Positions 1-64,000 of a stretch of 64,000 nt of DNA are shown in pieces. This stretch comes from Cenarchaeum sp. GTDB lineage: Archaea > Thermoproteota > Nitrososphaeria > Nitrososphaerales > Nitrosopumilaceae. A program made the position numbers and the translations under genes. Where the stretch lies: positions 640,001 through 704,000 of the forward strand of contig OZ243037.1 in NCBI GenBank assembly GCA_965212015.1, given 5' to 3'. The notes beneath the pieces were generated by a model that ran no database searches, had not been told where the DNA came from, and saw only the letters and a program-made list of their open reading frames with translations. Numbering within the stretch: the stretch's first letter is position 1; the number at the start of each line of letters is the position of its first letter.

Positions 1-1
1 A

Positions 2-223
2 ACTAGAAATAAAAATCCACAATTGCCATTAAACAAAGAAGATGTAAGCTATTTAAAATCTGGTCTTAAATTAAATGAACATTATCTTCAAAAATATGAT
101 ACGTGGGTCATTAGCAATATCGAAAATCGAGAAGAAGATCTGCGCATACTGGCATCTAAAGTCTGGGATTTAACAAGCTATATAGACTCTGCAGAAAAAC
201 CAATTAATACGAGTGATAAATGA
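2..223 (+). CDS. 3' end of a hypothetical protein (open to window edge)
   Basis: Frame open from position 2 to TGA at 221-223; AT-rich like neighbours. Confidence 0.5.
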   Translation, partial: TRNKNPQLPLNKEDVSYLKSGLKLNEHYLQKYDTWVISNIENREEDLRILASKVWDLTSYIDSAEKPINTSDK

Positions 224-251
224 TATGATTACGAGGCTAAAAATAATTTAG

Positions 252-407
252 GATAGAATATCTCCCATATGTGTTGGCGCTATTTTAAAATCCCTCCGTA
301 ATAATGACTTTGATGCATACTCTGCTATTTATGTAGTCATTGATAATTCACTGCAAGCCAAATCAAAAGGGATCAAGATTAAATTTAAAATGGATATACT
401 TAGATGA
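252..407 (+). pseudogene. Truncated relic of a GHKL/MORC ATPase N-terminus (paralogue of 2109-3845, inverted)
   Basis: Translates RISPICVGAILKSLRNNDFDAYSAIYVVIDNSLQAKSKGIKIKFKMDILR*, aligning to KISPIRVGAAIKSLRNNDFDAYSAIYEVVDNSIQAESKEIRIKFEMDTLG; no start codon, in-frame TAG just upstream. Confidence 0.85.
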
Positions 408-482
408 ATTTATTCCGTGTACTGTATGTCATTTGTAATTTATTCCAAATATAATATTTTGAGCTAATATTTCTACTCAAAA

Positions 483-2108
483 TCAAGCAGATGATTTGTT
501 GTATTTCCATAGTTCGGCAAAATATTCATCAGCCAATTCTATTGATGGAAGCACATCTAATATTCGAATCAATCTAAATTGCTCTGTTCCACCCATACGT
601 GGACCGCGCATCCCACGTCCGATCATTTGTTGATGAAGCACGATTGATCTAGTCGGCCTAGCTATAAAGACGACATCGATATTAGGTGCATCAAAACCAA
701 CTGCAAAGACATTCACATTACAGATCACTTTGATTGTGCCATTTTTGAATTTTGATATCACATCTCGTCTATATTCAATTGGAGTATTACCGTCAACATG
801 TGCAGCATTACCACCCAGTGCTAAAATTATGGCACATATCAGTTTTGATTGTTTTATGTTTGGGGCAAAATATAGTATCTGTTTGTTCTCATTTATTAGC
901 TGTTTTAATCGTTCAACAATCATGACGTTTCGTTCATAATCCATTGCAATCTTGTCCAATAATTCCAATGGCAGATCATGATCCGCGGCAAATTTACGTC
1001 GCTGTTCCTGTGTTAGGATAAACTCTCTATTGGATTCAATAGTCTCTGGGTCACAGTATGCAAGATATCCCTTTGACTGAAGAAATGAGATATTGTCCAT
1101 ATCACCGGAATCAATCTCAATTATCTGATCATTGAAATATTCTCGTAGTTTTTCATTCTCTGGATTATTCATCCCTCTTACCGGCGTAGCTGTTAAACCA
1201 ACTATTCTTGTTCCCTTTTTTTCAAGCTGGCGTATGATGTTTTTATGCGTAGGCGCAATGATATTGTGAGCTTCATCTGCTACGACTAGTTCAGGTTGGG
1301 GAAAATTGTCTGTTCCTAGTAAATTATTCAGCTTTTGATATGTGGCAACTATGAATGCGTTGGGCTTAAAATCACTAACAGTGTTTTGACCCCACATGCG
1401 ATACACGTGCAATTCATCTTTTCCCAAATGCGACCAAATTTCTTGCATTGATGATATGGCCTGCTCACATAGTTCTTCTCGATCGGCAAGCCATACTGTC
1501 CGTCTCTTTTCATCATTTTCAATGCCATTGTTTAGAAAATTACTTACTATTTCTAAAGCTGTGCGTGTTTTTCCTGCACCTGTGGGCATTTTTATGATAA
1601 AACGTGTCCATTGATTCTCTACTGTACTCATTCCTTCATAGAAGATCTTACTTTGATATTCTTTGAGCATTCTCAGAGGTTTGATTGATGATATTGTAAA
1701 TTCAGCCGCATTATCTTGTGTCGGTTCCGGCAACATGCTGATGTCATATCCAAATTCCTCGATGAATGCACGTGTCTCATCATTATGTCCCCAGGTTAGT
1801 TTTGAAGCCTTTTCAATCAGAGTTGCATATTCCTTATCATTCTGAAATGATCCGATGCCGATCCTATTGAAAAATCTAAGGCATGTTTTTCTATCTGCAT
1901 ATTTGAGAAGTTGTGCACGAAATGTTGATTGTTTGTATGAGGATATGTTAAGTGCATGATGAAGCTTTCCCATGATTTCTTTTGTTTCAATATTAAAATC
2001 TTGATCAGGTGCAATTTTATCTAGAATTAAGTTTATAGGATCCCAATATTCTCTCAAAGAGGTTTCTAATTCACTGCGTGGGAGCTTTTCATTAAGCACT
2101 AGCTTCAC
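483..2108 (-). CDS. Superfamily II DEAD/DEAH-box helicase (ResIII-like + Helicase_C)
   Basis: MPTGAGKT Walker A, DEAH, GLTATP, GFDAP, QMIGRGMR motifs. Confidence 0.9.
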   Translation of the reverse strand: MKLVLNEKLPRSELETSLREYWDPINLILDKIAPDQDFNIETKEIMGKLHHALNISSYKQSTFRAQLLKYADRKTCLRFFNRIGIGSFQNDKEYATLIEKASKLTWGHNDETRAFIEEFGYDISMLPEPTQDNAAEFTISSIKPLRMLKEYQSKIFYEGMSTVENQWTRFIIKMPTGAGKTRTALEIVSNFLNNGIENDEKRRTVWLADREELCEQAISSMQEIWSHLGKDELHVYRMWGQNTVSDFKPNAFIVATYQKLNNLLGTDNFPQPELVVADEAHNIIAPTHKNIIRQLEKKGTRIVGLTATPVRGMNNPENEKLREYFNDQIIEIDSGDMDNISFLQSKGYLAYCDPETIESNREFILTQEQRRKFAADHDLPLELLDKIAMDYERNVMIVERLKQLINENKQILYFAPNIKQSKLICAIILALGGNAAHVDGNTPIEYRRDVISKFKNGTIKVICNVNVFAVGFDAPNIDVVFIARPTRSIVLHQQMIGRGMRGPRMGGTEQFRLIRILDVLPSIELADEYFAELWKYNKSSA

Positions 2109-3845
2109 CTAAACTTTGTATGATTTTCTTAGGTGATGACTCCATTTTAGCATGTGTTCTTCTACCGTATCTTTAACGGATTGCATCCTAGTCAGATCAT
2201 CTAGATCATATTGTCCTTCAGCATATGCATAAAGAAGCCTGTCAATATCAGCCCTTAATGCCTTGCTTGCCTTTTGTAGATCTGATTTTTGCGGATCTAT
2301 AGCCATAGATTCAATTTCAGAGATTCGACGATTGATTTCTACAAAAAATGGGTGTTGCATGTTATAATGAATTACCTTCTTGCCTACATCATCAAGTACA
2401 TCGATAAATGTACCATCGGAACGTGCTTTGTAATCATGAATTATTTTATAGACTATGCTGGGATCCGTTACAGCCTTGACATAATCTGCCTGTTCATCTG
2501 GATTATCGGATATGTCTTTTGATCTATTTTCTATATTCTCTTTTATGTGGTCTTTGGTATCGGTCGATTGCATCGGTGCAGTTATTGGTGTCAATGTCTC
2601 TTCTACAGTTTTATGGCTGTTTATGGGGCCTTTATTTTCTTCATTTTCTTTTTGTTCCTCCGCATCTGCAGCTTCTTTTATTGTTTTCCTAAAATTATTA
2701 AGTATAGTTGGATTGAGTTTTTTTTCTAATATGTCCCTAAGATCTTTAAGCGGTCTAGCACCAACTTTAATATTTTTTACTGAAAACCAATAATCTAAAA
2801 CAGAATCAAAATCAATCTCACATCCCCAAAATCGATCTAGAGGTTTTGCTACAGGTGAGAATCTTGGTATTGGTCCATAATATACTTCGCGTCCATTTCT
2901 CAATATGGAAAATCCTTCGTTATATGGAATTCGTCTTTCTGCACTATGCTTGCTAGTTCCACCATATCCTGGTATGCCGGCATTATCTTTCTTTAACCTC
3001 CAAGATTCTGGCAGTATCGATGTTCTGATTATGATTTTACCTTTTCGCTCACCGCTATTGGGTCTGTCTACATCATGTACGTTATGCTCAAATGAATGTT
3101 CTGGTTGAAGTACTGCTCTTTCATCATCTGGAAATTTAGAGTTTTTTGTAACATATAGAGGATCATGAGAAGCAATTAATTCATTGTTGGAATTATCGGC
3201 CACAAATATTTTTCGTTGATTGTTATTTTTCTTGATCTTGCCGTTTTCTATAATTTCCTCACCTATGAATTTACGATAAATCCTACCAAGGTGATGTTTA
3301 ATCTCCTCAACTTTGAATTCTGAATCAATTCTGTCTATATTGGTCCAAATTACTAGTGTGCCATGATCTCCTACAAGATCTTTGTATTTTGCAGGTAAAT
3401 CTCTTTGTTCGATAGGGCTTAAAGAGGGCTCTACATCATTGTCAATTCCACTGATATCTAAAAGCGTATAATTCCAATTTCCTTGTTTTGCTCTAGAATA
3501 TACTTCAATTTTATTACATACATTGATTGCACCCATAGTCATTCCTACCCCAAATCGTCCTATACCTTTTCGATCATCATATCTGTTTGAATAACCAATG
3601 GCCAAACAGTGCTGAAGTGTCTTAGAGTCCATTCCATGACCATCATCACCAAATGCTATGGCAATTGGACGAGGCACACGTTGGCTCCCCAACGTGTCCA
3701 TTTCAAATTTAATCCTGATCTCTTTTGATTCTGCCTGAATGGAATTATCAACTACCTCATAGATTGCAGAATATGCATCAAAATCGTTGTTACGTAGTGA
3801 TTTTATAGCTGCGCCGACCCGTATAGGGGATATTTTTGTAGACAT
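2109..3845 (-). CDS. GHKL/MORC-like (HATPase_c_3) ATPase
   Basis: EVVDNSIQA, DDGHGM, GRFGVGM, HGTLV Bergerat-fold motifs; S5-like GFSILRNGR; abuts helicase. Confidence 0.88.
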   Translation of the reverse strand: MSTKISPIRVGAAIKSLRNNDFDAYSAIYEVVDNSIQAESKEIRIKFEMDTLGSQRVPRPIAIAFGDDGHGMDSKTLQHCLAIGYSNRYDDRKGIGRFGVGMTMGAINVCNKIEVYSRAKQGNWNYTLLDISGIDNDVEPSLSPIEQRDLPAKYKDLVGDHGTLVIWTNIDRIDSEFKVEEIKHHLGRIYRKFIGEEIIENGKIKKNNNQRKIFVADNSNNELIASHDPLYVTKNSKFPDDERAVLQPEHSFEHNVHDVDRPNSGERKGKIIIRTSILPESWRLKKDNAGIPGYGGTSKHSAERRIPYNEGFSILRNGREVYYGPIPRFSPVAKPLDRFWGCEIDFDSVLDYWFSVKNIKVGARPLKDLRDILEKKLNPTILNNFRKTIKEAADAEEQKENEENKGPINSHKTVEETLTPITAPMQSTDTKDHIKENIENRSKDISDNPDEQADYVKAVTDPSIVYKIIHDYKARSDGTFIDVLDDVGKKVIHYNMQHPFFVEINRRISEIESMAIDPQKSDLQKASKALRADIDRLLYAYAEGQYDLDDLTRMQSVKDTVEEHMLKWSHHLRKSYKV

Positions 3846-3936
3846 TTCTATACAGGGGTAATTATATGCTCTTTTTAATCTATTGGCATATCAGGGCTTG
3901 TATTCATGTACAGTCTTCTTGGGAATCTGAGATCTA

Positions 3937-4902
3937 TCAAGTTTTTCTAATTCTCTGGGATCTGGCGCCAGGCACATCTATCCTGTATCTGCCATTTCCC
4001 AGCTTTTCGAACCATTCCAGTAAAACCTGGACGTTTCCAGTCAGCTCCCTCCTACTCGGCACCGGCACGTCCGTACAGTTGTCCTGAATCCATTCCTTGA
4101 TTCTCCCAAAATATGCCTCTGGAGCGATAAACTCGTCAATCTTCCGGATAAATGAATGCTCGAAAAATTGTGTGGATAATTCCTGCAAAAACTCTTCTTT
4201 TGAAAGCCCGCTGCCAATGTCATAGTTTGCCAGATCATGAAATACACATGCTGCAATCTCGGGATCATCAGATGGTAACTGATCCGCAGCAATTCTTTGA
4301 TATCCGGTTACCAGATCATCCACGCTGCGAGTCATCGGCAGTGCAGATATCAGAAAATCATCCTTTTTTGGCGCTGATATGATGTCCTTTAGTTTGACCT
4401 GCTCTGGCAATTCAACCTTGTTGTTCTCGCTCCATTTTTTGAGCTCTTCATACATTGCATCATCGGCCAATCTTGCCTCACGCCGAATTTTTTCAAAGAA
4501 CAATCTGTCCTTGTTAGTCAGATTTTCAATCAGAGTTGCAGCCTCATAGTTGCCATCCGGTAGCAATCCCCTGTGCGAGATGTTTCCTGTGGCAAGAATT
4601 GCGCTGGAAAGATCAACAGAATACACCTTGAGATGCATGTTTTCGCTGATGTATAACGCAATGTTTCTTTCCTTGCAGAATGGATACAAGGATAATTCTG
4701 ATGATCTAAACTGGATATCTTTTGGCTCCCAGGTGGTGACAATCACCACTTTGTTTTCTATTCCATCCAAAAGCTGCATCAGCACCTTGGTCTTGACATA
4801 TGGAACAAAAAGAAATATCGTCTCATCTGGGTCACACTGTTTTAGATATTCCCTGATATGCTCATACAGTGGGCTGTGATAAAGATCGGTCAAATCATAC
4901 AC
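3937..4902 (-). CDS. Phospholipase D-family (HKD) nuclease domain protein
   Basis: FVPY and HLKVY...ATGNISHRGL...NYEA motif typical of PLD-like nucleases. Confidence 0.75.
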   Translation of the reverse strand: MYDLTDLYHSPLYEHIREYLKQCDPDETIFLFVPYVKTKVLMQLLDGIENKVVIVTTWEPKDIQFRSSELSLYPFCKERNIALYISENMHLKVYSVDLSSAILATGNISHRGLLPDGNYEAATLIENLTNKDRLFFEKIRREARLADDAMYEELKKWSENNKVELPEQVKLKDIISAPKKDDFLISALPMTRSVDDLVTGYQRIAADQLPSDDPEIAACVFHDLANYDIGSGLSKEEFLQELSTQFFEHSFIRKIDEFIAPEAYFGRIKEWIQDNCTDVPVPSRRELTGNVQVLLEWFEKLGNGRYRIDVPGARSQRIRKT

Positions 4903-4903
4903 C

Positions 4904-5677
4904 TCATTTGTAATCCGGAAATCGGTCTTTTATGTATCTGACTTGATCTTTCACGTCTAGCTTTTCCGCCCTTGGGGACGGGCCCCTCACAAAGAATGTC
5001 TTTTCTTTTCCGCAAAGCCATAGGGGACTATTTGCAGGCAATACCTGTATTATGCAGACGGTCTTGTTATCAATAACCCGAAATTTCATCTCTAGTCTGC
5101 TAGTGACAAACACGCGATCCTCCAGTAGATTTTCCAATCTGTCCCTCATGTGATTTGCAAATGAATCCTCATAGTCGGAAAACCCGCCGAATTTTTTATC
5201 CCTGTCCAGACCCACAACAGTACCATTTGACTTGATACCAAGATACACAAATCCTCCCTTTTTGTCGTTCCCAAAAGAGCATATCGCTGTGGCAAATCTC
5301 TCCTGTACGGATTTTTTTATGCCATCTATTGCTTGTTTGCTCTCTGGGGCCTGTTTTTCCAATAATTTCCCTATACTTTCATCATACTGGTAAAATTCCT
5401 TGAATTCATTTTGCTTGTCTTCAGTATCCGGTATCTCTATTTTGCCTAGATCGACAAATCTCGGAGCAGCCGTTGCTTTCTGTACCTTGATGTTTTTGAC
5501 ACGTCCCACCTGCCCGTCCTCCAGCCTGACCTTGATTCCGTGTGGGTGGGTCTCGCTGGAGGTCAGAATCTCGGCCACCACACCGTCAGTCAGTCTGCCC
5601 GTCCCTTGGTTCTCCTTGGTCTCAATCGAGACCACACATCCGCCTTTGATCTGGTTTCTGATCGGAGTCTCCGGCAT
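4904..5677 (-). CDS. YwbE (DUF2196) - Schlafen/AlbA_2 fusion protein
   Basis: N-term TGRLTDGVVAEILT...HPHGIKVRLEDGQVGRV (YwbE); C-term EDKQNEFKE...ICSFGN..GGFVYLGI (AlbA_2). Confidence 0.8.
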   Translation of the reverse strand: MPETPIRNQIKGGCVVSIETKENQGTGRLTDGVVAEILTSSETHPHGIKVRLEDGQVGRVKNIKVQKATAAPRFVDLGKIEIPDTEDKQNEFKEFYQYDESIGKLLEKQAPESKQAIDGIKKSVQERFATAICSFGNDKKGGFVYLGIKSNGTVVGLDRDKKFGGFSDYEDSFANHMRDRLENLLEDRVFVTSRLEMKFRVIDNKTVCIIQVLPANSPLWLCGKEKTFFVRGPSPRAEKLDVKDQVRYIKDRFPDYK

Positions 5678-5713
5678 GGGTGTTACTTGGAGGCGTCACA
5701 ATTTAAGCCTGAT

Positions 5714-6157
5714 CTAGTCCGAATCCACCGGGATCTTCCTAAAGTCCAGCATCCCGAACCACTCTAGCTCATCAAAGAACATCCTGATTACGTCCATGAT
5801 CTTTCTTGTACTAGTCAAGGCGTACCAGGGACACCTATCCTCCTTTCTCTTGGCTATTACGGGGACCTCCGCCAGCCACACGTCCTCCTTTATCCGGGTG
5901 ATGTGTATTGCGTCCACCATGCGCGAGTTGCTAAACCCGATTGATTCCCTGTGCTCCCAGAGAAGTTTTTCCGTCTCCCGTAAAGCCTTCTCCCGGTCTA
6001 TGGTGACCATGTCCTTGTTCCCTATGGTCTCAAATTTGCCGTACTTCCAGTATATGATCTTTCTTGGAACGATATTCGCGGTACGGGTCATTATCCTGTA
6101 GAGATCCTCGTGGGGGTGTATGCTGGAGGTGGTAAGGGATCTCTCGGGCTTGTCCAT
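5714..6157 (-). CDS. Hypothetical protein
   Basis: 147 aa ATG ORF, TTTAAA upstream, collinear with downstream genes. Confidence 0.6.
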   Translation of the reverse strand: MDKPERSLTTSSIHPHEDLYRIMTRTANIVPRKIIYWKYGKFETIGNKDMVTIDREKALRETEKLLWEHRESIGFSNSRMVDAIHITRIKEDVWLAEVPVIAKRKEDRCPWYALTSTRKIMDVIRMFFDELEWFGMLDFRKIPVDSD

Positions 6158-6245
6158 GTACTGTTATTGTGTACAGTGTTTTAAAAATCGTTTGCCCGAA
6201 TATGGGGATCAGATCGCTTATTAGATTCCAAATACACCCAAATGT

Positions 6246-6725
6246 GTGAAAATCTCCTTCAGGGTGTGCGGCAAGCCTCCGAAAAAATCAAGCGGGGGCT
6301 CGATTTGGACCGGCGAGTCAAGATCCGAACAGGTCCTAGATCTGCGCAGATCCGCGGCAGGTGAAAAAAAGAGGATAAACATGGAGTATCCTATGAGGGG
6401 CCCGCTAAGGATCAAACTGACAATACACTCCTCACAGGACATCACGAAAAAGGAGGATACCCACAATTACATCGGGGATCTGGACTCGCTTGTGGCCGGG
6501 GTGTGCGATGCCCTGAGGAAGGCAGATGAGAACGTCACGCCTCACGTGCGGTTCAACCAATACAAGGAAGTCGACCCGAAAAAACCCCTCATAATCGAGG
6601 ACGACTCGAACATAACTGCAATCGAGGCCAGCAAGATCAAGGACACCGAGGAATACTATACGGTGACAGTTGAGGAGATCCGGAATTCTAGCATGTGCGG
6701 ATTCCTGAAAAAAATCCGGGGCTGA
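6246..6725 (+). CDS. RusA-like Holliday junction resolvase/endonuclease
   Basis: G-x-P-x-x-K N-terminus, GDLDSLVAGVCDAL and IIEDDSNI acidic motifs characteristic of RusA. Confidence 0.65.
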   Translation: MKISFRVCGKPPKKSSGGSIWTGESRSEQVLDLRRSAAGEKKRINMEYPMRGPLRIKLTIHSSQDITKKEDTHNYIGDLDSLVAGVCDALRKADENVTPHVRFNQYKEVDPKKPLIIEDDSNITAIEASKIKDTEEYYTVTVEEIRNSSMCGFLKKIRG

Positions 6726-6825
6726 CTGGCAGATCATGGTTTCGCCCGATCGATTCATACCTGAACGGCACGCCGTGTGTGAAAACTCCATAACCCATAA
6801 TAATTCCTGAACCGGATGTAACATA

Positions 6826-7149
6826 TTGGTAAAATCCAAGGAATCGATCAAGGAACGATACCGAAAATACCAGAGGGAATATCATAGGAAATATTATCAA
6901 AAGCCGGAGACAAAGGAATGGGTTAGAGAATACAACCAGAGGCCGGAGGTAAAGGAAAGGCTCAGGAAATACAACCAAAGGCCGGAGGTAAAGGAAAAGC
7001 TCAGGAAATACAACCAGAGATCGGAGGTAAAGGAGCGGATCCGAAAATACCATCAGAGGCCGGAGGTAAAGGCGCGTAAAAGATATTTGGCAAAGATGAG
7101 GAGGATCCGTGGGAAATCCAAGACAAAGACCCGTAGAAAATCATACTGA
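6826..7149 (+). CDS. Highly basic repeat protein (YNQRPEVKERLRK 13-aa repeats)
   Basis: TTG start; tandem 39-bp coding repeats; paralogue immediately downstream. Confidence 0.65.
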   Translation: MVKSKESIKERYRKYQREYHRKYYQKPETKEWVREYNQRPEVKERLRKYNQRPEVKEKLRKYNQRSEVKERIRKYHQRPEVKARKRYLAKMRRIRGKSKTKTRRKSY

Positions 7150-7229
7150 CAGAGCAATATGATCAAATCAACGCCCACCTTTCCACGCTCAAAGAAACTC
7201 ATAATAATTCCCAAACAAGACATCACACA

Positions 7230-7763
7230 TTGGCAAAATCCAGGGAATCGGCCAAAAAAAGACTGGAAAGGCTAAGGCGCCAGAGGGAGTATGCCCAGAG
7301 GCCAGAAGTGAAGAAAAGGCTCAGGAAATACCGCCAGAGGCCGGAGGTAAAGAAGCGGATCCAGAAATACCAGAAGGAATACAGCCAGAGGCCGGATGCG
7401 AAAAAGCGGAATCGGGAACGACAGAAAAAATATAGCAAGAGGCCCGAGGTGAAAAAGCGACACGCTGAAAACAGCCTGAAATACAGTCGAAGGCCGGAGG
7501 TAAAGAAGCGGGTCAGGAAACGCAATCAGAGGCCGGAGGTAAAGAAGAGGGTCAGGAAATACCACCAGAGGCCGGAGATGAAGAAACGTAAGGGAGAATA
7601 CATGAAGAAATACAACCAGAGGCCGGAGGTGAGGAAACGCAAAAGGAGATACGCCCAGAGGCTGGAGGTGAAGGAACGTAAGAGAGAATACCAGAAAAAA
7701 TATTATCAAAGGCCGGAGGTAAAGGCGCGTAGAAGACACTCAGCAAAGACCCGTGGGAAATAA
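7230..7763 (+). CDS. Highly basic repeat protein (about 10 RPEVK-type repeats)
   Basis: Paralogue of 6826-7149 with similar start, end and upstream CATAATAATTCC motif. Confidence 0.65.
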   Translation: MAKSRESAKKRLERLRRQREYAQRPEVKKRLRKYRQRPEVKKRIQKYQKEYSQRPDAKKRNRERQKKYSKRPEVKKRHAENSLKYSRRPEVKKRVRKRNQRPEVKKRVRKYHQRPEMKKRKGEYMKKYNQRPEVRKRKRRYAQRLEVKERKREYQKKYYQRPEVKARRRHSAKTRGK

Positions 7764-7773
7764 CTAGTCCGAT

Positions 7774-7920
7774 GATGGTCCTTGGGTAGTCGGGCTGGCC
7801 TGCCAGCCCGACGGTGTGGTGGTACGGGGCTCCCGTCAGGGAGCCCGGGGAAAAGACGTTGATGGAGCCGAGTGAGAGTTCGTTGTCGGGGGATTGTGAG
7901 GTAACTGCGAGCTGAAAATC
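7774..7920. repeat. Conserved hairpin-rich element, copy 1 of 5
   Basis: GTCGGGCTGG-cctg-CCAGCCCGAC stem (7789-7812), GGGCTCCC-gtca-GGGAGCCC stem (7827-7846), TGTGAGGTAACTGCGAG at 7895. Confidence 0.9.
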
Positions 7921-7937
7921 TGTTCGGAGAGTTTGAA

Positions 7938-8122
7938 AAAGGTGCAAAAGGGGTCAGTTAGTGACGCAAAATAAGTCACCGGAAAAGGAGTCAAAGGTGC
8001 AAAAGGGGTCAGTTAGTGACGGAAAATAAGTCACCGGAAAAGAAGTCAAAGGCGCTTTAGGGGTCGGAGAATTAGGGGTCGAAAGCGCCTTAGGGGTCGA
8101 CGATAGGCGCTTTAGGGGTCGG
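7938..8122. repeat. Iteron-like array 1 (55-bp period x2, then TTAGGGGTCG x4)
   Basis: GGTGCAAAAGGGGTC at 7941 and 7996; GTC motif spacing 22/33 bp. Confidence 0.85.
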
Positions 8123-8283
8123 ACATCGGTGGGGCTTGAACAGTTTTGATTTTTGTAATTGGATATCGTGTTGGTGATATGGAAAACCCAAGTGAACCTG
8201 ACTCCGCCTGACACAGGACTGTGATTGCCAAAGTAATACAGGCCGTATGATTCGAGGTCGGTCCGAGCCTACCCATCCTGTCA

Positions 8284-8443
8284 GGCCGGGACTCTGATTT
8301 GGGCGGTCGGGCCGGCTCACGGCCCGACGGTGTGATGGTACAAGGCTCCCAACGGGAGCCTTGGGAGATGACCTTGAAGGCCAGGATGAGGTCGTCATTG
8401 GAGGGTTTGTGAGGTAATGCAAGTCGAAAATCCGCGCGCGGGG
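8284..8443. repeat. Conserved hairpin-rich element, copy 2 (most diverged)
   Basis: GTCGGGCCG-gctca-CGGCCCGAC, GGCTCCC-aac-GGGAGCC, TGTGAGGTAA at 8408. Confidence 0.85.
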
Positions 8444-8459
8444 CGGAATCCCACGATGA

Positions 8460-8621
8460 AAATACATGGTTTCCATGGTTTTTTTACATGGATTCCATGT
8501 TCTGGAAAACAGGCAAAACATGGTTTCCGTGGCTTTTTTACATGGATTCCATGTTCTGGAAAACCTGTAAAACATGGTTTCCATGTTTTAAAAAACAGGC
8601 AAAACATGGATTACATGGTTT
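8460..8621. repeat. Iteron-like array 2 (palindromic ACATGGWTTCCATG units)
   Basis: Units at 8465, 8487, 8519, 8541, 8573, 8605 (spacing 22,32,22,32,32). Confidence 0.9.
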
Positions 8622-8786
8622 GACGCGGGTCTGAATGATTCCGGCCTCTACATGAATGACAAAAGACGTTAGGAAACAAGCCTCTGCCACTCGTTTATCC
8701 TGACCGTTTCCTGAATAGCTAGATTACATCTGGGGGCTAGGATGATCCTGATACCGTTGGCCAGTGCCAGCCTTGGTGTGTGGTTT

Positions 8787-8975
8787 GGGCCGGGACTCCG
8801 GCCCGGGATGATACTGGGCAAGAGGGCCGGCTCTGCCGGCCCGACGGTGTGGTGGAACGGGGCCTCCCGTCAGGGAGCCCCGGGAAAAAGACATTGAGAT
8901 TACTGAATCGTGGTTCGTCGTTGGGGGGTTTGTGAGGTAACTGCGAGTTGGAAATCCGCGCACGAGGCTTGAAAA
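8787..8975. repeat. Conserved hairpin-rich element, copy 3
   Basis: GGGCCGG-gact-CCGGCCC, GGGCCGGC-tct-GCCGGCCC, CTCCC-gtca-GGGAG, TGTGAGGTAACTGCGAG at 8931. Confidence 0.9.
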
Positions 8976-8977
8976 AT

Positions 8978-9135
8978 GGCACTTTTGCAGTCAAAAAAAT
9001 GTAGGCAAAAGCATTTTTGCAGTCAATTTTTGGCACTTTTGCAGTCAGTAAAAAGATGCCAAAAGCATTTTTGCAGTCAAAAAAATGCAGTCAAAAGCAC
9101 TTTTGCGGTCGAAAAACGACCCTTTTGCGGTCGAA
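8978..9135. repeat. Iteron-like array 3 (TTTTGCRGTC units)
   Basis: GCRGTC at 8987, 9019, 9041, 9073, 9105, 9127 (32,22,32,32,22), plus one off-lattice copy at 9087. Confidence 0.9.
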
Positions 9136-9233
9136 ATGGATCCGGATGACAGGACGGCTCAAAAGCCAGAGCAGATAACAGAGTCGACCTGCCATCAAGA
9201 TTGAGAGACTCCCCTTGGTGATGTGGGACCTGC

Positions 9234-9551
9234 GGGCCTTGGTGACCTGTACGGGCCTTGGTGACCTGTACGAGTGTGTACGGGCCTTGGTGACCTGTAC
9301 GAGTGTGTACGGGCCTTGGTGACCTGTACGGGCCTTGGTGACCTGTACGAGTGTGTACGGGCCTTGGTGACCTGTACGAGTGTGTACGGGCCTTGGTGAC
9401 CTGTACGAGTGTGTACGGGCCTTGGTGACCTGTACGAGTGTGTACGGGCCTTGGTGACCTGTACGAGTGTGTACGGGCCTTGGTGACCTGTACGAGTGTG
9501 TACGGGCCTTGGTGACCTGTACGAGTGTGTACGGGCCTTGGTGACCTGTAC
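9234..9551. repeat. Perfect tandem repeat: 29-bp unit GGGCCTTGGTGACCTGTACGAGTGTGTAC x9 plus three 19-bp truncated units
   Basis: Counted directly; units identical, no unique spacers. Confidence 0.95.
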
Positions 9552-9565
9552 GGACTCGTATCCTG

Positions 9566-9751
9566 TCCGGGCCGGGACTCCGGCCCGGATGGTTCTGGGC
9601 AAGAGGGCCGGCTCTGCCGGCCCGATGGTGTGGAGATGGGGGCTCCCGCCAGGGAGCCCGAGGAAGAGACGTTGAGATTACTGAATGGTTCGTCGTTTGT
9701 GGGTTTGTGAGGTAACTGCGAGTTGGAAATCCGCGCGCGGGGCTTGAAAAA
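9566..9751. repeat. Conserved hairpin-rich element, copy 4
   Basis: TCCGGGCCGG-gact-CCGGCCCGGA, GGGCCGGC-tct-GCCGGCCC, GGGCTCCC-gcca-GGGAGCCC, TGTGAGGTAACTGCGAG at 9706. Confidence 0.9.
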
Positions 9752-9899
9752 CGACCTCTTTGCGGTCGGTTTTCGACCCTTTTGCGGTCGAAAAAAAGAG
9801 GTCGAAAGCACTTTTGCGGTCGAAAAACGACCCTTTTGCGGTCGAAAAAAAGAGGTCGAAAGCACTTTTGCGGTCGAAAAGCGACCCTTTTGCGGTCGA
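9752..9899. repeat. Iteron-like array 4 (TTTGCGGTCG units, 54-bp period)
   Basis: GCGGTC at 9762, 9784, 9816, 9838, 9870, 9892 (22,32,22,32,22). Confidence 0.9.
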
Positions 9900-10127
9900 T
9901 ATGGTAGGATGACAGAGCGGCTCAGGAGTCGTAGTAAGTAACACCGAGTCGGCTGGCCATCAAGATTGGAACAGACCCATTGGTCATGTGGCCTGTGGCC
10001 AGCCTTGGTGATCTGTGGGAGTCGTGACTTTTCCAGATGGTTTTGGGTAAGATGACCGGCTCTGGCCGGCTTGGTGTGTGGTCCGGCCCGGATGATTCTA
10101 GGTAAGAGGGCCAGACCTGCCGGCCCG

Positions 10128-10265
10128 AGATGGTCCTTGGCTAGTCGGGCTGGCCTACAGCCCGACGGGATTTGGTATGAGGCTCCCGCCAGGGAGCCTT
10201 GGGGAAAAGACGTTGAGATTACTGAATCGTGGTTCGTCGTTTGTGGGTTTGTGAGGTAACTGCGA
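10128..10265. repeat. Conserved hairpin-rich element, copy 5 (degenerate partial modules upstream at ~10036-10128)
   Basis: GTCGGGCTG-gccta-CAGCCCGAC, GGCTCCC-gcca-GGGAGCC, TGTGAGGTAACTGCGA at 10250. Confidence 0.9.
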
Positions 10266-10309
10266 ACCTGCTGCTACAAACACGCGCGTGCGGGGGATAT
10301 TAGGCATAT

Positions 10310-10836
10310 TTTTGCGTACACTCAGTGTACCGTCACGTAGCACCCAGTGTACGCAAAAAGGGTACACTTGGTACACTTGGTGTACCCATACGTAGCACTT
10401 GGTGTACCCAGTGTACGCAAAAAGGGTACACTTGGTACACTTGGTGTACCCATACGTAGCACTTGGTGTACCCAGTGTACGCAAAAAGGGTACACTTGGT
10501 ACACTTGGTGTACCCATACGTAGCACTTGGTGTACCCAGTGTACGCAAAAAAATGCATTTAATGCATTCAAAAAATGCATTTAATGCACTCAGTGTACGC
10601 AAAAAAATGCATTTAATGCATTCAAAAAATGCATTTAATGCACTCAGTGTACGCAAAAAAATGCATTTAATGCATTCAAAAAATGCATTTAATGCACTCA
10701 GTGTACGCAAAAAAATGCATTTAATGCATTCAAAAAATGCACTTAATGCACTTTGTGCTACCTCACGTGGCTCTTTGTGCTACCCCCGCATAGCTCTTTG
10801 TGCTCTTTGTGCTACCCCACGTAGCTCTTTGTGTCC
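10310..10836. repeat. Composite iteron-like array 5: 64-bp x3 (10345-10536), 54-bp x4 (10537-10752), CTTTGTGCTAC units (10751-10836)
   Basis: CAGTGTACGC at 10345, 10409, 10473, 10537, 10591, 10645, 10699; ATGCATTTAATGCA at 22/32 spacing; CTTTGTG at 10751, 10773, 10805, 10827. Confidence 0.92.
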
Positions 10837-11056
10837 TTTTTACCCCAAGTTGATCTGTGGCAACAGATACAGAAATTAAAGATAAATTAAATCCCGTGCG
10901 GTCACACCAACATCTGTTTTCCCGCGCCCCAAAACCAATAATGATTTCCAAACAGGACTGGCAGAATCCAAGACATCAATCAAGTAAAGGCTCAGACGCC
11001 AGAGGCATGGCGTAAGAGTCATGCTCCTGTAACTTGTGCTCGTTGTACCGCCGACA

Positions 11057-12589
11057 CTAGGATTCCCGCGCGGTTGCCCGGCGCACAAGGAACCTGCCGT
11101 CGGAGAGCTCCGTGTCCACCTCCCACCCCTGGGCAGAATGCTCCAGCAGGCTCTGTTCATCCTCGATAATTCGGCTTTCATATGGGGCATCCGCCTTGGC
11201 AGGTCTTGCCGGTATTTCCTTGGGGACCGTGACAGAATCGTTTCGGATCAGGGAAGTCGGATCCATCCCGTACATCTTGGCCTGCTGCCGCCACAGGTTG
11301 AGTAGCATGTCCTTTTTGTTAGCGCCGTCGGCCTTGAGGTCCGTAGCCAGAAACGTCTGACTCTGCGCGTACGCGCGCCTCATGTCCTCCGTCATCTGCT
11401 CTGTGAGCCTGCCCTTGTTGGTGGTGTATCGAGCCTCCATGTCGCCCTTGTGTCCCATAAAGAATTGTCTGTATGCGTGCGTCATGCACCCGTGGCTTTC
11501 GGCCATGAGCATCTGCGTGTCAAAGTATGCCCTCAGGGCGTACGGGCGGATCTTCATCACGCCCCAGATCGTCCTCCGTATGCTCTCCGATATGGCCGGC
11601 GTGGTCAGAAATAATGTGTCCGATTTCTTACGCTGCCCCCTTTCCTGGTATCCATTGTTGAACGTAATGAGCGGCGAGTCCGGTTCCAGTATATCGCCGT
11701 GCGCGATACGCTGCCGCAGATATCCCAAAAGATACTCACATCCCTGCTTTGTCAGGAACGTAAAGTACTTGTTTTTGGTCTTGCTAAGCTGGGCGCGGAC
11801 GACAATCATTGCCGGCATCTTTTCAAACGACACCCTGTCGCCGTCGATGCGCAGTTCCGGCAGATCCGAGAGTTTCAGCCCGTCACCCTTGTCAGACGTG
11901 CCCATCACCTGGGGGCGGATGCCGGAGAATGCCATCATGCCTACGATGAGCTTTGTGCGCGGGGATCCTGCGCCTAGAATCTGATCAAGTTGCTCCTGCG
12001 TGGGGACCTGCTCGTCCTCTATGCTTACCGCAATGCTGGCGTTTCTCACCTTTATTTTGCGCCTTATCTCGATGTGGTTGTATTCAAGCCACGACTTTAT
12101 CGCCTTTATCATCCCCTCTGTGTAGCCCGGCGCGTAATTCTGTTTTTCCATCCACGAGACGTGATCAAGCAGAATGTTCTCCATGTCCATTGGATTGTCG
12201 CGTCCTATGGTAACCAAGTTTGTAGGAGTCTTGTCAACCCTGTGGCAGAACAGATTGAGTCTGCGCAGCCTTACCTTTGAGTTGAGTATGCTAGAGCGCG
12301 CACAGTTTTCATACCAGCGTCTAACGTCATCATCCTTCAATAGTATAACTGGAGCTTGTGTCGTCACCTGATTCCACCGGATGTTATCAAAACGCGTTCC
12401 CCTATTTTTCCTTTTTGTTGTACGATTTTTTTCGTTAGGAATTATATTAGAGGAGTTTTCATGTTGTGTAATAACCGCGCGCTTTTTTTCCGGTTCCCTG
12501 TCAGGGCGCCGTGAGTTTGCACTCTTTATTTGTAGGCGAGGCTTGCAGTCGGCTTTTGAATTTACAGATTTTGTTTTCTGTTTTTTCAT
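11057..12589 (-). CDS. Tyrosine recombinase / site-specific integrase (start uncertain)
   Basis: SGIRP (catalytic R), RPYALRAYF, FMGH, ARYT (catalytic Y). Confidence 0.88.
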   Translation of the reverse strand: MKKQKTKSVNSKADCKPRLQIKSANSRRPDREPEKKRAVITQHENSSNIIPNEKNRTTKRKNRGTRFDNIRWNQVTTQAPVILLKDDDVRRWYENCARSSILNSKVRLRRLNLFCHRVDKTPTNLVTIGRDNPMDMENILLDHVSWMEKQNYAPGYTEGMIKAIKSWLEYNHIEIRRKIKVRNASIAVSIEDEQVPTQEQLDQILGAGSPRTKLIVGMMAFSGIRPQVMGTSDKGDGLKLSDLPELRIDGDRVSFEKMPAMIVVRAQLSKTKNKYFTFLTKQGCEYLLGYLRQRIAHGDILEPDSPLITFNNGYQERGQRKKSDTLFLTTPAISESIRRTIWGVMKIRPYALRAYFDTQMLMAESHGCMTHAYRQFFMGHKGDMEARYTTNKGRLTEQMTEDMRRAYAQSQTFLATDLKADGANKKDMLLNLWRQQAKMYGMDPTSLIRNDSVTVPKEIPARPAKADAPYESRIIEDEQSLLEHSAQGWEVDTELSDGRFLVRRATARES

Positions 12590-12703
12590 ATTGAAAGCGC
12601 CACTAGACCCGCTTCCACTGTGGGTTCGGGTCTTTCCCTGGCAAAATGCCCACAAACCGGTATCCGCGGGTGATTAACGCCCCCGCTTTTGCTGTATCGG
12701 CAA

Positions 12704-13966
12704 CTATTCTGTTTGGCCCGTCTTGGCGCTCATCAGCACCTCTAGTACCCGGTCAAGCTGTTCTGGCGTTGCCTTTTCCATGACGTTCTGTATGTGGTGT
12801 CTCTGCTCCAGTGTGGGGTCTATCTTGCTCTGATCCAGATACTCCTCGGATCGCATGAATCCCTCGCGCATCTCGGCTGTCAGGACCTCTGGCAGTATGC
12901 TCTTGTTTGTCGTGTACCTTGACTCCATGCTGCCCTTGTGTCCCATGAAAAAGACCCTAAAGTCGTGGGCTATCTTTCCCTTGGACTCTGCAATTAGCAG
13001 CTGCGTGTCAAAGTACGCCCTTAGAACGTATGGCCTCCATGTGAATCTGGGCCTGAACGTCCTTCTTACCAGATCACTTATTTGCTGCGTGGGCAGAAAC
13101 GCCTTTCTTGTATTGACGCCCCTGTGCGTCTTGTAGATATAGTCGGGCGCTACAATTGGCGCATTATCGTGCAGTGATTCCCCGTGAACCAGCCTGTCGT
13201 TCAGGTATGCCACGATGTGGCTCGTTGCGGACTGTGTCGAGAATGTAAAGTACTGGTGGCGTGCCTTTGAGAGCTCGCGCCGTACTATGATTCTGTTTGG
13301 AATTCTAACGCACTTTGCCTTTCCCTGATGGATTACCAGATCCGGCAGATCCTTCATTTGCAGTCCGTCCGTTCCGTTATGGTTTCCAATGACCTGTGGT
13401 CTGAGGCCCGACTTTGCCATCAGCGATATTATCACCGACTCGCGCAGGCCGGCCCTGCTGTATATCTCGGTCATCTCTTGCCCCTCCGGGACGCGTTCGT
13501 TTTGAAGCGTAGGGGTATAGTTTGTGGACGTCACCTTGATCTTTCTTCGTATCTCCACATCAAAGTGTCTCAGCCACGACTTTACCGTCTTGATCTGCTC
13601 CTCAATGTATCCCGGGGAATAATTCTTGGACTCCATCATGGTGATGTGATCCTCAAGCAAGTCCGTTGCAGTTCTCAGATCCCTAGTTGCCAGATCCGCC
13701 AGCTGTATCGGTGTCATCTGGTGAATCTCGCAGAACCGTCCCAGTCTCCTGAGACGCCCATCTGCTGTGATGGGGCTTCCGCGCGCCAGATTATCATGCC
13801 ATCTTTTGATGTCCGTGTTGGCCAACAGCCTTGATTTTTTTGTCTGTTTGGCAGTATCTTTTGCGTATGGTTTTGTTTTTTCCATATCTGTCAGCCTCTC
13901 GGTTACATTCTCGGTATGGTATGGTTTTGCTATTTGACTTTTGAGCGCGTTTTCCATTGTTATCAT
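12704..13966 (-). CDS. Tyrosine recombinase / site-specific integrase, paralogue of 11057-12589
   Basis: SGLRP, RPYVLRAYF, FMGH, SRYT motifs. Confidence 0.9.
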   Translation of the reverse strand: MITMENALKSQIAKPYHTENVTERLTDMEKTKPYAKDTAKQTKKSRLLANTDIKRWHDNLARGSPITADGRLRRLGRFCEIHQMTPIQLADLATRDLRTATDLLEDHITMMESKNYSPGYIEEQIKTVKSWLRHFDVEIRRKIKVTSTNYTPTLQNERVPEGQEMTEIYSRAGLRESVIISLMAKSGLRPQVIGNHNGTDGLQMKDLPDLVIHQGKAKCVRIPNRIIVRRELSKARHQYFTFSTQSATSHIVAYLNDRLVHGESLHDNAPIVAPDYIYKTHRGVNTRKAFLPTQQISDLVRRTFRPRFTWRPYVLRAYFDTQLLIAESKGKIAHDFRVFFMGHKGSMESRYTTNKSILPEVLTAEMREGFMRSEEYLDQSKIDPTLEQRHHIQNVMEKATPEQLDRVLEVLMSAKTGQTE

Positions 13967-14024
13967 GTTATCTGATACAAAGCTTTATTTAAAGATTTAC
14001 CATGTAGCATGATACAGGCTGATC

Positions 14025-14312
14025 ATGGGCATATTTATAAAAAAAATCCACGGGGCGGAATACCTGTATTTTCTGGCAGGGGATTCCCAGTATTTCCTGG
14101 GAAGAAAGGACGATCTGGAAAACCTGAACATTCAGAATCTGCGCAAGGCTGTGCGGATTGCAGACAGGAACTTTGATAGGATTTTTGTAAAATACATCCG
14201 GGATCTGCTGAAAAATGTCAGGTACATGCCCGATGATGAGAGGGCCCGGTACCTGTCCGCGCGGATTGCAAACTTGGATTCTGCGTTAAGACAGCTCAAA
14301 AATACGCGATAA
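14025..14312 (+). CDS. Hypothetical protein divergent from the integrases
   Basis: 95 aa ATG ORF; N-terminal IKKIHGAEYLY...FLG beta-rich motif; TTTATTTAAA in the shared intergenic region. Confidence 0.65.
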   Translation: MGIFIKKIHGAEYLYFLAGDSQYFLGRKDDLENLNIQNLRKAVRIADRNFDRIFVKYIRDLLKNVRYMPDDERARYLSARIANLDSALRQLKNTR

Positions 14313-14334
14313 TCATGCGATTTTTTGCAAAAAA

Positions 14335-14496
14335 TTATGACTCGTTGCCGGCCTTGAGGTAGAGCCTGTCTCCTTCCCTCTCAAAGACGATCACATCACC
14401 CTTTTCGAACCTGCAGCTGTTTCGGACCCGTTTCGGGATGGTAATCTGGTACTTGTATGATACCACGGTTGTGCCTAGGATTTCCTTGTTATTCAT
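14335..14496 (-). CDS. AbrB/MazE/SpoVT-family DNA-binding protein (53 aa, not in ORF track)
   Basis: MNNKEILGTTVVSYKYQITIPKRVRNSCRFEKGDVIVFEREGDRLYLKAGNES; QITIPKxVR...GD motif. Confidence 0.88.
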   Translation of the reverse strand: MNNKEILGTTVVSYKYQITIPKRVRNSCRFEKGDVIVFEREGDRLYLKAGNES

Positions 14497-14557
14497 GCCT
14501 TACTTGTAGGAATCGTAGGAAAAACACATAAAGTATCCCCAAGAATGTAAAGATCAC

Positions 14558-16474
14558 TTGAAAAGTAAGGCAAAAAAGGCATCTCAGATGGCCAAATGTA
14601 CTACAATGCTAAAGTGGTATTTTCCACCAACAGGTGGTGGAGTAACTCAGGGATTTAATGATGGTTCACAAGAATTCTTCCGATCTAATGCATGGGAGCA
14701 GACCATAAGAGAGATAATTCAGAATTCACTTGATGCTGTAGATGATCGAAGAGACGGGCCAGTAAAAATAAACATCTCTGAAATAACGATACCTGCATCA
14801 GAGATAGGAGCCACTGATCTTGCTGGCCACATAAGCAAGGCTTTGGAACGCACTAGAAAACAAGAATCCACCACAGGGAGTAAATTTTACGAAAATGCAT
14901 TGAAGGTTTTAAATCAAAATGAGATCAAAATGCTTGCAATAACTGATACTAACACTACAGGTTTAGTGGATGAAAAATGGGATGCGCTGATATATGATGA
15001 AGGTACATCAAGTAAAGGTGGTATAAATGCAGCAGGAGGAAGTTTTGGCATTGGAAAAAATGCACCATATGTGGTTTCAGATTTAAAAACTGTATGTTAT
15101 TCCACACGATATCTAGGCAAGGGAAGAATTGAAAAGTTTATTGCTCGATGCAAGATTTCTGCACATGAGAATCCCGATGAATCTTCTAAAGAAATGCTAC
15201 AACACATAGGATTTGGAACTAAAACAAAATTAGCAAAAAATATTCGTCCTTTACCAACAGAAGGAAGTGACATTCATCAACTATTTCGTCTTGATGAATA
15301 TGGAAGTGGAATATTTATTATGGGATTTAATCCACAACTAAAAAATTGGATCAAAGTGGCCAAAAAATCTATAGCACATAATTTTTTTGTTGCAATACAT
15401 GAAAAGAAATTAGAAATTTATATAAATTCTGATCCGATAAACTATGAAACATTAGATGGTATATTTGAGGATGATCGTAAAAAAGAACCTACTCGTCACT
15501 ATTATCATATCATCCGTGATGATATTAAGAAAGAAATTGTAGAAGGAGATCTGGGAAAATTTACAGTACAAATAAATATTGATGATGAAGATGCACCAAA
15601 CCAAATTGCATATATAAACCGAAGAGGAATGATGGTAACTGACAAGCGTATTTTCGATGAAAATCCATTTTATACGGCAGTTGGAAAAGGTTGGGCCAAA
15701 TATGCAGTAGTAATTATGTCACATGATGATGCAACAGATATGAAAATACGTATGATGGAGCCGCCTAACCATCAATCAATCGAATACAAGCGCATCAATG
15801 ATCATAAAAAACGAGATTCTATGGAACGACAACTTCGTGTCATAAAAAATAAAATTACTGATATTATTAACAACGCAATTTCCGACAGTAATCATGAACA
15901 TGACATAAATCTATCAGAACTTGCAGACATATTGCCTTTTCCTGATGATTCAGGAAAAGAAGGTATTGAACAAAGTGAAAAAGATCAGTCTCTAGATCAT
16001 CATACTATAGAGTCTGGCACATCATCTCATATCGTAGATGATGATGGATTAGATTCAGGTAAAAAGTTAGGTGGGACCTCAGATACACATGGAAAGAATC
16101 ATAAATCTATTTCTGGTCGCAAAATAAGCAGTAAAGGAACACCAATTTTGCATCGTCAGCGAATTGTGCGCAGCAAGGATATACTCCGTGTTGCATTTAC
16201 ATCACGTCAAAATAATGGAAAACCAGTGTGCTTTGGCATCAAACCTGTAGGTGAAGAAAGAAAAAATGAAATCATGATTCCAATAACTTCGGCCCGTGTG
16301 GAAACACCATCGAATTTTACCATTAAAATGAATAACAATCGTATAACCATGACTCCAAAATATGATGAACGGGTTGTAATGGATCTAAAAATACCTCAAA
16401 CCAAGTCATATACAGGATATGAGATCATTGAAATAGTACAAAACAAAAAACCCTCAAAAGGTAATAAAAAATGA
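14558..16474 (+). CDS. GHKL-like ATPase domain protein
   Basis: REIIQNSLDA, ITDTNTTGL, GGSFGIGK motifs; first gene of an overlapping operon. Confidence 0.75.
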   Translation: MKSKAKKASQMAKCTTMLKWYFPPTGGGVTQGFNDGSQEFFRSNAWEQTIREIIQNSLDAVDDRRDGPVKINISEITIPASEIGATDLAGHISKALERTRKQESTTGSKFYENALKVLNQNEIKMLAITDTNTTGLVDEKWDALIYDEGTSSKGGINAAGGSFGIGKNAPYVVSDLKTVCYSTRYLGKGRIEKFIARCKISAHENPDESSKEMLQHIGFGTKTKLAKNIRPLPTEGSDIHQLFRLDEYGSGIFIMGFNPQLKNWIKVAKKSIAHNFFVAIHEKKLEIYINSDPINYETLDGIFEDDRKKEPTRHYYHIIRDDIKKEIVEGDLGKFTVQINIDDEDAPNQIAYINRRGMMVTDKRIFDENPFYTAVGKGWAKYAVVIMSHDDATDMKIRMMEPPNHQSIEYKRINDHKKRDSMERQLRVIKNKITDIINNAISDSNHEHDINLSELADILPFPDDSGKEGIEQSEKDQSLDHHTIESGTSSHIVDDDGLDSGKKLGGTSDTHGKNHKSISGRKISSKGTPILHRQRIVRSKDILRVAFTSRQNNGKPVCFGIKPVGEERKNEIMIPITSARVETPSNFTIKMNNNRITMTPKYDERVVMDLKIPQTKSYTGYEIIEIVQNKKPSKGNKK

Positions 16475-17307
16475 GTCATACGAACTTCTTGCTACCACAT
16501 CCAATAATTAAACCTGGAGGATTTGACTACAATGAAAATTGTCACTTTGACATAGAGATAAAACAGGCCACGACACTTGATGGAAATATCCACATTGAGA
16601 TATCATGTGATCTGTCCAGTTTTACTATAAATGATCTCATAAAGAAAGAAAAAGCAAAATTTTTTATTACTTTAAAATGTGTTAAAACCCATCAAAGAAT
16701 CACACATAGCTTTACAGAAACTTCCATGGTTTGGGATATTCCGATGTCTAACTGTGTCGATAAAATAAACATAACGCCATATGTGGCAACAACTGAGGAA
16801 ATACCAGCATTTTACTCCAAAGAACATGATGATGAAATTCAACAAATGATTCCTGATGGCGTAGATCTTCCGACAGGTGCCATTTTGGCAGTAGGAAAAT
16901 CACACGAAATCACGATTGATGCGATAGAAAAGATCCAAGCTGCCATCAAGATAATCCAAAATAAGGAATTGGAAGTAGGAACTTACGCCATAGACACCAG
17001 TGGCGATTATCTAGACATTCAAATGCATCCTAAAACACAAAACAGCATACGTAATATACACAACCAATCAGTAGAACTTTTGTATCCATCAATTTACCTG
17101 ACTGCCATCGAACAAGCCATACGTGATATGGAAAATTATAAAGATCGCAAATGGGCACAAGCTTTGCACAAAACTCTAGAAAAACACAATATTGAGATTG
17201 ATTATGATAAATTAAAGGAAGAAGCAAATAAGCATGCCCAGACAATACTGAACAAACCATTGGATCGCATCATACAATGGCACAATCGAGAGAATGAATA
17301 TGATTGA
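16471..17307 (+). CDS. Hypothetical protein
   Basis: 278 aa; stop/start overlaps with both neighbours as given in the ORF track. Confidence 0.8.
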   Translation: MSHTNFLLPHPIIKPGGFDYNENCHFDIEIKQATTLDGNIHIEISCDLSSFTINDLIKKEKAKFFITLKCVKTHQRITHSFTETSMVWDIPMSNCVDKINITPYVATTEEIPAFYSKEHDDEIQQMIPDGVDLPTGAILAVGKSHEITIDAIEKIQAAIKIIQNKELEVGTYAIDTSGDYLDIQMHPKTQNSIRNIHNQSVELLYPSIYLTAIEQAIRDMENYKDRKWAQALHKTLEKHNIEIDYDKLKEEANKHAQTILNKPLDRIIQWHNRENEYD

Positions 17308-18919
17308 AAGAGAACCCCTTTACAGATTTACCCATGAAGCATTTGAAATGTTATTCAAGAACTTTGAAAAACATCTTGAACATTACAAGAATCCTGATGC
17401 AGATTTTATCAAACTATTAACAGAGAATGGAATCAATAATTACAAAGAACCAATAATCGCGCATATCATTAATCCAATCAAACTTGAATTGACAGAGGGC
17501 AAACCATCCCATCTAGCAGACATTCAGGCACTCGATTTTTATAATTCCTTTGAAGGCATGACGCCTAGACTTGCGTCAGATCCACGTGTACTGGCATATC
17601 TGAATCATTTTTATTTTCACAAGTATGGCATTGCTCGCTGGCCGATATCTGCAAGCACAAAACCAGAACATATGCGTAGACATTGGCTTACGCGTAGCAC
17701 AGAAAATACTCACATATGGAAATCAAACATTTCGGGCAGAACCTGGTGGATTGCACATATGGCCATCAAGGCAGCAGAGTCTTCGGCCGGCACATTTGAT
17801 GCAAAGCAAGCATTGAAAAAATTTACAGAAGCTCCAGAATATTACCATCGCACCATGGAATATGCCATACTCAAAAATCATACGCTTATGGCAGAATTCA
17901 TCAGAGCATTACACAGGGAGGCAGAGGGTATAAACCGTGATGGATACATAGCCATGGCAAAGGAATTAAACCTGGAGGCTGGTGCAAGGCTAATTGATTC
18001 GCTGGACAGACAATACCTGCGTAAACTAGTACAGCGTGCAGCAGATCGTCAGATGTGCAATCCAAAATCTGTTACAAATCGCAAATATATTCATAATGTG
18101 AAAAAATTCAAAGTGTTGAGTTTGGGAGCTGGAGCACAGTCTACCGTGTTGGCGCTCATGGCAGAAGAGGGATGGAATGGACTTGAAAAACCAGATCTAG
18201 CTATATTTGCAGATACTCAATGGGAACCACCGAATGTATACGAGCACCTAGATTGGTTAGAAAAACAGCTATCGTATAAGGTAATTCGAGTATCTGCAGG
18301 AAACATACGTGAGAACATACTAAACGGTGTCAATTCAGATGGAGACAAATTTATGGACATACCGGCATTTTTAGTAAATCCTGATGGAAGTAAATCCGTG
18401 GCCCGCAGACAATGCACTACGCATTATAAAATAAGACCCATACACAAGGAGCTTAGAAAACACCTCGGCATACCAACCGGTCGACGTGCTCCAAAAGATA
18501 TTCAGGTAGAAATGTGGCTGGGTATTAGTGCAGATGAATCAAATAGAATTAAACCTAGCAGAGATGAATGGATCGACAATCGATATCCACTTATTGAAAA
18601 GGACATGACCCGGGCCAACATATACAATTGGTTTAGTGAGAGGTATCCGGATCGTCGTTTGCCTCGCAGTGCATGCGTAGGATGTCCTTACCACAACAAC
18701 ATGGAGTGGAAATGGATCAAAGAAAACGATCCGGATTCATTTGAGGAAGCAGTCAATGTTGACTGGTCGCTTCGTAATGTTCAAAAGACACGTGGTACAC
18801 TCAAAGGAGATGCGTACTTGCATCACACGCGCAAACAGTTAAACAAAGTGGATTTTAGCAAGACAGAAAATTATGATGACTATATGGCGAGCGAATGTGA
18901 GGGACTCTGTGGTGTCTGA
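17294..18919 (+). CDS. Fusion: DUF6339-like N-terminal domain + PAPS-reductase-like PP-loop domain with Cys clusters
   Basis: N-term TPRLASDPRVLAYLNH..ARWP..ISGRTWW; C-term LSLGAGAQST, AIFADTQWEP, RQCTTHYKI, WLGISADE, YPL, SACVGCP, ECEGLC. Confidence 0.75.
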   Translation: MNMIEREPLYRFTHEAFEMLFKNFEKHLEHYKNPDADFIKLLTENGINNYKEPIIAHIINPIKLELTEGKPSHLADIQALDFYNSFEGMTPRLASDPRVLAYLNHFYFHKYGIARWPISASTKPEHMRRHWLTRSTENTHIWKSNISGRTWWIAHMAIKAAESSAGTFDAKQALKKFTEAPEYYHRTMEYAILKNHTLMAEFIRALHREAEGINRDGYIAMAKELNLEAGARLIDSLDRQYLRKLVQRAADRQMCNPKSVTNRKYIHNVKKFKVLSLGAGAQSTVLALMAEEGWNGLEKPDLAIFADTQWEPPNVYEHLDWLEKQLSYKVIRVSAGNIRENILNGVNSDGDKFMDIPAFLVNPDGSKSVARRQCTTHYKIRPIHKELRKHLGIPTGRRAPKDIQVEMWLGISADESNRIKPSRDEWIDNRYPLIEKDMTRANIYNWFSERYPDRRLPRSACVGCPYHNNMEWKWIKENDPDSFEEAVNVDWSLRNVQKTRGTLKGDAYLHHTRKQLNKVDFSKTENYDDYMASECEGLCGV

Positions 18920-19241
18920 AATCGTATCACAACTAATGTTGAAAAAAATTCCTTTCGACTATGATTTTCACAATCATTTAAACAATTCTGGTGGATTGTA
19001 TTGCTTTTGGTTGCGCAATAGTTGTCTTTATGTGGGCATGAGTGAGGATCTAAAGAGGCGTATTGCACAACATAGCCATAAGGAAGATAATCCGGAATTG
19101 ATCAAATATTTCAGAACATGTCCAGATGAAATCGAAATATCCATAGTGTATCTAGATCTTACTGCAAACAAGCTCAGAAACATCGAATCAAGAGCCATAC
19201 TAGAATTACATCCAGTGGCCAATAGGCAAGGAATTTCTTAG
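18912..19241 (+). CDS. GIY-YIG nuclease
   Basis: GLYCFW...LYVGMS..LKRRIAQH...E...N motif; GTG overlaps upstream stop. Confidence 0.75.
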   Translation: MSEIVSQLMLKKIPFDYDFHNHLNNSGGLYCFWLRNSCLYVGMSEDLKRRIAQHSHKEDNPELIKYFRTCPDEIEISIVYLDLTANKLRNIESRAILELHPVANRQGIS

Positions 19242-19289
19242 GTATGATCATGCCATTTGAATATCTTTTACTTTCCATGGAGATATGTC

Positions 19290-20549
19290 ATGACTAGCTC
19301 ATATCCTGCACTACGAGGAAAATTTGGAAAGACAGATTATTTTTTGACTGCCATGCCAGTAGGAGAATTGATCAGTCGTGTCACATTCCCAATAGATCTT
19401 CCAGGCTGGGAGAACCGCTCCATAGAGGAGAGATTTCAGCGAAAGATCGATATAAGGAGAATTAGACGTGACATTGCTCCATATTTTGCAAATGATGAGA
19501 ATAGATTTTCTGGTGCACTGGTACTGGCAGTACTAAATTCTGATAAAATGATACTAGAATCATTACAAGATATTGCAGGAGTCAGTAATAATATCCCAAA
19601 ATTGTATAATAGTGTTATCGGTGATATGGGATTCCTGATAATGTCGGGAGATGAAGTTTTTGTTCCACTTGACGGACAGCATAGGGCTAAGGCATTCAAA
19701 CTTGCAATAGAAGGCTATAAGGATAGTAGTAAGGTAGCCCCATTAATACGGCCTAATCCAGATCTGGCAAAGGACAAAGTCGCTGTGATATTGGTTCGTT
19801 TTGACGACTTGATGTCCAGATATATATTCAACAAGATAAACCGATACGCAAAGCCTACCACCAAGGCTGACAAATTGATTACTGACGATGATAATGCCGT
19901 AGCAGTAATAACAAGGCAGATGATAAGTGACGGTGTCATTCCGGAACGTCTAGTGAACATAGACACAAACTCACTTAGCAAAACAATGCACGAATTTACA
20001 ACACTTTCTACGTTTTATGATGCCAACATGTACCTTCTGTCTGGATTACAGGTTGCCAGTATAGCAAATCCAGAAAAAATGTCCAAACCTGAAAGGGAGA
20101 TGCGATTAACAGAAGTAAGCGCAGAATGGAAGCGTTTGATATCTGGAATTGGTTTGTGGAAAAAAGCCCTCAAGGATCCATCCATAAAAGGGGATGACAT
20201 ACGCAAAAAGATCCGCAAGGAATACTTGCTAGGTAAACCCATCGGTCAGCTCTCGCTGGTAGGCGGATACGCCTTTACATGTCAGAGGCACAGGAATGAG
20301 GTGGATAGAGATCTCCTAATAAGACGACTAGATAAGATAGATTGGAGGGTGCGCACAAAGATGTGGTCAGGAGTGCTGATCCGTCAAAACGGCAGGATCA
20401 TGTCGGGAAGACCGACAGCAAAAAATGCCATCAAGTTCATAGCTTATCTCATAGGTGCTGAGCTGACAAAACTAGAGAAGGACAGCATTTTAGGATGGAT
20501 TTATGGCGACAGATGGAAAAAGAATGTTCTTCCAGAACCGATCAAATGA
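19290..20549 (+). CDS. DndB-family / DGQHR-domain protein
   Basis: ERFQRKID, PLDGQHR, IFNKINRYAKP motifs. Confidence 0.85.
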   Translation: MTSSYPALRGKFGKTDYFLTAMPVGELISRVTFPIDLPGWENRSIEERFQRKIDIRRIRRDIAPYFANDENRFSGALVLAVLNSDKMILESLQDIAGVSNNIPKLYNSVIGDMGFLIMSGDEVFVPLDGQHRAKAFKLAIEGYKDSSKVAPLIRPNPDLAKDKVAVILVRFDDLMSRYIFNKINRYAKPTTKADKLITDDDNAVAVITRQMISDGVIPERLVNIDTNSLSKTMHEFTTLSTFYDANMYLLSGLQVASIANPEKMSKPEREMRLTEVSAEWKRLISGIGLWKKALKDPSIKGDDIRKKIRKEYLLGKPIGQLSLVGGYAFTCQRHRNEVDRDLLIRRLDKIDWRVRTKMWSGVLIRQNGRIMSGRPTAKNAIKFIAYLIGAELTKLEKDSILGWIYGDRWKKNVLPEPIK

Positions 20550-20615
20550 TCGAAATACAAGTATTAAAATTCATAAGAATTTTATTGTACTGAAGAATCG
20601 TCAACAATTGTACCG

Positions 20616-22037
20616 TTATGGCAAAGGAATTGGGTTGAATCCGTACTCATTACAAATACCATAATGGTTTATGATGACAGGTTCCCATCCCCTACCTATA
20701 TCTAATTGATCTAAAGAATTTTTTAACTCTTCTATCTGATCATAATACAGTGCATTTCTATCGATCAAGCTATCCAGAAATTTTTCCTCTGGTAACGAAT
20801 TGCTTTTTTTACAATTGCATTTTTGACACGATAAAACCAAATTCCATGGATGATCGTCATAAATATAGGACCATGGAATAAAGTGATCCACATGTGTAGA
20901 ATCATATTTTAGTTTGTTTTTACAGTAAAAACATTGATCAACATATTCAGAATATATTTTTCTGTATTCTGTCAATGACCCTCTTACTGGATCATTATGT
21001 TCTAGCTTTGCAACCAATCTAGGTAATGAATGGTTAATTTTTTCCAAGAATTTTGCCCACTGTGCAAGAACTACTTGGGATAATATCCTGTTGTTTTTAC
21101 GGAAAAAACTAAAAGCTTCTGGCTTTAGATATAGCATTTTTGCAGAGTTATCATAATTATAAAATATCCTGATATCTTCTGAATCATTACTAGTTGTGAT
21201 ATTTTGAAATGCAGGAATCACAATTGATTTTTTTCCTCTGATTGTACCAAATACGTTTTTGAGTATTTCTCCTTCCGCATTTTTGATGTCTTTTTTCTTA
21301 AGAAGTTCAAAATCAGCTGGAGGATTATTCCCAAAAACACTGTTTATTGCTTTTATTACATTTGGTTTTCCGCTTGTCCTAAAATCCTGTTTCATTTTGA
21401 ATTTGTATTCTTGATGCCAGTAATATTTTAGAAATTTACTTGCAAAATATTGATATGGTATTTCATGTATTTGTTTCTCTTCCGTAGTATCTTTGCAATA
21501 ATCTAACAGTGATTTAGCAAGGGTAAATTTGTACGTATTAGATTTGGGCGAATCTGCAATTATGGATAAAAATGCTCGTTTCAGATCTTTTTCTGAAACA
21601 TCTGATTCTATATACGGGTTTGTATCTTGTATGAATCTCTTTTCACCATTAGTCATTACCGGTTTTTTAATTGGTTTATTTGATAGCTTGTCAAGTCGGA
21701 ATATTCCAAAATGTTTTGAACTGTTCCAATCTATCAGCTTTTTGTTGCTTCGTAGCTTGGAAATCTCTTGATCTATGATATTTGGAAATTTATTAGATGT
21801 ACGATATGATCCCCACATACTAGGATCTAATTTTAATTCTCTTCCTACTGATGATATCAGATCAGTTCTGCTATGCCAAATTTTCTCATTTTGATGCTTT
21901 AATTGTAATTTATCTCCTGACTTGTCATCACGATGATTTGTAATGGTAGGTATGGTCTTGCCTTTTTGGTTTAGAACATATAGGACTAGCTCAGATGTGA
22001 ATTTACGAGGTATTTTACCAGATCGACTTATTGCCAT
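20616..22037 (-). CDS. HNH endonuclease with N-terminal accessory domains
   Basis: NTYKFTLAKSL; CFYC...HVDHFIPWS...NLVLSCQKCNCKKSN. Confidence 0.88.
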   Translation of the reverse strand: MAISRSGKIPRKFTSELVLYVLNQKGKTIPTITNHRDDKSGDKLQLKHQNEKIWHSRTDLISSVGRELKLDPSMWGSYRTSNKFPNIIDQEISKLRSNKKLIDWNSSKHFGIFRLDKLSNKPIKKPVMTNGEKRFIQDTNPYIESDVSEKDLKRAFLSIIADSPKSNTYKFTLAKSLLDYCKDTTEEKQIHEIPYQYFASKFLKYYWHQEYKFKMKQDFRTSGKPNVIKAINSVFGNNPPADFELLKKKDIKNAEGEILKNVFGTIRGKKSIVIPAFQNITTSNDSEDIRIFYNYDNSAKMLYLKPEAFSFFRKNNRILSQVVLAQWAKFLEKINHSLPRLVAKLEHNDPVRGSLTEYRKIYSEYVDQCFYCKNKLKYDSTHVDHFIPWSYIYDDHPWNLVLSCQKCNCKKSNSLPEEKFLDSLIDRNALYYDQIEELKNSLDQLDIGRGWEPVIINHYGICNEYGFNPIPLP

Positions 22038-22259
22038 ATTAATGCATATGATTTACTTGAATTTAAATATTGCAAAGATGAATGTTGGGATTTGATCATT
22101 TTTATATATGGGGTGGTCAGCCATCATGATCCATAGCTTTTTCAGTTTTCTTGTATGGACACGCAATTAAATTGATTTATCCTGATAAAAATCAACCATC
22201 CTATAACACAAAGCAATTAGTGTTAAAATATTACAGCATAGGATACAGAATCCATGTGT

Positions 22260-22649
22260 TTATCTGATTTTTACAACACCTGTCTTTTCTGAATAGAAAT
22301 AAAACTCAATATCATCAAGCCATCTGTCAAATTCACGTATATACAGATCTGCCATTCTTCTATCCTCTCCAATTACAAATAATTTTTTCCATGGTTTGTT
22401 ATCGTATTTTTCCAATAAACCCATAAGCCAAACATATTCATTCAAAACAGAAAATTTTGCAGAAGGTCTATTTCCTCCACTTGTCATAGTATAATGTTTG
22501 ATATCTCCGACGATTTTGTGTTCTAGATTTATTAGATCAAAATTTTTGAATTTACCATTTATTGCAATTTTAACACTTGATAATTGTACATTCATGAGTT
22601 TTTCCATGGCTTTTCTTGCCTTGCTCTCGTATTCTTGCCAAGAATCCAT
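22260..22649 (-). CDS. Putative PD-(D/E)xK nuclease-like protein
   Basis: E...FDLI...VGDIK motif. Confidence 0.6.
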   Translation of the reverse strand: MDSWQEYESKARKAMEKLMNVQLSSVKIAINGKFKNFDLINLEHKIVGDIKHYTMTSGGNRPSAKFSVLNEYVWLMGLLEKYDNKPWKKLFVIGEDRRMADLYIREFDRWLDDIEFYFYSEKTGVVKIR

Positions 22650-22729
22650 CCTAAAATATTATGATCTAGATTAGTTATAAATGATCAGATTTGCAAAATA
22701 TGGTGTTTTTGATTTTTATCTAATATCTA

Positions 22730-22900
22730 TTAACAATTACGCGGAATATCGGACGCATCGGAGGAATCGTTGATGAATTTTACATCACTGCTAGTATCCA
22801 CAAGTTGCAGGGCAGAGGTCGGTCCTGACGAGGTTTCCTTATATTTTGGAAGCATCTCCTCGATTTCCTCCATGGTGTATTCCGTCCTCGTTTCTGCCAT
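22730..22900 (-). CDS. Small acidic hypothetical protein (56 aa)
   Basis: MAETRTEYTMEEIEEMLPKY..., preceded by TATATAAAAA on the minus strand. Confidence 0.4.
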   Translation of the reverse strand: MAETRTEYTMEEIEEMLPKYKETSSGPTSALQLVDTSSDVKFINDSSDASDIPRNC

Positions 22901-22953
22901 GCCTGATTCCTATTTGTCTGGTTTTTATATATACTTGTTGGTGAAAAATCACG

Positions 22954-23973
22954 TTATTCCTCATCATTTTTCATCCATTTCTCACTCATGACCGACTGTT
23001 GGTAACCTATCTTCGCAATACCCGTCTTGGCATCACATAGTTGAACACGATTGATTTTAAGACGTACAGAGTATGTATGAGTCAAGTCCTTGCTTTCCAG
23101 GACACATTTGTGTAGTGTGGTAATTATTTCATTCTTGGCACCTAGTTCAGCTTCAAGGCTGTAAGGTGTATCCAAATTTAGCAATTTGTTATATTCTCCA
23201 TACAGCTTCATAATATTCTCCATTAATTCTTCTGGTACGTCTATTATGCTCAATCCTAAATCATCCTTTGCTTCCCTTCTGCCTATCAGATAATTATGAG
23301 AGAATCTTTCCTCTATGAGAATTTTTACAATGGTGTCTATTTTCTTCTCATCGGTCATATGTTGTTTGAGCAGGGTTTTTGACAGGAACCTAATCTCGTT
23401 TCTTGATCTATTCACGGCACCAAGAACCAGCGGATGGAGTCCGCCTGCCAACACGGCCATGATCTTGGTCAGCTCCTCCTCCGAATCAGTTTTTGCCTCT
23501 TTTTTTGCAAGATCAAAAAAACTTACAACATCTTCCACATTGACTGGCATGTTGACCTGTATTGTGGGATTTTGTGGGTGTGGGAATTTTGGTCCCAGTG
23601 GATGTGTCAGGGAGGGATCCACGGGGCCGAGTTGCCCAATCTTTGACATGATTATTGAATTGGCCCCAAGGGTCATCAGAGTTCCGGTGCTTAGGCACTT
23701 GAATGGGACTATCATTCCATATTCCTTACAATACTCCCTTATCAAATTCACAATCCCATATCCAGATATTGTAATTCCGCCCGTAGTGTAAATCAATAGG
23801 TTGATTTTTTGAGTAGATTTTATCTTGTCCAAATGCTTATAGATGAACGGAATCACATCCGATGAAATTTTTGCCTCTAATCCTTTTCGGTCTCCAGTCA
23901 TGTAAACTAGAATCTTGGAATTTGTCTGTTCTTCAATCTTTTTGATCAGTTCCAGACGATTTTGTCGTCCCAT
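22954..23973 (-). CDS. SDH/ClpP-class serine protease-like protein
   Basis: YTTGG, CLSTGTLMTLGA, LGPVDP, SHNYLIGRREA motifs. Confidence 0.8.
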   Translation of the reverse strand: MGRQNRLELIKKIEEQTNSKILVYMTGDRKGLEAKISSDVIPFIYKHLDKIKSTQKINLLIYTTGGITISGYGIVNLIREYCKEYGMIVPFKCLSTGTLMTLGANSIIMSKIGQLGPVDPSLTHPLGPKFPHPQNPTIQVNMPVNVEDVVSFFDLAKKEAKTDSEEELTKIMAVLAGGLHPLVLGAVNRSRNEIRFLSKTLLKQHMTDEKKIDTIVKILIEERFSHNYLIGRREAKDDLGLSIIDVPEELMENIMKLYGEYNKLLNLDTPYSLEAELGAKNEIITTLHKCVLESKDLTHTYSVRLKINRVQLCDAKTGIAKIGYQQSVMSEKWMKNDEE

Positions 23974-24864
23974 TAGCAGGATTAATAATAGTCGCTTATA
24001 AAATGTTTAGAAAAAAAATGGCAGGAATATTGTAAGTGTTCCGATCGCTTTCTGCCGTCATTACCGGCCCGCGGTATAAAATGCCCGGATTTGCCTGATT
24101 TTTGCCAATGGATAAATAACAAGAATGACGAACCAAAAGGAGTGGTTTTATTGGATTCTATCGATCAGATCTCAGGATGCTTCGATGAGATTAAATGCCG
24201 TACCCACATGAGCCCGAGGATCGCCAACTGGACAGACTCCCGTTGGCCCAAGGGATTCGCGTACGGTTATACATGGTAGGGTCACCCAACATAATAAAGT
24301 TTATGGGAAATCTACCCGTTAACAGATCACCATGACCACAGCTTGTATCATATGCCGTACTGTATGGCATCAATCTAGTCTGAATCCACACGTCATAAAA
24401 TATGGTTTTTTTGTATGTATGATTTAATCATGGAGGGCATATCTATTCTATTTCTAAAATAATGTGTCCGTATCCACTACTAGCCCAAGATCGCCGACAA
24501 CCATGTCGTCCTTGAGATCCGGTTACGGGTAACTATACTGCATCGAACTAGTATATTTGGATTTATGTAAAAATCCGCCCAAATTAGGGCTGTCAGGCCC
24601 GCCAAATCCGGTATGGCAAATGTCTGAAAAACTCTGATTCACACCACGAATTCACGGGTTCAAATCCCGTCCCTACGCGGTTATTGAAATATTGAGAATT
24701 AAAAGTATCCTGATGAGTCGGGCATGGCAGCAGATCTGAACGGCCCTTGGGTTTTAATTCGGATGACGGCATCTCCGGTAGATCTAGTCCGAACCTGCCA
24801 GGATCATCTGCAAACATTTGACCAAAAACAAATGTGGTGGGAGGTGAGGAATGACTATGGCAGA

Positions 24865-25995
24865 TTACAGTGTAAAGTTTGTAGCAGACTCATAGTTCTT
24901 GTTAAGATCCGGAAATTGTGCAAACAGCTCGTCCAGATATTCCTGCGTATCGTTAAACGGCCTTAGCAGCTCCAGATGGTTTGCATCCGGATAGTGCTCC
25001 AGCAAAAACTCGCCAAACTCCTTTATCGGAGGTGATCCGTTTCTCTCTTCAGGCGGGATGTAATTCGGCGAGTTTAGTATGTCGGTTGAGTTGTATTGCT
25101 TGCCTACATATACCGGTGCATTTTCAAGCAGCTCATCAGAAAGACCACCCACAATATCTCCCTCATATACTCTTGCCGTGCCGTTGTCAATTATAAAAGT
25201 ATAATTCGGTCCGACATTGTGGTAAAATAATATGGAAAGATATCCTACCGGAGGAAATCTGGGATCAGGCTCGTTGATTACCACCGGAATTTGTAGGTAA
25301 AGTTTTTGTGTATTGTTAAATGGCAGATCAATTCTGCCTTCAGATGTGACGACAGGCGGCCTATAATCATAATGCGTATAGTCTTCTGCCCTGAATAAAT
25401 CCTCGTGATTAATCGAGATAAACGTCGAATATGAGGCATGTATGGCATCACCGTACGGATACGTCCGTTCATAGTCGTCATATTCCAGCCTCTCCTCATA
25501 GTCATCATAACCGGCATCCTTGTCCGGTACCACATATTCGTATTCGAGATCGATTAAAAATTCCTCGCCTATGTTGACTATTTTTGGTGCCTTGAATGTG
25601 TACTTGGGCCAGTACTCATATTTGAAAACAGGACCCATCATCATTTCAAATCCAATCGCCTCTGATGATTCATCCAGATTGGATGTCATTATCGTCTCTC
25701 CGACTGTCATGTTCTTGTCTTGGATTGTGTAATCATCAGTCTGTACATTTCGTTCATCCAAAATGGGCACACCCCATCCCCTCTCCAAGAGCTTGGCCAG
25801 CGTATCATCAAAGACGCAGGCCAGCTTTCCATGCGGTGATTCTATCAGATTTTTATCCTCGCTGCATTGTATGGCAAATGCGTCGGGTAGAGCAATCATG
25901 CCGGCTGTCAATACTGCCAGAATTCCTAGGATTTTGAACATTGTTATTGAATATGGCAAAATCATACTAATAAATGAATCATACAGATTCCACAA
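24865..25995 (-). CDS. Secreted/surface hypothetical protein (thaumarchaeal type)
   Basis: Signal peptide ending AFA; C..LACV...KLLERGW motif; acidic composition; start likely at MFKILG. Confidence 0.7.
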   Translation of the reverse strand: MWNLYDSFISMILPYSITMFKILGILAVLTAGMIALPDAFAIQCSEDKNLIESPHGKLACVFDDTLAKLLERGWGVPILDERNVQTDDYTIQDKNMTVGETIMTSNLDESSEAIGFEMMMGPVFKYEYWPKYTFKAPKIVNIGEEFLIDLEYEYVVPDKDAGYDDYEERLEYDDYERTYPYGDAIHASYSTFISINHEDLFRAEDYTHYDYRPPVVTSEGRIDLPFNNTQKLYLQIPVVINEPDPRFPPVGYLSILFYHNVGPNYTFIIDNGTARVYEGDIVGGLSDELLENAPVYVGKQYNSTDILNSPNYIPPEERNGSPPIKEFGEFLLEHYPDANHLELLRPFNDTQEYLDELFAQFPDLNKNYESATNFTL

Positions 25996-26458
25996 AGTTA
26001 TCTAATCGAGTCGCGGATCTCCGATTTCAAAATCATCGTGACTCCCGTGGACAAACAATGGAACCATTGAACCAGAGGGATCATGGCAGATCTTGCAAAC
26101 GTGCAGAGAAAACCAAGAAATTTTATGATGAATAATATGGATCCATAATCACATGAGCCCAAGGGTAACCAACAACAGTTGGTCCAAGGGATTCGACTAT
26201 GAATGATTTTGGTACGCTAAACTAGTATAGTAGTGTTGCTTTTGATGAGTGCAAAATCGTCCGATTTAGGCGTAAAGTGCATGCGATCAGTCAAGCCTGT
26301 AAAATCACAGATACAAGAAAATCTAGAGAGGATCGGCAAAGCCATACGAGGCTCCGGTGCCCCTGCGGCACGGACATACAGGATAATCCCCGATATTTTG
26401 TGGTAAAACTGCCGGATCTGACGGGAATTTTTAATAACCCATCTGCCGGCCACTAACC

Positions 26459-26980
26459 ATGAGGATTTCCGCAAAGATGAAAAAATCGCTCAATGATCAG
26501 ATCGCAATGGAGGCCTATGCCTCGCAGTACTATCTCTCGATGGCCTCCTGGTGCGAACTGACCGGCTATGACGGCTCTGCAAAATTCCTGCACAAGCAGG
26601 CAGACGAGGAAAGAATGCACATGATGAAAATAATCCAGTATCTAAACGAGATAGGAGCCGGCGCCGTCATACCCGCAGTGGGGCAGCCCCCCTCGACATT
26701 CAAGTCCCTAGAGCTGATATTTCAGGCCATTCTTAAAAACGAGCAGGCGGTGACTGCCTCGTTTAGCAGAATGGCCGAGCTTGCCCAAAAGGACAAGGAT
26801 CATACGACGTTTGCCTTTTTGCAGTGGTTCATAAGCGAGCAGATCGAGGAGGAAAAAACCGCCGAGACAATACTCCAAAAATTCGTCCTTCTCGGCAATG
26901 ACAAGATAGGGATATACGAGGTGGATAAAATTCTAGACGCAATGTCCGCCCAGATGGGCGCACAGCAGCAGGTTAAATGA
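26459..26980 (+). CDS. ftnA: Non-heme ferritin
   Basis: EERMHMMK, FLQWFISEQIEEE ferroxidase motifs. Confidence 0.93.
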   Translation: MRISAKMKKSLNDQIAMEAYASQYYLSMASWCELTGYDGSAKFLHKQADEERMHMMKIIQYLNEIGAGAVIPAVGQPPSTFKSLELIFQAILKNEQAVTASFSRMAELAQKDKDHTTFAFLQWFISEQIEEEKTAETILQKFVLLGNDKIGIYEVDKILDAMSAQMGAQQQVK

Positions 26981-27021
26981 CGGCATTCCGGGAATCATAA
27001 AGCGTCACGCATTACAGCCAG

Positions 27022-27708
27022 TCACCTGTGTTTTTTGCCTTGCCGCCGCGCACCGGGCCTCGCATAATGCAGGACAATCTCATCGCCCAGCCGGACTGTC
27101 CTTTTTAGTTTAAATCCCGGCGAGTCGCGAATCCTCGGGAATCCGGCCCCGTCCACAAGCGTGGCAGAGTCTGCGCCTCCCAGCATCCTAGGCGAGATTG
27201 TAACAAAGACCTCGTCTATCAAATCGCGCCGTACAAACTCCCAGCTAGTCGTCCCGCCACCTTCCAAAAGTATGGATTCGATATTCTCCCTGTAAAGCAT
27301 CAGGAGCATCCTCTCAAGATTAACCGAGTTTTTGCCCGCCGTGATTACCCTCACGGAAAAACCCTCCAGCATGCGCCGGGTTTTCCCGGTGATTCTTTCA
27401 GTGCAGATCATTATCGTGGGGATTTTTTTTGCAGTCACAAGTATTCTCGAGTGGGCCGGTATGTCGCCTGTCGAGCTTAGAATCACGCGCACGGGGTTTT
27501 TCCCCTTTACGTGCCTTACCGTCAGGAGTGGATCATCTGCTATTATGGTTTTTTTCCCGACAAGTATGGCATCCACGCCGGCGCGAAGCCTGTGGAGCCG
27601 CCGCAGATCGTCCCCAGATGAGAGTCCAGAATCCCCGGAACGAGTCGATATCTTTCCGTCCATGCTCATGGCAGCACAGAATATCACCCTCGGCCTAGAG
27701 CCTTCCAT
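27022..27708 (-). CDS. arfC: 2,5-diamino-6-ribosylamino-4(3H)-pyrimidinone 5'-phosphate reductase (RibD_C)
   Basis: SMDGKI, DDPLLTVR, LLEGGG motifs; in riboflavin cluster. Confidence 0.88.
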   Translation of the reverse strand: MEGSRPRVIFCAAMSMDGKISTRSGDSGLSSGDDLRRLHRLRAGVDAILVGKKTIIADDPLLTVRHVKGKNPVRVILSSTGDIPAHSRILVTAKKIPTIMICTERITGKTRRMLEGFSVRVITAGKNSVNLERMLLMLYRENIESILLEGGGTTSWEFVRRDLIDEVFVTISPRMLGGADSATLVDGAGFPRIRDSPGFKLKRTVRLGDEIVLHYARPGARRQGKKHR

Positions 27709-28882
27709 GAATTATCCTTCCCCCGATCATGACTGCCCTGACTGCCGACTCGGACGCCCGGTGCACGATGGATGCGTGCACGTCGTGTATGGGATCCAAG
27801 TCTATCGAATGCCTGTCAATAAAGACACAGTCGGCTAGCTTTCCTGCCTCGATTACCCCCACGTCCATGCCCAGCATTTTTCCTGCGTTGACTGTGGCCA
27901 TCTTTAGAACATCCGCAGGACTGATTCTTTTTTTGTGTACGGCCATCGAGGCCTTCCAGAGATAGTCCATTTCGCGAAACATGTCCGGCGAGTTGATCAT
28001 GACATTGTCAGTGCCAATTGCCACGTTGCAGCCGCATTTCATCATCAGGCCGACGTCCGGAATTCCCTCCGCCAGGGCCGCATTGGCCCTGGGACACACC
28101 ACTATTCCGCGCGTCTTTTTTGCCGCCAGCCCCAAGTCCGCCCTCGAGGCGTGCGTCATGTGCACCACAAAATGCGGTCTTAGCTGCAAGGCGCGGACAG
28201 TCTCTGATCTTTTATAGTTCCTCGCAGATGTGGACACGCCCTCGGCAGTCTCTGATGCGTGAATCGCCCTGAGTCCGCCGCACCGGGAGTACGACTTCAG
28301 GACAGAATCGCTGTTCTCGTTTGCCCCGCTGACTCCCAGCCCGTCGCACTCGCCGAGAATCCCCCCAAGCTCGGAGATTGTCTTTTGCGAGACGCCCTCG
28401 TTTTTTTTGATCCGGCGCACGTCCTGGTACGACTCTGCCCTGCCAAGGATTACCCGGCGGATGGGCAGGCCCCTTAGCGCCCGCTTTAGCAGCAGGACCC
28501 CCTCCATTCCGCCCTCCCTAAAGTCGACAAAGGTAGTAGTCCCCCTTGCCACCATCGATTTTGAAGAATTTCTCATATAGCTTGCAAGGTGCCCGGGGCT
28601 CGTGTTTTTGAGTATTTTTGCCTTGGCCCCCGATACTGGATGGATTCTTTTTCTGGCAGAGCCGTTTAGCGTGACGTCCTTGGCTATAGAGTCGCCCACA
28701 TGCGTGTGCGCATTTACCATCCCCGGCATCAGGAGCATCCCCTCGCAGTCTACTGATTCTTCTCCTGCCTCCGGACGGATGTCTTTTTTGACGCACTCGA
28801 ATCTTTCGCCGATCCTCACGCTGGTGCCTGCAACATACCTCAGATCCCGGCCAAAAAGAACGCCAATGTTCCTTAAGAGCAT
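27695..28882 (-). CDS. Metal-dependent amidohydrolase
   Basis: PGMVNAHTH, HASE, GTDN, GKLAD motifs. Confidence 0.88.
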   Translation of the reverse strand: MLLRNIGVLFGRDLRYVAGTSVRIGERFECVKKDIRPEAGEESVDCEGMLLMPGMVNAHTHVGDSIAKDVTLNGSARKRIHPVSGAKAKILKNTSPGHLASYMRNSSKSMVARGTTTFVDFREGGMEGVLLLKRALRGLPIRRVILGRAESYQDVRRIKKNEGVSQKTISELGGILGECDGLGVSGANENSDSVLKSYSRCGGLRAIHASETAEGVSTSARNYKRSETVRALQLRPHFVVHMTHASRADLGLAAKKTRGIVVCPRANAALAEGIPDVGLMMKCGCNVAIGTDNVMINSPDMFREMDYLWKASMAVHKKRISPADVLKMATVNAGKMLGMDVGVIEAGKLADCVFIDRHSIDLDPIHDVHASIVHRASESAVRAVMIGGRIIHGRL

Positions 28883-29619
28883 GACAGCTCGTACACCCCG
28901 GGCTTTTCCTTTTCAGAGTCACGGATTTTCCTGATGGTGTCAAGTGACTCTGTGGCAAGCCTTGCCGCGTCGCGCGCGGTGCGTCCCGTGCCTATCCCGC
29001 AGTTGATGGCAATGCCGTCCTTTTTTGCCGCATCAACGAACTCTTTTGCATGCAGCTTTGATTCGTCGTCTGCCAGCACCATAAAGTTGTCCCCGCCCAT
29101 GAAAAAGCACAGCGCCTTTTTTCTGGCAAAAAACTCTGACATTTTGGAGTACAGGCCAAACACCATTTCAGATATCTCATAGGGCGACTTTGTCCTTCCC
29201 ACAGAGGTGAGATCCTCAATGTCCAGATGCATTATGGTGACTGTACTGTCGGATTCCTCAATGCTTCCGTATATGCCGCACTCCCCATCTAGCACAGTCC
29301 CGGACCGTCTTGCGGCGTGCGCCGCAAGGTTTGCATCAAACGGGTTTTTGGCATGCCCGATGGACATTGTCAGGCTCAGATCAAATGACTGTATGAGCTT
29401 TTTTTGAATCCCGACGTGTGCCGTACGGTCAGCCCCGTTGCTTGCCACAAAAAACTCGTCATACCTGTTGGGAAACGCAAGGCACCCCATCTCCGAGAAC
29501 AGCCCCTGTATTCTCCCGTACAGCGACGCCTGCAGCATTTGCAGCTCGTGCTCCCTGTCGCTGCCCAGCTCCAGCGTCCATTTGCCGTATCCGGCAATCT
29601 TGAGTATGGTCAGCTGCAT
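28873..29619 (-). CDS. gch3: GTP cyclohydrolase III
   Basis: GYGKWT..LGSDREHELQ, RYDEF, FMGGDNFM. Confidence 0.88.
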   Translation of the reverse strand: MQLTILKIAGYGKWTLELGSDREHELQMLQASLYGRIQGLFSEMGCLAFPNRYDEFFVASNGADRTAHVGIQKKLIQSFDLSLTMSIGHAKNPFDANLAAHAARRSGTVLDGECGIYGSIEESDSTVTIMHLDIEDLTSVGRTKSPYEISEMVFGLYSKMSEFFARKKALCFFMGGDNFMVLADDESKLHAKEFVDAAKKDGIAINCGIGTGRTARDAARLATESLDTIRKIRDSEKEKPGVYELSCS

Positions 29620-30029
29620 CTTGCCCTTCCCAGTTCGTCTGCCACTGTCTGAACCGCCTCCACTGCCCTCTCGGCTACGGGCCTTATTCTCGCATATGCG
29701 TGCCTCTCTTGCATGCCGGGGCCGCTTATCCCGAGTGAGACTGGCTTTTTGTGCTTTAATGACAGCTCTATTAGGGATTTTGCGACAGCATGCGCTATTA
29801 CCTCGTCGTGCTTTGTCTGGCCCTTTATTATGGCGCCCAGCGTGACTACTGCGTCAATGTCGTCCCTGCCAAGCAGGGCGTCTATTACAACTGGCGCGTC
29901 ATACGCGCCGGGAACCATACACGTCTGCACAATGTTCATCTTTAGGTGTGCCGCCTTTTCCCGGGCGACGCTGAGCATCCGGGATGTTATCTTTTCGTTA
30001 AACGCAGACGTCACTATTGCAATGTTCAA
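29610..30029 (-). CDS. ribH: 6,7-dimethyl-8-ribityllumazine synthase
   Basis: VPGAYD, LGAIIKGQTKHD. Confidence 0.93.
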   Translation of the reverse strand: MNIAIVTSAFNEKITSRMLSVAREKAAHLKMNIVQTCMVPGAYDAPVVIDALLGRDDIDAVVTLGAIIKGQTKHDEVIAHAVAKSLIELSLKHKKPVSLGISGPGMQERHAYARIRPVAERAVEAVQTVADELGRARCS

Positions 30030-30700
30030 GCCTGGTGCACCTTGGCATACTCTACTAGCTCCCCCCCGTCAATTAGCGGAATGCCGTTTTGCTTTGCATA
30101 CTTTGATGCCTTTTCCACGGAAAGCGCAGAGTACGTCTCTGCATCCATCATCTCACAAATGGCAGTGACCGGCACCAGCTCGGAGATCTTTGCCAGGTAT
30201 ACTGACATTTCTGTATGGCCGCGCCTCTTTGAGAGCAGGCCGTCAGATGCGATCAAAAGCGGCACGTGTCCTGGGGTCCTAAAGGACGATACAAACCTGT
30301 TCTTTGGATTCTCTGCCCCGTACAGGTTTGACATCTCCTTTACGGTCATGGCCCTGTCCCTGTCAGTGACGCCGGTGTACGTCCTGTAATGGTTGATGGA
30401 GACAGAAAACGTGGGGCGGTCCCCGTACGGCGCCATGCCGATTATCATCTCTTTTGACTTTGAATCGAGTGATTCGGAGAGTATCTCGTGCATGTATCTT
30501 GCCCCAATGCTGCTCCCAAACGAATCGTCAATTGCAATGCAGAGCAGCCCGCCTGCGTGCTGCCTCATGCGAGCAATGTGCTCCGGCGTGACGAACTGCG
30601 CTGCTGCCACCATGTCTATCTCGTTTTCGCGCCCGGCAGAGTCGTACAGCAGCACAAACTCGCCGCGCCTTAGCGACCCTATGGCGTCCTGAAGCGTCAT
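30026..30700 (-). CDS. ribB: 3,4-dihydroxy-2-butanone 4-phosphate synthase
   Basis: RENEID, PGHVPLL, RRGHTE, ICEM. Confidence 0.93.
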   Translation of the reverse strand: MTLQDAIGSLRRGEFVLLYDSAGRENEIDMVAAAQFVTPEHIARMRQHAGGLLCIAIDDSFGSSIGARYMHEILSESLDSKSKEMIIGMAPYGDRPTFSVSINHYRTYTGVTDRDRAMTVKEMSNLYGAENPKNRFVSSFRTPGHVPLLIASDGLLSKRRGHTEMSVYLAKISELVPVTAICEMMDAETYSALSVEKASKYAKQNGIPLIDGGELVEYAKVHQA

Positions 30701-30768
30701 GACAAAACGCCCGTACCTCGGATTATAAAGTTTACTAGAAAATTTGTTATTACCAAAAAAATGGTAGC

Positions 30769-31353
30769 TTATCGTTTCATGGCATATTTTCCCAGAATGT
30801 CAGTCTCGATATTGACCCTGTCGCCGGCATCCTTGCCCCCAAGACTCGTAACCTCAAGCGTGTGCGGAATCAAACAGACCAGGGCAAGGTTTTTTTTAAT
30901 GTCCGCCACGGTCAGGCTGATCCCATCAACTGCAATGGATCCCTTTTTTACGACATGGCCCAAAAGCGGTCCTGGGATCTCCAGCCAGACCCCGACCTCG
31001 CCTGGTTTTTTTTGCACCCTTTTTATGAGTGCGGTGCCGTCAATGTGTCCCAGGACAAAGTGGCCCTCGAGTCTGTCGCCTGCCCTCAGGCTGCGCTCCA
31101 CGTTCACCGTGCCGCCGCGCCTGAGACCCCCAAGATCGGTCTTTTGTATGGTCTCGTCAATCATCTCAAAACTGCACCTGTCCTGCGATTTTTTGACCAC
31201 CGTGAGGCAGACGCCGTTGAGTGCCACGCTCTGGCCGATTTTCAGCCCCCTTGCGTTCTCGCCCAGACTCACCGTAATCCGGACTGCGCTGCGGTTTTTT
31301 GCGGGCCTCACGTCCTCTATCCTGCCCGTCCCCTCTATAATCCCGGTAAACAT
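30769..31353 (-). CDS. ribE: Riboflavin synthase (bacterial-type alpha chain)
   Basis: MFTGI start, NGVCLTV, GHFVLGHID, DGISLTV. Confidence 0.93.
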   Translation of the reverse strand: MFTGIIEGTGRIEDVRPAKNRSAVRITVSLGENARGLKIGQSVALNGVCLTVVKKSQDRCSFEMIDETIQKTDLGGLRRGGTVNVERSLRAGDRLEGHFVLGHIDGTALIKRVQKKPGEVGVWLEIPGPLLGHVVKKGSIAVDGISLTVADIKKNLALVCLIPHTLEVTSLGGKDAGDRVNIETDILGKYAMKR

Positions 31354-31417
31354 TTTCTTTGTTGCAGTATGGTTCGTATAAAATTTTTTAGATCGGCACT
31401 GTACCGCATGCGGCAGC

Positions 31418-32266
31418 TCATATGTCCAGCAGCGCGGATGCCTGCTTGTAGTGCACCTCGTCGATCATCTTGCCGTCTAGTACGGTGGCGCCCCTTCCCC
31501 TGCCGGCAGACAGGACGTACGCATCACACACCCTCTGCGCCCATCTCAGCTCCGCCTTGCTGGGATGAAACGCCCTGTGCACCTGCGGGATCTGCGACGG
31601 ATGTATTATGCTTTTTCCGGAATATCCCAGCTCCCTGCCTGCCTTGCAGTCCGCCCTCAGGCCCTTTTCGTCCCTTATGTCCTGCCATATGGCGTCGATT
31701 GCCGGTATGCCTGCGGCAGACGCATCTAGCGCAATCTTTGCGCGGGCGTATCCTGCTCCCCTGGCCTGCTTTGTGTACTCTATTCCCATGTCGCTTAGCA
31801 GGTCAAATACGCCAAACACCACGGCACAGACGCGCCCCGAAAACGACGCAATGCCGTGACAGTTTACGACCCCCGCAGGCGACTCTATCGACGGAATAAA
31901 CGGCGTTCTGCCGAGCCTTCTTTTTTTCTCCAGGCCTGCGGCCGTCCTTGTGATTTTTCTGAGCTCGTCTGTATGGCCTACCTTTGGTATCACTATTCCG
32001 TCGATTCCGTCTTGCAGCACCTCGCGCAGGTCGTCTGGGATCATTCCAGATGCCGGAGAGTTTGTCCGGACAAACAGCTGCGGGCCGTACTCGGACCTGT
32101 TTTTTAGCGCGTCGCAGACCAGTCTTCTTGCGCTTTTCTTTTCAGGCCCCGGAACCGAGTCCTCCAGATCAAGGCACGCAATGTCCGCATCAAGTGACTT
32201 TGCCTTTTCCAGAAACCTGGGATTGTTTCCCGGCACAAAGACAAGACTGCGAAAAAGCCAGGCCAT
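31418..32266 (-). CDS. CitE-like CoA ester lyase (HpcH/HpaI family)
   Basis: RSLVFVPG, DLEDSV, GKSIIHPSQ, GKMID. Confidence 0.88.
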   Translation of the reverse strand: MAWLFRSLVFVPGNNPRFLEKAKSLDADIACLDLEDSVPGPEKKSARRLVCDALKNRSEYGPQLFVRTNSPASGMIPDDLREVLQDGIDGIVIPKVGHTDELRKITRTAAGLEKKRRLGRTPFIPSIESPAGVVNCHGIASFSGRVCAVVFGVFDLLSDMGIEYTKQARGAGYARAKIALDASAAGIPAIDAIWQDIRDEKGLRADCKAGRELGYSGKSIIHPSQIPQVHRAFHPSKAELRWAQRVCDAYVLSAGRGRGATVLDGKMIDEVHYKQASALLDI

Positions 32267-32274
32267 GAAACCAG

Positions 32275-33354
32275 CTAGGCGCCGTCGGGCTTCATTAGGA
32301 TCTTGCCGAACAGTCCCTTTCCTGTCAGCATCTTTGTGTGCGCCTCTGCTGCCTGCTCAAAGGGATAGACAGAGTCCACCACCGCCCGTATCTTTTTTTG
32401 TCCCATCCAGTACAGACCCTGCTCCAGCTCCGCCTTTGTGCCCTGAGTCGAGCCAAGAATGTTTGTTCCCTTGAAAAAGATGTGTCGTAGATCCGTCATT
32501 GCGTCGTATCCCGTAGTCGCGCCGCACGACACCAGCGTTCCGCCGTACTTTAAGAGTGTAAGCTGCTTGTTCCAGTGGGTCTGTCCGATGTGGTCAAATG
32601 ACAGGTCGATTCCCGGCGACTTGCCCTTTTCCTTTGAGATGCCCTTGGCAATGGACCTGACCTCCTTGTGCCAGTCGTCCTTTCTGTGGTCTACCGCATA
32701 ATCTGCGCCGAGCTCCTTGCACTTTTCAAGCTTGTCCGGGCTTGCAGTGGCAATGACGTCGCAGTTGTAGAGTTTTGCAATTTGGATTCCAAAGCTTCCG
32801 ACTCCAGAGCCTCCACCCATGATCAGAACCGTCTGTCCCGGCGTTATCCTTGCCCGTCCCACCAGCATGTGCCATGACGTGAGCAGCGTCATCGATGCGG
32901 CGGCCGCATCGTCATAGCTTACGCCCTGCGGAATCCTCGAGACGTTTACCTCGGGAAGGTGCGTCACCTCCGAGAATGCGCCCCACGTGGGCCCAGTCTG
33001 AAACCCCCAGATCGTCCTGTTTGTACAGTCGTACTCCCTGCCGTCCGTGCACGCATTGCAGACCCTGCACGCCATGTTTGAGTGCGAGACTATGCGGTCC
33101 CCGACTGTGATGTTTTTTACATCCTCGCCCACCGCAATTACGTCGCCTGCCGCATCGGAGCCAGATACGTGCGGAAGCGGCACCGGAACCGGCTGTCCCC
33201 GCATGCCCCAAATATCGTTATAGTTCAGAGAGGCCGCCTTTACCTTAAAGACCACCTCGTCGGCCTTTGGTTTTGGCTCTTCAATGTCCTTTATCTTTAG
33301 GATCTTTTTAAAATCGTCATCAGGTGCATACTCGTCGTATACCAGCGCCTTCAT
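32275..33354 (-). CDS. Zinc-binding MDR-family dehydrogenase/reductase
   Basis: CxxCxxC Zn site, GGGSGVG Rossmann motif. Confidence 0.88.
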   Translation of the reverse strand: MKALVYDEYAPDDDFKKILKIKDIEEPKPKADEVVFKVKAASLNYNDIWGMRGQPVPVPLPHVSGSDAAGDVIAVGEDVKNITVGDRIVSHSNMACRVCNACTDGREYDCTNRTIWGFQTGPTWGAFSEVTHLPEVNVSRIPQGVSYDDAAAASMTLLTSWHMLVGRARITPGQTVLIMGGGSGVGSFGIQIAKLYNCDVIATASPDKLEKCKELGADYAVDHRKDDWHKEVRSIAKGISKEKGKSPGIDLSFDHIGQTHWNKQLTLLKYGGTLVSCGATTGYDAMTDLRHIFFKGTNILGSTQGTKAELEQGLYWMGQKKIRAVVDSVYPFEQAAEAHTKMLTGKGLFGKILMKPDGA

Positions 33355-33398
33355 AGATACTGTCGAATTTTTCCCCTAATTATGTTTTATCCGGCGAG

Positions 33399-33689
33399 TC
33401 AGAGCCTGTTGATCTTGAAATCCCGCTTTGGCTTTTGCATCGACTGCAGGATCTGCTTGAGCTGCTCGTCGGATATCTGCGAGCCGATCTTTCCCTGCGA
33501 GGCCATGCCGACCAGATAGTTCTCCAGCATCGATGCAAGATCGGGCTTTACCATCCGGATGTTGCCCAGGCGCATTCTTGCATGCGGGTCGAGAATCTGC
33601 TTTAGGACCGCCTCCTTTTGGGCGGAAACTTCGGCGTCGTTTGGGGCGTATTCTGGGTTTCCTGTTTCGTCCCGGTTTGGATGGCTCAT
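33399..33689 (-). CDS. PDCD5-family dsDNA-binding protein
   Basis: ARMRLGNIRMVKP...ISDEQLKQIL; next to rps19e. Confidence 0.85.
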   Translation of the reverse strand: MSHPNRDETGNPEYAPNDAEVSAQKEAVLKQILDPHARMRLGNIRMVKPDLASMLENYLVGMASQGKIGSQISDEQLKQILQSMQKPKRDFKINRL

Positions 33690-33696
33690 TTTAACA

Positions 33697-34149
33697 CTAG
33701 GAGTACACTTTGAGCTGGGGGTTTTCTGCTATGAGGTCCTTGAGAATCTCGGTGGCCAGCCTGTCAATCTTTTGCATTCCCTGCTTTGAGACAATCCTAC
33801 CCTTTTTTTCAATCTTTTCTACATAACCTAATTTTTCCAGCCCGTGAATGGCGTTTCTGATTATCGCCCCGCCGGCGTTCCTGTGGTGTGCCGCGCCGTA
33901 TCCGTGCGGCTTGCCTCCCCCGTACCCCCTGCAGAGCTCATTTACGCCGATCGGCCCGTGAAGATAGATTTTTCTCAATAGTGAGGCGCATCGCGTGTGC
34001 CACCACTCCCTGTCCTGCGGCGGCTTGTCTGCGTGCGCGCCGGTCTTTACAAACGGAATCCAGCCCGGGGCCGCAATGTCCTCGCCCTTTAGAACCGTGG
34101 CAAGCCTGTCAATTAGCATGTCTGGCGGAACGTCATACACCTTTGCCAT
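33697..34149 (-). CDS. rps19e: 30S ribosomal protein S19e
   Basis: VKTG, WWHTRCASLLRKIY. Confidence 0.95.
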   Translation of the reverse strand: MAKVYDVPPDMLIDRLATVLKGEDIAAPGWIPFVKTGAHADKPPQDREWWHTRCASLLRKIYLHGPIGVNELCRGYGGGKPHGYGAAHHRNAGGAIIRNAIHGLEKLGYVEKIEKKGRIVSKQGMQKIDRLATEILKDLIAENPQLKVYS

Positions 34150-34306
34150 GAGGGAAAAAACTCGGTACTGGCCTTATAAATCATGGAGCCATTGTTTTGC
34201 AGTTGCGGGAAAAACCGGTCCGGCCGCATGCCGCCAGATCTTGCACGACCGCACGCGCAGCCGCCGATCCTAGAATTTTTATCTAGATGCCGGGCAGTCA
34301 GCAGTA

Positions 34307-34708
34307 TTGTCTGACACGGAGCAGGTAATCAGGATAATAGAGAGGTTTTTTGAGACCGGCAGGACCAAGGATCTGGCATCGCTAAAGGAGATTCAGATGA
34401 CAGATTCGAGCTTTTCAAGCTTTAGCGACGTGCCGCCGTACGACCTGAAGGACTATCAGACCACAATAGCGCTAGAGGAGCTCCGGTTCATCAGCATATC
34501 GGACTATCAATACGAGATAAAAAGCCCCAAAATCAGCATGTTTGGCGACACTTCCATAGTGGCATTCGAGCTGACACAGACGGGAATGCTAGTCGACAAC
34601 AAAAACTATACGGGCGAGCACATTACAATCAACGGAAGGGCTACATTCGTACTGGTAAAAAAACCGACCTGGAAGATAGCACACATACACCTCTCAAGGA
34701 CGCCGTGA
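34307..34708 (+). CDS. SnoaL/NTF2-like protein
   Basis: RATFVLVK..WKIAHIHLS C-terminal motif. Confidence 0.75.
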   Translation: MSDTEQVIRIIERFFETGRTKDLASLKEIQMTDSSFSSFSDVPPYDLKDYQTTIALEELRFISISDYQYEIKSPKISMFGDTSIVAFELTQTGMLVDNKNYTGEHITINGRATFVLVKKPTWKIAHIHLSRTP

Positions 34709-34713
34709 CGGGA

Positions 34714-35550
34714 CTAGGCCACTCTGTCGTTTGAGGCGTCCGGCTTTTTGCACAGCGACTTGTAAAAGTCGTATGCCCCGCCGACGTCTGAGTTGCCGTG
34801 CACTATGGAGCGCACCGCCCTGATCATGGGCACCGGATTGTCAGACTGCCATATGTTGCGGCCCATGTCCACCCCGACTGCGCCTGCCTGAATTGCGTTA
34901 TAGGTCAGCTCCAGTGCGTCGCGCTCTGGTATCTTTTTGCCGCCTGCAACGATGATCGGAACCGGACATGATCCCACCACCTTTTCCATGTCCTTGCAAT
35001 AGTACGTCTTAACAATGTGGGCGCCCTGCTCTGCGGCAATCCTGCACGCCAGCGAGAGATAGCGCGCATCCTTGCCCATGTCCTTTCCCACCGCAGTCAC
35101 TGCCAGCACGGGAATGCCGTATTCTGTGGCCTCATCCACCAGCCGTCCCAGGTTGACTATGGTCTGCTGCTCGTATTTGCCGCCCACAAAGACTGACATT
35201 GCAAGCGCGCTTGCGTTGAGGCGGATCGAGTCCCTTATGCCCGTCGTTATCTGCTCGTTGGACAGATCCTCGCCTATTATGCTCGAGCCTCCTGACACCC
35301 TCAGTACGACGGGAACGGGATGGCCCGGGTTGACTGACGTTCTCAGCACGCCCCTGGTCACCATCAGCGAGTCGCAGTACTTTAAGAGCGGCCGTATCGT
35401 CTCTTTTGGATTCTCTAGTCTCTGGGTGGGTCCGAGAAAATACCCGTGATCCACTGCCAGCATTACTGCCCTGCCGTCTGCCGGCTTTATTATACAGGCC
35501 AGCCTGTTTTGCAATCCCCAGTCCAATACTATCGGGTTGAGAGGCGGCAT
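34714..35550 (-). CDS. lsrF: LsrF/DhnA-type class I aldolase family protein
   Basis: MLAVDHGYFLGP, VKTYY, AGGKK, DMGRNIWQ. Confidence 0.8.
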   Translation of the reverse strand: MPPLNPIVLDWGLQNRLACIIKPADGRAVMLAVDHGYFLGPTQRLENPKETIRPLLKYCDSLMVTRGVLRTSVNPGHPVPVVLRVSGGSSIIGEDLSNEQITTGIRDSIRLNASALAMSVFVGGKYEQQTIVNLGRLVDEATEYGIPVLAVTAVGKDMGKDARYLSLACRIAAEQGAHIVKTYYCKDMEKVVGSCPVPIIVAGGKKIPERDALELTYNAIQAGAVGVDMGRNIWQSDNPVPMIRAVRSIVHGNSDVGGAYDFYKSLCKKPDASNDRVA

Positions 35551-35583
35551 ATATCTATCTTAATCTTTCTGCACCGCAGGCAG

Positions 35584-36612
35584 TCACGGCCGGCCGATGA
35601 TTATCTTCATGGCATCCTTGCCGCTGCGCGCGTGCTCAAAGGCCCTTTGCGATTCCGTCAGGGAATACCTGTGGGTAATCAGCCCTCCTGCGTCTATTTT
35701 TTTAGAGTCAATAAGCTGTAATGCCTTTTTTGTGTCCAGATCCGATGCCGCATAGCTTGTCACCAGCGTAATCTCTTTGGAGTACACCGCACCCATGTCA
35801 ATCCCCGCCGTGTCGCCTACTGTGGGGACGCCAAACATCACGGCCGTCCCGCCCCTTCTGAGCATCCCCACGGCGTCACGGAGTGCGGCAAGGCTGCTAG
35901 TCGCAACTATTGCCAGGTCGACTCCGCCGTCTGTCTGCGCAAGAATCCTTTCTGTCCTGCCGGGATCGGATGCCCCGATTGCCTCAGTAACGCCGGATTT
36001 TCTGGCAAACTCTAGCCGAAAGTCATTGACGTCAAGGCAAAAGATCTTTTCTGCGCCGCAGTTTTTGGCCAGCATTGCGTGCATCATTCCGGTAGGCCCC
36101 ACGCCGAATATTGCGACAGAATCCCCGCTGCCAAACGCGGTCCTGTTCCATGCGCGTATGCAGCATGCAAGCGGCTCTATCATTGCCGCCTCATCGAAGC
36201 TCATCGATTCTGGAAGCTTTAGCACCCCGCCATTCTCCACGTTCCACTTTGGAACAATGTATTTCTGGGCCAGTCCGCACGGGTTCAGGTTGCTCTCGGA
36301 ATATTTCCGGCACATCGTCTCGTTGCCATGCCTGCAAAGGCGGCACGAGCCACACGGCACGTGGTGGTGCGTAAAGACGCGGTCGCCTGCCTTGTAGCCG
36401 CGCACGCCTGCGCCCACCTCCAGTACGGTGCCTGCCGGCTCGTGGCCGAGTCTCATCGACGGCTTGCCGTACCTTCCAAACACCTTTTCAACATCAGAGC
36501 CGCATATTCCGCATGCGTCCATCCGGACCAGAATCTCCCCGCCTCCCGCCACGGGATCCCCCTGCTCCCTAATTGCAACTTTTGATGGACCAGACACGAA
36601 TACGGCCTTCAC
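35584..36612 (-). CDS. Zinc-dependent alcohol/sugar dehydrogenase
   Basis: CGSD, GHE, CxxCxxC, GVGPTG. Confidence 0.88.
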   Translation of the reverse strand: MKAVFVSGPSKVAIREQGDPVAGGGEILVRMDACGICGSDVEKVFGRYGKPSMRLGHEPAGTVLEVGAGVRGYKAGDRVFTHHHVPCGSCRLCRHGNETMCRKYSESNLNPCGLAQKYIVPKWNVENGGVLKLPESMSFDEAAMIEPLACCIRAWNRTAFGSGDSVAIFGVGPTGMMHAMLAKNCGAEKIFCLDVNDFRLEFARKSGVTEAIGASDPGRTERILAQTDGGVDLAIVATSSLAALRDAVGMLRRGGTAVMFGVPTVGDTAGIDMGAVYSKEITLVTSYAASDLDTKKALQLIDSKKIDAGGLITHRYSLTESQRAFEHARSGKDAMKIIIGRP

Positions 36613-36614
36613 AG

Positions 36615-36908
36615 TCAGACGCCCAGGATTTTCTTTAACATCACTCTATAGTCAATGCTGGTCTTTTGGCTGCCAATCGAGGGCAGTGCAAACACCAGGG
36701 TCGACTTTTCTGCGCGAAGCGCGGTTAGCTGATCATTGATGGGCCCCGATATGTCGTCGCTTACCAAAACCAGGCCCGTATCTGAATCCTCGGATAGTTT
36801 TTTGATTTCCTCCAGCGCCTGCTCGGGTGTCTCTGTGATTATTCCCGACACGCCTGCAAGCTGAAAACTTGTAACAAAAGATCTTGCCCCCACCGTGACG
36901 ATTCTCAT
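36615..36908 (-). CDS. atpF: A/V-type ATP synthase subunit F
   Basis: FVTSFQLAGV...KKILGV. Confidence 0.85.
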   Translation of the reverse strand: MRIVTVGARSFVTSFQLAGVSGIITETPEQALEEIKKLSEDSDTGLVLVSDDISGPINDQLTALRAEKSTLVFALPSIGSQKTSIDYRVMLKKILGV

Positions 36909-36997
36909 GCGTCAAGGGGGGCCCGGAATCCAATTTAACCCTTTATCATGGCCGGATTCAAGGCAAGGTTGATTAGGCAAAACCATCCAGCAATATC

Positions 36998-37297
36998 ATG
37001 ACAGATATTGACGCGCAAAAAGACGTGTATCTTTTCGTGCACGGCCGCATGGACCTACAGGAAAAATCAACAGGCGCCCTAGTCGCAAAGGGGTTCTCCA
37101 AGGACAGAATCATCATGGCGGTGCCGACCAAGACAGGCCAGACAGGCGACTATATGGCAATGCTGTGGGCACCCCCCAATCCGGATCACATCAAAATCCA
37201 GCGGATTACAAGGGTGGAGAGTGTAAAGGCAGAGGGCATGATCGGCCTGTGGAAGGGCGTCTCAAAGGACGACCTGTTTATCATACCGCTGGAATAG
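36998..37297 (+). CDS. Hypothetical protein
   Basis: 99 aa ATG ORF filling the intergenic gap. Confidence 0.7.
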   Translation: MTDIDAQKDVYLFVHGRMDLQEKSTGALVAKGFSKDRIIMAVPTKTGQTGDYMAMLWAPPNPDHIKIQRITRVESVKAEGMIGLWKGVSKDDLFIIPLE

Positions 37298-37299
37298 GC

Positions 37300-37551
37300 C
37301 TAGCTGAATCCGACTCCGAATTTGTCGCCGTCCTGAAGGGGATCGGCGGATTTTGAATTTTTTAGCTTTAGATACAGCAGGGACTCGTAGACTAGCCGAA
37401 CTGCCTCGTCTTTGCCTGCTCCAAGGTTCTGTACCGCATACCTGCGGTACTTTGCAAATTTCGTTGAATCCTGCTCGTCGGGGGATATTCCGTCCTTTTC
37501 CATCAGGCCTGCGATTTTTTCAACTCGCGCGTTATCACTTGATTCGGACAT
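37300..37551 (-). CDS. Hypothetical protein
   Basis: 83 aa ATG ORF, convergent with upstream gene. Confidence 0.65.
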   Translation of the reverse strand: MSESSDNARVEKIAGLMEKDGISPDEQDSTKFAKYRRYAVQNLGAGKDEAVRLVYESLLYLKLKNSKSADPLQDGDKFGVGFS

Positions 37552-37590
37552 GCGTTATGGTACGGCAGGGCAGTTAATGACGTTTGTGGA

Positions 37591-37968
37591 TCACACCTTG
37601 GAGCCGATTCTTTTCACAGAGTTTACCAGGTGTATCTTGTCCTTGATGCCAAGCTCCGGCTCTACGGTGATGAATATGGTGAACTTTTTGGTATAAACGA
37701 CTAGCTGGGAGACCTTGTCCCTCTCTACGTGCACATAGCGCACCTTTCCTAGCGTCTTGTCAAACTCCTTGCGCATCATTCTTCGCTGACCCACCTGCTT
37801 GCAAAACCGCTCCTCCTCCTTTTGGGATTCAAGCGAGGTCTTGCCCTTTTTCATAATGCCCTCCACAATGTTTCCCTTTAGATCGATGATTGCCACAAAG
37901 CGCATCTTTGGGTTGTGCACGATGATCTTTTCGGCCATCTCTGTAAGCTTTGATTTTTTCGCATTCAT
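37591..37968 (-). CDS. Thaumarchaeal DUF6659/roadblock-like protein
   Basis: MRFVAIID..G, LGKVRYVHVERDKV. Confidence 0.7.
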   Translation of the reverse strand: MNAKKSKLTEMAEKIIVHNPKMRFVAIIDLKGNIVEGIMKKGKTSLESQKEEERFCKQVGQRRMMRKEFDKTLGKVRYVHVERDKVSQLVVYTKKFTIFITVEPELGIKDKIHLVNSVKRIGSKV

Positions 37969-38008
37969 GCCCTAGATGGGGCATGCACTTGGATATAACT
38001 CAAATCAA

Positions 38009-38299
38009 TCACATATCAGAGAGCAGTCCCGAGATGAAATCCACATACTCCTCGTCGGCAAACGGTACGGCCTCGGCGCCCCCCTCCCTTTTGGCCGATT
38101 TTAGCGCCTCTAGGTGATAGCACCACTTTTTGCCCCTTTTGTCAAAATAGTATCCCGGGCACGAGCAGAATTCCCGCTCCGGATGGACCCAGTACTCCTT
38201 TTTGCCCACCACAGTCCAGATCTCCCTCCTGCTTGGCTCAAAAACGTGCATCTTTACCCTGTGCTGGCCGAGAATGTTCCTTATCTTGTCGTCTTGCAC
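38009..38299 (-). CDS. SWIM zinc finger protein
   Basis: FCSCPGY...CYH. Confidence 0.8.
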   Translation of the reverse strand: MQDDKIRNILGQHRVKMHVFEPSRREIWTVVGKKEYWVHPEREFCSCPGYYFDKRGKKWCYHLEALKSAKREGGAEAVPFADEEYVDFISGLLSDM

Positions 38300-38434
38300 G
38301 CATAATAATCCCGATTCCGGGGTATATCTGTGGCGGCGCAGCGTTACCGGGGCGCCGCAGATGGATAATTACCCCGGCGGTTGTAAAATCAAATTCAGCG
38401 CGATTCTCTTAAGGAACCGGATGCTTGAAATGCC

Positions 38435-38794
38435 ATGCACAGGCCGGTAATCGAGATTCCCGTCTCACAGAGCCCGTCAGACGCACAGCTCAAAAAAATC
38501 AGGGAGTACTTTAAAGAGATGCCAATCGATGATGTGCTCACCGGGCTCAAGTTTGCAAAAAACCGCTGGTCTGCAAAGGACGCCGGCGTCCTCAAAGTAG
38601 GCAGAAAAAGCATAGTGCAAAGAGAGGTCCATTCCGTGACTTTTGAGCAGGCACAGTGGCGGCTCAAAAACTGGAAGATGATGATCCAAAACTACCGGCG
38701 GCGCGGATACAGCTATCCCACCATATCGAGGATCAAAAAGATCCTGGTTCAGAAAAGCCGGGGCCTCCACGATCGTGGCCTGCGGCGCGCGTGA
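38435..38794 (+). CDS. Conserved hypothetical protein
   Basis: 119 aa basic ORF with host-like codon usage. Confidence 0.7.
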   Translation: MHRPVIEIPVSQSPSDAQLKKIREYFKEMPIDDVLTGLKFAKNRWSAKDAGVLKVGRKSIVQREVHSVTFEQAQWRLKNWKMMIQNYRRRGYSYPTISRIKKILVQKSRGLHDRGLRRA

Positions 38795-38806
38795 ATGTGC
38801 GCCAGT

Positions 38807-39451
38807 CTAGGTATAGACCTTGCGCCTTTTCATAATGTCGTCTTTAAGATTGTCTGGCAGATCCGGCAGGCTGTCCTTTGTCTTTCCGGCCATCACGTCG
38901 TGCGCCTCCTCCAGGATGGCCATGGTCTCCGCATTGGCGTTCTCGCCGATGCTCATGTCCCGTCCTGCTACTGCCGAACTTGAAAGGACGTCCTCGAGCA
39001 TCTTTGATAGGTCCTGCATCGAGGCGTTTGCGTCTGGCACCAGCCCGCCAATGGAGGTGTTCAGTCCCTTGATTACCGACATGCACGGGCTGAGCGTCAC
39101 CACCACGTCGCCCAGATCCGAGATTGTGTTTAGCCTGTGTTGAATCTGCTCCATGGACAGCTTTGTGTTTTTTACCATGTTGCCCATCTTTCTTATCTCT
39201 TGTAGCTCGATTGCGTATGCCTGGGCGCACGCCACATTGTTTGATTTCTGGGCGTCCACTATCTTGCTGAATATCATGTCGTTTCGCTGCTGCAGCCTCT
39301 GGTGGATTGACTCCAGTTTTGTAATCTGAGTGTCAAGCTGGCTTTGTGCCAGGTTGATCTTGCTCTTGATGGGTGCGTCTGGCTTTATCCTGTCTAGCAC
39401 CTTTTGCGACAAGTTTGGGCCTCCCTTGGAACGGTTCCATTTTCCAATCAA
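38807..39451 (-). CDS. Snf7/ESCRT-III (CdvB-family) protein
   Basis: AYAIELQEIRK, LGDVVVTLSP, AILEEA coiled-coil motifs. Confidence 0.85.
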   Translation of the reverse strand: MIGKWNRSKGGPNLSQKVLDRIKPDAPIKSKINLAQSQLDTQITKLESIHQRLQQRNDMIFSKIVDAQKSNNVACAQAYAIELQEIRKMGNMVKNTKLSMEQIQHRLNTISDLGDVVVTLSPCMSVIKGLNTSIGGLVPDANASMQDLSKMLEDVLSSSAVAGRDMSIGENANAETMAILEEAHDVMAGKTKDSLPDLPDNLKDDIMKRRKVYT

Positions 39452-39550
39452 CCCTGTTTGGTGCTGAAAAATGGTTTTAAACCATACTGTAACTGCCGCC
39501 TGTGTGACCCCGGTTACACCACCGTACGGTTACACCGCCATACGGTTACA

Positions 39551-40657
39551 CTAGCCGAAAGTAAAGGTGAATATCTCAAAGCCCGGCTCGTCTGCCCTGA
39601 TCACAAGGGTGTGCACGCCAGGCTCTTCGCTGCTCACCAAATTGTACAAGTCGTGCTCGCCTATCTGTACGATGCCGTCTGGCGCAATGCTTGTGCCTGC
39701 ATGCGGCTGCGCTATCGGCTCCCCGTCTAGCAGGACTGCCAGCTCTGCGGGGTTTCCGGCCACAATGTTTACCTGTTTTGCGTAATAGTGCAGGACTATC
39801 GTGCCGGACTCGGATATCAGCTCCATTCCGTCCTCCAGGTTCCTCCACGTGCCGTCAAGGTAGAAATAGTGCACCTCCTGGCCCTCCGGAATCGAGTATG
39901 TGACCTCCCTTTCTGGCCTAAACCCCTCGTCGTTGCCAAGGCGATCCCGGCCCGCTGCAAACTTGTATCCAAAGTAAAGCTCCGGCGTCAAAAACGACGT
40001 GTGCTGGAACTCGTCGATGTTTACCAGCTCTTCTGCGGAGGCGACCTGCATTCCAATGCTGTCGGCCCTCTCTTTGAGGAGCTTTTGTATCACGCCCTCG
40101 GTCTCCTTGTACGCACCCTCGCCGATGTGATCATACCGGATATAGCCCTCGTGGTCTGCAATGTATTTTCTAGGCCAGTACCTGTTCTCAAAGGCCTTCC
40201 ACGTCTCCTTGTCGTTGTCAAGTATCACGGGGTACGCGATTCCGTTCTTTTCCACTGCAAACTTTACATTCTCAACGTTCTTTTCAAACTCAAACTCCGG
40301 CGAGTGGATTCCAACGATTAGCAGCCCGTCGTCGGCGTACTTGTCGTCCCACGCAGTAATGTACGGCAGGGTCCTGATGCAGTTGATGCACGAGTACGTC
40401 CAAATGTCGTACAGTATTACCTTGCCCTCCATCTGCTCTCTGAGCTCCTCCGGGGTGGTGTTGATATAGTCGGCGATCCCGACTAGCTCCGGTGCTACCT
40501 TGAAGCCGGACTTGTCCACGTCTGCCGCCGGCACGGAATCTGCGGTGTCTGCCGGCTCGATTTCTGTCTCCAGCATGGAGAGGCCGATGCTGATTCCCGC
40601 CACCGACGCAAGTATTATCGCGCCAAGATAGATTGCACTTTTGGAGCCGGACTTCAT
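39551..40657 (-). CDS. DipZ-like thioredoxin/redoxin
   Basis: WTYSCINC, GIHSPEF, NRYWP, TPELYFG, FTFG. Confidence 0.88.
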   Translation of the reverse strand: MKSGSKSAIYLGAIILASVAGISIGLSMLETEIEPADTADSVPAADVDKSGFKVAPELVGIADYINTTPEELREQMEGKVILYDIWTYSCINCIRTLPYITAWDDKYADDGLLIVGIHSPEFEFEKNVENVKFAVEKNGIAYPVILDNDKETWKAFENRYWPRKYIADHEGYIRYDHIGEGAYKETEGVIQKLLKERADSIGMQVASAEELVNIDEFQHTSFLTPELYFGYKFAAGRDRLGNDEGFRPEREVTYSIPEGQEVHYFYLDGTWRNLEDGMELISESGTIVLHYYAKQVNIVAGNPAELAVLLDGEPIAQPHAGTSIAPDGIVQIGEHDLYNLVSSEEPGVHTLVIRADEPGFEIFTFTFG

Positions 40658-40661
40658 GTCT

Positions 40662-41396
40662 CTATCCTAGCAGCACCAGCTCATTTAAGAGCGGAAAGTT
40701 TGCGATATATGCAAGCTGGTTTGTAAAGACGAGTATTCCCAGGACTATGATCAGTCCACCGAGTATGACAGAATAGTATTTCAAATGCCTGCTCATCGCA
40801 CGTATGACCCTGGTGGCCCGGGAAAAGAACACGCCCATCAGGATAAACGGTATTCCGAGGCCCAGTGAGTATACAAGCAGGAGGTTAAACGCCATTGCCG
40901 GAGTCGTTGCAGCAAGGGTGAGAATCGTGCCAAGGACGGGTCCCACGCACGGGGTCCATCCCGCCGCAAAGGCGAGTCCGAACAGAAACGACAGGGGATA
41001 GCTGGCCTTGTCCCTCTTTGGAAAGAACTTTTTCTCCATGTTTAGTGATTTGAATCTGGCAGAGAGCATCAAAAACGCGCCAAAGGCTATGATTATCACC
41101 CCGCCCACCTGGCTAAAGCTGTCAATAAAGTCCGATGCGGAGCCGGCCAAAACGCTGTTGATTACCACCCCAATGGTGGAGAATACCACCGAAAAGCCCA
41201 GCACAAAGAACACGGTGTTTAGGATTACGTTTGTCCTGTTTACGGTGACCGTGTTGCCGCCGGATTTCTGGCTTAGCTCAGTCACCGTGGTGCCCGAGAT
41301 ATATGCAAGAAAGGCGGGAATCATGGGCAGTATGCATGGGGCCACAAATGAGCTCAGCCCTGCAAGTGCCGCAATGGCAAGCGTGATTTCCGCCAT
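40662..41396 (-). CDS. ccdA: Cytochrome c biogenesis CcdA family protein
   Basis: SFVAPCILP, GWTPCVGP. Confidence 0.9.
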   Translation of the reverse strand: MAEITLAIAALAGLSSFVAPCILPMIPAFLAYISGTTVTELSQKSGGNTVTVNRTNVILNTVFFVLGFSVVFSTIGVVINSVLAGSASDFIDSFSQVGGVIIIAFGAFLMLSARFKSLNMEKKFFPKRDKASYPLSFLFGLAFAAGWTPCVGPVLGTILTLAATTPAMAFNLLLVYSLGLGIPFILMGVFFSRATRVIRAMSRHLKYYSVILGGLIIVLGILVFTNQLAYIANFPLLNELVLLG

Positions 41397-41490
41397 GTGG
41401 TTTTGAGCCGTATTTTTACTTTAAAGCCTTACTCCATATCTTTACCATATTTCCAATTGCTTTTTATCATGGCATTTTTCCAGTTTTGGC

Positions 41491-41592
41491 ATGAACATAC
41501 GCTTTATCGTGGTGGGAATAGGGCTCGGAATCATAGTCACAGTCGCCTTTGTGGTCGGCTCGCCCCTGTTTTTAGGCTTTGACGTGCGCTAG
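41491..41592 (+). CDS. Small single-pass membrane peptide (33 aa, not in ORF track)
   Basis: MNIRFIVVGIGLGIIVTVAFVVGSPLFLGFDVR; TTTTTATC ~30 bp upstream; stop abuts bioF stop. Confidence 0.5.
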   Translation: MNIRFIVVGIGLGIIVTVAFVVGSPLFLGFDVR

Positions 41593-42723
41593 TCAGATTA
41601 TCCGGAATTTTTTGCCCGCACTCTCAAATGCCCCGAGCGCGCACTCGATATTATCCGGGCCAAGCCACGCAGTCACCGAGAGCCTGATTCTTGCCGTGCC
41701 CCTCGGCACCGTGGGATACCTGATGGGCTGTGCAAACACGCCGTTTTTTAGCAGCTCCCCGCCAAAATCCACGGCCCTTTTCTCGTCGCCTATCACAACG
41801 GGGATTATGTGCGTCTTTGAGCTAATCTCGTATCCCAGCTTGCGCAGTCCGCCAGAGACGCGCCTGACGTTTGCGGCAAGCGCCCTTCTTTTCTTCTCCC
41901 TGTCATGATCGAATCTTTTTGAGGCGTGCCTTATGAGGAGCGAGGGCAGGGCGGAGGTATAGATGAATGCCTTTGACTTGTTTGTGCAGAACTCTATTGC
42001 GTCCCTGCTTGATGCCACATACCCCCCAAACGATCCCAGTGCCTTGCTTAGGCTGCTAATGTACACATCTATCTGCCTTGCCACCCCCAGGTGGCTTGCA
42101 GTCCCCCTTCCGTCGCGCCCCACCGCAAAGTCCCCGTGTGCGTCATCAAGTACCAGTATTGCGCCTGCCTGCCGCGCAAGCTCTGCAATGCGCCTCAGAT
42201 CCGCAAAATCCCCGTCCATGCTAAAGACCCCCTCAGTTATGATGAACTTTCTTTGCCGCCTTTGCGCAAGCTTTGCCCCGAGATCGTCCATGTCGTTGTG
42301 TCTGTAGACTGAGATTTTCGCCCCCGACAGCCTGCACGCCTCGATGATGCTTGCATGGTTTAGCGAGTCCGAAAGCACGAGATCCCCGCCCCGGACTATC
42401 GAGGATATCGCCCCAAGATTCGCCATATAGCCGGTGGGGTATACCAGCGAGGCCTGCTGGGACTTGTGCCTTGCAAGTTTTTTTTCAAGATAATAGTACG
42501 AGGCATCATTGCCCGATACGAGCCGCGAGCTTGACTGCATCTGTCCTGCCGCCACCCTCTGGGGCGGAATTCCCAGATAGTCGTTTGAGCACAGGTTCAG
42601 GTATCTTTTGCCGCCAATTACAATGTGCGCGCCTGCGACAGTACCAAGGCGCATGCGCCTGTACAGGCCGTCCTTTTTGATCCCGTCCATCTCTGAGGCG
42701 AGAAACCCAAGCTTATGCGTCAA
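41593..42723 (-). CDS. bioF: 8-amino-7-oxononanoate synthase
   Basis: SNDYLG, EGVFSMDGD, DDAH, SLSKALG. Confidence 0.9.
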   Translation of the reverse strand: MTHKLGFLASEMDGIKKDGLYRRMRLGTVAGAHIVIGGKRYLNLCSNDYLGIPPQRVAAGQMQSSSRLVSGNDASYYYLEKKLARHKSQQASLVYPTGYMANLGAISSIVRGGDLVLSDSLNHASIIEACRLSGAKISVYRHNDMDDLGAKLAQRRQRKFIITEGVFSMDGDFADLRRIAELARQAGAILVLDDAHGDFAVGRDGRGTASHLGVARQIDVYISSLSKALGSFGGYVASSRDAIEFCTNKSKAFIYTSALPSLLIRHASKRFDHDREKKRRALAANVRRVSGGLRKLGYEISSKTHIIPVVIGDEKRAVDFGGELLKNGVFAQPIRYPTVPRGTARIRLSVTAWLGPDNIECALGAFESAGKKFRII

Positions 42724-43690
42724 GTCCGATACTTTTTATCATTGCAATGTCCCTTGCTGCGTCGTTTCCCCCCAGCGTAAGGTATCCGGCAGTTATTATC
42801 CCGTTTGCGCCGCTTTGCAGCAGTGCCTCCCCGTCGTCTGCAAGTCCGGTCTCCCGTCCGCCTGAGATCTTGATTATCGCATCAGGCAGCATAAAGCGCA
42901 GCAGCGCAAACATGCGGATGATCTCATTCTCCGGGATGGGCGACTGCAGCTGCAGCGGCGTTCCTTCGACTGGAACCAGTATGTTTATCGTGACCTCCTC
43001 TGGCATTATTGATGCGAGCTCTTGTGCAAGCTCTAGTCTCTGCTGGCGCGTCTCGCCCATGCCGATAATCCCGCCCGTGCAGAGCTCAAGGCCGGCATCC
43101 CTTGCAATCCTCAGCGTTTTGAGCCTGTCGTCATACGAGTGTGTAGTGCATATCTCGGGAAACTTGGACCTTGACGTCTCTAGGTTGTGGTTGTACCTCC
43201 GGACACCCAGGCCCTTTAGCCTTTTTGCCTGCCCGGGGGTCAGAAATCCCAAGCTGCACTCTATGGTTATTCCGACCTCGTCGTTTATCCTCCGGATTAT
43301 CTCGCAGACTTTGTCAAAGTCGTCGCGTGACGGCTGGCGCCACGCCGCGACCAAACAGTATGATTCCGCATTCTCGTCCTTTGCCTTTTGCGCCTGCGAT
43401 ACGACCTGCTGCGGGTCGGGCAGCGAATACGTCCCTATCGCCGTGTCGTAAAGTGCAGACTGGCCGCAAAACGTACAGTCCTCGCTGCAGGCGTTCTTTT
43501 TTATGTTGTTTAGCTGCTCGACGTCTATTTTTGTGCCGTTGAATTTTTTTGTAATCTCGTTTGCGGCACGCGCCAGCGCGCGCATGTCTGCATTATCCGT
43601 ATTGATGATTCTTGCCGCATCCTCAGCGGAGACTGCCGTCTTTGCAAGGACGCCGTCTTTGCACCCGTCAATAAAACGGCCATAGTCCAT
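42713..43690 (-). CDS. bioB: Biotin synthase
   Basis: CSEDCTFC radical SAM, YNHNLETS, GGIIGMGE; ATG at 43690. Confidence 0.93.
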   Translation of the reverse strand: MDYGRFIDGCKDGVLAKTAVSAEDAARIINTDNADMRALARAANEITKKFNGTKIDVEQLNNIKKNACSEDCTFCGQSALYDTAIGTYSLPDPQQVVSQAQKAKDENAESYCLVAAWRQPSRDDFDKVCEIIRRINDEVGITIECSLGFLTPGQAKRLKGLGVRRYNHNLETSRSKFPEICTTHSYDDRLKTLRIARDAGLELCTGGIIGMGETRQQRLELAQELASIMPEEVTINILVPVEGTPLQLQSPIPENEIIRMFALLRFMLPDAIIKISGGRETGLADDGEALLQSGANGIITAGYLTLGGNDAARDIAMIKSIGLDA

Positions 43691-43767
43691 GACTGGCCTT
43701 GGGGGAATTCGTCTAAATAAGGATAGCTGAATGGTTAACCATATAGTGTAATTACGGTTAACACAAA

Positions 43768-45087
43768 TCACAGCTCGTCTCTGACCTGGTTTATCGTCTT
43801 GATGGCGCCCTCGATGAGGTCCTTCAGGTGCGTTTCGGGCATGGCAAGCGGCGGAACAAGCATGAGTATGTTTCCCAGCGTGCGCAGATAGATTCCGTGC
43901 CTTTTGCCTGCCTCAAAGACTGTCTTGTTGACCGATTCCCGGGGCGATATCGGAGTCATTTTTTTCCTGTCCCGGACCAGCTCGATTCCCATCAGCATCC
44001 CCTTGTGCCTGACGTCGCCTACAAGCTCCAGGCCGGATATCTCGTCCAAATACCGCTCAAAAATCCCCGATGATTTTTTTATCCCCCGAATCAGCCCCGT
44101 CCTCTCGTAGAGTTCCAGGTTTTCATTTGCCACTGCGGCGGCTATCGGGTTTCCAGTATACGTATGGCCGTGAAACAGGTGCCTGTAATCGTGAAATTCC
44201 CCCAGAAACGAGTCATAGATCTTTTTTGTCGCCAGCGTGGCAGACATTGTCAGGTATCCGCCCGTGAGCATTTTGCCGTATGCCACAATGTCGGGGCTGC
44301 TTTTCTGGGCCGCGTATTCTGCCATGGAGCCCAGCCTGCCAAATCCGGTCGCAATCTCGTCGAGCACCAGCAAGACGCCGTATTTTTTGCAGATTTTTGA
44401 GACCCTGCGCTGGAATCCCTCCGGATATATTGCAACCCCGCCTGCAACCTGCGCCCCGCTTTCCATTATCAGCGCCGCAACGGAATCATCGGCTGCGAGT
44501 TTTTTTTCCATCCCCTCCAGGCATTCGTCCAGGTGCCGCGCCGTGGCGGCGCCCACAGGCTGCATGTATCTGTCGGGGGCATCAAAGCGCACCGTAGGAA
44601 ACAGATACGGCCCGAATCCTGAAAAAAACTCTGGAATATACCCTACTGACATGGCGCCAAACGTGTCGCCGTGGTATCCGTTTTTTAGCGACGCGATTTT
44701 TTTCTTGTTTTTAACGCCGGTGTTTGTCCAGTACTGCAAGGCGATCTTTATCGCAATCTCTACTGCCGTGGATCCGTTGTCTGAAAAAAACACGCGGTGC
44801 ATGCCGGGGGACATTTTGACTAGCTTTTCTGCCAGTATTTCTGCCGGCTCGTTTGTCAGGTTGAACATTGGCGAATGCTGGAGCTTTCTTGCCTGGGCGT
44901 GCATGGCCGAGATCAGCTCCTGCCTCGAGTGGCCCCATACGTTACACCACATCGATGCCACGCCGTCAAGCAGCCTGCGGCCGTTTTTGTCAATCAGAAA
45001 CATGCCTTCTGCCCTTACGATCTCATCAAAGCTGCGCCATTCCTTCATCTGGGTGTTGGGATGCCATACGACACTGTTGCCTGTCAA
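43768..45087 (-). CDS. bioA: Adenosylmethionine-8-amino-7-oxononanoate aminotransferase
   Basis: VWHPNTQM, GYHGDT, DEIATGFGR, GKMLTGG, HGHTYTGN. Confidence 0.93.
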   Translation of the reverse strand: MTGNSVVWHPNTQMKEWRSFDEIVRAEGMFLIDKNGRRLLDGVASMWCNVWGHSRQELISAMHAQARKLQHSPMFNLTNEPAEILAEKLVKMSPGMHRVFFSDNGSTAVEIAIKIALQYWTNTGVKNKKKIASLKNGYHGDTFGAMSVGYIPEFFSGFGPYLFPTVRFDAPDRYMQPVGAATARHLDECLEGMEKKLAADDSVAALIMESGAQVAGGVAIYPEGFQRRVSKICKKYGVLLVLDEIATGFGRLGSMAEYAAQKSSPDIVAYGKMLTGGYLTMSATLATKKIYDSFLGEFHDYRHLFHGHTYTGNPIAAAVANENLELYERTGLIRGIKKSSGIFERYLDEISGLELVGDVRHKGMLMGIELVRDRKKMTPISPRESVNKTVFEAGKRHGIYLRTLGNILMLVPPLAMPETHLKDLIEGAIKTINQVRDEL

Positions 45088-45246
45088 TCCTCACCGATAC
45101 CCCCTCGCCATATCTTAATAATCCATCCCCGGGCAGGGGGGGCCCGTCAGGCTCGCATCGTGCCAAACGCATCCGCACCGCCCCCCTCCGGATCAAAAAC
45201 CCGCCAAAAAATTACACATAAATCAAAGAGGGATTTCACAGTCCTT

Positions 45247-46377
45247 GTGAAAATTACCGTTTCTGTAATCAAGGCCGACGTGGGGGGCATCGGGGGGCAC
45301 ACGAGGCCCAGCGACGCACTCATCGATGCCGTGCGCAAGAAAGTCGAGTCCGGCGGCATGCTAATAGACCACTATATAGGATACTGCGGGGACGACGTGC
45401 ACATTGTCATGACGCACAGGGGCGGAGTCGACAACAGGGACGTGCACAAGCTTGCCTGGGACGCGTTCATGGCAGGCACGCAGGTGGCCCGGGACGAGGG
45501 GCTTTACGGCGCAGGCCAGGACCTGCTCAAGGACTCTTTTTCTGGAAACGTAAAGGGCATGGGGCCCGGCGTGGCCGAGATGGAGTTCGAGGAGAGGCAA
45601 AACGAGGCCTTTACCGTGTTTGCAGCAGACAAGACCGAGCCTGGCGCGTTTAACTATCCCCTTTACAGGCTGTTCGTCGACGGCCTGAGCAACACCGGTC
45701 TGATCGTAAACAAGCACCTTGCAGGGGGCGTGGTCATCAACGTGATGGACGTAGAAAAGGCGAAAATCGCAAGGCTGGTACTGTGGGAGGACAAGCCCAC
45801 CGTAGAGGCTGCGCTGATGTATCCTGGCAGGTACGTGGTGGCGTCAGTCGAGACCAAGGACGGCGAGCCCATAGTGTCCGCATCCACTGACAGGCTGCAC
45901 AACATTGCGGGAACCTATGTGGGAAAGGACGATCCCGTCTGCCTGATAAGGACGCAAAAGAAATTCCCCGCGACAGAGGAGGCCGGCAGCGTCTTTAACA
46001 ATCCGCACTATGTGGCAGGCAATACGCGCGGAAGCCACAACATGCCGCTGATGCCAGTAAAGCTCAACTCTGCTGCAACGATTAACTTTTGCATACCCAT
46101 CGTAGAGTCGCTCGTCTTTAGCATGCATGGCGGAAAGCTTACGGGGCCGTTTGACGGATTCTCGACTCCCGACTGGGACCACATCAGGGAGATTGCCACA
46201 AAAAAGGCCATGGCCATGAGAAGCCAGGGGTTCATACACCCCGCCACCCTGGTGCCAGACGAGCTGGAATATGCCGAGGGGTACAGGGCCAGAATGGACG
46301 TGCTGGAGAAAAAAATGTCGCCCCTTGATCAGGACGCCCCGTCTGGCGCAAGAAAATCATACGAGGATCCAGACTAG
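45247..46377 (+). CDS. fbp: Fructose-1,6-bisphosphate aldolase/phosphatase (class V)
   Basis: KADVGGIGGH, GLYGAGQDLL, YVGKDDP, GNTRGSH; GTG start at 45247. Confidence 0.95.
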   Translation: MKITVSVIKADVGGIGGHTRPSDALIDAVRKKVESGGMLIDHYIGYCGDDVHIVMTHRGGVDNRDVHKLAWDAFMAGTQVARDEGLYGAGQDLLKDSFSGNVKGMGPGVAEMEFEERQNEAFTVFAADKTEPGAFNYPLYRLFVDGLSNTGLIVNKHLAGGVVINVMDVEKAKIARLVLWEDKPTVEAALMYPGRYVVASVETKDGEPIVSASTDRLHNIAGTYVGKDDPVCLIRTQKKFPATEEAGSVFNNPHYVAGNTRGSHNMPLMPVKLNSAATINFCIPIVESLVFSMHGGKLTGPFDGFSTPDWDHIREIATKKAMAMRSQGFIHPATLVPDELEYAEGYRARMDVLEKKMSPLDQDAPSGARKSYEDPD

Positions 46378-46417
46378 TCTGAGAGAATTTTTATAGCAAG
46401 AAAAGTCTCCCGCAGTC

Positions 46418-46765
46418 ATGCAGTATTTTTCGGCGCTAAAGCTGGGGCAAAAGAGGGTGGCAGCTGCGCGCCAGTACCTGGACAAGCTTACAAACGGAAA
46501 GGCAATGCCCGCACTGGCCCTCAAGGACACAAAATCCAAGGACTGGGAGCCAGTCGGCGAGGAGATCCTGTATGCGTTTGTAGACGAGTCATCCGGCTTT
46601 GTGCTGACTGACTCTAGCGGGTACATTCTTTCTCTAGTAGACGGCGACGGGCTATCCAAGGCGCTAGTACAGGGTGTGACAGCAGGGCAAAAGGAGGTCC
46701 TGCTCAAATCCCTAGAGTCCGACGGCATTCCAAAGTTCCAGGGAAAGGTAGTCCTGCCGGTCTGA
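46418..46765 (+). CDS. Conserved hypothetical protein
   Basis: 115 aa ATG ORF with TTTATA upstream. Confidence 0.7.
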   Translation: MQYFSALKLGQKRVAAARQYLDKLTNGKAMPALALKDTKSKDWEPVGEEILYAFVDESSGFVLTDSSGYILSLVDGDGLSKALVQGVTAGQKEVLLKSLESDGIPKFQGKVVLPV

Positions 46766-47379
46766 AGGGTTCCTGCTGCGGCGCGGCGCACTGCAGAGTT
46801 TGTACGAGGTCACGTCCTACTGGAACTAGACACGAATTTTGCGTCATGGCTGTCTTTTAGGCGTGACAGGTGACCTCGTACTATCGATTTTATAGCGACG
46901 CTTTTAACGAATTTTTGGATAAAATGGGGGATAAAAAATCAAATATCGTAAAAGAGGCATTGAATAAATTTGTAAAAGGCGAGCTAGATTTGTGACCCAG
47001 AGATTGTCAGCACTATGACGGAAGGGTCAAAATAATGATAGAGGAGGCAAAAGTCGTGGTTTATTTTGATAAAAAAGACGATCGCATAGTTATGATAGAC
47101 GGGAACGAGGTACACGACCGTGCTGCCTAATATGTCCAGAAAACAGCATCATGCCCATTAGAATATTTGAGACGCGGCACTATCGAGAAGACAAAATGTG
47201 ACCACTGCGGCGCTACGTGAATGGGGTTCTTTCCGACGTGCCAGAACAGTACAAAAACGCAGACGATGCGGATCTCAAAAAAACAGTGGCAAGGCTCGAG
47301 AGGGATGGCCGACGGGGTTGCCAGACTGGTGGTGGCACCATACCAAAGTTTTAGATACTGATCAAAACAAGGCATGTGA

Positions 47380-48609
47380 ATGGCCAAATTCTCCCGGGAA
47401 ATCGAAGTCAGCGGGCACCTGATCGACTCTCTTATCCTTACCAAGATATTTGACGGGATAATGGACGTGGGCGGGGAGTTCAAGGTCCTGGAGATCAGCA
47501 TAGGCAAAAAAAAGATGGATTCCAGCCATGCCCGGCTTTTGGTCTGGGGCAGGGACCGGGGCCAACTGAACAAGATTCTGGATCTGGTGTACCGCGAGGG
47601 CGCCACCTCAAAGGTCGACAAAAACGCCAGGATGAGGCCGGCTCCAAGGGACATGGTAATGCCTGACAATTTTTACAGCACCACCAACAACCAGACGCAG
47701 ATATTCCATAATAACAGGTGGATGCGGGTGGAGGACATGATGATGGACAAGTGTATAGTCATGCGTGGCGACAGGGCATGCTGTGTTCCAATCCGGGACG
47801 TACAAAAGGGCGACCATATAGTAACTGGGGAGACCGGGGTAAGGGTGACTCCGCCTTCCAGACCGCGCGAGGGGGTAGACGTCTTTGAGTTTATGGGCGG
47901 CAGCAGCTCAAGTGAGCGGCCGACCGGGCATGTCGCAAAACAGATAGCAAGGGACATTCGCGCGATAAAAAAATCAGGGGGAAAAATCATACTTGTGGGC
48001 GGACCTGCCATCATACACACGGGGGCCGCAGATTCCGTCGCAGAACTGATCAAGGGCGGATACATTCACGGCGTCCTGGCCGGCAACGCCCTGGCGGTGC
48101 ACGACATCGAGTACGCCACTATGGGAACGTCACTTGGCATGAACATCCGCGACGGTACGCTGGCGGTGCGCGGACACCGCAACCACATGGATGCGGTAAA
48201 CGCAGTCTTCAAGGCAGGCTCCATATCGGCGATGGTCAGGACAAAAAAGCTCAAAAAGGGAATCATGTACCAGTGCGTCAGGCAAAAGATCCCCTTTGTC
48301 CTTGCGGGATCCATTCGCGACGACGGACCGCTGCCGGACGTCATAACTGACGTCACCGAGGCCCAAAGGCAGTATAAAAAAATCCTCAAGGGTGCGAAAA
48401 TGGTAATGATGGTCTCCACCATGCTGCATTCAATTGCCACAGGAAACATGCTTCCCGCCGACGTCAAGGTGGTAGTGGTGGACATCAACCAGCCCACGGT
48501 GACAAAGCTGATGGATCGTGGAACCTGGCAGGCATTGGGAGTGGTCTCAGACGTGGGCGCCTTTTTGCCGCTGGTAAGCAGAGAGGTAAAAAGGCTGGAT
48601 CGTGCGTGA
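47380..48609 (+). CDS. TIGR00300 / LOR-SDH-like (ornithine cyclodeaminase-related) protein
   Basis: GHLIDS, FYSTTN, GNALAVHDIE, LAGSIRDDGPLP. Confidence 0.85.
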   Translation: MAKFSREIEVSGHLIDSLILTKIFDGIMDVGGEFKVLEISIGKKKMDSSHARLLVWGRDRGQLNKILDLVYREGATSKVDKNARMRPAPRDMVMPDNFYSTTNNQTQIFHNNRWMRVEDMMMDKCIVMRGDRACCVPIRDVQKGDHIVTGETGVRVTPPSRPREGVDVFEFMGGSSSSERPTGHVAKQIARDIRAIKKSGGKIILVGGPAIIHTGAADSVAELIKGGYIHGVLAGNALAVHDIEYATMGTSLGMNIRDGTLAVRGHRNHMDAVNAVFKAGSISAMVRTKKLKKGIMYQCVRQKIPFVLAGSIRDDGPLPDVITDVTEAQRQYKKILKGAKMVMMVSTMLHSIATGNMLPADVKVVVVDINQPTVTKLMDRGTWQALGVVSDVGAFLPLVSREVKRLDRA

Positions 48610-48617
48610 GTGCAGTA

Positions 48618-49244
48618 TCAGGCCTTTAGCTGGCCTAGAATCTCTTTGAATTCGCCAAGCCTGTTTGACAGCTCGGAGATTCCCGCAAGGACTATTTGTT
48701 CGGGAGGCACCGCTCCTGTGGACTCGACAGTCAGAATTCGCTCGTCTGCCTTGTCGGTCTTTACAAGCACGGCAATGTTAGACGAGTTCCATTTTGCGTG
48801 CTCCAGCCCCCTGCCCAGCCTTGCATACGCCTCCACCTTGACTCTCTGGTCAGGTACCAGATCCACTATGGGGATTTTATCAGAGACGGGTTTTACAAAG
48901 CTGTCCTCCGAGCTCAGCTCGTTTGAAAACACGGTGCGAGTCTCTGTAACGTCGCCTGAGTCCAGGGTCAGCATGACCCTGTTTGTCGAGTCATCCGTAT
49001 TGATGTCCGACAGATCCTTGAATTCGGAAAGGTCGGTCCTCAGGGGTATCAGCCCGAGCCTGTGTGCCAGGCCCTCGTCTGCAAGTACAGACGAATTCTC
49101 GATAATGTCGACTGTATCTATTGCAAACACTGGAATTCCGTTAAGACAAATCCTTCTCAGCGCGTTGGTATACTGGAGGGGAACGCCCTTGATCCTGACG
49201 GATATTCTCTGTTCGTCCTGGCTTAGTACTTCTAAAGAAGGCAA
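48618..49244 (-). CDS. rpoD: DNA-directed RNA polymerase subunit D (Rpo3)
   Basis: NALRR, NSSVLADEGLAHRLGLIP, EHAKW. Confidence 0.93.
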   Translation of the reverse strand: MPSLEVLSQDEQRISVRIKGVPLQYTNALRRICLNGIPVFAIDTVDIIENSSVLADEGLAHRLGLIPLRTDLSEFKDLSDINTDDSTNRVMLTLDSGDVTETRTVFSNELSSEDSFVKPVSDKIPIVDLVPDQRVKVEAYARLGRGLEHAKWNSSNIAVLVKTDKADERILTVESTGAVPPEQIVLAGISELSNRLGEFKEILGQLKA

Positions 49245-49408
49245 ATCCAACTCAAAGGCGCCCAAAATCCACATAAAAATCTAGCTTGCTTTTCTGGGAA
49301 AAAATTCGCGCGCATGCGGCGGATTCGTTATCCTGCCTAGGCCGGCGTCTGCCCGGGGCGTGTCGCCTTTACGTATAGATAAATATCGAGCCCGCACACC
49401 ATGACACC

Positions 49409-50092
49409 ATGGATGTAAGCACGGCCAGATTCTCCTTTGAGGGTGAAAAGTTTGAAATCCTCGTCAAGCCCGATCCCGCCCTCGACTACAAGCTGGGCAA
49501 AAAAAAGGACGTCTCCTCCGTGCTGGTATCTGACGATATTTACACAGACTCGGGAAGGGGCACCAAGCCGTCCGCAGAAAAGCTGCTAAAGGCGTTCAAG
49601 ACGGCAGACTCGCTTGCAATTGCAGAGATAATCCTCAAAAAAGGCAGCCTCAACCTTACCACCGATCAAAGGCGCAAGATGGTAGAGGCAAAGAGAAGGC
49701 AGATTGTAGATCACATCGCCAAGACCTTTGTAGACCCGCGATCACACCTGCCGCATCCCCCGCTAAGAATCGAGCAGGCATTCAAGGACGGCAGGATTCT
49801 AGTGGATCCCCAGAAAAACGCCGAAGAGCAGGTCAAGGAAATAGTCGAAAAGCTCCGGAGCATAATCCCGCTAAAGTCCGAAAATCTGGACCTTGAGATC
49901 ATTGTACCTGCGCAGTATGCGGCACAGTCATACTCTGTCCTGAAATCCACCGGCACCCTAAAGGGGGAGGATTGGCTTACAAACGGTTCTCTCAAAGCAA
50001 TACTTGAAATACCGGCGGCGGCAAGGCCAAATGTGATAGACAGATTAAACTCTATAACCAAGGGAACTGCGACAGTTGAGGTAGTGCAGTGA
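49409..50092 (+). CDS. Ribosome maturation factor SBDS/Sdo1
   Basis: GEKFEILV, PHPPLRIE. Confidence 0.93.
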   Translation: MDVSTARFSFEGEKFEILVKPDPALDYKLGKKKDVSSVLVSDDIYTDSGRGTKPSAEKLLKAFKTADSLAIAEIILKKGSLNLTTDQRRKMVEAKRRQIVDHIAKTFVDPRSHLPHPPLRIEQAFKDGRILVDPQKNAEEQVKEIVEKLRSIIPLKSENLDLEIIVPAQYAAQSYSVLKSTGTLKGEDWLTNGSLKAILEIPAAARPNVIDRLNSITKGTATVEVVQ

Positions 50093-50763
50093 TGGATAAC
50101 AAAAGACAGGTAATCCCCGGCGATGTAATCACCACCGGCTCATACAAGCCTGATCAAAACACCGTGCTAGACGGCGACAGGGTCATGGCGACTGTCACGG
50201 GAATCAGCGAGATTGTCGATGACTCTGTCAGGGTCATACCGCTTACCGGAATGTACTATCCCAAAGTCAACGATTTGGTAATCGGCAAGGTCATATCGCA
50301 CACCTCCCTTTCGTGGGAGCTTGACATCAATTCCTGCTATGTCGGGTTTCTGCCGGCACAGGACGTGTTTGGACGCGATTTTTCGGCCCATGCAGACGAG
50401 CTTACCTCAAAGCTTGGCAAGGGCGATCTGGTGGCGGCCAGGGTTGCCAATTTTGACAGGACGCGCGATCCCCTGATTACCATCTCAGACAGGGAGCTAG
50501 GAAAGATCGACGCAGGCGAGCTTTTGAGCATCTCTCCAGGCAAGATACCGCGCCTGATCGGAAAGCGAGGAACCATGATTCAGACAATAGAGACGGCCAC
50601 CGGTGCAGCTGTCACCATAGGCCAGAACGGATGGATAGTGATCTCGTCTGAAAATCCCGATGGCTTATTAAAGGCCAAAAAGGCAATAACCATGATTGAA
50701 GAACAGGCACATATTGCGAATCTTACCGATCGTATCAAAGATATGCTAGAGTCAAATGGGTGA
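50089..50763 (+). CDS. rrp4: Exosome complex RNA-binding protein Rrp4
   Basis: S1 + KH (IPRLIGKRG). Confidence 0.93.
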   Translation: MMDNKRQVIPGDVITTGSYKPDQNTVLDGDRVMATVTGISEIVDDSVRVIPLTGMYYPKVNDLVIGKVISHTSLSWELDINSCYVGFLPAQDVFGRDFSAHADELTSKLGKGDLVAARVANFDRTRDPLITISDRELGKIDAGELLSISPGKIPRLIGKRGTMIQTIETATGAAVTIGQNGWIVISSENPDGLLKAKKAITMIEEQAHIANLTDRIKDMLESNG

Positions 50764-50769
50764 ATAGAG

Positions 50770-51507
50770 ATGGGCGGAAGAGACACAGATATTGTTTTAC
50801 TTGACAAGGACGGAATACGGTGTGACGGCCGAAAGGTAAACGAGACCAGAAAGGTCACCATAAAGGCAGGCGTCCTAAAGAACGCAAACGGCTCGGCGTA
50901 TATCGAGTTTGGTGAAAACAAGATTCTGGCGGGGATCTTTGGCCCGCGTGACGTACATCCAAAGCACATGTCAGACACCGACACGGGAATCCTGCGATGC
51001 AGGTACCACATGTCGCCTTTTTCAGTAACGGAGAGAAAAAACCCCGCACCGTCAAGGCGGGAGATTGAAATCTCAAAGGTAATCAAGGAGGCCCTAGAGC
51101 CGGCCGTAATGCTCGAGCAGTTTCCCAGAACGGCAGTGGACGTCTATATAGAGGTGCTTCAGGCAGACGGGGGCTCTAGGTGTGCCGCACTGGATGCTGC
51201 GTCCGTAGCGCTAGCCGATGCCGGAATCCCAATGCGCGACATGGTCTGTGCGTGTGCCGCAGGCAAGGTGGCAGACACCATCGTGCTTGACGTAAACAAC
51301 GAGGAGGATCAGGCAGGACAGGCAGACATGCCCGTGGGATACATGCCAAACCTGGACAAGGTCACGCTCATACAGCTAGACGGCGTCCTTACCCCCGACG
51401 AGTACAAAAAATGCGTCCAGACTGCGATTGACGGATGCAAGCAGGTATACGAGGTTCAAAAAAACGCGCTAAACGAGAGATTCTTTTCTGACGGGGACGG
51501 CAAGTAA
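50770..51507 (+). CDS. rrp41: Exosome complex exonuclease Rrp41
   Basis: RCDGR, GSAYIE, SRREIEIS, ADGGSR. Confidence 0.95.
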   Translation: MGGRDTDIVLLDKDGIRCDGRKVNETRKVTIKAGVLKNANGSAYIEFGENKILAGIFGPRDVHPKHMSDTDTGILRCRYHMSPFSVTERKNPAPSRREIEISKVIKEALEPAVMLEQFPRTAVDVYIEVLQADGGSRCAALDAASVALADAGIPMRDMVCACAAGKVADTIVLDVNNEEDQAGQADMPVGYMPNLDKVTLIQLDGVLTPDEYKKCVQTAIDGCKQVYEVQKNALNERFFSDGDGK

Positions 51508-52319
51508 TGGCCCACACATCAGTCATTGACGATCTGAAAAGATCAAAGATTATCGAACTGCTAGAGCAGGGAAAGCGAGTCGACGGCAGGGCCCCCGAGG
51601 AGGTCCGTCCGCTAAAGATTCAGACCGGCGCGATTCCAAAGGCAAACGGCTCTGCACGGGTTTTTCTGGGCAACACCGAGGTTGTAACGGGGATAAAGGT
51701 ACAGCCAGACAGGCCGTTTCCCGACACCGGAGACAGGGGGATATTCATCTGCACCGCCGAAATTCTGCCCCTCGCCCATCCGGATATCGAGACTGGGCCC
51801 CCCAATCCCGCAGTCATCGAGCTGGCGCGCGTAGTCGACAGGGGAATCAGGGAGAGCGGCATGATAGACCTCTCGCAGCTGGTCCTGGTGAAAAACAAGT
51901 CCGTCATCGGGGTCTTTTCTGACAACAGTGTGGTTGACGTCGACGGGAATCTTTTTGATGCGTGCTCGTACGCATCGACTGCCGCAATCCTTACGACAAA
52001 GATTCCAAAGTGGGAGATCAAAGACGACGCCCCGACGCTCGTCGAGGGCGAGGAATCCGCCGCGCCGATAACGACCATTCCGGTATCTGTCACCATGGCA
52101 AAGATCAACGACCACATACTGGTGGATCCCAACCAGGACGAATGGGACGTAATGGACGCCAGGGTCACCATAACTACCAATTCCGACGGAAACATATGCG
52201 CGCTGCAAAAGGGCGGCAAGCACGGCTTTACCTATGACGAGCTGGTCCGGTGCGGCGAGATATCCGTGGCAACCGGCGCCAAAATCCGCGACACGATCAA
52301 AAACAGCGCGGGTGCTTGA
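51507..52319 (+). CDS. rrp42: Exosome complex component Rrp42
   Basis: RVDGR, ELARVVDRGIRES, DGNLFDA. Confidence 0.95.
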   Translation: MAHTSVIDDLKRSKIIELLEQGKRVDGRAPEEVRPLKIQTGAIPKANGSARVFLGNTEVVTGIKVQPDRPFPDTGDRGIFICTAEILPLAHPDIETGPPNPAVIELARVVDRGIRESGMIDLSQLVLVKNKSVIGVFSDNSVVDVDGNLFDACSYASTAAILTTKIPKWEIKDDAPTLVEGEESAAPITTIPVSVTMAKINDHILVDPNQDEWDVMDARVTITTNSDGNICALQKGGKHGFTYDELVRCGEISVATGAKIRDTIKNSAGA

Positions 52320-52322
52320 TTA

Positions 52323-52532
52323 TTGGCAAAAAAAAAATCACTAAAGGGCCTTGGCGCAAGATACGGGATCAAAATCCGCAAGGAATACACAAAGACGCAC
52401 ATGAAGCTAAAGGAAAAGCGGACGTGCCCCGAATGCGGCTCGAAACAGTTCTCAAGAAGGGCAGTCGGGATATGGGCGTGCAAAAAATGCAACCTAAAGA
52501 TAGCGGGTACCGCATATGACATCAAGCTTTAG
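52323..52532 (+). CDS. rpl37ae: 50S ribosomal protein L37ae
   Basis: GARYG, CPEC, GIWACKKC. Confidence 0.93.
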   Translation: MAKKKSLKGLGARYGIKIRKEYTKTHMKLKEKRTCPECGSKQFSRRAVGIWACKKCNLKIAGTAYDIKL

Positions 52533-52758
52533 GGCCAGAATCACGATTGACGCAAAAGAGAACACTGGGGCGATTTTCGACTCGCTAAACACCGACAACA
52601 GGTTTCATCCGGAAGACTCTGCCAATACCATGTCCGGCGGCGATGCCATCTCAATAGACATAGAATCGGGGCAGATCTCGCATTTGCGCGCAAACCTCAA
52701 CTCCATTCTGAGACTAGTCCAGGCCGGCCATGACGCCATCGAGTCAGTAAAGGTATAA
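52516..52758 (+). CDS. pcc1: KEOPS complex subunit Pcc1
   Basis: LRANLNSILRL; conserved position in exosome superoperon. Confidence 0.75.
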   Translation: MTSSFRARITIDAKENTGAIFDSLNTDNRFHPEDSANTMSGGDAISIDIESGQISHLRANLNSILRLVQAGHDAIESVKV

Positions 52759-52783
52759 AAAAAGCGGCGATTCTAGGCATGTC

Positions 52784-53164
52784 ATGTCAGGACAGCAAAT
52801 CCCACCGTGGCTGCAAGAACAGATAGCAAAGATGCAACAGGCACAGCAGAGCCTCCAGTCCATCCTTGCCCAAAAGCAGCACCTCGAGATGGAAAAGCTA
52901 GAGTCAGAAAAGGCCCTGGCGGAGCTAAAAAAGGCCTCTGATGAGGACACCGTATACAAGCATTCTGGCTCCATCCTGATAAGGTCCAAAAAGACCGACC
53001 TGCTCGGTGAGCTGGACGAAAAGAGGGAAATGTGCGAGACGCGCTTTAAGGTGATAACAAAGCAGGAGGAGAGAATCAAGGAAAGCATAAAGGAGCAGGA
53101 GGCCAAGATCAACGAGATGATAAAGGGCGCATCGCAGCCCCCGCAGACAAAACCTCCACAATAA
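52784..53164 (+). CDS. pfdB: Prefoldin beta subunit
   Basis: Coiled coils, VYKHSGSILI. Confidence 0.9.
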   Translation: MSGQQIPPWLQEQIAKMQQAQQSLQSILAQKQHLEMEKLESEKALAELKKASDEDTVYKHSGSILIRSKKTDLLGELDEKREMCETRFKVITKQEERIKESIKEQEAKINEMIKGASQPPQTKPPQ

Positions 53165-53190
53165 TATATCGAGTGTTACCATTACAGGCC

Positions 53191-53880
53191 GTGAATCTGG
53201 CCGGACTTCGTATAGTCGTAGACGAGCGGGAGAAAAAAAGCGGAATTCCCGACCTGCTCAGAAAGGTGGGCATCGGCATGGAAGTCAAAATGCTGCCCGT
53301 CGGGGACTATGTCGTGGCCCCCGAGACGGTAGTCGAGAGAAAAAGCCTGCCGGACTTGGTCTCGTCTGTCTTTGACGGGCGGCTCTTTGATCAGTGCAGC
53401 AGGCTAAAGGAGAATTTCAAGTTTCCAATAATACTGATGGAGGGAAACGTCGACGAGATTGAAAACATTACCGAAAATCCCCTGGTCTTTTACGGCGCAG
53501 TGTCGCGCATTGCGCTTGATTTCAAGATACCGATAATTCCCACCCCCAGCGCCACCCACACTGCAAAACTGCTAGTCTCCATGTGCATGAGAAGGGAGAA
53601 CGCTGGCGGGCCGTTTCTCAAAAAGATAAAAAAGTCAGGCAACGTGCAGGTGCAGCAGCTCTCCGCCCTCTCCAGCATGCCCGGAGTCGGCGAAAAGCTT
53701 GCGATACGAATGCTGGAAAGGTTCGGGACCCCGCTGCGGGTCTTTAACGCCTCGCTGGCAGAGCTGGCAAAAATCGACGGCCTGGGGGAGGCCAGGGCCA
53801 AGAAAATCAAAAACATGCTCGGGAAAAAAAGCACGCACTATAAAAAAACCAGCCAAAAGACGCTCCATGATCTGACATAA
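53191..53880 (+). CDS. xpf: ERCC4/XPF structure-specific endonuclease
   Basis: VDERE, GDY, VERKS, tandem HhH. Confidence 0.9.
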   Translation: MNLAGLRIVVDEREKKSGIPDLLRKVGIGMEVKMLPVGDYVVAPETVVERKSLPDLVSSVFDGRLFDQCSRLKENFKFPIILMEGNVDEIENITENPLVFYGAVSRIALDFKIPIIPTPSATHTAKLLVSMCMRRENAGGPFLKKIKKSGNVQVQQLSALSSMPGVGEKLAIRMLERFGTPLRVFNASLAELAKIDGLGEARAKKIKNMLGKKSTHYKKTSQKTLHDLT

Positions 53881-53887
53881 ATTAGCT

Positions 53888-54664
53888 GTGCGGCGGCCCT
53901 TGGACATGCTGGTCTCCTACGAGTGGCTAAGGGATCACGCCGACGATCCTGATCTGATGGTCGTCGACTCTAGATCCGGCGTGTCATACAGTTACGGTCA
54001 TCTGAAAAACTCTGTCCGGCTCGGCATGGAGGACGTAATTACGACTGACAAATACGGCTCGAATCTGGCCGCGCCGGCAGACTCGATATCTGCCGTTCTG
54101 GGACGCCTGGGCATCGACGGGCAAAAGACGCTGGTGGTGACCGGGGATTTCATGGATCCCTCGGCTGCCCGAATCCTCTGGACCCTGCAGTATATGGGGC
54201 ATCAAAAAACCGCACTCTTGAGGGAGAGCTTTGGGCAGCTCCGGGGACTGGGTGCGGAGCTTACGCGGGAGCGATCCTGCTTTGCGCCGGCCGTATTTCA
54301 CGCCAAACCCGATCCCGGGATCAGGATTGATGCCGGCCCGCTAAAGGACAGTCCCTCAGAATTTTCGCTAATAGATGCGCGCTCGCCGCAGGAATTCATG
54401 CACGGCCACATTCCCGGCGCCACCCTGATCCCGTTTACCGACGGGATCGGCCAGGACGGGGACATGTTTTTGCCAAAGCAAAAGCTGGAAAAGCTCTTTG
54501 CGCAAAAGGGCGTCTCAGATGACAGGGAGCTAGTCTGCTACTGCATGCACGGCCACAGGGCATCTAGCATGTTTTACCAGCTAAAGCTCGCCGGATTCTC
54601 GCGCGTCAGGCTCTATGACGGCTCATTTGTCCAGTGGTATGGAATGGGGCTGGCCACGGAGTAG
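53888..54664 (+). CDS. Tandem-domain rhodanese sulfurtransferase
   Basis: GHIPGA, YCMHGHRAS, LYDGSF.QW. Confidence 0.88.
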   Translation: MRRPLDMLVSYEWLRDHADDPDLMVVDSRSGVSYSYGHLKNSVRLGMEDVITTDKYGSNLAAPADSISAVLGRLGIDGQKTLVVTGDFMDPSAARILWTLQYMGHQKTALLRESFGQLRGLGAELTRERSCFAPAVFHAKPDPGIRIDAGPLKDSPSEFSLIDARSPQEFMHGHIPGATLIPFTDGIGQDGDMFLPKQKLEKLFAQKGVSDDRELVCYCMHGHRASSMFYQLKLAGFSRVRLYDGSFVQWYGMGLATE

Positions 54665-55129
54665 CTTTTTTTTCAGGGGATTTCCGCACCGCGGGCACCT
54701 GGTGGCCTCTGGGAACTGCGCCTTGCAGCCAGTACAGTAGCGAATCCACCTCCCCGCGTTCCTGATGCCAGACGTCATTACCGGCAGGGTTTTGATTCCC
54801 AGGCTTGCCGCCACGTTAGATACTGCAAAGTCATCCGTGATTATCTGGCCTTGCAGCTCCAGACACAGCGCAAGTATCGAGACGTCGCCCTCTGAGAGCT
54901 CTTGCATGTCGCCGCTTTCCCTTGCGCGCACCCTGATTTTTGAGACAAAGCCGGAATCCGGCTCCCTTACTATCAGCCGCCTGGTCTCAATCAGGGTCCT
55001 TAGCGCCTCGTGGCTTTTCTTTATGTGCTGTATTTCATCGAGGATCAGCTGCGTGGTGTGGTGCTGTTCTGGCGAGCCAAACGGTATTCCCGCATAAAAC
55101 GCACTTGCATCCAGGACCCTGACTGCCAA
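54623..55129 (-). CDS. nob1: Nob1 PIN-domain rRNA endonuclease
   Basis: VLDASAF, LSEGD, ITDDF, C-terminal Zn ribbon. Confidence 0.88.
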   Translation of the reverse strand: MAVRVLDASAFYAGIPFGSPEQHHTTQLILDEIQHIKKSHEALRTLIETRRLIVREPDSGFVSKIRVRARESGDMQELSEGDVSILALCLELQGQIITDDFAVSNVAASLGIKTLPVMTSGIRNAGRWIRYCTGCKAQFPEATRCPRCGNPLKKKLLRGQPHSIPLDK

Positions 55130-55465
55130 CCTACCGCAACCTTGATCCAGTCATTTCATCTGCTGTCGCGGCAAGCCAATTTATGCCTTTGATGGGCGGC
55201 GCCCTGTTTGCGGCCAGGGCGGGCTTTGTGCGCCCCTGCCTGCCACGCAGGCAGTACGGCGCAGAATCCATGCATCGGCAGACTGGTGGTCCGTCGCGGT
55301 AATTTCCGCCCGACTGCGGCGCCTGCCGGATTCTGGCGCATGCCTGGCAGGCCGGCACGGGCCGTGGCCTGCCGCAGGCACCTGTCGCGGACTGTAGACC
55401 CGGGCCCAAAAGCGGCGTTTTTGCGAAAATTCGCCGATTCGGAAACATTTATCACGTATTGATTT

Positions 55466-55825
55466 GTGGTATTTTTTATGGAAGTAGAAATTGCAGTACG
55501 AAAAATACTGGCACTTAGTCCTTCTGTTCGCGTGGTAACGATCTGTGACATGACCGGAAAACTGGTTTTTTCAGGACGCAGAAAGACTGTAAAAAACGCA
55601 CTGACTCCATCTGAGAGCAAACAGTCGCTAAAGGCATCCGCTAGAAACATGAAGGGCCGCAAAGCACTTGCAAGAAAACTCGGCAAGTGCAAATACACCC
55701 TGGCCGAATACGACAAGGTAAAACGACTGGTAATGCCTGCGGGCAGATCACACCTGTTTTTCATCACGTGTTCTCCCGGCTATGACCACACAAAGATAGT
55801 CCGCAAAGTAAGGGCCATGAAGTAG
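55466..55825 (+). CDS. Thaumarchaeal DUF6659/roadblock-like protein
   Basis: VRVVTICDMTG, LGKCKYTLAEYDKVKR; similar pattern to 37591-37968. Confidence 0.7.
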   Translation: MVFFMEVEIAVRKILALSPSVRVVTICDMTGKLVFSGRRKTVKNALTPSESKQSLKASARNMKGRKALARKLGKCKYTLAEYDKVKRLVMPAGRSHLFFITCSPGYDHTKIVRKVRAMK

Positions 55826-55973
55826 GAATTGGGACGATAATTCCTTTTTATATTTTTCAAAACAGGCAGGCATCTGCCATGCGCCATTCGGGCGGGGACG
55901 TGCCAGGTGTTGACACACTGTCAGCTCTTATTCAATGCCATGGATTTTATTATTTTGCCGCAGGTTACAGTGC

Positions 55974-56105
55974 ATGAAGGCGAGATTTTCCTCACCGTGC
56001 CCGTCATGCGGGGATCAGATCAAGCAGGGCAAGGAGATTGCAAAGGACGATTCTGACAGGTGGGTACACGAACACTGCGTAGAGACGACTGCCGATCTCC
56101 CGTAA
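55974..56105 (+). CDS. Small zinc-finger protein (43 aa, not in ORF track)
   Basis: MKARFSSPCPSCGDQIKQGKEIAKDDSDRWVHEHCVETTADLP: CxxC...HxxC; TTTTATTA upstream. Confidence 0.75.
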   Translation: MKARFSSPCPSCGDQIKQGKEIAKDDSDRWVHEHCVETTADLP

Positions 56106-56196
56106 CCGTTTTTTATAAAGCGGCACGATGCCGGCCGGATTCCCCGGCTAGCAACAGGTTCAAAAACATGAATAGGGCTATCAAATACGGGTACAA

Positions 56197-57222
56197 ATGG
56201 GTCTGGATCTAAAGTCGCTGGTAGTCAGGGAAAGGACAAAGCTAGAGTCATTCACCTCAAGGATAGTCGCAATCGACGCATACAATGCAATCTATCAGTT
56301 TTTGGCCATCATAAGGGGTCCCGATGGCATGCACCTTGCCGATTCGCGCGGAAGGGTGACGAGCCACCTTAGCGGCCTGCTATACAGGAATGTCAACTAT
56401 CTGTCGCTGGGAATAAAACCCGTCTATGTGTTTGACGGCAAGCCGCCGTCGATGAAATCCGCCGAGATCGAGCGCCGAAGGCAGATCAAAAAGGACGCCA
56501 CCGTAAAATATCAAAAGGCCGTGGACGCAGGAAACATGGAGGACGCCAGAAAATTCGCGCAGCAGACTACTGCAATGAAGGACGGAATGGTGGACGATTC
56601 CAAGAAAATTCTGGGACTGTTTGGCATCCCGTTTATCGACGCCCCCTCAGAAGGCGAGGCCACTGCTGCATACCTGACGCAGACCGGCGGCGCGTACGCC
56701 TCTGCAAGCCAGGACTTTGACTCTGTCCTGTTTGGGGCAAAAAAACTCGTGAGAAATTTCACCAACAGCGGCAGGAGAAAGATCCCCAACAGGAACACCT
56801 ACATCGACGTCGAGCCAGAAATAATCGACACGCAAAAAACCCTTGACAGCCTGGGACTGACGCGCGAGCAGCTGGTGGACGTGGGCATACTGATCGGGAC
56901 TGATTTCAACCCGGACGGCTTTGAGAGAATCGGGCCAAAGACGGCCCTCAAGATGATAAAAGAGCACCGCAAGCTAGAAGGGATTCCCAAGATACAAGAC
57001 CAGCTGCGGCAAGTCGATTACGAGCAGATCCGCGAAATCTTTTTGTCGCCGCAGGTGCCTGATGCGCCTGAAATCCGGTTCGGCGAGGTGGATTATGACG
57101 GAATCACCGAGTACCTGTCAGGGCAGCGAAGCTTTTCTGCAGACAGGGTGGCCTCGTCGCTCAACAGGCTCAAAAAGGCGATGGAAAAAAAGGGCCAGAA
57201 TCTGGACAAATGGTTCCAGTAG
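56197..57222 (+). CDS. fen: Flap endonuclease 1
   Basis: [25 protein letters not shown]-terminal PIP box QNLDKWF. Confidence 0.96.
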
Positions 57223-57229
57223 AACAAGG

Positions 57230-58093
57230 CTAGCTTGGGGAATAATCCTTGGCCTTTGATGCCAGTCCACGGGCCTGTGCGTCTGCCTTTTGCAGGATTT
57301 GCTCCCTGGTCTCGTCGGTGACAAATGCCGATTCCATACAAAGCGATACTGCGTGCTGCATTGCCCTTGCAAGTATCTGCCCTGCGTTTTCTGGCGTGGC
57401 GTATGCCGCCTCTATTGACAGCGACACGGCCGCCTGATGCAGCCGGGCAATCTCGCTTTTCGTGCCCTCAACGTCCACCGTGAGATCCTCGCCGGTATAC
57501 TCGAGTCCGCCCTCCAGCGCCGAATCCAGCGTGATCTTTGCCTCCACCGGCTTTATGTCAAGCTTGCCTAGCAGCGGCGCAAGCTTTGCGTTTATTGGCT
57601 CGCCCTTTTTGACTGGGACAGAGTCCTTTACTATCCAGATGGTTCCCTGGTCGATCTTTGTCGGGATGCCGGCCTCCTTGAACTCTGTAAGCATCGGCCC
57701 GGGGGCGATTCCGGTGTTCTTTGCGGGCACCACAACGTCCATGCTTGCAATGTCCCCCGCCCTTGCCGGCATCATGATCCTGTTTTTTGCCAGCAGCACG
57801 CTTAGCTTGAAGGGCGACATGTCGGTAAACATAAACATGTACTGGCCGGCAAGCTTGTCGAACATTCCTATTCCCGGCACGTCCAGATCCTTTAGGGCCT
57901 TTTTTGCGACCTTGTTTTTGATGCTGACAAACTCTACCTCGCCCTTTAGCTTTTTTCGCAGCGGCAGGATTTGCGAGGCGCGGATCTTTGCCATCTTTAC
58001 CAGGGCAGTCACCTTGTATTTTTTCGGAAGCTCCTGCATCTGGGTGTGTATCTGCACCTTTCTCTTGGGATAATCGGTCCTGTCTGCGCGCAT
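57230..58093 (-). CDS. rpl10: 50S ribosomal protein L10 (P0)
   Basis: TGIAPGP, GIPTKIDQGTI. Confidence 0.93.
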   Translation of the reverse strand: MRADRTDYPKRKVQIHTQMQELPKKYKVTALVKMAKIRASQILPLRKKLKGEVEFVSIKNKVAKKALKDLDVPGIGMFDKLAGQYMFMFTDMSPFKLSVLLAKNRIMMPARAGDIASMDVVVPAKNTGIAPGPMLTEFKEAGIPTKIDQGTIWIVKDSVPVKKGEPINAKLAPLLGKLDIKPVEAKITLDSALEGGLEYTGEDLTVDVEGTKSEIARLHQAAVSLSIEAAYATPENAGQILARAMQHAVSLCMESAFVTDETREQILQKADAQARGLASKAKDYSPS

Positions 58094-58746
58094 TATTTTT
58101 TCACCTGCGGGATTTGTTTTGCAATCTTGCCCATCGTGGTCTTTATCATTATTTTCTTGATGTTCTTGTCGCCGTTTGGCAGCTTTTTCTCGATCGTATT
58201 GTACACTGCCAGCGCGTTTGAGGCCAGATCCGCATCGTCCATCGTCTCGTCGCCGATCTTGCAGGACATTGAAAGCGACGCCCTGACTCGCACCCTTATC
58301 GACGATTTGAACCGCTCCAGAAACGACTCGATCGGGGCGTTAAACGGGACGGGGGTGGGCATCTTTCCCCTGGGGCCGAGGATCTGTCCGAGTACCTTGC
58401 CCACTATCGGCATCAGCTTTGTGTCTGCCAGAAAAAAGTCGTACCGGTTGATGAACTTTCTTGATTCGCGCTTGTTTGCCCCAAGCTTGTTGAGGGCATC
58501 GGTGTCCACCACCATGTCTGCCTTTGCGTTCTTTGCCTTTACCCCCATGTCCCCCGAGGCCATCACGCAGACAGTCGAGGGCGACTTGGTTTTTGGAAGC
58601 TGGACGGTTTCGTTTATCGCAAACCCCTTTTTTACATCAATGTCCTTGAATACCATGATAAGCTCTATGGCCTGCGTGAATTTTCGCTTCTTTTCGCCGT
58701 CCCTGGCCCTTTTTATCATCTCGACTATCTCTGAATCGTTTACCAA
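58093..58746 (-). CDS. rpl1: 50S ribosomal protein L1
   Basis: RKFTQAIE, LGPRGKMP, KTTMG. Confidence 0.95.
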   Translation of the reverse strand: MVNDSEIVEMIKRARDGEKKRKFTQAIELIMVFKDIDVKKGFAINETVQLPKTKSPSTVCVMASGDMGVKAKNAKADMVVDTDALNKLGANKRESRKFINRYDFFLADTKLMPIVGKVLGQILGPRGKMPTPVPFNAPIESFLERFKSSIRVRVRASLSMSCKIGDETMDDADLASNALAVYNTIEKKLPNGDKNIKKIMIKTTMGKIAKQIPQVKK

Positions 58747-58808
58747 TATGGAAATTTTACCAAAAAACCTACTTAAAATCGTTAACAATCCCCAAGGCCG
58801 TTGTAATG

Positions 58809-59111
58809 TCAGCCAAACAGCGACGAGAGGCCTTCCATGGCCTGCTCTTCGGACTTGCCGTCGTCCTTCTTTTTCTCTTTGGCCTCTGGCTTTGCCTCGC
58901 CTGCCGCCGGTGCGGCCGCAGCTGCGACTGCCGCTACAGGAGCAGCCTTTATCGCCTCGCCTATATCGACGTCGGCAAGAGCCGCCACTAGCGACTTTAC
59001 CTGTGCCTCGTTTACCTCTGCGCCGGACGCCTTTACGACTGAAGCCAAACTGGTCTCAGTTATGTCCTTTTTTAGCTTGTGCAAAAGCAGCGCGGCATAA
59101 ACATATTCCAT
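58809..59111 (-). CDS. rpl12: 50S ribosomal protein L12 (P1)
   Basis: MEYVYAALLLH...GLSSLFG. Confidence 0.95.
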   Translation of the reverse strand: MEYVYAALLLHKLKKDITETSLASVVKASGAEVNEAQVKSLVAALADVDIGEAIKAAPVAAVAAAAAPAAGEAKPEAKEKKKDDGKSEEQAMEGLSSLFG

Positions 59112-59257
59112 TTCTACCGGACTTGGCCTCCGAGAGTAATATAAAACTATCATGCCCGGGGTTTTGCACAAAACCGGGATCGGATGCGGGAGGCCGGTTT
59201 TTCCAGGCCGGCGTCTGAGGCAAAAAATCAGGCCGGATTGCGCGCGCCCGTACGGGC

Positions 59258-59779
59258 CTAGTCCTGTCCCGAGAGGATTCTGAGGCTCCGGCAGATGGAG
59301 TACAGGTTGCGTCTTAGATCCCTGTCTAGCAGCGTGTCCATCTTTTGTTTTAGCGTTCTTTTTGCAGAATCGCGCTCGGCGCCGTGGGAGAGCGACAGGA
59401 CGTTGTTGATGAGCTCCGGAATCTCCTCGCGCACCCAGCCGTCAAATATCGCGTGGGATTTGGGCGAGATCATTACTGCCCTGTCCTGTTTTGCGTCTAT
59501 TGTTCCGGTAAAGTTGTCCTGCTCTATCCTGTAGATTAGCGCAAAGATGCAGTTCTCCGGCGTCGGGTTTTCCAGGATTTCGACGGAGCGCGGGCCCGCC
59601 TTGCTTTGCAGTATCTTGTTTTTCAGGCCCACGGGGTTTATGACGAGTCCGTTGACCCCTATCTCATCCCCCCGGACCCCGGTAATTACGCCAAAGACAA
59701 AGTCGTTATACTCGCCGTTTTTTTTGGCCGCAAACACGTATGCGCCCTCCTTCCAGTCGCCGGGCTTTTTTCCAAACAC
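59258..59779 (-). CDS. Conserved hypothetical protein
   Basis: 173 aa ORF with host-like composition. Confidence 0.7.
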   Translation of the reverse strand: MFGKKPGDWKEGAYVFAAKKNGEYNDFVFGVITGVRGDEIGVNGLVINPVGLKNKILQSKAGPRSVEILENPTPENCIFALIYRIEQDNFTGTIDAKQDRAVMISPKSHAIFDGWVREEIPELINNVLSLSHGAERDSAKRTLKQKMDTLLDRDLRRNLYSICRSLRILSGQD

Positions 59780-59826
59780 GAGTGGTCTGTCCCGATATCG
59801 TATTTAATTCATGGCAGTCGCGCGAC

Positions 59827-60015
59827 TCATAGAAATCCGGGTCCTGCCGCATGATCAGGCGGGCTGCCCTTGTAGCGGATTATTACCGAGACCTGCGGCT
59901 TTTCATTGTGTACGTGGCTTGAGATTCTGATGTCAAGCACCTGCACGTCCTTGATGAACTTGTTTACCGATTTTTCCACTATATAGTCGACGCCGCTAAA
60001 GATCTTTACTGGCAT
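59827..60015 (-). CDS. Small hypothetical protein
   Basis: MPVKIFSG...VNKFI..VLDIRIS...VIIRY; ATATAATAA upstream on the minus strand. Confidence 0.45.
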   Translation of the reverse strand: MPVKIFSGVDYIVEKSVNKFIKDVQVLDIRISSHVHNEKPQVSVIIRYKGSPPDHAAGPGFL

Positions 60016-60210
60016 GCAGGGACTTGGCCTTGGAATTATTATATGCACCTATGGCGTGCCTGCGCCGGCAGGCAGGGGCGGCATCTGCGTGCCAGACCTG
60101 TTTGCGGCATTGTGGCCGGTCTTTTTTGCGGCCTGCCTGCCTTTGGGCGGATTCGGGCATCCCGGGGGCCTTTGGTTTTGTTTTTATTCCCACACAGGCG
60201 AGTCAATCCG

Positions 60211-62907
60211 TTGGACAAGGCAGACATTCTCAGGGCGTTTTCGGCGGATCCCGACAGGTACTACAAGGTGGGCCTGTTTGACGAGCAGGGCTTTGTCCGG
60301 AGATCGTGCGCAAAATGCGGGAGGTTTTTCTGGAGCATTGCAGAGTGCAGCACGTGTCCGGACGACTCGGAGGACACTTATTCGTTTATCGACAGCCCCG
60401 TGACTTCCCGGCGCTTTGACTATGTCCAGGCGTGGCAGCAGATCGAGGATTTTTTCGTGAAAAACGGCCACACCTCAGTCGGCAGGTATCCCGTGGTCTG
60501 CAGGTGGCGCGACGATCTTTACTTTACGATTGCAAGTATTGTTGATTTTCAGAGGGTGATGGGCTCAAAGGTGGTCTTTGAGTTTCCCGCAAACCCGCTG
60601 ATAGTCCCGCAGACGTGCCTGCGCTTCAAGGACTTGGAGAATGTGGGAATCACGGGCAGGCACTTTTCGTCGTTTTGCATGATAGGGCAGCACTCGATTC
60701 CAGGCGGAGGCGGATACTGGAAGGACGGATGTATAGACCTTGACTTTAGGCTGCTGACACAGCAGTTTGGAATTGCCCGGGAAAAAATCGTGTTCGTCGA
60801 GGATGTCTGGTCCGGCGGCGGCTCGTTTGGCTCGTCGCTGGAGTATTTCGTCGGCGGACTGGAGCTGGGAAACGCCGTCTTTACCGAGTTTCAGGGCGAG
60901 CTTGGACGGCACACCGTGCTGGATCAAAAGATAATCGACATGGGCGCCGGACTGGAGCGGCTTGCGTGGATTACAATGTCGACTCCCACGGCATACGACT
61001 GCTGTTTTGGGCCGATCACCGGCCATCTCTTTGAGAGTATGGGGATCGATTCGGGCACCGAGATGCTGTCAAGATATTTTACGGCGATTGCAAAAAACCT
61101 GGACAGGACAGGCGATCTTAACGAGGTAAAGCGGCTTGCGGCAAAAAAGGCCGGCCTCACAGACGGACAGCTGGAACGGATAATAAACCCGCTAGAGGGG
61201 GCGTACCTGGTTGCGGATCACACAAGGACGCTGATCTTTGCAATATCAGACGGCGCGCTGCCAAGCAACGTGGGCGGCGGCTACAACCTGAGGGTGATGC
61301 TTCGCAGGATAATCGGGACCATGGACGGGCTCGGGGCGAGACTTGACATGGACCGCCTGGTGGACTTGCACATCGACTATCTCAGGGACATGTATCCAGA
61401 GCTGGACGGCAGGAGGCAGGACGTCAAGACCATCCTGGGTATTGAGGCCGCAAGATACGGCGAGTCGAAGATCAGGATGGGAAACATTGCAGACAGGATG
61501 GCCGAAAAAAAGCAGACGCCCGGAATAGACGAGATGGTTACACTGTACGAGTCCGACGGCATAACGCCGGATTACCTTCGTGATCACGGCATAATCTCGG
61601 AAATCCCCTCTGCGTTTTACTCAAAGCTCTCAGAGCTGCACCAGTCCGACAAAAAGCCGGCGCAAAAGGGGTTTGCGCCGGAGGGGTTTGCAGAGACGGA
61701 TTTGCTTTTTTACAAGGACGATCCGATGCGGTTCACTGCCAGGGTGCTCGGGACGTTTGAGCGTTCCGTCATACTTGACAGGACGTCGTTTTATGCAAGG
61801 GGCGGCGGACAGGAGCCCGATCACGGGACGATCGGCGGCTTTGAGGTGACAGACGTCAGCAGGCATGCGGGCGTCATCGTGCATACCCTTAGTGGGGGGA
61901 TGCCAAACCGCGGGGATTCCGTGCAGTGTGTGGTGGATGAAAAAAGGCGATCCGACATTACGAAAAACCACACAAGCACGCACATACTCAACTCGTCGAC
62001 CCGCAAGGTGCTAGGCTCGTGGGTGTGGCAGCACTCTGCATTCAAGGAGGCCGATCACGGCAGGCTGGACATCACCCACCACTCGTCACTTTCTGACGGG
62101 CAGGTGCGGCAAATTGAGGATACTGCCAACGAGATAGTCGCCCAAGACCTCCGTGTCGACATACGGGATCATGACAGGGGGGCAGCAGAGCAAATGTACG
62201 GCTTTAGAATTTACCAGGGCGGCGTGGTTCCGGTAAAATCCGTCAGAATCGTCTCGATCGGTGACTTTGATGTGGAGGCCTGCGGCGGGACGCACGTAAA
62301 GAAAACCGGCGACATTGGGCTGATAAAGATTACAAAGACCAAGAGAATTCAGGACGGCGTGGTAAGGCTAGAGTTCGTCTCTGGCCCAAACGCGCAGCAA
62401 TACGTCAGGCACCACGCAGACGACTGGCAGAAAAAACACGCAGATGCGGAGGCCAAGGAAAGCCACGACAGGCTCCGGAGTCAGAAAAAGGAGCGGGACA
62501 GGGCCGTCATCTCTGAAGTGCTCGCACAGCTTGAAACGCTTGACGGCACGGCCACCATTAACGGAATTGAAATTGACGCAAAAGGCGCCGGACCGCTGTG
62601 CTTTACTGCAAGCGACAGGTACGACGAGTATTTCCATGTCAGTTTCGGCAAAAAGCTCACAGGAGCGCACCCCGGCGCCGTATACTGCGGAATCTTTGAT
62701 GCGGGACCTGCAATACGCATAATCGCATACGCCGGCAGGCAGGCCCCAAAGACTGCGCTGGAAATTGCGCAGCAGGTCTCCGGCATTCTGGGCGGCTCCT
62801 TTGGCGGCGGCGATGCCTTTGCGCAGGGCGGCGGAAAGGACGCATCCAAAAGGGACGAGGCCGTAGGCAAAGCAAGATTAATGGTTCTAGGCAGGCGAGA
62901 CCTGTGA
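60211..62907 (+). CDS. alaS: Alanine--tRNA ligase
   Basis: TIASI, ELGNAVF, DMGAGLER, HTSTH editing site, EACGGTH; TTG start at 60211. Confidence 0.96.
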   Translation: MDKADILRAFSADPDRYYKVGLFDEQGFVRRSCAKCGRFFWSIAECSTCPDDSEDTYSFIDSPVTSRRFDYVQAWQQIEDFFVKNGHTSVGRYPVVCRWRDDLYFTIASIVDFQRVMGSKVVFEFPANPLIVPQTCLRFKDLENVGITGRHFSSFCMIGQHSIPGGGGYWKDGCIDLDFRLLTQQFGIAREKIVFVEDVWSGGGSFGSSLEYFVGGLELGNAVFTEFQGELGRHTVLDQKIIDMGAGLERLAWITMSTPTAYDCCFGPITGHLFESMGIDSGTEMLSRYFTAIAKNLDRTGDLNEVKRLAAKKAGLTDGQLERIINPLEGAYLVADHTRTLIFAISDGALPSNVGGGYNLRVMLRRIIGTMDGLGARLDMDRLVDLHIDYLRDMYPELDGRRQDVKTILGIEAARYGESKIRMGNIADRMAEKKQTPGIDEMVTLYESDGITPDYLRDHGIISEIPSAFYSKLSELHQSDKKPAQKGFAPEGFAETDLLFYKDDPMRFTARVLGTFERSVILDRTSFYARGGGQEPDHGTIGGFEVTDVSRHAGVIVHTLSGGMPNRGDSVQCVVDEKRRSDITKNHTSTHILNSSTRKVLGSWVWQHSAFKEADHGRLDITHHSSLSDGQVRQIEDTANEIVAQDLRVDIRDHDRGAAEQMYGFRIYQGGVVPVKSVRIVSIGDFDVEACGGTHVKKTGDIGLIKITKTKRIQDGVVRLEFVSGPNAQQYVRHHADDWQKKHADAEAKESHDRLRSQKKERDRAVISEVLAQLETLDGTATINGIEIDAKGAGPLCFTASDRYDEYFHVSFGKKLTGAHPGAVYCGIFDAGPAIRIIAYAGRQAPKTALEIAQQVSGILGGSFGGGDAFAQGGGKDASKRDEAVGKARLMVLGRRDL

Positions 62908-64000
62908 TGGACTGGGGTTTAATGGAGGCAAAGTGGAGAAAAAGGTGGGAGGAGCGGCGGCACTTTGAGGCAAATCCCGACGACAGGCCGAAAAAATTCA
63001 TAACTGTGGCATACCCCTATCCGAACTCGCCGCAGCACATAGGGCACGGCAGGACGTACACCATAGCGGACATTCATGCGAGGTACTACAGGATGCGGGG
63101 ATTCAACGTGCTGTTCCCCATGGCGTTTCACTATACCGGAACCCCGATTCTCGGCATGTCAAAAAGGGTAGAGTCAAAAGATCCCGAGATAATGGACGGG
63201 CTGAGGAACATCTATCACGTGGCAGACGACGTCATCAGGACGTTTGTCGAGCCGGTAAAGATTGCGGATTACTTTCATGCAGAGATCAAGGCCGGAATGA
63301 TCGAAATGGGATACTCGATCGACTGGCGCAGGGAGTTTACCACGATTGATCCCGCCTATCAAAAGTTCATCGAGTGGCAGGTCTCCACGCTGCGTGAAAA
63401 AAACCTGATAATCCAGGGCTCGCATCCGGTCGGCTGGTGCCCGAAGGATCAGAATCCCGTCTCGCAGCACGACACGCTAGGCGACGTAGAGCCGGACTTT
63501 ACAGAATACATACTAGTCAAGTTCAAGATGGGGGATTTTGTCATTCCCGCCGCCACGCTGCGGCCTGAGACCGTGTTTGGCGTGACGAACCTCTGGGTAA
63601 ACCCCGAGGTGACATACGAAAAGATATCCGTCGACGGCGAAAAATGGATAGTCTCCGGCCAGTGCGCGTACAAGCTGGAATTTCTGGACAAAAAAATCAC
63701 GCACGACGGCACAATTTCAGGCCGCGAGCTTGCCGGAAAAACAGCATCCGTTCCCGGCAGAGGCACAAAAGTCCCCATCCTGGCCGCAGGCTTTGTCGAG
63801 GCGCAGACGGGGACCGGCCTTGTAATGTCGGTGCCTGCGCACGCCCCGTTTGACTGGCAGGCACTCGAGGATCTCAAAAAAACCGGGGATGCTGCGGCGC
63901 TGCAAATAGAGCCGATATCCATCATTGCGACTGACGGGTATGGCGACTGTCCCGCCATGGAGGTGTGCCGGGGCCTCAAAATCAAAGACCAGGACGATCC
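62907..64000 (+). CDS. leuS: Leucine--tRNA ligase (5' part, runs off window)
   Basis: AYPYPNSPQHIGH (HIGH), FHYTGTP, DWRREFTT, ATLRPET, GTGLVMSVPAHAP. Confidence 0.95.
   Translation, partial: MDWGLMEAKWRKRWEERRHFEANPDDRPKKFITVAYPYPNSPQHIGHGRTYTIADIHARYYRMRGFNVLFPMAFHYTGTPILGMSKRVESKDPEIMDGLRNIYHVADDVIRTFVEPVKIADYFHAEIKAGMIEMGYSIDWRREFTTIDPAYQKFIEWQVSTLREKNLIIQGSHPVGWCPKDQNPVSQHDTLGDVEPDFTEYILVKFKMGDFVIPAATLRPETVFGVTNLWVNPEVTYEKISVDGEKWIVSGQCAYKLEFLDKKITHDGTISGRELAGKTASVPGRGTKVPILAAGFVEAQTGTGLVMSVPAHAPFDWQALEDLKKTGDAAALQIEPISIIATDGYGDCPAMEVCRGLKIKDQDD

What the first reader, a model, noticed from the sequence alone, without database searches (positions are those of the whole stretch)
7774..10836. 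Non-coding array of five ~0.5 kb cassettes: conserved structured element + variable iteron-like block
Seen: the anchor TGTGAGGTAA recurs at 7895, 8408, 8931, 9706 and 10250 (spacings 513, 523, 775, 544; the 775 includes a 318-bp VNTR), all in one orientation. Each anchor is preceded by the same GC hairpins and followed by a repeat block whose sequence differs between cassettes. This constant-plus-variable design is neither CRISPR nor a coding integron. Inference: a library of protein-binding site arrays (origin/iteron, partition or operator sites) of different specificity. It could be stacked minimal non-autonomous elements, or a decoy/incompatibility array that titrates Rep proteins of invading plasmids or viruses. 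Best candidate for an undescribed system here.
Basis: partly seen in the sequence, partly recalled or inferred. Interest (0 to 1): 0.92.

Follow-up and report, generated by a model that had tools for sequence, protein, structure and literature searches.

The report
Stacked orphan iteron cassettes, thaumarchaeal element
A 3-kb gene-free stretch holds five tandem copies of the control region that, in related mobile elements of ammonia-oxidising archaea, precedes a small DNA-binding protein gene; each copy has its own repeated sites, so it reads as docking sites left without their proteins.

Summary
Five same-strand cassettes (anchors at 7895, 8408, 8931, 9706, 10250) each carry GC hairpins, a conserved box, and a cassette-specific block of palindromic sites spaced 22/32/54 bp.

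The design is not unique to this spot. The genome holds about 15 copies of the constant part. These include a paralogous three-cassette array with the same block order, and two complete modules. In the complete modules the iterons abut the promoter of a small AbrB/MazE-fold gene with a conserved C-terminal peptide. That gene is convergent with genes for a TraG/VirD4-like ATPase and an actin-like ATPase.

The same architecture recurs in other genera of the family. Tandem repeats lie just upstream of 16 of 23 such abrB genes, against 7 of 291 control ORFs.

The window's cassettes lie inside an integrated element, between a K/R-repeat gene and two integrase-like genes, and have no abrB gene of their own. 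In another genus a gene-less cassette demonstrably derives from a full module: iterons kept, gene frameshifted.

Best reading: stacked operator/centromere-like site arrays for AbrB-type adaptors, orphaned by gene loss. Two of them resemble the sites of the genome's two resident adaptors. Binding, and partition versus transfer versus replication control, remain untested.

The parts
6826..7149 (+). ORF for a K/R-rich protein made of 13-aa repeats (..QRPEVKER..), first of two copies upstream of the array
   Evidence: ORF list. 39-nt tandem repeat. Paralogs lie upstream of the arrays at C1:1161736 and C1:325042-326367. No Pfam, PHROG or NCBIfam match.
7230..7763 (+). Second K/R-repeat ORF (177 aa). 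Its stop is 11 nt before cassette 1.
7774..7937 (+). Cassette 1 constant part: GC hairpin 2, hairpin 3 (about 7826-7848), conserved box with anchor 7895-7904
7938..8125 (+). Cassette 1 iterons: 55-nt unit x2.1 (GTGAC..GTCAC type), then GCGCYTTAGGGGTCG x3, which resembles the sites of the s324 module
   Evidence: Motif scan: the only other cluster of GCGCTTTAGGGGTCG-like sites is at C1:324353-324407.
8126..8289 (+). Cassette 1 tail (not repeated internally)
8290..8463 (+). Cassette 2 constant part, anchor 8408-8417 (most diverged copy)
8464..8618 (+). Cassette 2 iterons: five 15-nt palindromes ACATGGWTTCCATGK spaced 22/54/32/32
   Evidence: The motif clusters only here in the genome.
8619..8775 (+). 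Cassette 2 tail
   Evidence: A diverged copy is present in runs X3 and X4.
8776..8976 (+). Cassette 3 constant part (three hairpins), anchor 8931-8940
   Evidence: RNA fold z-score is -3.54 on the + strand and -2.77 on the - strand.
8977..9133 (+). Cassette 3 iterons: TGGCACTTTTGCAGTCA type with 54-nt period, ending in two GGTCG-type sites
   Evidence: The same block is in the paralogous array at C1:1162923.
9134..9232 (+). Cassette 3 tail, alignable with the 3' end and downstream flank of the K/R-repeat genes (pre-VNTR junction)
   Evidence: MAFFT alignment. BLAST of 9213-9268 against the paralogous array.
9233..9552 (+). VNTR: GGGCCTTGGTGACCTGTAC core, mostly as a 29-nt unit
   Evidence: The same VNTR stands upstream of the constant part at C1:324718, 756221 and 1162612.
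9553..9743 (+). Cassette 4 constant part, anchor 9706-9715
9744..9898 (+). Cassette 4 iterons: CGACCCTTTTGCGGTCG at 54-nt period. The outer arms (CGAC..GTCG) are those of the s324 module's sites.
   Evidence: Window 9211-9901 aligns with the s324 VNTR-constant-iteron stretch at 72% over 756 nt.
9899..10040 (+). Cassette 4 tail (same family as the cassette 3 tail)
10041..10303 (+). Cassette 5 constant part (extra hairpin units), anchor 10250-10259
10304..10833 (+). Cassette 5 iterons in three blocks: GGTACAC..GTGTACC (64 nt x3.3, 100%), ATGCATTTAATGCAY x8 (54 nt x4.0, 99%, arms as in the s756 module's sites), and CTCTTTGTGCTACC type
10834..11056 (+). Conserved non-repeated segment between the last cassette and the integrase-like gene. 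It is also present after the last cassette at C1:1134540 and C1:1164700.
11057..12655 (-). 532-aa integrase-like gene (divergent tyrosine recombinase family)
   Evidence: Weak NCBIfam XerA hit at E 5e-5, far below the cut-off. 65% identical to the 470-aa paralog next to tRNA-Lys.
12704..13966 (-). 420-aa paralog of the integrase-like gene
   Evidence: Homologs occur in 53 of 200 family genomes. 2 of the 120 listed homolog clusters carry NCBI's name 'site-specific integrase'.

Best explanation
The stretch is a stack of five copies of one cis-acting module that belongs to a family of integrated, plasmid-like elements of Nitrosopumilaceae-type archaea.

A module consists of the following parts, in order:
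- a tail;
- optionally a VNTR;
- GC hairpins;
- a conserved box (..TTTGTGnnGTAAnTGCGAG..);
- a block of short palindromic sites phased 22/32/54 bp, which puts them on one face of the helix.

In complete elements the last site abuts the TATA-like promoter of a 100-125-aa AbrB/MazE-fold gene. That protein ends in a conserved peptide (..NPLKDLDL / ..PSRLEKLRIK). The gene is convergent with an operon for an actin-like ATPase and a about 1040-aa TraG/VirD4/HerA-like ATPase.

Inferred mechanism. The AbrB-type protein binds its own site block cooperatively. This both represses its promoter and builds a nucleoprotein handle. Through the C-terminal peptide, the handle couples the DNA to the actin-like and/or DNA-translocase motor (segregation or transfer).

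The five window cassettes have kept the site blocks but have no promoter and no gene. They arose by duplication or stacking of modules and loss of abrB. They can only act in trans. Cassettes 4 and 5b have the arms of the sites of the genome's two resident adaptors (at 324 kb and 756 kb). Those proteins could therefore dock on this element, giving hitch-hiking or titration.

What is shown: anatomy, paralogy, gene neighbourhood, conservation across genera, and origin of an orphan cassette from a full module. What is inferred: who binds, and what binding achieves.
For: 1. Copy number. There are 15 genomic copies of the constant part (17 nhmmer rows). The array at C1:1162726-1164700 has the same order of variable blocks and is 68-80% identical.

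2. Complete modules. Two exist, at C1:324 kb and C1:756 kb. Each has VNTR, constant part, iterons, then a small gene with a MazE_antitoxin hit (E 6.8e-5 and 1.7e-4). Next come a 1036/1038-aa protein with TrwB_AAD_bind, AAA_22 and TraG-D_C hits, and a 279-aa MreB/ALP_N protein. One module also has a Phage_integrase gene. The AbrB profile matches solved MazE (1.5e-5) and AbrB (2e-4). The Atlas places the ATPase with archaeal TrwB_AAD_bind+DUF87 clusters.

3. Concerted site evolution. All sites of a cassette share arms that differ between cassettes, while the central spacer and the 22/32/54 spacing are kept.

4. Generality. Of 23 adaptor-type abrB genes (E <= 1e-13; 7 genomes, 3 genera) 16 have a tandem repeat ending 25-110 nt upstream. 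Of 291 control ORFs, 7 do. The period is 53-55 nt in 7 of the 16.

5. The box is alignable across genera g1 and g14.

6. A C-terminal motif PL[KRDEN][DERGNK][LVIM] stands in the last 10 residues of 93 of 100 homolog clusters.

7. Origin of an orphan. In G086 a gene-less cassette is 80% and 92% identical to another element's full module. It continues into an abrB 5' remnant with six gaps of 3, 1, 6, 2, 8 and 4 nt and a changed TATA-like box, while the iterons are nearly intact.

8. Adaptor count. Only two adaptor-type genes exist in this genome (2e-39, 1.6e-37; next hit 1.8e-8) among 20,373 six-frame ORFs.

9. Integrated-element context. An integrase-like paralog lies beside tRNA-Lys, with 17- and 15-nt copies of the tRNA's 3' end 30 and 21 kb away. 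A partial tRNA stands at window ~24640-24678.
Against: - No binding data of any kind exist, and the tools cannot model protein-DNA contacts.
- The Pfam AbrB/MazE hits are below the gathering score (23.2 and 21.9 bits against 24.7).
- The window itself holds no adaptor, actin-like or TraG-like gene, so any function here must be in trans or absent.
- The constant part (hairpins plus box) is not explained by the model. It could be a terminator/insulator, a distal promoter, a nick or loading site, or an RNA.
- Outside this genome the constant part is not found by BLAST in 0 of 60 relatives. In 5 further genomes it gave one 29-nt match. nhmmer found nothing in relatives' loci. Cross-genus likeness therefore rests on architecture and a about 25-nt box.
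- 7 of 23 abrB genes show no upstream repeat by the TRF criterion.
- Cassette specificities c1a, c2, c3 and c5a have no cognate gene in any genome examined.
- The roles 'partition' and 'transfer' are read from family names only.
Confidence: 0.6

Rival explanations
1. Iteron-type replication control. The blocks are origin or incompatibility iterons bound by an initiator. The gene-less cassettes act like the incA/incC arrays of P1 or F, which titrate or 'handcuff' the initiator and set copy number.
For: 17-nt and 15-nt sites at 22-bp phasing, in blocks, with extra gene-less blocks nearby. By recalled knowledge this is what iteron plasmids look like. The adjacent small gene would be autoregulated in the same way.
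Against: No Rep, primase, helicase or Orc/Cdc6 gene was seen in the complete about 7.4-kb module at 324 kb, which holds integrase, actin-like ATPase, TraG-like ATPase, AbrB and a K/R-repeat gene. No AT-rich unwinding stretch beside the blocks is evident in the sequence. AbrB-fold proteins are not known initiators (recalled).
Confidence: 0.14
2. Non-functional relic. Tandemly integrated elements at a tRNA hot spot were cut down by deletions. The cassettes are decaying leftovers whose internal repeats expand by slippage.
For: The region is an integration hot spot with degraded copies. Partial constant parts with different break points stand at C1:159458, 947584, 1108185 and 1144006. An IS sits in the 1134-kb copy. 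The tails look like remnants of the upstream gene's 3' flank. The G086 orphan carries a decayed gene.
Against: Iteron units within cassettes are 96-100% identical in most blocks. Block order c3-c4-c5 is kept between two arrays that are only 68-80% identical overall. In G086 the iterons are far better kept than the adjoining gene remnant. The phasing is preserved in every block.
Confidence: 0.15
3. Each cassette is a gene for a structured non-coding RNA, or a promoter-terminator unit. Its constant part folds into hairpins, and the iterons are transcribed.
For: Hairpin 3 has compensatory pairs: 2 pairs with both sides changed in 3 sequences each, plus G-U cells that fit only the + strand. The constant part folds better than shuffles (z -3.54 on +, -2.77 on -). 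In relatives the hairpin is followed by a T-rich run, and the box contains a TA-rich core.
Against: No Rfam family matches at gathering or at E <= 5 in the constant part. Both strands fold well, as expected of GC palindromes. The variable part has the hallmarks of DNA sites: palindromes, helical phasing and A-tracts.
Confidence: 0.07
4. Integron-like platform. The constant part is a recombination site for the neighbouring tyrosine recombinases, and the cassettes are captured and shuffled units.
For: Two integrase-like genes flank the array. The constant parts are more alike within an array than between arrays, which would fit recombination or conversion.
Against: The array lies at the 3' side of the recombinase genes, not divergent from them. 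The cassettes carry no ORF. Block order is conserved between arrays rather than shuffled. Partial copies break at different places. No circles or alternative orders could be shown (one search is ambiguous).
Confidence: 0.04

Closest known systems
Type II plasmid partition loci (ParM-ParR-parC of R1, pSK41 ParMR, AlfA-AlfB-parN); the srpMRC locus of SXT/R391 ICEs is cited from a search listing only (PMC4489591)
   Same: An actin-fold ATPase gene, a small DNA-binding adaptor gene, and a block of tandem sites that overlaps or abuts the adaptor's promoter. The adaptor carries a short conserved C-terminal peptide. The system sits on a mobile element that can integrate.
   Different: The adaptor has an AbrB/MazE swapped-hairpin fold rather than ribbon-helix-helix. 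The adaptor gene is convergent with the ATPase operon. A about 1040-aa TraG/VirD4-like ATPase is an added constant partner. The host is archaeal. A hairpin-plus-box leader and a VNTR precede the sites. Gene-less site blocks are stacked in arrays. The adaptor-ATPase contact is not shown.
Iteron plasmids with separate control arrays (P1 oriR/incA, F ori2/incC, RK2 oriV) - recalled. Only the reference 'Konieczny et al. 2014' was seen, cited in PMC6563490.
   Same: 15-19-bp sites at about 22-bp phasing in blocks. There are additional blocks without a gene that could titrate the binding protein. The adjacent gene is autoregulated.
   Different: No initiator-type protein and no unwinding element were seen. 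The sites are palindromes rather than direct repeats in most cassettes. One array carries many different specificities.
Streptomyces TraB-clt conjugation (an FtsK-like translocase that recognises 8-bp repeats) - recalled
   Same: A FtsK/TraG-superfamily ATPase is encoded next to a cis-acting block of short repeats on an integrating element.
   Different: Here a separate small DNA-binding protein and an actin-like ATPase are present. Recognition by the ATPase itself is not indicated.
Integrated mobile elements of Thaumarchaeota (Krupovic et al. 2019, PMC6563490; passages read)
   Same: tRNA-linked integration, tandem arrays of elements at one site, VirD4/TraG-type ATPases, and cryptic small elements.
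   Different: The paper's main text has 0 occurrences of 'AbrB', 'actin' or 'tandem repeat'. The cassette arrays and the AbrB/actin-like/TraG-like module are not described there. Its supplements were not seen.

Membership tests
Type II (actin-type) partition locus | Actin-fold ATPase gene in the locus | tested here: not met
   None was found among the ORFs examined beside the array in the window. One is present in the complete modules at C1:319968-320807 and 760395-761240 (MreB_Mbl 1.7e-9, ALP_N 4.1e-6; weak actin hits in PDB).
Type II (actin-type) partition locus | Small centromere-binding adaptor gene next to the repeats | tested here: not met
   Not met in the window: the HMM search of the whole genome finds adaptor-type genes only at 324 kb and 756 kb. 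Met in complete modules, but with an AbrB/MazE fold instead of RHH.
Type II (actin-type) partition locus | Tandem, phased sites abutting the adaptor's or operon's promoter | tested here: met
   16 of 23 adaptor-type genes have such repeats, against 7 of 291 controls. Spacing is 22/32/54.
Type II (actin-type) partition locus | Adaptor binds the sites and contacts the ATPase | not testable with these tools
   DNA binding cannot be modelled here. The one complex job gave no verdict (see Tried and rejected).
Iteron replication origin / inc array | Directly repeated 17-22-bp sites at helical phasing | tested here: met
   (most sites are palindromic).
Iteron replication origin / inc array | Adjacent initiator (Rep) gene and AT-rich unwinding element | tested here: not met
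   No Rep, primase or helicase family is in the window flanks or in the 324-kb module. No AT-rich stretch beside the blocks was seen; this was judged by eye only.
Integron | Cassettes made of a promoterless ORF plus attC, divergent from intI with attI and Pc | tested here: not met
   No coding cassettes. The recombinase genes are convergent with the array, at its 3' side.
CRISPR array | Short (about 24-48 nt) near-identical repeats separated by unique spacers | tested here: not met
   The constant part is about 180-220 nt at 69-73% identity. The variable parts are themselves internal tandem repeats.
Known RNA family (Rfam 15) | Match at the family's gathering score | tested here: not met
   0 matches in the window at gathering. 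At E <= 5 only sub-threshold miRNA-type hits fall on the palindromic iterons, with none on the constant part.
MITE / IS-derived repeat | Terminal inverted repeats flanking each unit | tested here: not met
   The 25 longest inverted repeats shown, of 59 found, are all internal to the iteron blocks or join two iteron blocks (cassettes 3 and 5). None brackets a cassette. Target-site duplications were not examined.
AbrB/MazE/SpoVT fold (for the adaptor of complete modules) | Sequence match to the family | tested here: inconclusive
   Pfam PF04014 gives 23.2 and 21.9 bits, below the 24.7 cut-off. A profile of 8 members matches solved MazE at 1.5e-5 and AbrB at 2e-4. 8 of the 100 listed homolog clusters carry PF04014, and two are named AbrB/MazE/SpoVT by NCBI.
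Tyrosine recombinase (for the 532- and 420-aa genes) | Catalytic-domain match | tested here: inconclusive
   No Pfam hit. NCBIfam XerA gives E 5e-5 and 3e-3, far below the cut-off and over the N-terminal part only. The PDB profile search gave spurious hits. hhalign to a bona fide Phage_integrase protein gave nothing. The AF2 model had pLDDT 44. In favour: NCBI's name 'site-specific integrase' on 2 of the 120 listed homologs; position next to tRNA-Lys; and motifs RPYxLRAYFDT and MGHKG..RYT, read by eye.

The most novel reading that the evidence does not exclude
The gene-less, multi-specificity site library is functional in trans. There are two versions. In one, a gene-poor integrated element carries docking sites for the AbrB adaptors of several different helper elements, so that it is segregated or transferred by whichever helper is present (satellite-like hitch-hiking). 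In the other, the host-resident array soaks up the adaptors of incoming relatives and destabilises them, which would be an incompatibility-based anti-plasmid defence sitting in a defence island. Either version would be a new kind of interaction between mobile elements in archaea. It would also define an AbrB-adaptor/actin-like/TraG-like DNA-handling machine.
Probability: 0.22. Interest if true: 0.85.

Novelty: new variant of a known kind. Interest (0 to 1): 0.62.

Why it matters
Almost nothing is known about how mobile elements of ammonia-oxidising archaea are maintained, segregated or transferred, and there is no genetic system for them.

This analysis defines a conserved, recognisable cis-module (hairpins, box, phased iterons). 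It pairs that module with a specific protein trio: an AbrB-type adaptor with a C-terminal docking peptide, an actin-like ATPase and a TraG/VirD4-like ATPase. The trio occurs across at least three genera.

That gives directly testable protein-DNA pairs with different specificities. It also gives candidate stability or transfer determinants for building thaumarchaeal vectors.

The stacked orphan blocks, two of which resemble the sites of co-resident elements' adaptors, raise a concrete and testable case of cross-talk (hitch-hiking or incompatibility) between archaeal elements.

Tried and rejected
Searches that found nothing
- Rfam at gathering and at E <= 5 gave nothing on the constant part.
- tRNA scan of the window found none.
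- BLAST of the constant part hit 0 of 60 relatives. In 5 further genomes it gave only a 29-nt match.
- nhmmer with the 11-copy profile on 25 relatives' loci gave no hit even at E 10.

Pattern scans
- The first pattern was too loose. Its 3 viral and 42 genome-contig hits are single matches in unrelated bacteria and are read as chance.
- A stricter pattern on metagenome contigs gave 1 hit, which on reading is an unrelated terminator-like hairpin.

Sequencing runs
- No RNA holder was listed, so nothing can be said on expression.
- Joints (for example 7764>9255, 8403>9701, 9588>10131) could mean other cassette orders in related strains. They are equally explained by the paralogous array and by short graph contigs, so they are not used.

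Complex prediction of actin-like ATPase plus AbrB tail (residues 86-125)
- The tool's verdict was 'no answer': score 0.86, but one control scored 0.77. It is not used either way.

Structure predictions
- The AF2 model of the 420-aa integrase-like protein (3-row alignment) had pLDDT 44.
- The AF2 model of the N-terminal 410 aa of the TraG-like protein (7 rows) had pLDDT 45.5.
- Both were too poor for a fold search, and none was run.

Other protein comparisons
- The PDB profile search with the integrase-like alignment returned spurious TALE-repeat hits.
- hhalign against a Phage_integrase protein gave nothing.
- phmmer of the TraG-like protein against PDB gave nothing.

Ideas dropped or weakened
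- I first thought the cassette tails were remnants of the abrB 3' end, because of a PSRL(E/R) reading in one frame. DNA homology to the s324 module stops about 35 nt before the abrB start, and the tails align instead with the K/R-gene 3' flank, so the idea was dropped.
- I considered a crossover point in the loop of hairpin 3, taken from partial copies. The break points differ between copies, so this was rejected.
- K/R-repeat genes are not part of the conserved module: none was found beside the G086 modules.

Literature
- Four searches were run. Passages of PMC6563490 were read. All other papers were seen as search listings with the start of the abstract only.
- No description of these arrays or of an AbrB/actin-like/TraG-like module in Thaumarchaeota was found.
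- Supplements were not opened, and Table S2 of PMC6563490 could list related elements.

Full report
OBSERVATION

The anchor TGTGAGGTAA stands five times on the + strand at the stated places. The surrounding about 180-220 nt align. Each copy has these parts:
- one to several GC hairpin units;
- an invariant hairpin 3 (GGCTCCC-loop-GGGAGCC), with compensatory changes at its base;
- a about 50-nt linker;
- the box ..TTCGT..TTTGTGAGGTAACTGCGAG..

Each box is followed by a block of tandem repeats that differs from cassette to cassette. The longest ORFs across the repeats have no credible family match. There is no Rfam match and no tRNA.

Contigs of two runs match exactly across three of the four cassette junctions. 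Runs from a second study hold a diverged version of one junction. The junction through the VNTR is not bridged.

THE ELEMENT IS A GENOMIC FAMILY

The window is C1:640001-704000 of a closed 1.76-Mb genome. nhmmer finds 15 copies of the constant part:
- five copies here;
- three in an array at 1,162.7-1,164.7 kb;
- a single cassette at 1,134.2 kb;
- two complete modules at 324.5 kb (- strand) and 756.5 kb;
- partial copies at 159, 947, 1,108 and 1,144 kb, with different break points.

The second array is colinear with cassettes 3-5 of the window at 68-80% identity, including the conserved segment after the last cassette. Both arrays are preceded by a gene for a K/R-rich protein of 13-aa repeats. 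Both are followed, on the other strand, by paralogous 470-532-aa genes.

WHAT THE VARIABLE BLOCKS ARE

At 324 kb and 756 kb the order is VNTR, constant part, iterons, then within about 35-60 nt a TATA-like box and a 110-125-aa gene. That gene has sub-threshold MazE/AbrB Pfam hits. A profile of eight members matches solved MazE and AbrB structures.

Convergent with it are two further genes:
- a 1036/1038-aa protein with TrwB/TraG/AAA hits;
- a 279-281-aa actin-fold protein with MreB_Mbl and ALP_N hits.

The 324-kb module also has a Phage_integrase gene.

Site tables show 15-17-nt palindromic sites spaced 22, 32 and 54 bp:
- cassette 2: ACATGGWTTCCATGK, five sites;
- cassette 5b: ATGCATTTAATGCAY, eight sites;
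- cassettes 3 and 4;
- both complete modules.

Between cassettes 3, 4 and the 324-kb module, the central CTTT-rich spacer and the A-tracts are kept. The 5-nt arms differ, and they differ in the same way at every site of a block. This is what co-evolving recognition sites look like.

Cassette 4 shares its outer arms (CGAC..GTCG) with the 324-kb module's sites. Cassette 5b shares its arms (ATGCAT..ATGCAT) with the 756-kb module's sites.

A genome-wide HMM search finds only these two adaptor-type genes, plus one weak hit. The five window cassettes, the three of the second array and the single one at 1,134 kb are therefore orphans.

CONSERVATION ELSEWHERE

The TraG-like protein has homologs in 22 of 200 other genomes of the family. 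Adaptor-type abrB genes with E <= 1e-13 number 23, in G000 and six other genomes of two further genera.

Of these 23 genes, 16 have a tandem repeat ending 25-110 nt before the match. Of 291 control ORFs of this genome, 7 do. The periods among the 16 are:
- 53-55 nt in seven;
- 32 or 64-66 nt in two;
- 9 or 18 nt in the seven from the AT-rich genus.

In G086 and G104 the same order is seen: VNTR, GC hairpins, T/G-rich run, box, iterons, TATA-like box, abrB, then convergent TraG-like and actin-like genes. The box aligns across genera. The hairpin region itself is not detectable by BLAST or nhmmer.

The adaptor family comprises 100 clusters, named hypothetical, AbrB/MazE/SpoVT or antitoxin by their sources. 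It ends in PL[KRDEN][DERGNK][LVIM] within the last ten residues in 93 of 100 clusters. This is a short linear motif of the kind used to dock on a partner.

HOW ORPHANS ARISE

In G086 two elements carry, between two abrB genes, a gene-less cassette. It is 80% and 92% identical to the full module of a different co-resident element. The alignment runs on into the first about 120 nt of abrB, with six gaps of 3, 1, 6, 2, 8 and 4 nt and an altered TATA-like box. The iterons are almost unchanged apart from the loss of one unit. Orphan cassettes are therefore modules that lost their gene but kept their sites.

In the window the tails of cassettes 3 and 4 align with the 3' end and downstream flank of the K/R-repeat genes, up to the junction with the VNTR. 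The unit that was multiplied is therefore tail-VNTR-hairpins-box-iterons.

CONTEXT

The 470-aa paralog lies next to tRNA-Lys. Copies of 17 and 15 nt of that tRNA's 3' end lie 30 and 21 kb away, one of them just beyond the 1,134-kb cassette. This indicates tandemly integrated elements.

The window has a partial tRNA 3' half at about 24,640-24,678, at the edge of a low-GC island. The integrase-like family is in 53 of 200 family genomes, often in several and often broken copies (this count includes unpublished G101). A few homologs are named site-specific integrase by NCBI. Its fold could not be confirmed here.

MECHANISM, WITH ODDS

- I put about 0.6 on the blocks being binding-site arrays for AbrB-type adaptors of an actin-like/TraG-like DNA-handling module.
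- Within that reading, roughly even odds lie between segregation (parC-like) and transfer (clt/oriT-like) as the output.
- Roughly even odds also lie between the window's orphans still acting in trans and being relics.
- The hairpin-plus-box leader is unexplained. Candidates are terminator/insulator, distal promoter, and loading or nick site.
- The rivals are an iteron-type replication control array, pure relic, ncRNA units and an integron-like platform. They are set out with their evidence in the Rival explanations section.

COMPARISON AND NOVELTY

The nearest known systems are actin-type partition loci and iteron/inc arrays. The window fails membership of either, because the protein genes are not in it. 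The complete modules differ from ParMRC in three ways: adaptor fold, gene order and the added TraG-like ATPase.

Searches of the paper library found no description. Neither did the main text of the survey of thaumarchaeal integrated elements, which has 0 occurrences of AbrB, actin or tandem repeat.

I rate this a new variant of a known kind. It is of real interest for archaeal mobile-element biology, but it rests on inference until binding is shown.

Noticed in passing
window 6826-7149 and 7230-7763 (+); also C1:325042-326367, 881187-881897, 1145952-1147331, 1161736-1162545: A multi-copy family of K/R-rich proteins built of 13-aa repeats (Y.QRPEVK.R.R.). It has no Pfam, PHROG or NCBIfam match. 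In this genome the genes usually stand directly upstream of the VNTR and constant part. They are not found beside the G086 modules. The fold and function are unknown; the protein could be a modular nucleic-acid binder.
   Followed up: partly
window 14558-24680 (GC about 36-40%): A low-GC island with DndB, a DUF6339+PAPS-reductase protein, an HNH endonuclease and a ClpP-like SDH protease. It looks like a DNA-sulfur-modification type defence island. It ends at a partial tRNA 3' half at about 24640-24678 that ARAGORN does not call.
   Followed up: partly
window 483-5677 (-): A second island holds a ResIII/DEAD helicase, a GHKL (HATPase_c_3) ATPase, a weak PLD-like protein and a DUF2196+Schlafen/AlbA_2 protein. 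These are probably defence genes.
   Followed up: no
window 14338-14496 (-): A 53-aa MazE/AbrB-fold ORF (PF04014, E 2.3e-7) without the C-terminal tail of the adaptor family. It is probably an ordinary antitoxin or regulator, and no toxin partner was looked for.
   Followed up: no
window 6246-6725 (+): A 159-aa ORF with a weak PHROG match to RusA-like Holliday-junction resolvase (E 5.7e-6). This fits a mobile-element origin for the 4-14-kb segment.
   Followed up: no
C1:1134983-1136107 (-) and at least 6 further places (1091465, 1437364, 30054, 405979, 1122584, 1702594): A 374-aa protein in many near-identical copies, probably an IS transposase. One copy sits where the integrase-like gene would be expected, after the single cassette at 1,134 kb.
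   Followed up: no
C1:1136461-1136477, about 1145544-1145558 and tRNA-Lys 1166580-1166656: Short direct copies of the tRNA-Lys 3' end are spaced 9 and 21 kb apart. They suggest three elements integrated in tandem, each with a cassette or a remnant near its integrase end.
   Followed up: partly
L098 (G086:C1) 9922-10418; L099 4423-4570: In another genus a different VNTR (15-nt unit, 10 to 33 perfect copies) occupies the same position upstream of the hairpins as the 19/29-nt VNTR does here. The VNTR is therefore a conserved architectural feature with non-conserved sequence.
   Followed up: no
C1:326898-327137 (+): A third, weak AbrB-like ORF (HMM E 1.8e-8, 80 aa) lies just beyond the K/R-repeat gene of the 324-kb module. 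Whether it has upstream sites was not examined.
   Followed up: no
L153 (G104:C2) 3200490-3201825; L152/L156 2039138-2043911: G104 carries seven adaptor-type abrB genes. Some are in tandem 1.1 and 4.5 kb apart, each with its own and different iteron block. So multi-module stacking with the genes retained also exists.
   Followed up: partly

Follow-up and report, generated by a model that had tools for sequence, protein, structure and literature searches.

The window analysed here, a stretch of 64,000 nt from the genome of a Cenarchaeum sp., contains five conserved elements in which the original prediction recognised hairpins whose arms change together. Is their secondary structure under selection, which strand folds, and what purpose might such an element serve? 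All evidence considered, the element looks like an undescribed origin-type or RNA signal.

Structure and covariation of the element

The five elements appear to be copies of one non-coding element of about 125 nt, whose + strand appears to fold into three hairpins, A, B and C. A coding reading was rejected because the copies differ by indels of 1-2 nt. The cores and the additional hairpins preceding copies 3 to 5 are located as follows (window positions of the nhmmer matches are genome coordinates minus 640000):

7789..7915, + strand: core of element copy 1 (stems A, B and C), nhmmer span 7766-7943
8306..8427, + strand: core of element copy 2, covariance-model match, nhmmer span 8283-8462
8787-8806: hairpin GGGCCGG-gact-CCGGCCC before copy 3
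8822..8951, + strand: core of element copy 3, covariance-model match, nhmmer span 8799-8984
9567-9586: hairpin GGGCCGG-gact-CCGGCCC before copy 4
9603..9726, + strand: core of element copy 4, covariance-model match, nhmmer span 9582-9758
10032-10136: degenerate hairpin units with a 55-nt period before copy 5
10144..10270, + strand: core of element copy 5, covariance-model match, nhmmer span 10123-10307

Copy 1 scored 134.1 bits and 120.1 bits in two covariance-model searches. Every stem quoted in the original prediction was found in the sequence: stem A as GTCGGGCTGG/CCAGCCCGAC in copy 1, GTCGGGCCG/CGGCCCGAC in copy 2, GGGCCGGC/GCCGGCCC in copies 3 and 4 and GTCGGGCTG/CAGCCCGAC in copy 5, stem B as GGCTCCC/GGGAGCC with the loops gtca, aac and gcca, and the extra hairpin of copies 3 and 4 at the positions listed above. 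To these we add hairpin C, which closes a conserved G/T-rich loop of about 26 nt (...TCGTyGTT...GTGAGGTAAcTG).

In this genome the family has 15 matches, the five of the window among them, of which 11 are full and four are partial copies. The full copy c8 is nearly identical to c7. Outside this genome, the family was found only in G096 and G078, which belong to another genus of the same archaeal family. The sequences of stem A are wholly unlike among the copies (for example GTCGGGCTGG, GGGCCGGC, CTGGGACG, TCAGGCCCC and TTCGGCCGG), as are those of stem B (GGGCTCCC, GGGCCCCC, GGAGACCC, GGGCCGCC and GGTGCCCT). The stems vary, the loops and linkers keep their sequence, and hairpin order, spacing and the stem C loop are kept across the two genera despite the turnover of the stems.

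Pairing was quantified on 28 distinct copies. Paired cells made up 86.8%, against 70.7+-1.1 in shuffles (0 of 500 shuffles reached the observed value), changes on both sides occurred at 21 of 25 pairs against 13.1 in shuffles, and the covariation score was 0.436 against 0.174 for shuffled alignments and at most 0.120 for slid partners, where the cells do not count as independent events, since the alignment was fitted to the model and the copies are related. A set of 21 copies gave the same picture. RNAalifold, run on 27 of the 28 copies in an unfitted MAFFT alignment, recovered stem B, with 4 of its 6 pairs compensatory; on plain MAFFT alignments it missed stem A, since the register of the arms differs from type to type. 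The structure is thus kept by compensatory change across two genera. The proposal of a selected secondary structure, belonging to a structured ncRNA or to an ssDNA signal, held as homologues were added, since covariation grew and no Rfam family matched (0 matches to Rfam 15 at gathering score in the whole window). At E <=5 there were 39 weak Rfam matches, all of them in the repeat arrays at 8448-8631, 9027-9084, 9353-9468 and 10306-10893, and none overlapping the five cores.

Folding energies were compared with dinucleotide shuffles for 10 of the 11 full copies of this genome, c8 being omitted as a near-duplicate of c7. The + strand folded better than the shuffles, with z from -1.65 to -4.21, and in 7 of the 10 copies at most 1 of 200 shuffles folded equally well. 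The - strand was at least as significant (z -2.08 to -5.27), so that folding energy alone cannot pick the strand. The paired columns, however, contain 55 G.T against 13 A.C combinations, where the slid null gives 363 against 305, and one pair of stem C runs through U.G, C-G and U-A (10, 11 and 4 cells). Tolerance of wobble pairs is therefore biased to one strand, and the + strand appears to be the one that folds.

Modules of repeats around the core

Each element heads a larger module as its constant 5' core; there follow a GC box of alternating purines and pyrimidines, an A-run and about six palindromic sites at 22/32-bp spacing. The core invariably lies a few tens of nucleotides 5' of these iterons. 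The order of the module is conserved and the iterons are helically phased: spacings overall are 22/32/42 bp with about six sites per array, and the 22/32-bp spacing places the palindromic sites on one face of the helix. The A-run adjoining the iterons is short (5-7 nt). The arrays, spacers and upstream reading frames of the window are the following:

6826-7149 and 7230-7763, + strand: two ORFs for very basic proteins of 13-aa RPEVKKR-type repeats
7938..8125: iterons of module 1, with 2.1 copies of a 55-nt unit ahead of TTAGGGGTCG sites
8464..8621: iterons of module 2, with six palindromic ACATGGnTTCCATG sites at spacings of 22, 32, 22, 32 and 32
8977..9139: iterons of module 3, with six TTTTGCRGTCR sites at spacings of 32, 22, 32, 32 and 22
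9140..9232, + strand: conserved spacer S (GGATCCGGATGACAG...), with a second copy at 9905-10000
9219..9552: perfect tandem repeat of 19/29-nt units based on GGGCCTTGGTGACCTGTAC
9759..9901: iterons of module 4, with six TTTGCGGTCG sites at spacings of 22, 32, 22, 32 and 22
10316..10833: iteron arrays of module 5, with units of 64 nt (x3.3), 54 nt (x4.0) and 23/31 nt, the sites being spaced 22/42 and 22/32

Repeat arrays and spacers fill the stretches between the cores, and the listed ORFs of these stretches overlap on the two strands and traverse the repeats. Spacer S recurs in the other genus. Unique spacers of the CRISPR type are absent, the inter-site stretches being repeated as well (54-, 55- and 64-nt units, 96-100% match). 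The RPEVKKR-type ORFs lie upstream of the modules and are co-oriented with them; their products gave no Pfam, NCBIfam or PHROG match. Copy 1 starts 25 nt past the stop of the upstream repeat-protein ORF.

This arrangement bears on the main rival of the reading that we prefer, namely that the element is a structured + strand RNA, either a small non-coding RNA or the 3' end of the transcript of the upstream repeat protein. Such an RNA could, for example, control the copy number or the expression of the mobile element, or act as a signal for processing or stability. The excess of G.U-type wobbles, the classical exchange series in stem C and the combination of variable stems with sequence-conserved loops and linkers are all in its favour, as are the location of three of the 11 full copies (c1, c7 and c11) directly 3' of an ORF on the same strand, the T-runs that follow the core within the iterons, and a conserved AT-rich box about 140 nt 5' of six G096 copies. 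In this genome, however, no promoter is evident directly upstream, where the spacer and the tandem repeat are GC-rich; the element matches no Rfam family, and an RNA would leave the constant, gene-free adjacency to the iterons and the five tandem copies unexplained. We consider this explanation possible, if rather unlikely.

Associated genes and proposed function

Every copy of the element sits in an integrated mobile element or in a variable region rich in mobile genes, and the same core is carried on two different element backbones, in two genera. In the window, two recombinase-like genes follow the modules:

11057..12655, - strand: gene for a divergent 532-aa protein resembling tyrosine recombinases, with a weak match to XerA (E 5e-5)
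12704..13966, - strand: gene for a second recombinase-like protein, of 420 aa, with 41% identity to the 532-aa one

The 532-aa gene is convergent with the module array, and a paralogue adjoins tRNA-Lys(ctt). Both proteins match only the archaeal XerA model (E 5e-5 and 3e-3, far below the cut-off), with no match to integron-integrase models or to Pfam Phage_integrase. Homologues of the 532-aa protein occur in 81 of 301 genomes of the archaeal family, and no match to the element came from an nhmmer search of the sequence flanking 29 integrase homologue loci.

Could the hairpins be recombination sites, double-stranded or folded, for the adjacent tyrosine recombinases, and the modules integron-like shuffled cassettes? 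Tandem modules do adjoin recombinase genes in the window, at 1162-1166 kb and in G096. There is also a formal likeness to integron attC sites, which are likewise tandem, strand-specific folded sites beside a tyrosine recombinase gene, conserved in structure instead of sequence, and contigs of a related organism join modules at homologous positions, for example 9588 to 10131 and 8403 to 9701 (at 80% likeness, a weak indication). Unlike in integrons, the recombinases here are not of the IntI type and the cargo consists of non-coding repeat arrays instead of ORFs. Moreover, the att candidates of three of the elements are tRNA-linked repeats distinct from the element; that beside tRNA-Lys(ctt) matches over 17-20 nt with a borderline E. 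Single copies of the element also occur far from a recombinase of the 532-aa type, in ParM-type elements whose single modules lie about 7 kb from unrelated integrases. We therefore consider recombination sites very unlikely. The element was also rejected as an att site in its own right, because the att candidates are tRNA-linked and the four partial copies break at differing positions.

Other genes accompany the modules more closely. Complete modules have an AbrB/MazE-like gene as the first one 3' of the array, as is seen in six modules (the 324k and 756k elements of this genome, L121 and L125 of G096, L123 and L124 of G078); four of the six proteins have Pfam matches, and all six have a conserved C-terminal tail in common. 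ParM-like and VirD4-like genes occur in the same elements as the modules in this genome and in G078, the 324k and 756k elements each having the ParM-like gene, which also lies near all four G078 copies. The AbrB-type gene is convergent with the parM-like gene, and a 1036-aa ATPase gene lies between them. For the VirD4-like ATPase there was no PDB sequence match, and Atlas look-alikes of the 400 N-terminal residues did not help to characterise it. No relaxase, Rep or primase was recognised in the small elements, and no type IV secretion genes in the elements. Among the proteins of the 756k element, one of 323 aa matches a PHROG with the name DNA topoisomerase; it has no PDB match and no relative in G096, G078 or viral contigs, and is not counted with the core.

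A model of the complex of the ParM-like and AbrB-like proteins lends weak support to their interaction: it scored 0.53, against 0.01 for the best of three controls, on a mark that 116 of 157 solved complexes but also 2 of 215 mismatched pairs reach; with scores <=0.60, this is true of both mismatches and of only 18 of the 157 solved complexes. The runs agreed in at least 60% of contacts, with a partner pLDDT of at least 54. A solved ParR-ParM complex exists, so the pass may merely reflect that likeness.

The reading that we prefer, tentatively and with somewhat less than even confidence, is that the core acts in folded, single-stranded form as a signal at an origin-type cis site, for transfer or replication. 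The core would be the constant part of a modular cis-acting cassette on integrated, plasmid-like elements of ammonia-oxidising archaea. In this cassette the variable iterons would offer a specific landing pad to the module's AbrB-type adaptor, as a centromere- or origin-type site, and the folded core would be read single-stranded by machinery common to all modules. The consistent position of the core beside phased iterons and an AbrB/MazE-like gene argues for an origin-type site, as does the presence of ParM-like and VirD4-like genes in the same elements. Arguing against it are the absence of a recognised relaxase, Rep or primase from the small elements, the position of c1, c7 and c11 behind co-oriented ORFs, which favours a + strand RNA, the - strand folding energies, and the A-run, which at its short length is unlike a classical unwinding element.

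What, then, of the modules in the window? Neither an AbrB-like nor a ParM-like gene was found in the window's island, and the only two ParM-like copies of this genome are at 320k and 760k. This counts against the origin-type reading, under which the five modules would either act in trans, as orphan cis sites, or be relics. We think it improbable, though worth stating, that the gene-less arrays (five modules here and three in a paralogous element at 1162-1164 kb) form a battery of pirate cis sites. If so, each module would combine the constant folded core with an iteron specificity of its own, and a cryptic, integrase-only element would be segregated, replicated or transferred by the AbrB-adaptor/ParM/VirD4-like machinery of several co-resident helpers, or would exclude helper elements by titration. 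This would amount to oriT mimicry or centromere piracy in an archaeal form.

Distribution and relation to known systems

The G096 copies were first spotted by eye. With covariance models, 2 of 150 other genomes of the family matched (G096 and G078; this is a sample of the family), as did 2 of the 5 genomes of their genus and 0 of 150 genomes in a class-wide sample. BLAST of the element against 40 relatives gave 0 matches, and a gapped pattern combining stem B with the 3' motif found nothing in metagenome or viral contigs. An exact 17-mer scan returned nine loci in genome contigs and one in viral contigs. With nhmmer, four of these ten gave weak, seed-centred matches (E 0.001-0.009) and six, the viral contig included, gave none; the loci were accordingly rejected as chance.

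This patchy occurrence (3 of 151 genomes of the family and 1 of 151 of the class sample, the present genome counted in each) is one of the observations in keeping with a further alternative, in which the hairpins are a functionless by-product of a selfish or neutral repeat, with arms corrected by template switching (quasipalindrome correction) and copies spread by recombination. The region is indeed rich in perfect, evidently recent tandem repeats, and the 5' part of the element is itself built of repeated hairpin-plus-GT-linker units. Yet the two genera share hairpin order, spacing and the stem C loop despite the changing stems, a strand-biased excess of wobbles is not expected from correction of one arm by the other, and the element keeps its place with respect to the iterons and the AbrB gene. 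We give the by-product explanation very little credence.

To our knowledge, the cis-acting sites of archaeal mobile elements are almost unknown, above all in ammonia oxidisers. The covariance model, the 28 copies and the defined three-hairpin structure provided here, together with a clear testable pairing of protein and DNA (AbrB-type adaptor, 22/32-bp phased sites and ParM-like protein), make a mechanism of element maintenance or transfer directly testable.

Several known systems resemble the modules in part. A bacterial oriT has a conserved hairpin core beside variable repeats for accessory proteins, for example in the R388 oriT-trwA-trwB region and in staphylococcal plasmids of the pWBG749 type, and orphan oriT mimics occur on non-conjugative plasmids. 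Similarly, the modules have a constant inverted-repeat core beside variable repeats for a small DNA-binding protein (binding is predicted here), the small-protein gene is adjacent, a VirD4-type ATPase is nearby, and gene-less copies reside on other elements. They differ from oriT in having three hairpins and a conserved large loop, in the lack of recognised relaxase or type IV secretion genes, and in their archaeal host. Single-strand initiation hairpins are known from ssiA and ssiB of the IncQ oriV and from the three-hairpin complementary-strand origin of phage G4. As in iteron origins with such sites, phased iterons here adjoin GC-rich and A-rich stretches and strand-specific hairpins, and as in the G4 type there are three hairpins in about 130 nt; unlike in those origins, no initiator or primase was recognised, hairpins are on one strand only, and up to five modules stand in tandem.

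ParMRC (type II) partition systems consist of parC iterons, the ribbon-helix-helix adaptor ParR and the actin ParM. The ParM-like gene, the phased repeat arrays and the small predicted DNA-binding protein with its conserved C-terminal tail recall this arrangement. Here, however, the adaptor has an AbrB/MazE fold instead of a ribbon-helix-helix, its gene is convergent with parM across the 1036-aa ATPase gene, and the window's island has no ParM-like gene. We know of no folded core in parC.

No earlier description of the element was found in the literature searched. A survey of integrated elements in this phylum reports many cryptic elements without an identifiable replication protein, and word searches of the text of that survey gave no description of iterons or of structured non-coding elements (PMC6563490). 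Finally, Borg elements are reported to be archaeal mobile elements with perfect tandem repeats (PMC9879509). The window likewise has tandem repeats that are perfect and evidently recent, both between genes and inside ORFs; its arrays are unlike the Borg repeats in their palindromic sites, their helical spacing and the attached folded core and AbrB-type gene.

Copies and distribution of the element

A profile built from the five window copies of the ~125-nt non-coding element was searched against its own genome, a single contig of 1.76 Mb in which the window occupies bases 640001-704000 (nhmmer, E < 1e-5), and retrieved 15 copies, 11 full and 4 partial.

Window 7766-7943, 8283-8462, 8799-8984, 9582-9758, 10123-10307 (+): copies 1 to 5 (profile search)
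Genome 324k (-), 756k, 1134k, 1162.7k, 1163.4k, 1163.9k: full copies outside the window (nhmmer)
Genome 947k (-), 1108k, 1144k, 159k: partial copies (nhmmer)

A partial copy (1108.08-1108.27k) and a full one (1134.14-1134.33k) have ~110 nt of upstream flank in common, and so form a direct repeat of ~190 nt; its two units lie ~26 kb from each other and enclose a stretch rich in transposase and defence genes. The genome encodes an archaeal AmoA; the host is therefore an ammonia-oxidising archaeon.

BLAST of the element against 40 relatives gave zero matches, and no genuine match emerged when public collections of genomes, viruses and metagenomes were scanned by pattern. The gene next to the window copies encodes a 532-aa recombinase-like protein, whose homologues occur in 81 of 301 family genomes (76 of 296 without the unpublished G093, G221, G243, G273 and G275, which enter this tally alone). 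Downstream of one homologue, in G096, a genome of another genus of the family, lie perfect 32/33-nt arrays and, after them, a divergent copy of the element. Covariance model R1, comprising stems A and B and a third stem C, and R2, built from the R1 matches, yielded 15 matches in the own genome, 13 in G096 and 4 in G078, the sole positives among 151 family genomes. The element was found in two of the five genomes of G096's genus; the four other genomes of the host's own genus were negative by BLAST and covariance models, and 150 other genomes of a class-wide sample by covariance models. Within the sampled genomes the element is rare and patchy.

The Rfam search suggested in the original prediction matched the element to no family. 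A survey of integrated elements of the phylum (PMC6563490), in the portions available, holds no description of such modules, and the closest counterpart in the accessible literature searched was the Borg tandem repeats. Relative to these databases and texts, the element is new.

Pairing and strand of the core

All quoted sequences of stems A and B were located where they had been placed, and the extra hairpin GGGCCGG-gact-CCGGCCC was confirmed 5' of copies 3 and 4. Ten of the 11 full own-genome copies were folded, omitting c8 (nearly identical to c7, both at 1162-1164 kb). Against dinucleotide shuffles, z ranged from -1.65 to -4.21 on the + strand and from -2.08 to -5.27 on the - strand. Stems A and B were present in all folds of either strand, as expected of palindromes, so the strand is not identifiable from folding energy.

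The predicted selection on secondary structure was borne out by covariation above shuffles with 21 copies and again with 28. In the model-based alignment of 21 full copies, 88.5% of cells were paired (74.2±1.1 shuffled), two-sided change occurred at 18 of 25 pairs (10.9 shuffled), and the covariation score was 0.404 (0.161 shuffled); 0 of 500 shuffles attained any of these values. With 28 distinct copies the figures were 86.8% (70.7±1.1), 21 of 25 pairs (13.1) and 0.436 (0.174), this score again attained by 0 of 500 shuffles. The shuffle control is not to be taken as a probability. Model-based alignments are biased toward the model's own structure, and the copies are kin, so that their cells do not count as separate events. 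When the 3' partners were shifted by 1-3 columns (28 copies), the score was at most 0.120 and pairing at most 58%.

Two-sided change and paired cells by helix (28 copies)
Helix A: 8 of 9 pairs; 82.8% of cells
Helix B: 7 of 8 pairs; 95.0% of cells
Helix C: 4 of 6 pairs; 87.1% of cells

The helix A figure is too low because five own-genome copies are shifted by one column. Listed without alignment, 21 of 21 copies show a clean hairpin at the A and B positions, with quite different letters: GTCGGGCTGG, GGGCCGGC, CTGGGACG, TCAGGCCCC and TTCGGCCGG among stems A, and GGGCTCCC, GGGCCCCC, GGAGACCC (one mismatch), GGGCCGCC and GGTGCCCT among stems B. RNAalifold, proposed as a check and given 27 of the 28 copies in a plain MAFFT alignment, recovered stem B alone, with 4 of 6 pairs compensatory, but missed stem A because of register shifts. 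Stem sequences turn over among copies while pairing, order and spacing stay constant, and the stem C loop and the linkers keep their sequence.

The wobbles point to one strand. In paired columns, G.T exceeded A.C by 38 to 6 (21 copies) and 55 to 13 (28 copies), the latter in each group (own genome 24 to 3, other genus 31 to 10), compared with 324 to 249 and 363 to 305 in slid structures; the composition of the + strand in the 21-copy alignment is itself skewed toward G (1005) and T (595) over C (539) and A (418). Stem turnover with kept pairing and strand-biased wobbles is what marks a nucleic acid that is read single-stranded, and the element is real, selected and strand-specific, with three hairpins. 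A functionless self-correcting repeat accounts for fewer facts and is very improbable. Of the originally predicted "ncRNA or ssDNA signal", single-strand folding of the + strand is supported, and RNA and ssDNA are equally compatible with the strand data. A structured RNA of the + strand is the main rival to the function proposed below: one stem C pair runs through U.G (10), C-G (11) and U-A (4), and a co-oriented ORF lies upstream of 3 of the 11 full copies; a promoter is not evident, however, and the tandem gene-less arrangement also speaks against an RNA, which we consider rather unlikely.

Architecture of the module

On the 3' side of each core, the folded constant part of the module, come the short sequence GGAAAT, then an alternating purine/pyrimidine tract, next a G-run with an A-run, and last an array of palindromic sites (iterons).

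Window 8428-8447, 8952-8972, 9727-9747, 10275-10297, and equivalent positions of other copies: stretch with the alternating tract, between stem C and iterons
Copy 2 array: site spacings 22, 32, 22, 32, 32 bp
Copy 3 array: 32, 22, 32, 32, 22 bp
Copy 4 array: 22, 32, 22, 32, 22 bp
Copy 5, two arrays: 22/42 and 22/32 bp

The tract is 8-13 nt long in most copies (CCGCGCGCGG, CACGCGCGTGCG, ATGCGCATACGTG; TGCATGCG in G096), and the symmetry of its variants hints at a signal that is double-stranded or prone to form Z-DNA. The iteron spacings are whole helical turns at ~10.7 bp per turn; array periods in G096 and G078 are 22, 23, 32, 33, 54, 55 and 64-66. Copies 3 and 4 are preceded by a conserved spacer, found again in part in G096, and by a perfect tandem repeat. 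Such repeats are based on GGGCCTTGGTGACCTGTAC, with a unit of 19, 27 or 29 nt by locus, and are invariably 5' of the core; in G078 their position is taken by 15-nt x20 and 51-nt x6.2 repeats.

Window 9219-9552; genome 324.7-325.0k, 756.2-756.5k, 1162.6k, 1163.2-1163.4k: perfect tandem repeats on GGGCCTTGGTGACCTGTAC

At five G096 loci (L098, L101, L107, L109, L120) a conserved AT-rich box, acatgatattatgattttaaaat, then GGTTATCTGTGG, lies ~140 nt upstream of stem A and is a possible promoter or unwinding element. After the module-5 arrays (window ~10863), GTTGATCTGTGG runs into the remnant of a repeat-protein gene start. In a related organism (runs X3 and X4), contigs link one module to another at homologous positions within window 8257-10131 (for example 9588->10131, 8403->9701, 9232->10001), which suggests, weakly since the contigs were placed at 80% likeness, a strain with a different module number.

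In six modules an AbrB/MazE-like ORF follows the array.

L037 (own 324k) 7916-8293 (-): AbrB/MazE-like ORF
L038 (own 756k) 8913-9239 (+): AbrB/MazE-like ORF
L121 (G096) 9147-9434 (+): AbrB/MazE-like ORF
L125 (G096) 10400-10753 (+): AbrB/MazE-like ORF
L123 (G078) 8332-8619 (-): AbrB/MazE-like ORF
L124 (G078) 10006-10425 (+): AbrB/MazE-like ORF

Four of the six have Pfam matches, and the two of G078 were assigned by position and the six-protein alignment. The C-terminal tail, (E/D)(K/R)L(K/E)(K/R)L-x-(I/M/L)K, is common to all six, whereas their DNA-binding parts differ, an architecture that appears adaptor-like from sequence. The 324k and 756k elements have a common order (integrase, ParM-like, 1036-aa VirD4-like ATPase, AbrB, iterons, core, tandem repeat), which is also that of G078, where a ParM-like gene lies within ~4-6 kb of all four element copies. 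A complex model of the ParM-like and AbrB-like proteins scored 0.53 (best of 3 controls 0.01), with 60% or more of the contacts shared between runs and a partner pLDDT of at least 54. The support is weak: among 157 solved complexes 116 attain the mark that it passed, as do 2 among 215 mismatched pairs, and at scores up to 0.60 only 18 of the 157 and both mismatches do. A ParR-ParM complex structure has been solved, so the pass may reflect that likeness alone.

The window modules represent a second backbone, in which co-oriented ORFs for basic RPEVKKR-repeat proteins precede the modules and recombinase-like genes converge on them; tandem modules in G096 are likewise convergent with an integrase homologue. 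A second instance of the backbone, 69-80% identical, occupies 1161.7-1166.4 kb next to tRNA-Lys(ctt), with copies 3, 4 and 5 corresponding to c7, c8 and c9.

Window 6826-7149, 7230-7763 (+): basic repeat-protein ORFs, just 5' of the modules
Genome 325.0-326.3k (-), 1145.9-1147.3k (-), 1161.7-1162.5k (+), 881.3-881.8k (-): paralogues

These very basic proteins consist of 13-aa (39-nt) units of the type Y-x-Q-R-P-E-V-K-K-R and have no Pfam, NCBIfam or PHROG match.

Proposed function and mobile setting

In mobile elements of ammonia-oxidising archaea the element makes up the invariant core of a modular cis site, and its function is inferred. Our tentative reading, held with somewhat less than even confidence, is a folded single-strand signal, an origin-type site for transfer or replication. 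Action of the core at the DNA level is suggested by its fixed place directly beside protein-binding arrays whose specificity varies by module, and by the linkage of these arrays to adaptor-like AbrB, ParM-like and VirD4/FtsK-like ATPase genes. It would work next to a protein-covered array, the iterons would provide specificity, and the gene-less window modules would be served in trans. The module can be likened by analogy to oriT cores and their mimics, IncQ/G4 single-strand initiation signals, ParMRC and attC, a likeness that, by the membership tests, does not amount to assignment to any of these families.

No relaxase, Rep or primase was recognised in the proteins examined. Replication proteins could not be identified in many cryptic integrated elements of the phylum, according to the available parts of the survey (PMC6563490). 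A 323-aa protein of the 756k element (L038:13751-14722 (-), genome 761.75-762.72k) matches the PHROG "DNA topoisomerase" (E 8e-88), with no Pfam or PDB match and no relative in G096 or G078.

An integron-like recombination site accounts for fewer facts than an origin-type signal and is very improbable. As an attachment site the element was rejected, since the candidate att sites are tRNA-linked repeats.

Genome 744.6k and 764.3k: 18-nt exact tRNA-Asp repeat
Adjoining tRNA-Val: 158-nt repeat
Genome 1136.5k and 1145.5k: 17-20-nt matches to the tRNA-Lys(ctt) region, borderline E-values

By the tRNA-Asp pair, the 756k module would lie ~8 kb inside a ~20-kb element. An island may extend from tRNA-Lys(ttt) (genome 628.9k) to a weak 31-nt repeat (window 24070-24100, E 0.25). 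Low-GC stretches (35-40%; window 1-5700 and 14500-24000) carry defence-type genes (helicase, HATPase, PLD-like, DUF2196/AlbA_2, DndB-like, PAPS-reductase/DUF6339, HNH), and a 159-aa ORF (window 6246-6725, +) has a weak PHROG match to a RusA-like Holliday junction resolvase (E 5.7e-6).

What the first reader, a model, noticed from the sequence alone, without database searches (positions are those of the whole stretch)
7938..10836. Sequence-unrelated repeat blocks share one helical geometry (22/32-33 bp spacing, 54-55 bp period)
Seen: motif spacings are 22,33,22,33,33,22 (GTC, block 1); 22,32,22,32,32 (CATGG, block 2); 32,22,32,32,22 (GCRGTC, block 3); 22,32,22,32,22 (GCGGTC, block 4); 22+42=64, then 22/32, then 22,32,22 (block 5). 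In cassettes 1-4 the first motif is 56-58 bp from the anchor. Units are often palindromic (ACATGGA-T-TCCATGT, TGCATT-T-AATGCA, GGTACAC-TTG-GTGTACC) and separated by A/T tracts. Established: about 2, 3 and 5 helical turns puts sites on one DNA face, as in plasmid iterons and centromere-like arrays. Inference: spacing is under selection while specificity diversifies.
Basis: partly seen in the sequence, partly recalled or inferred. Interest (0 to 1): 0.85.

Follow-up and report, generated by a model that had tools for sequence, protein, structure and literature searches.

The report
Phased binding arrays of archaeal plasmids
Five gene-less DNA cassettes, each a conserved hairpin "anchor" followed by its own array of short sites spaced two and three helical turns apart, look like the docking sites that a family of integrated plasmid-like elements of ammonia-oxidising archaea uses for its own small DNA-binding proteins.

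Summary
All stated spacings (22/32-33, period 54-55; 22/42 = 64 in part of block 5) were reproduced, and the geometry recurs in seven further arrays of this genome, 10 loci of five other Nitrosopumilaceae genomes and one further genus.

Each block follows a conserved anchor: two covarying GC hairpins plus the motif GTGAGGTAAnTGCGA. Complete copies (324 kb, 756 kb; 10 foreign loci) continue into a promoter-like box and an AbrB/SpoVT-fold gene with an invariant C-terminal tail. That gene converges on a TraG-like ATPase, with a ParM-like actin alongside, inside tRNA-integrated plasmid-like elements.

The window's five cassettes carry no gene. They lie between KR-repeat protein genes and two putative recombinase genes.

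"Sequence-unrelated" is only partly right, because blocks 1, 3 and 4 share a GTC core. Selection on spacing is supported: between loci the 9-nt spacers are randomised (34% identity) while sites (79%) and the 22-bp spacing persist, and the anchors tolerate indels.

Best reading: phased platforms for element-specific AbrB-fold adaptors in a maintenance module. A centromere/operator role leads; origin iterons and TraG loading sites are rivals. No binding was tested. I rate it a new variant of a known kind.

The parts
6826..7149 (+). Gene for a KR-rich protein built of 13-aa repeats (RPEVKxR.RKY.Q), 107 aa
   Evidence: ORF. No Pfam, NCBIfam or PHROG family. Paralogs lie next to anchors at 325 kb and 1162 kb.
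7230..7763 (+). Second KR-repeat protein gene, 177 aa; it ends 7 bp before cassette 1
   Evidence: The protein atlas gave nothing named.
7790..7917 (+). Anchor 1: hairpin 1, hairpin 2 (GGGGCTCCC-GTCA-GGGAGCCC), GTTCGT box and GTGAGGTAACTGCGA
   Evidence: Covariance model R1, 117 bits; alignments A1 and A4; hairpin covariation.
7938..8130 (+). Array 1: 55-bp unit x2.1, then GGGGTCG variants; GTC at 22/33 with extra half-sites at +15
8307..8429 (+). Anchor 2
   Evidence: R1, 86.6 bits.
8461..8621 (+). Array 2: ACATGGWTTCCATGK palindromes at 22,32,22,32,32
8823..8953 (+). Anchor 3
   Evidence: R1, 109 bits.
8977..9139 (+). Array 3: TTTTGCAGTCA sites at 32,22,32,32,22; the last unit is of the block-4 type
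9140..9232 (+). Conserved tail after GTC-type arrays, ending in CCTTGGTGA
   Evidence: 78% identical to 9943-9991 (family D17). Also present at 1162-1163 kb and 947 kb.
9233..9552 (+). Perfect 29-bp tandem repeat (GGCCTTGGTGACCTGTAC core)
   Evidence: 7.9 copies, 100%. 19-bp versions x13-16 precede the anchors at 756 kb and 324 kb.
9604..9728 (+). Anchor 4
   Evidence: R1, 105 bits.
9750..9899 (+). Array 4: CGACC-N7-GGTCG palindromes and GGTCG direct repeats; 54 bp x2.3 at 98%; 22,32,22,32,22
10000..10140 (+). Extra partial hairpin modules (hairpin followed by TTGGTGTGTGG)
   Evidence: families D6 and D15.
10145..10272 (+). Anchor 5
   Evidence: R1, 106 bits.
10307..10836 (+). Composite array 5: 64 bp x3.3 (GGTACAC/GTGTACC, 22/42), 54 bp x4 (TGCA-N5-TGCA, 22/32), then CTCTTTGTGCTACC units (22/32); it abuts the 3' end of the next gene
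   Evidence: Homologous composite arrays at 1164 kb and 1134 kb. An analogous one lies next to the homologous gene in G438.
11057..12655 (-). Putative divergent tyrosine recombinase, 532 aa
   Evidence: A 64%-identical paralog at 1165-1166 kb lies next to tRNA-Lys, with a 20-bp direct repeat 21 kb away. R, K, R, H and Y are invariant with canonical spacing in 18 sequences. No Pfam, PDB or profile support.
12704..13966 (-). Second paralog of the same family, 420 aa
   Evidence: 41% identity, E 6e-94.

Best explanation
The five blocks are orphan, gene-less copies of the cis-acting module of a family of plasmid-like elements that integrate into the chromosomes of Nitrosopumilaceae-type archaea.

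A full module reads, 5' to 3':
1. sometimes a perfect 19-bp tandem repeat;
2. two GC hairpins;
3. GTTCGT...GTGAGGTAAnTGCGA;
4. a lead of about 40 bp;
5. an array of 13-17-bp dyad or 9-bp-repeat sites spaced 22 and 32-33 bp (2 and 3 helical turns);
6. a promoter-like GCCTTTTATGCA box;
7. the gene of an AbrB/SpoVT-fold protein.

Inferred mechanism. Dimers or tetramers of that protein bind the sites cooperatively on one DNA face. This builds a nucleoprotein platform that represses the protein's own promoter. Through the invariant C-terminal tail (SR[LM]EKLRM[KR]) the platform hands the element's DNA to a motor. The ParM-like actin, giving partition, is my leading candidate (about 0.35). The convergent TraG-like ATPase is the alternative.

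Specificity diversifies by turnover of repeat units, while whole-turn spacing is kept.

The window's cassettes have no adaptor gene. Block 4 (CGAC-N9-GTCG) and block 5b (TGCA-N5-TGCA) share half-sites and spacing with the arrays of the two complete elements at 324 kb and 756 kb. They could therefore be served in trans, or they may be relics of tandem integration.

Shown: anatomy, conservation, covariation, gene linkage. Inferred: every binding step and the function.
For: Anatomy and recurrence
- 14 anchor hits in this genome, 11 of them full length and followed by arrays.
- Lags of 54/22/32 recur in arrays at 324, 756, 1162, 1163-1164 and 1134 kb.

Complete modules
- At 756 kb and 324 kb the array is followed by a promoter-like box and an AbrB-like gene. 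That gene converges on a 1038-aa ATPase, with an actin-like gene and a Pfam-positive integrase next to tRNA-Asp.

AbrB fold
- 19 of 20 family members hit PF04014 (best E 2.3e-6).
- The predicted secondary structure is beta-beta-alpha-beta-beta, in a low-confidence model.
- Three homologues are named AbrB/MazE/SpoVT by NCBI.

Array type follows protein type
- All 11 loci with a 756-type protein carry TGCAnnnnnTGCA sites.
- All 5 loci with a second AbrB class carry 33-bp arrays of 9-bp sub-repeats.
- The 324-type protein goes with CGAC-N9-GTCG.
- The G438 cassette goes with CCTTTGGCRCC at 22/33.

Other points
- Spacing is constrained while spacers are randomised.
- Hairpin 2 has 8 pairs, 5 with compensatory double changes and none broken except at loop closure.
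- The C-terminal tail is conserved in 20 of 20 sequences across a variable linker.
- Actin-like gene: phrog_691 'partition protein', E 1.2e-18. Homologues are named ParM/StbA. It shares at least 10 contig lengths with the AbrB family.
- Distant thaumarchaeal ParM loci show parM, then a small gene, then 30-31-bp arrays.
- Array motifs are private to the arrays.
- Precedent: in pT26-2 a SpoVT/AbrB gene lies beside a repeat-rich putative origin, with a TraG-like gene nearby (PMC2926602, passages).
Against: - No binding of any kind was tested.
- The window's cassettes have no adaptor gene and no detectable remnant of one (best tblastn E 0.28). Only two adaptor genes of this family exist in the genome, against at least seven array types.
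- The ParM-like gene is not next to the adaptor gene. A 3.1-kb ATPase gene separates them and they lie on opposite strands.
- In more distant relatives that keep the AbrB-like/ATPase pair (G032, G171), no actin-like gene was found within 1.5 kb. The conserved pair is therefore adaptor plus TraG-like ATPase.
- The first family member scores below Pfam's cut-off for PF04014 (21.9 against 24.7 bits).
- The 22/32 alternation is not universal: some arrays are pure 32 or 33, and one is 64.
- Some cassettes are clearly decaying, with 2 sites at 1163.6 kb and 1 at 947 kb.
- The hairpins and the conserved motif have no assigned role in this model.
Confidence: 0.45

Rival explanations
1. The arrays are replication-origin iterons. 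They are bound by an initiator or copy-number regulator (the AbrB-fold protein or a host factor). The hairpins and the conserved motif form the rest of the origin.
For: - 22-bp phasing is the classical iteron spacing (recalled from the iteron-plasmid literature; not checked in a paper here).
- The perfect 19-bp tandem repeats x13-16 upstream of complete modules look like iterons too.
- No replication protein is recognisable in the 8-9-kb elements, so an unconventional initiator is needed.
- In pT26-2 a SpoVT/AbrB gene sits next to a repeat-rich putative origin (PMC2926602, passages).
Against: - No Rep, primase or helicase gene lies next to any array.
- Five to eight origins in a row within one 3-kb stretch is hard to rationalise.
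- The sites are dyads or 9-bp repeats, not single direct iterons.
- Motifs are not shared with the host Orc1/Cdc6 region.
Confidence: 0.2
2. The cassettes are transfer or loading sites (oriT- or clt-like). The adaptor bound to the array recruits the convergent TraG-like DNA translocase, and the hairpins plus GGTAAnTGCGA are the processing site. The gene-less cassettes would let a non-autonomous element be moved by several helpers.
For: - The adaptor gene and the ATPase gene converge and overlap at their 3' ends in this genome, in 5 of 10 foreign loci (with remnants in 3 more), and in G032 and G171.
- Residues 349-1031 of the ATPase match TraG-like proteins of Sulfolobus conjugative plasmids at E 3e-50. 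Pfam TrwB_AAD_bind scores 23.7 bits, above its cut-off, and TraG-D_C has E 0.0011.
- pARN4 has the same layout of a convergent small ORF plus hairpins.
- The motif resembles the MOBQ nick region. This is recalled from memory and untested.
Against: - No relaxase and no VirB4-type ATPase is present in this genome (best 16 bits).
- The hairpins lie 60-68 bp from the motif, further than in bacterial oriTs.
- The mechanism of archaeal conjugation is unknown.
Confidence: 0.15
3. The arrays are only transcriptional operators. They would be autoregulatory sites for the AbrB-fold repressor, with no role in DNA maintenance. The gene-less cassettes would be dead remnants left by tandem integrations and deletions.
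For: - The arrays lie 50-200 bp upstream of the promoter-like box of the adaptor gene.
- AbrB, MazE and MraZ proteins are transcription regulators (family knowledge).
- Tandem modules with ATPase gene remnants between them exist in other genomes.
- Some cassettes are decaying.
- Metagenome contigs join anchors to one another. This could reflect variable cassette number or paralogous loci.
Against: - Four to more than 13 phased sites are more than an operator needs.
- The invariant C-terminal tail suggests a partner.
- Repeat units in the orphan arrays are 96-100% identical.
- Cassette order is kept between the window and the 1162-kb locus at 69-80% identity. Plain relics would not be expected to stay this regular.
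Confidence: 0.12
4. The geometry is inherited, not selected. All arrays would descend from one 54-bp unit, and concerted evolution would homogenise each array.
For: - All arrays follow homologous anchors in the same register.
- Blocks 1, 3 and 4 and several paralogs are alignable variants of one unit.
- Within-array identity of 88-100% shows ongoing homogenisation.
Against: - Both sites of a unit change together between arrays.
- Spacers are randomised while their length is fixed.
- Anchors of the same age carry indels.
- Whole-turn periods of 32, 33, 55 and 64 recur with unrelated motifs in other genera.
Confidence: 0.08

Closest known systems
Iterons of bacterial theta plasmids (R6K, pPS10, RK2, F, P1; recalled)
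   Same: Repeated protein-binding sites about 22 bp centre to centre, on one helical face. They are element-specific and a source of incompatibility.
   Different: Here the spacing alternates 22/32-33, and the sites are dyads or 9-bp sub-repeats. No Rep gene lies next to them; the neighbour is an AbrB-fold gene. The host is an archaeon.
Type II partition loci (parC-ParR-ParM of R1, pSK41; PMC2241845 seen as abstract only)
   Same: Arrays of repeats at the promoter of a small DNA-binding adaptor gene, an actin-like ATPase in the same element, and an adaptor with a conserved C-terminal tail.
   Different: The adaptor has an AbrB fold rather than a ribbon-helix-helix fold. The genes are not adjacent, and a TraG-like ATPase lies between them. 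The period is 54 bp rather than 11 or 20. Several arrays occur in a row.
pT26-2 family of Thermococcales plasmids (PMC2926602, passages read)
   Same: A SpoVT/AbrB-family gene lies immediately beside a repeat-rich intergenic region taken as the origin. A TraG-like gene is nearby, and integrated copies exist.
   Different: No sequence relationship was tested here. No phased 22/32 geometry or anchor is described in the passages I read.
TraM-sbm sites-TraD of F-like plasmids, and TraB-clt of Streptomyces plasmids (both recalled)
   Same: A small oligomeric DNA-binding protein, or the translocase itself, binds several repeats beside its gene and couples the DNA to a TraG/FtsK-type ATPase.
   Different: No relaxase or mating-pore genes were found here. 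The protein fold differs.
Integron cassette arrays
   Same: A recombinase gene lies next to a row of cassettes that share a structured conserved element.
   Different: The cassettes carry no genes. The hairpins are perfect GC stems, not attC-type bulged stems. The recombinase is not of the IntI type.

Membership tests
Iteron-type plasmid replication origin | Direct repeats of 17-22 bp phased at about 22 bp | tested here: met
   A 22-bp spacing is present in every block, but it alternates with 32-33 and the sites are mostly dyads.
Iteron-type plasmid replication origin | An adjacent gene for the initiator (Rep) that binds the repeats | tested here: not met
   No Rep, primase or helicase family was found among the neighbours in the window or in the complete elements.
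Iteron-type plasmid replication origin | Supports autonomous replication | not testable with these tools
   Needs an experiment.
Type II (ParMRC) partition locus | An actin-like ParM ATPase encoded in the element | tested here: met
   Met in the complete elements at 324 kb and 756 kb: MreB_Mbl E 2.5e-14, ALP_N E 1.3e-6 and phrog_691 'partition protein' E 1.2e-18. Not met in the window itself.
Type II (ParMRC) partition locus | A ParR-type adaptor gene adjacent to parM, with a centromere of repeats at its promoter | tested here: inconclusive
   The repeats do lie at the promoter of a small DNA-binding gene. But its fold is AbrB rather than RHH, and the gene lies 3.1 kb from the parM-like gene on the other strand.
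Type II (ParMRC) partition locus | The adaptor binds both the centromere and the motor | not testable with these tools
AbrB/MazE/SpoVT DNA-binding proteins (the adaptor) | Swapped-hairpin domain recognised by PF04014 | tested here: met
   19 of 20 members hit at E <= 0.01 (best 2.3e-6). The window genome's 756-kb member scores 21.9 bits, below the 24.7 cut-off. The predicted order is beta-beta-alpha-beta-beta at mean pLDDT 58.
Integron | IntI-type integrase and attC-bounded gene cassettes | tested here: not met
   No integron-integrase model hits the two recombinase-like genes. The cassettes contain no ORF related to known genes.
Structured RNA family (Rfam) | A match at the gathering score | tested here: not met
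   All 11 matches between 5500 and 14500 are far below their gathering scores and hit palindromic repeats. They are miRNA families and are taken as chance.
Tyrosine recombinase (genes at 11057-13966) | Catalytic R-K-(H)xxR-H-Y with sequence or profile similarity to the family | tested here: inconclusive
   R189, K234, R316, H343 and Y351 are invariant with canonical spacing in 18 sequences. There is a weak XerA N-terminal hit, E 5e-5. But there is no Pfam hit, no PDB hit, and hhalign against three Pfam-positive integrases gives probability 0.1%.

The most novel reading that the evidence does not exclude
The gene-less cassette row is a working battery of 'handles'. Each array would be cognate to the adaptor of a different co-resident or incoming plasmid-like element.

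This could serve either of two purposes. The small integrated element (KR gene, cassettes, recombinase gene) could hitch-hike on several helpers' partition or transfer machines. Alternatively the arrays could titrate those adaptors and so exclude rival elements. That would be an incompatibility-based decoy sitting inside a defence island.

What fits this reading:
- Blocks 4 and 5b share half-sites and spacing with the arrays of the two complete elements of the same genome.
- The orphan arrays stay perfectly regular.
- Their order is conserved in a paralogous locus.
- Defence-type genes flank the locus.
Probability: 0.15. Interest if true: 0.85.

Novelty: new variant of a known kind. Interest (0 to 1): 0.62.

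Why it matters
Maintenance functions of archaeal mobile elements are almost unknown. Most integrated elements of ammonia-oxidising archaea are classed as 'cryptic', with no recognised replication or partition module (PMC6563490; passages read; 0 occurrences of 'actin', 'AbrB', 'MreB' or 'SpoVT').

This locus offers a concrete, testable cis/trans pair. The cis part is a set of phased arrays. The trans part is an AbrB-fold adaptor with a conserved tail, linked to ParM-like and TraG-like ATPases.

Many natural specificity variants are built on one geometry. That makes the question of how spacing and specificity evolve separately directly testable by binding assays. It also gives sequence signatures, the anchor motif and covarying hairpins, for finding such elements in metagenomes.

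Tried and rejected
- **RNA evidence.** No RNA holder was listed for 6800-13000.
- **Read laying.** It used short metagenome contigs only. Joints between anchors (8403>9701, 9588>10131, 9232>10001, 7764>9255 in X3/X4) may be cassette-number variants or paralogous loci. I give them no weight.
- **Rfam.** Only sub-threshold miRNA-type chance hits on palindromes.
- **tRNAs.** None in the window.
- **Anchor by BLAST.** Found in 0 of 60 relatives.
- **Strict anchor pattern.** Among 300 family genomes it hit only this genome plus one chance hit inside a coding gene of G005.
- **Same pattern in viral contigs.** 112 stretches matched. None of the 80 loci fetched has an array downstream, so these are chance hits.
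- **Covariance model R1.** 14 hits in this genome, 1 in G438 and 0 in the 149 other family genomes.
- **324-type AbrB protein.** No match in the 400 other genomes of the order that were searched.
- **Plasmid database.** No DNA match to 7700-10900.
- **Complex prediction** (actin-like with the adaptor tail). Nothing was folded.
- **TraG-like ATPase.** No PDB sequence match. For the N-terminal 400 aa the atlas gives only DUF8128 at 0.91.
- **KR-repeat protein.** No named relative.
- **Remnants of abrB or ATPase genes in the window cassettes.** None.
- **att repeats.** None clear for the 756-kb and 324-kb elements.
- **Host.** My early guess of a methanogen was wrong. Names on homologues point to Nitrosopumilaceae.
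- **Literature searches for a prior description**. None was found in the library held. Subscription journals and supplements were not seen.

Full report
**1. Observation**

Region 7770-10836 holds five cassettes. Each starts with a conserved anchor of about 130-170 bp and continues into its own repeat array.

- Every spacing series in the finding was reproduced.
- Tandem Repeats Finder gives periods of 55, 54, 54, 54, 64 and 54 at 88-100% matches.
- 4-mer autocorrelation puts lags 54/55, 22 and 32 on top in most blocks.
- One refinement: in blocks 1, 3 and 4 the 32-33 bp interval holds a further GTC half-site, splitting it into 14-15 + 18.
- The array motifs occur nowhere else in the 1.76-Mb genome except in paralogous arrays.
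- By my arithmetic 22, 32 and 54 bp are 2.04, 2.96 and 5.00 turns at 10.8 bp/turn. At 10.5 bp/turn there is a drift of about 51 degrees per unit.

**2. What the anchor is**

The anchor has 16-17 BLAST copies and 14 covariance-model hits in the genome. They cluster in the window, at 1162.7-1164.0 kb, and singly at 756, 324, 1134 and 947 kb, with weak hits at 1108 and 1144 kb.

It consists of:
- GC hairpin 1;
- GC hairpin 2;
- a variable spacer of 60-68 bp;
- GTTCGT..GTGAGGTAAnTGCGA, found 10 times genome-wide and always just upstream of an array.

Hairpin 2 covaries across genomes: CTCCC/GGGAG, CCGCC/GGCGG and ACTCT/AGAGT. It has 8 pairs, 5 of them with double compensatory changes. The two G-U cells lie on the + strand. 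Whether the structure forms in RNA or in DNA is open. No Rfam family fits.

**3. Complete modules**

At 756 kb and 324 kb the array runs into GGCCTTTTATG(C/T)A. About 20 nt further on starts the gene of a 108-125-aa protein.

*The protein.*
- 19 of 20 family members hit PF04014 (AbrB/MazE/SpoVT).
- The fold prediction gives beta-beta-alpha-beta-beta at low confidence.
- A variable acidic linker ends in an invariant SR[LM]EKLRM[KR] tail.

*The neighbours.*
- The gene converges on, and overlaps the 3' end of, a 1038-aa ATPase. Residues 349-1031 of that ATPase match TraG-like proteins of Sulfolobus conjugative plasmids (E 3e-50; Pfam).
- Upstream of the ATPase lies an actin-like gene (MreB/ALP_N; phrog 'partition protein'; homologues named ParM/StbA).
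- Next come a Topo-mini-A-like gene and Pfam-positive integrases.
- tRNA-Asp abuts the integrase of the 756-kb element.

These are small integrated plasmid-like elements. Names on homologues point to Nitrosopumilaceae.

**4. Other genomes**

- *The 756-type family.* Ten loci in five other Nitrosopumilaceae genomes encode 52-69%-identical adaptors. All ten have the hairpins, the motif, an array of TGCA-N5-TGCA sites and the promoter-like box.
- *Spacings.* Over the 11 loci the adjacent spacings are 22 (21 times), 32 (10), 31 (2), 44 (2), 54-55 (3) and 74 (1).
- *Sites against spacers.* Between loci the sites are 79% identical, the 9-nt spacers 34% and the 19-nt spacers 59%.
- *Second adaptor class.* Five of these loci carry a second, 30-35%-identical AbrB gene in tandem. 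It has its own anchor variant and 33-bp arrays made of 9-bp sub-repeats. Remnants of the ATPase gene lie between the two modules.
- *Another genus (G438).* One cassette has a 55-bp array (CCTTTGGCRCC at 0 and 22) before an AbrB-like gene. A second has composite 32/32/33-bp arrays abutting a homologue of the window's 532-aa gene.
- *More distant relatives.* G171 has a 32-bp array before a tandem-AbrB gene. G032 has less regular repeats.
- *Distant ParM loci.* In metagenomes these show parM, then a 93-97-aa gene, then 30-31-bp arrays.

Whole-turn phasing with changing motifs is therefore general in this group of elements. The exact 22/32 alternation belongs to some classes only.

**5. The window's cassettes**

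- They contain no gene and no remnant of abrB or of the ATPase gene.
- They lie between two KR-repeat protein genes and two paralogous genes (532 and 420 aa) that I read as divergent tyrosine recombinases. The basis is invariant R, K, R, H and Y with canonical spacing plus context. No Pfam, PDB or profile support exists.
- Region 8787-12345 is collinear, at 69-80% identity, with 1162.7-1166.2 kb. There the homologous gene abuts tRNA-Lys, and a 20-bp direct repeat lies 21 kb away.
- The family occurs in 81 of 301 genomes of the family, or 76 of 296 without five unpublished genomes.
- Blocks 1, 3 and 4 are variants of one GTC-type unit, which also occurs at 324, 1162, 1163 and 947 kb.
- Block 4 (CGAC-N9-GTCG) resembles the array of the 324-kb element. 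Block 5b (TGCA-N5-TGCA) has the half-sites and spacing of the 756-type arrays but a different centre.

**6. Interpretation**

Four observations point to protein-binding platforms that are specific for AbrB-fold adaptors and sit in a cis-acting maintenance module:
- array type follows adaptor type;
- spacing is fixed over randomised spacers;
- the sites are dyads or 9-bp repeats;
- the arrays sit at the adaptor gene's promoter.

Which machine the platform serves is not settled.
- *For partition:* the ParM-like gene, the adaptor-like tail, and the parMRC-like layout in distant relatives.
- *Against partition:* the actin gene is absent next to the adaptor/ATPase pair in G032 and G171.
- *For a loading site of the TraG-like ATPase:* the conserved convergent pair, and the pARN4 layout.
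- *Against a loading site:* no relaxase or VirB4 is present.
- *For an origin:* the 22-bp phasing, the 19-bp perfect repeats and the pT26-2 precedent (PMC2926602, passages).
- *Against an origin:* there is no Rep gene.

The complex prediction that could have tested tail-motor binding was unavailable.

**7. Novelty**

The survey of integrated elements in Thaumarchaeota does not mention actin, AbrB, MreB or SpoVT (PMC6563490, term searches and passages). Four literature searches found no description of such cassettes. Subscription journals and supplements were not seen.

I rate this a new variant of a known kind. The arrays are iteron- or centromere-like. They sit in an unusual modular form (conserved hairpin anchor, diversifying arrays, gene-less tandem copies), with an AbrB-fold adaptor, in archaeal elements.

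Noticed in passing
window 6826-7149 and 7230-7763 (+); paralogs at genome 325.0-326.4, 881.2-881.8, 1145.9-1147.3 and 1161.9-1162.5 kb: A family of very basic proteins built of 13- or 17-aa repeats (RPEVKKR.RKY.Q), up to 441 aa. It has no Pfam, NCBIfam, PHROG or atlas name. Three copies lie directly upstream of anchors, so it could be a DNA-binding partner of the cassettes.
   Followed up: partly
window 11057-12655 and 12704-13966 (-): A recombinase-like family with invariant R, K, R, H and Y but no detectable sequence or profile similarity to known tyrosine recombinases. It is present in 81 of 301 family genomes (76 of 296 without unpublished ones).
   Followed up: partly
window 483-5677 and 14558-22037: Low-GC (0.35-0.40) stretches with defence-type genes flank the cassette locus. 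They include a ResIII/DEAD helicase, HATPase_c_3, a PLD-like gene, DUF2196+Schlafen AlbA_2, DUF6339+PAPS reductase, a DndB-like gene and an HNH nuclease.
   Followed up: no
window 14335-14496 (-): A stand-alone 53-aa AbrB/MazE-type gene (30 bits, above the cut-off) lies just beyond the second recombinase-like gene. No array lies upstream of it.
   Followed up: partly
window 6246-6725 (+): An ORF with a weak RusA-like Holliday-junction resolvase hit (phrog_140, E 5.7e-6).
   Followed up: no
window 9233-9552; L018 2166-2507; L019 10641-11058: Perfect tandem repeats of 29 bp (window) or 19 bp (x13-16) with the core GGCCTTGGTGACCTGTAC lie just upstream of anchors. The same CCTTGGTGA motif ends the cassette tails and marks one contig joint (9232>10001). 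It may be a recombination core.
   Followed up: partly
L074-L083, the 32-bp intervals of the arrays: The long spacer of the 756-type arrays holds a conserved CCGAAAACCCYGAAAG-like element (59% identity between loci, against 34% for the short spacer). This may be a second binding site or a bend.
   Followed up: no
L088, L092, L104, L110 (metagenome contigs): Distant ParM-like genes are followed by a 93-97-aa gene (..LRYRIKKKLKK.., ending in ENW) and three CTCCTTAAGCC sites at 30-31-bp spacing. This is a classical parMRC-like layout in thaumarchaeal contigs.
   Followed up: partly
L314 (Sulfolobus islandicus plasmid pARN4) 2167-7465: The TraG-like gene has a convergent, overlapping 153-aa ORF. 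Beyond it lies a long gene-poor stretch with two AAGGGGC...GCCCCTT hairpins and purine-rich repeats. This is the same layout as in the elements studied here.
   Followed up: partly
window 23996-24778: Short stretches here are 78-88% identical to sequences beside the att-like repeat at 1145.5 kb and beside tRNA-Val at 947.3 kb. They may mark the right end of the island that holds the cassettes.
   Followed up: no
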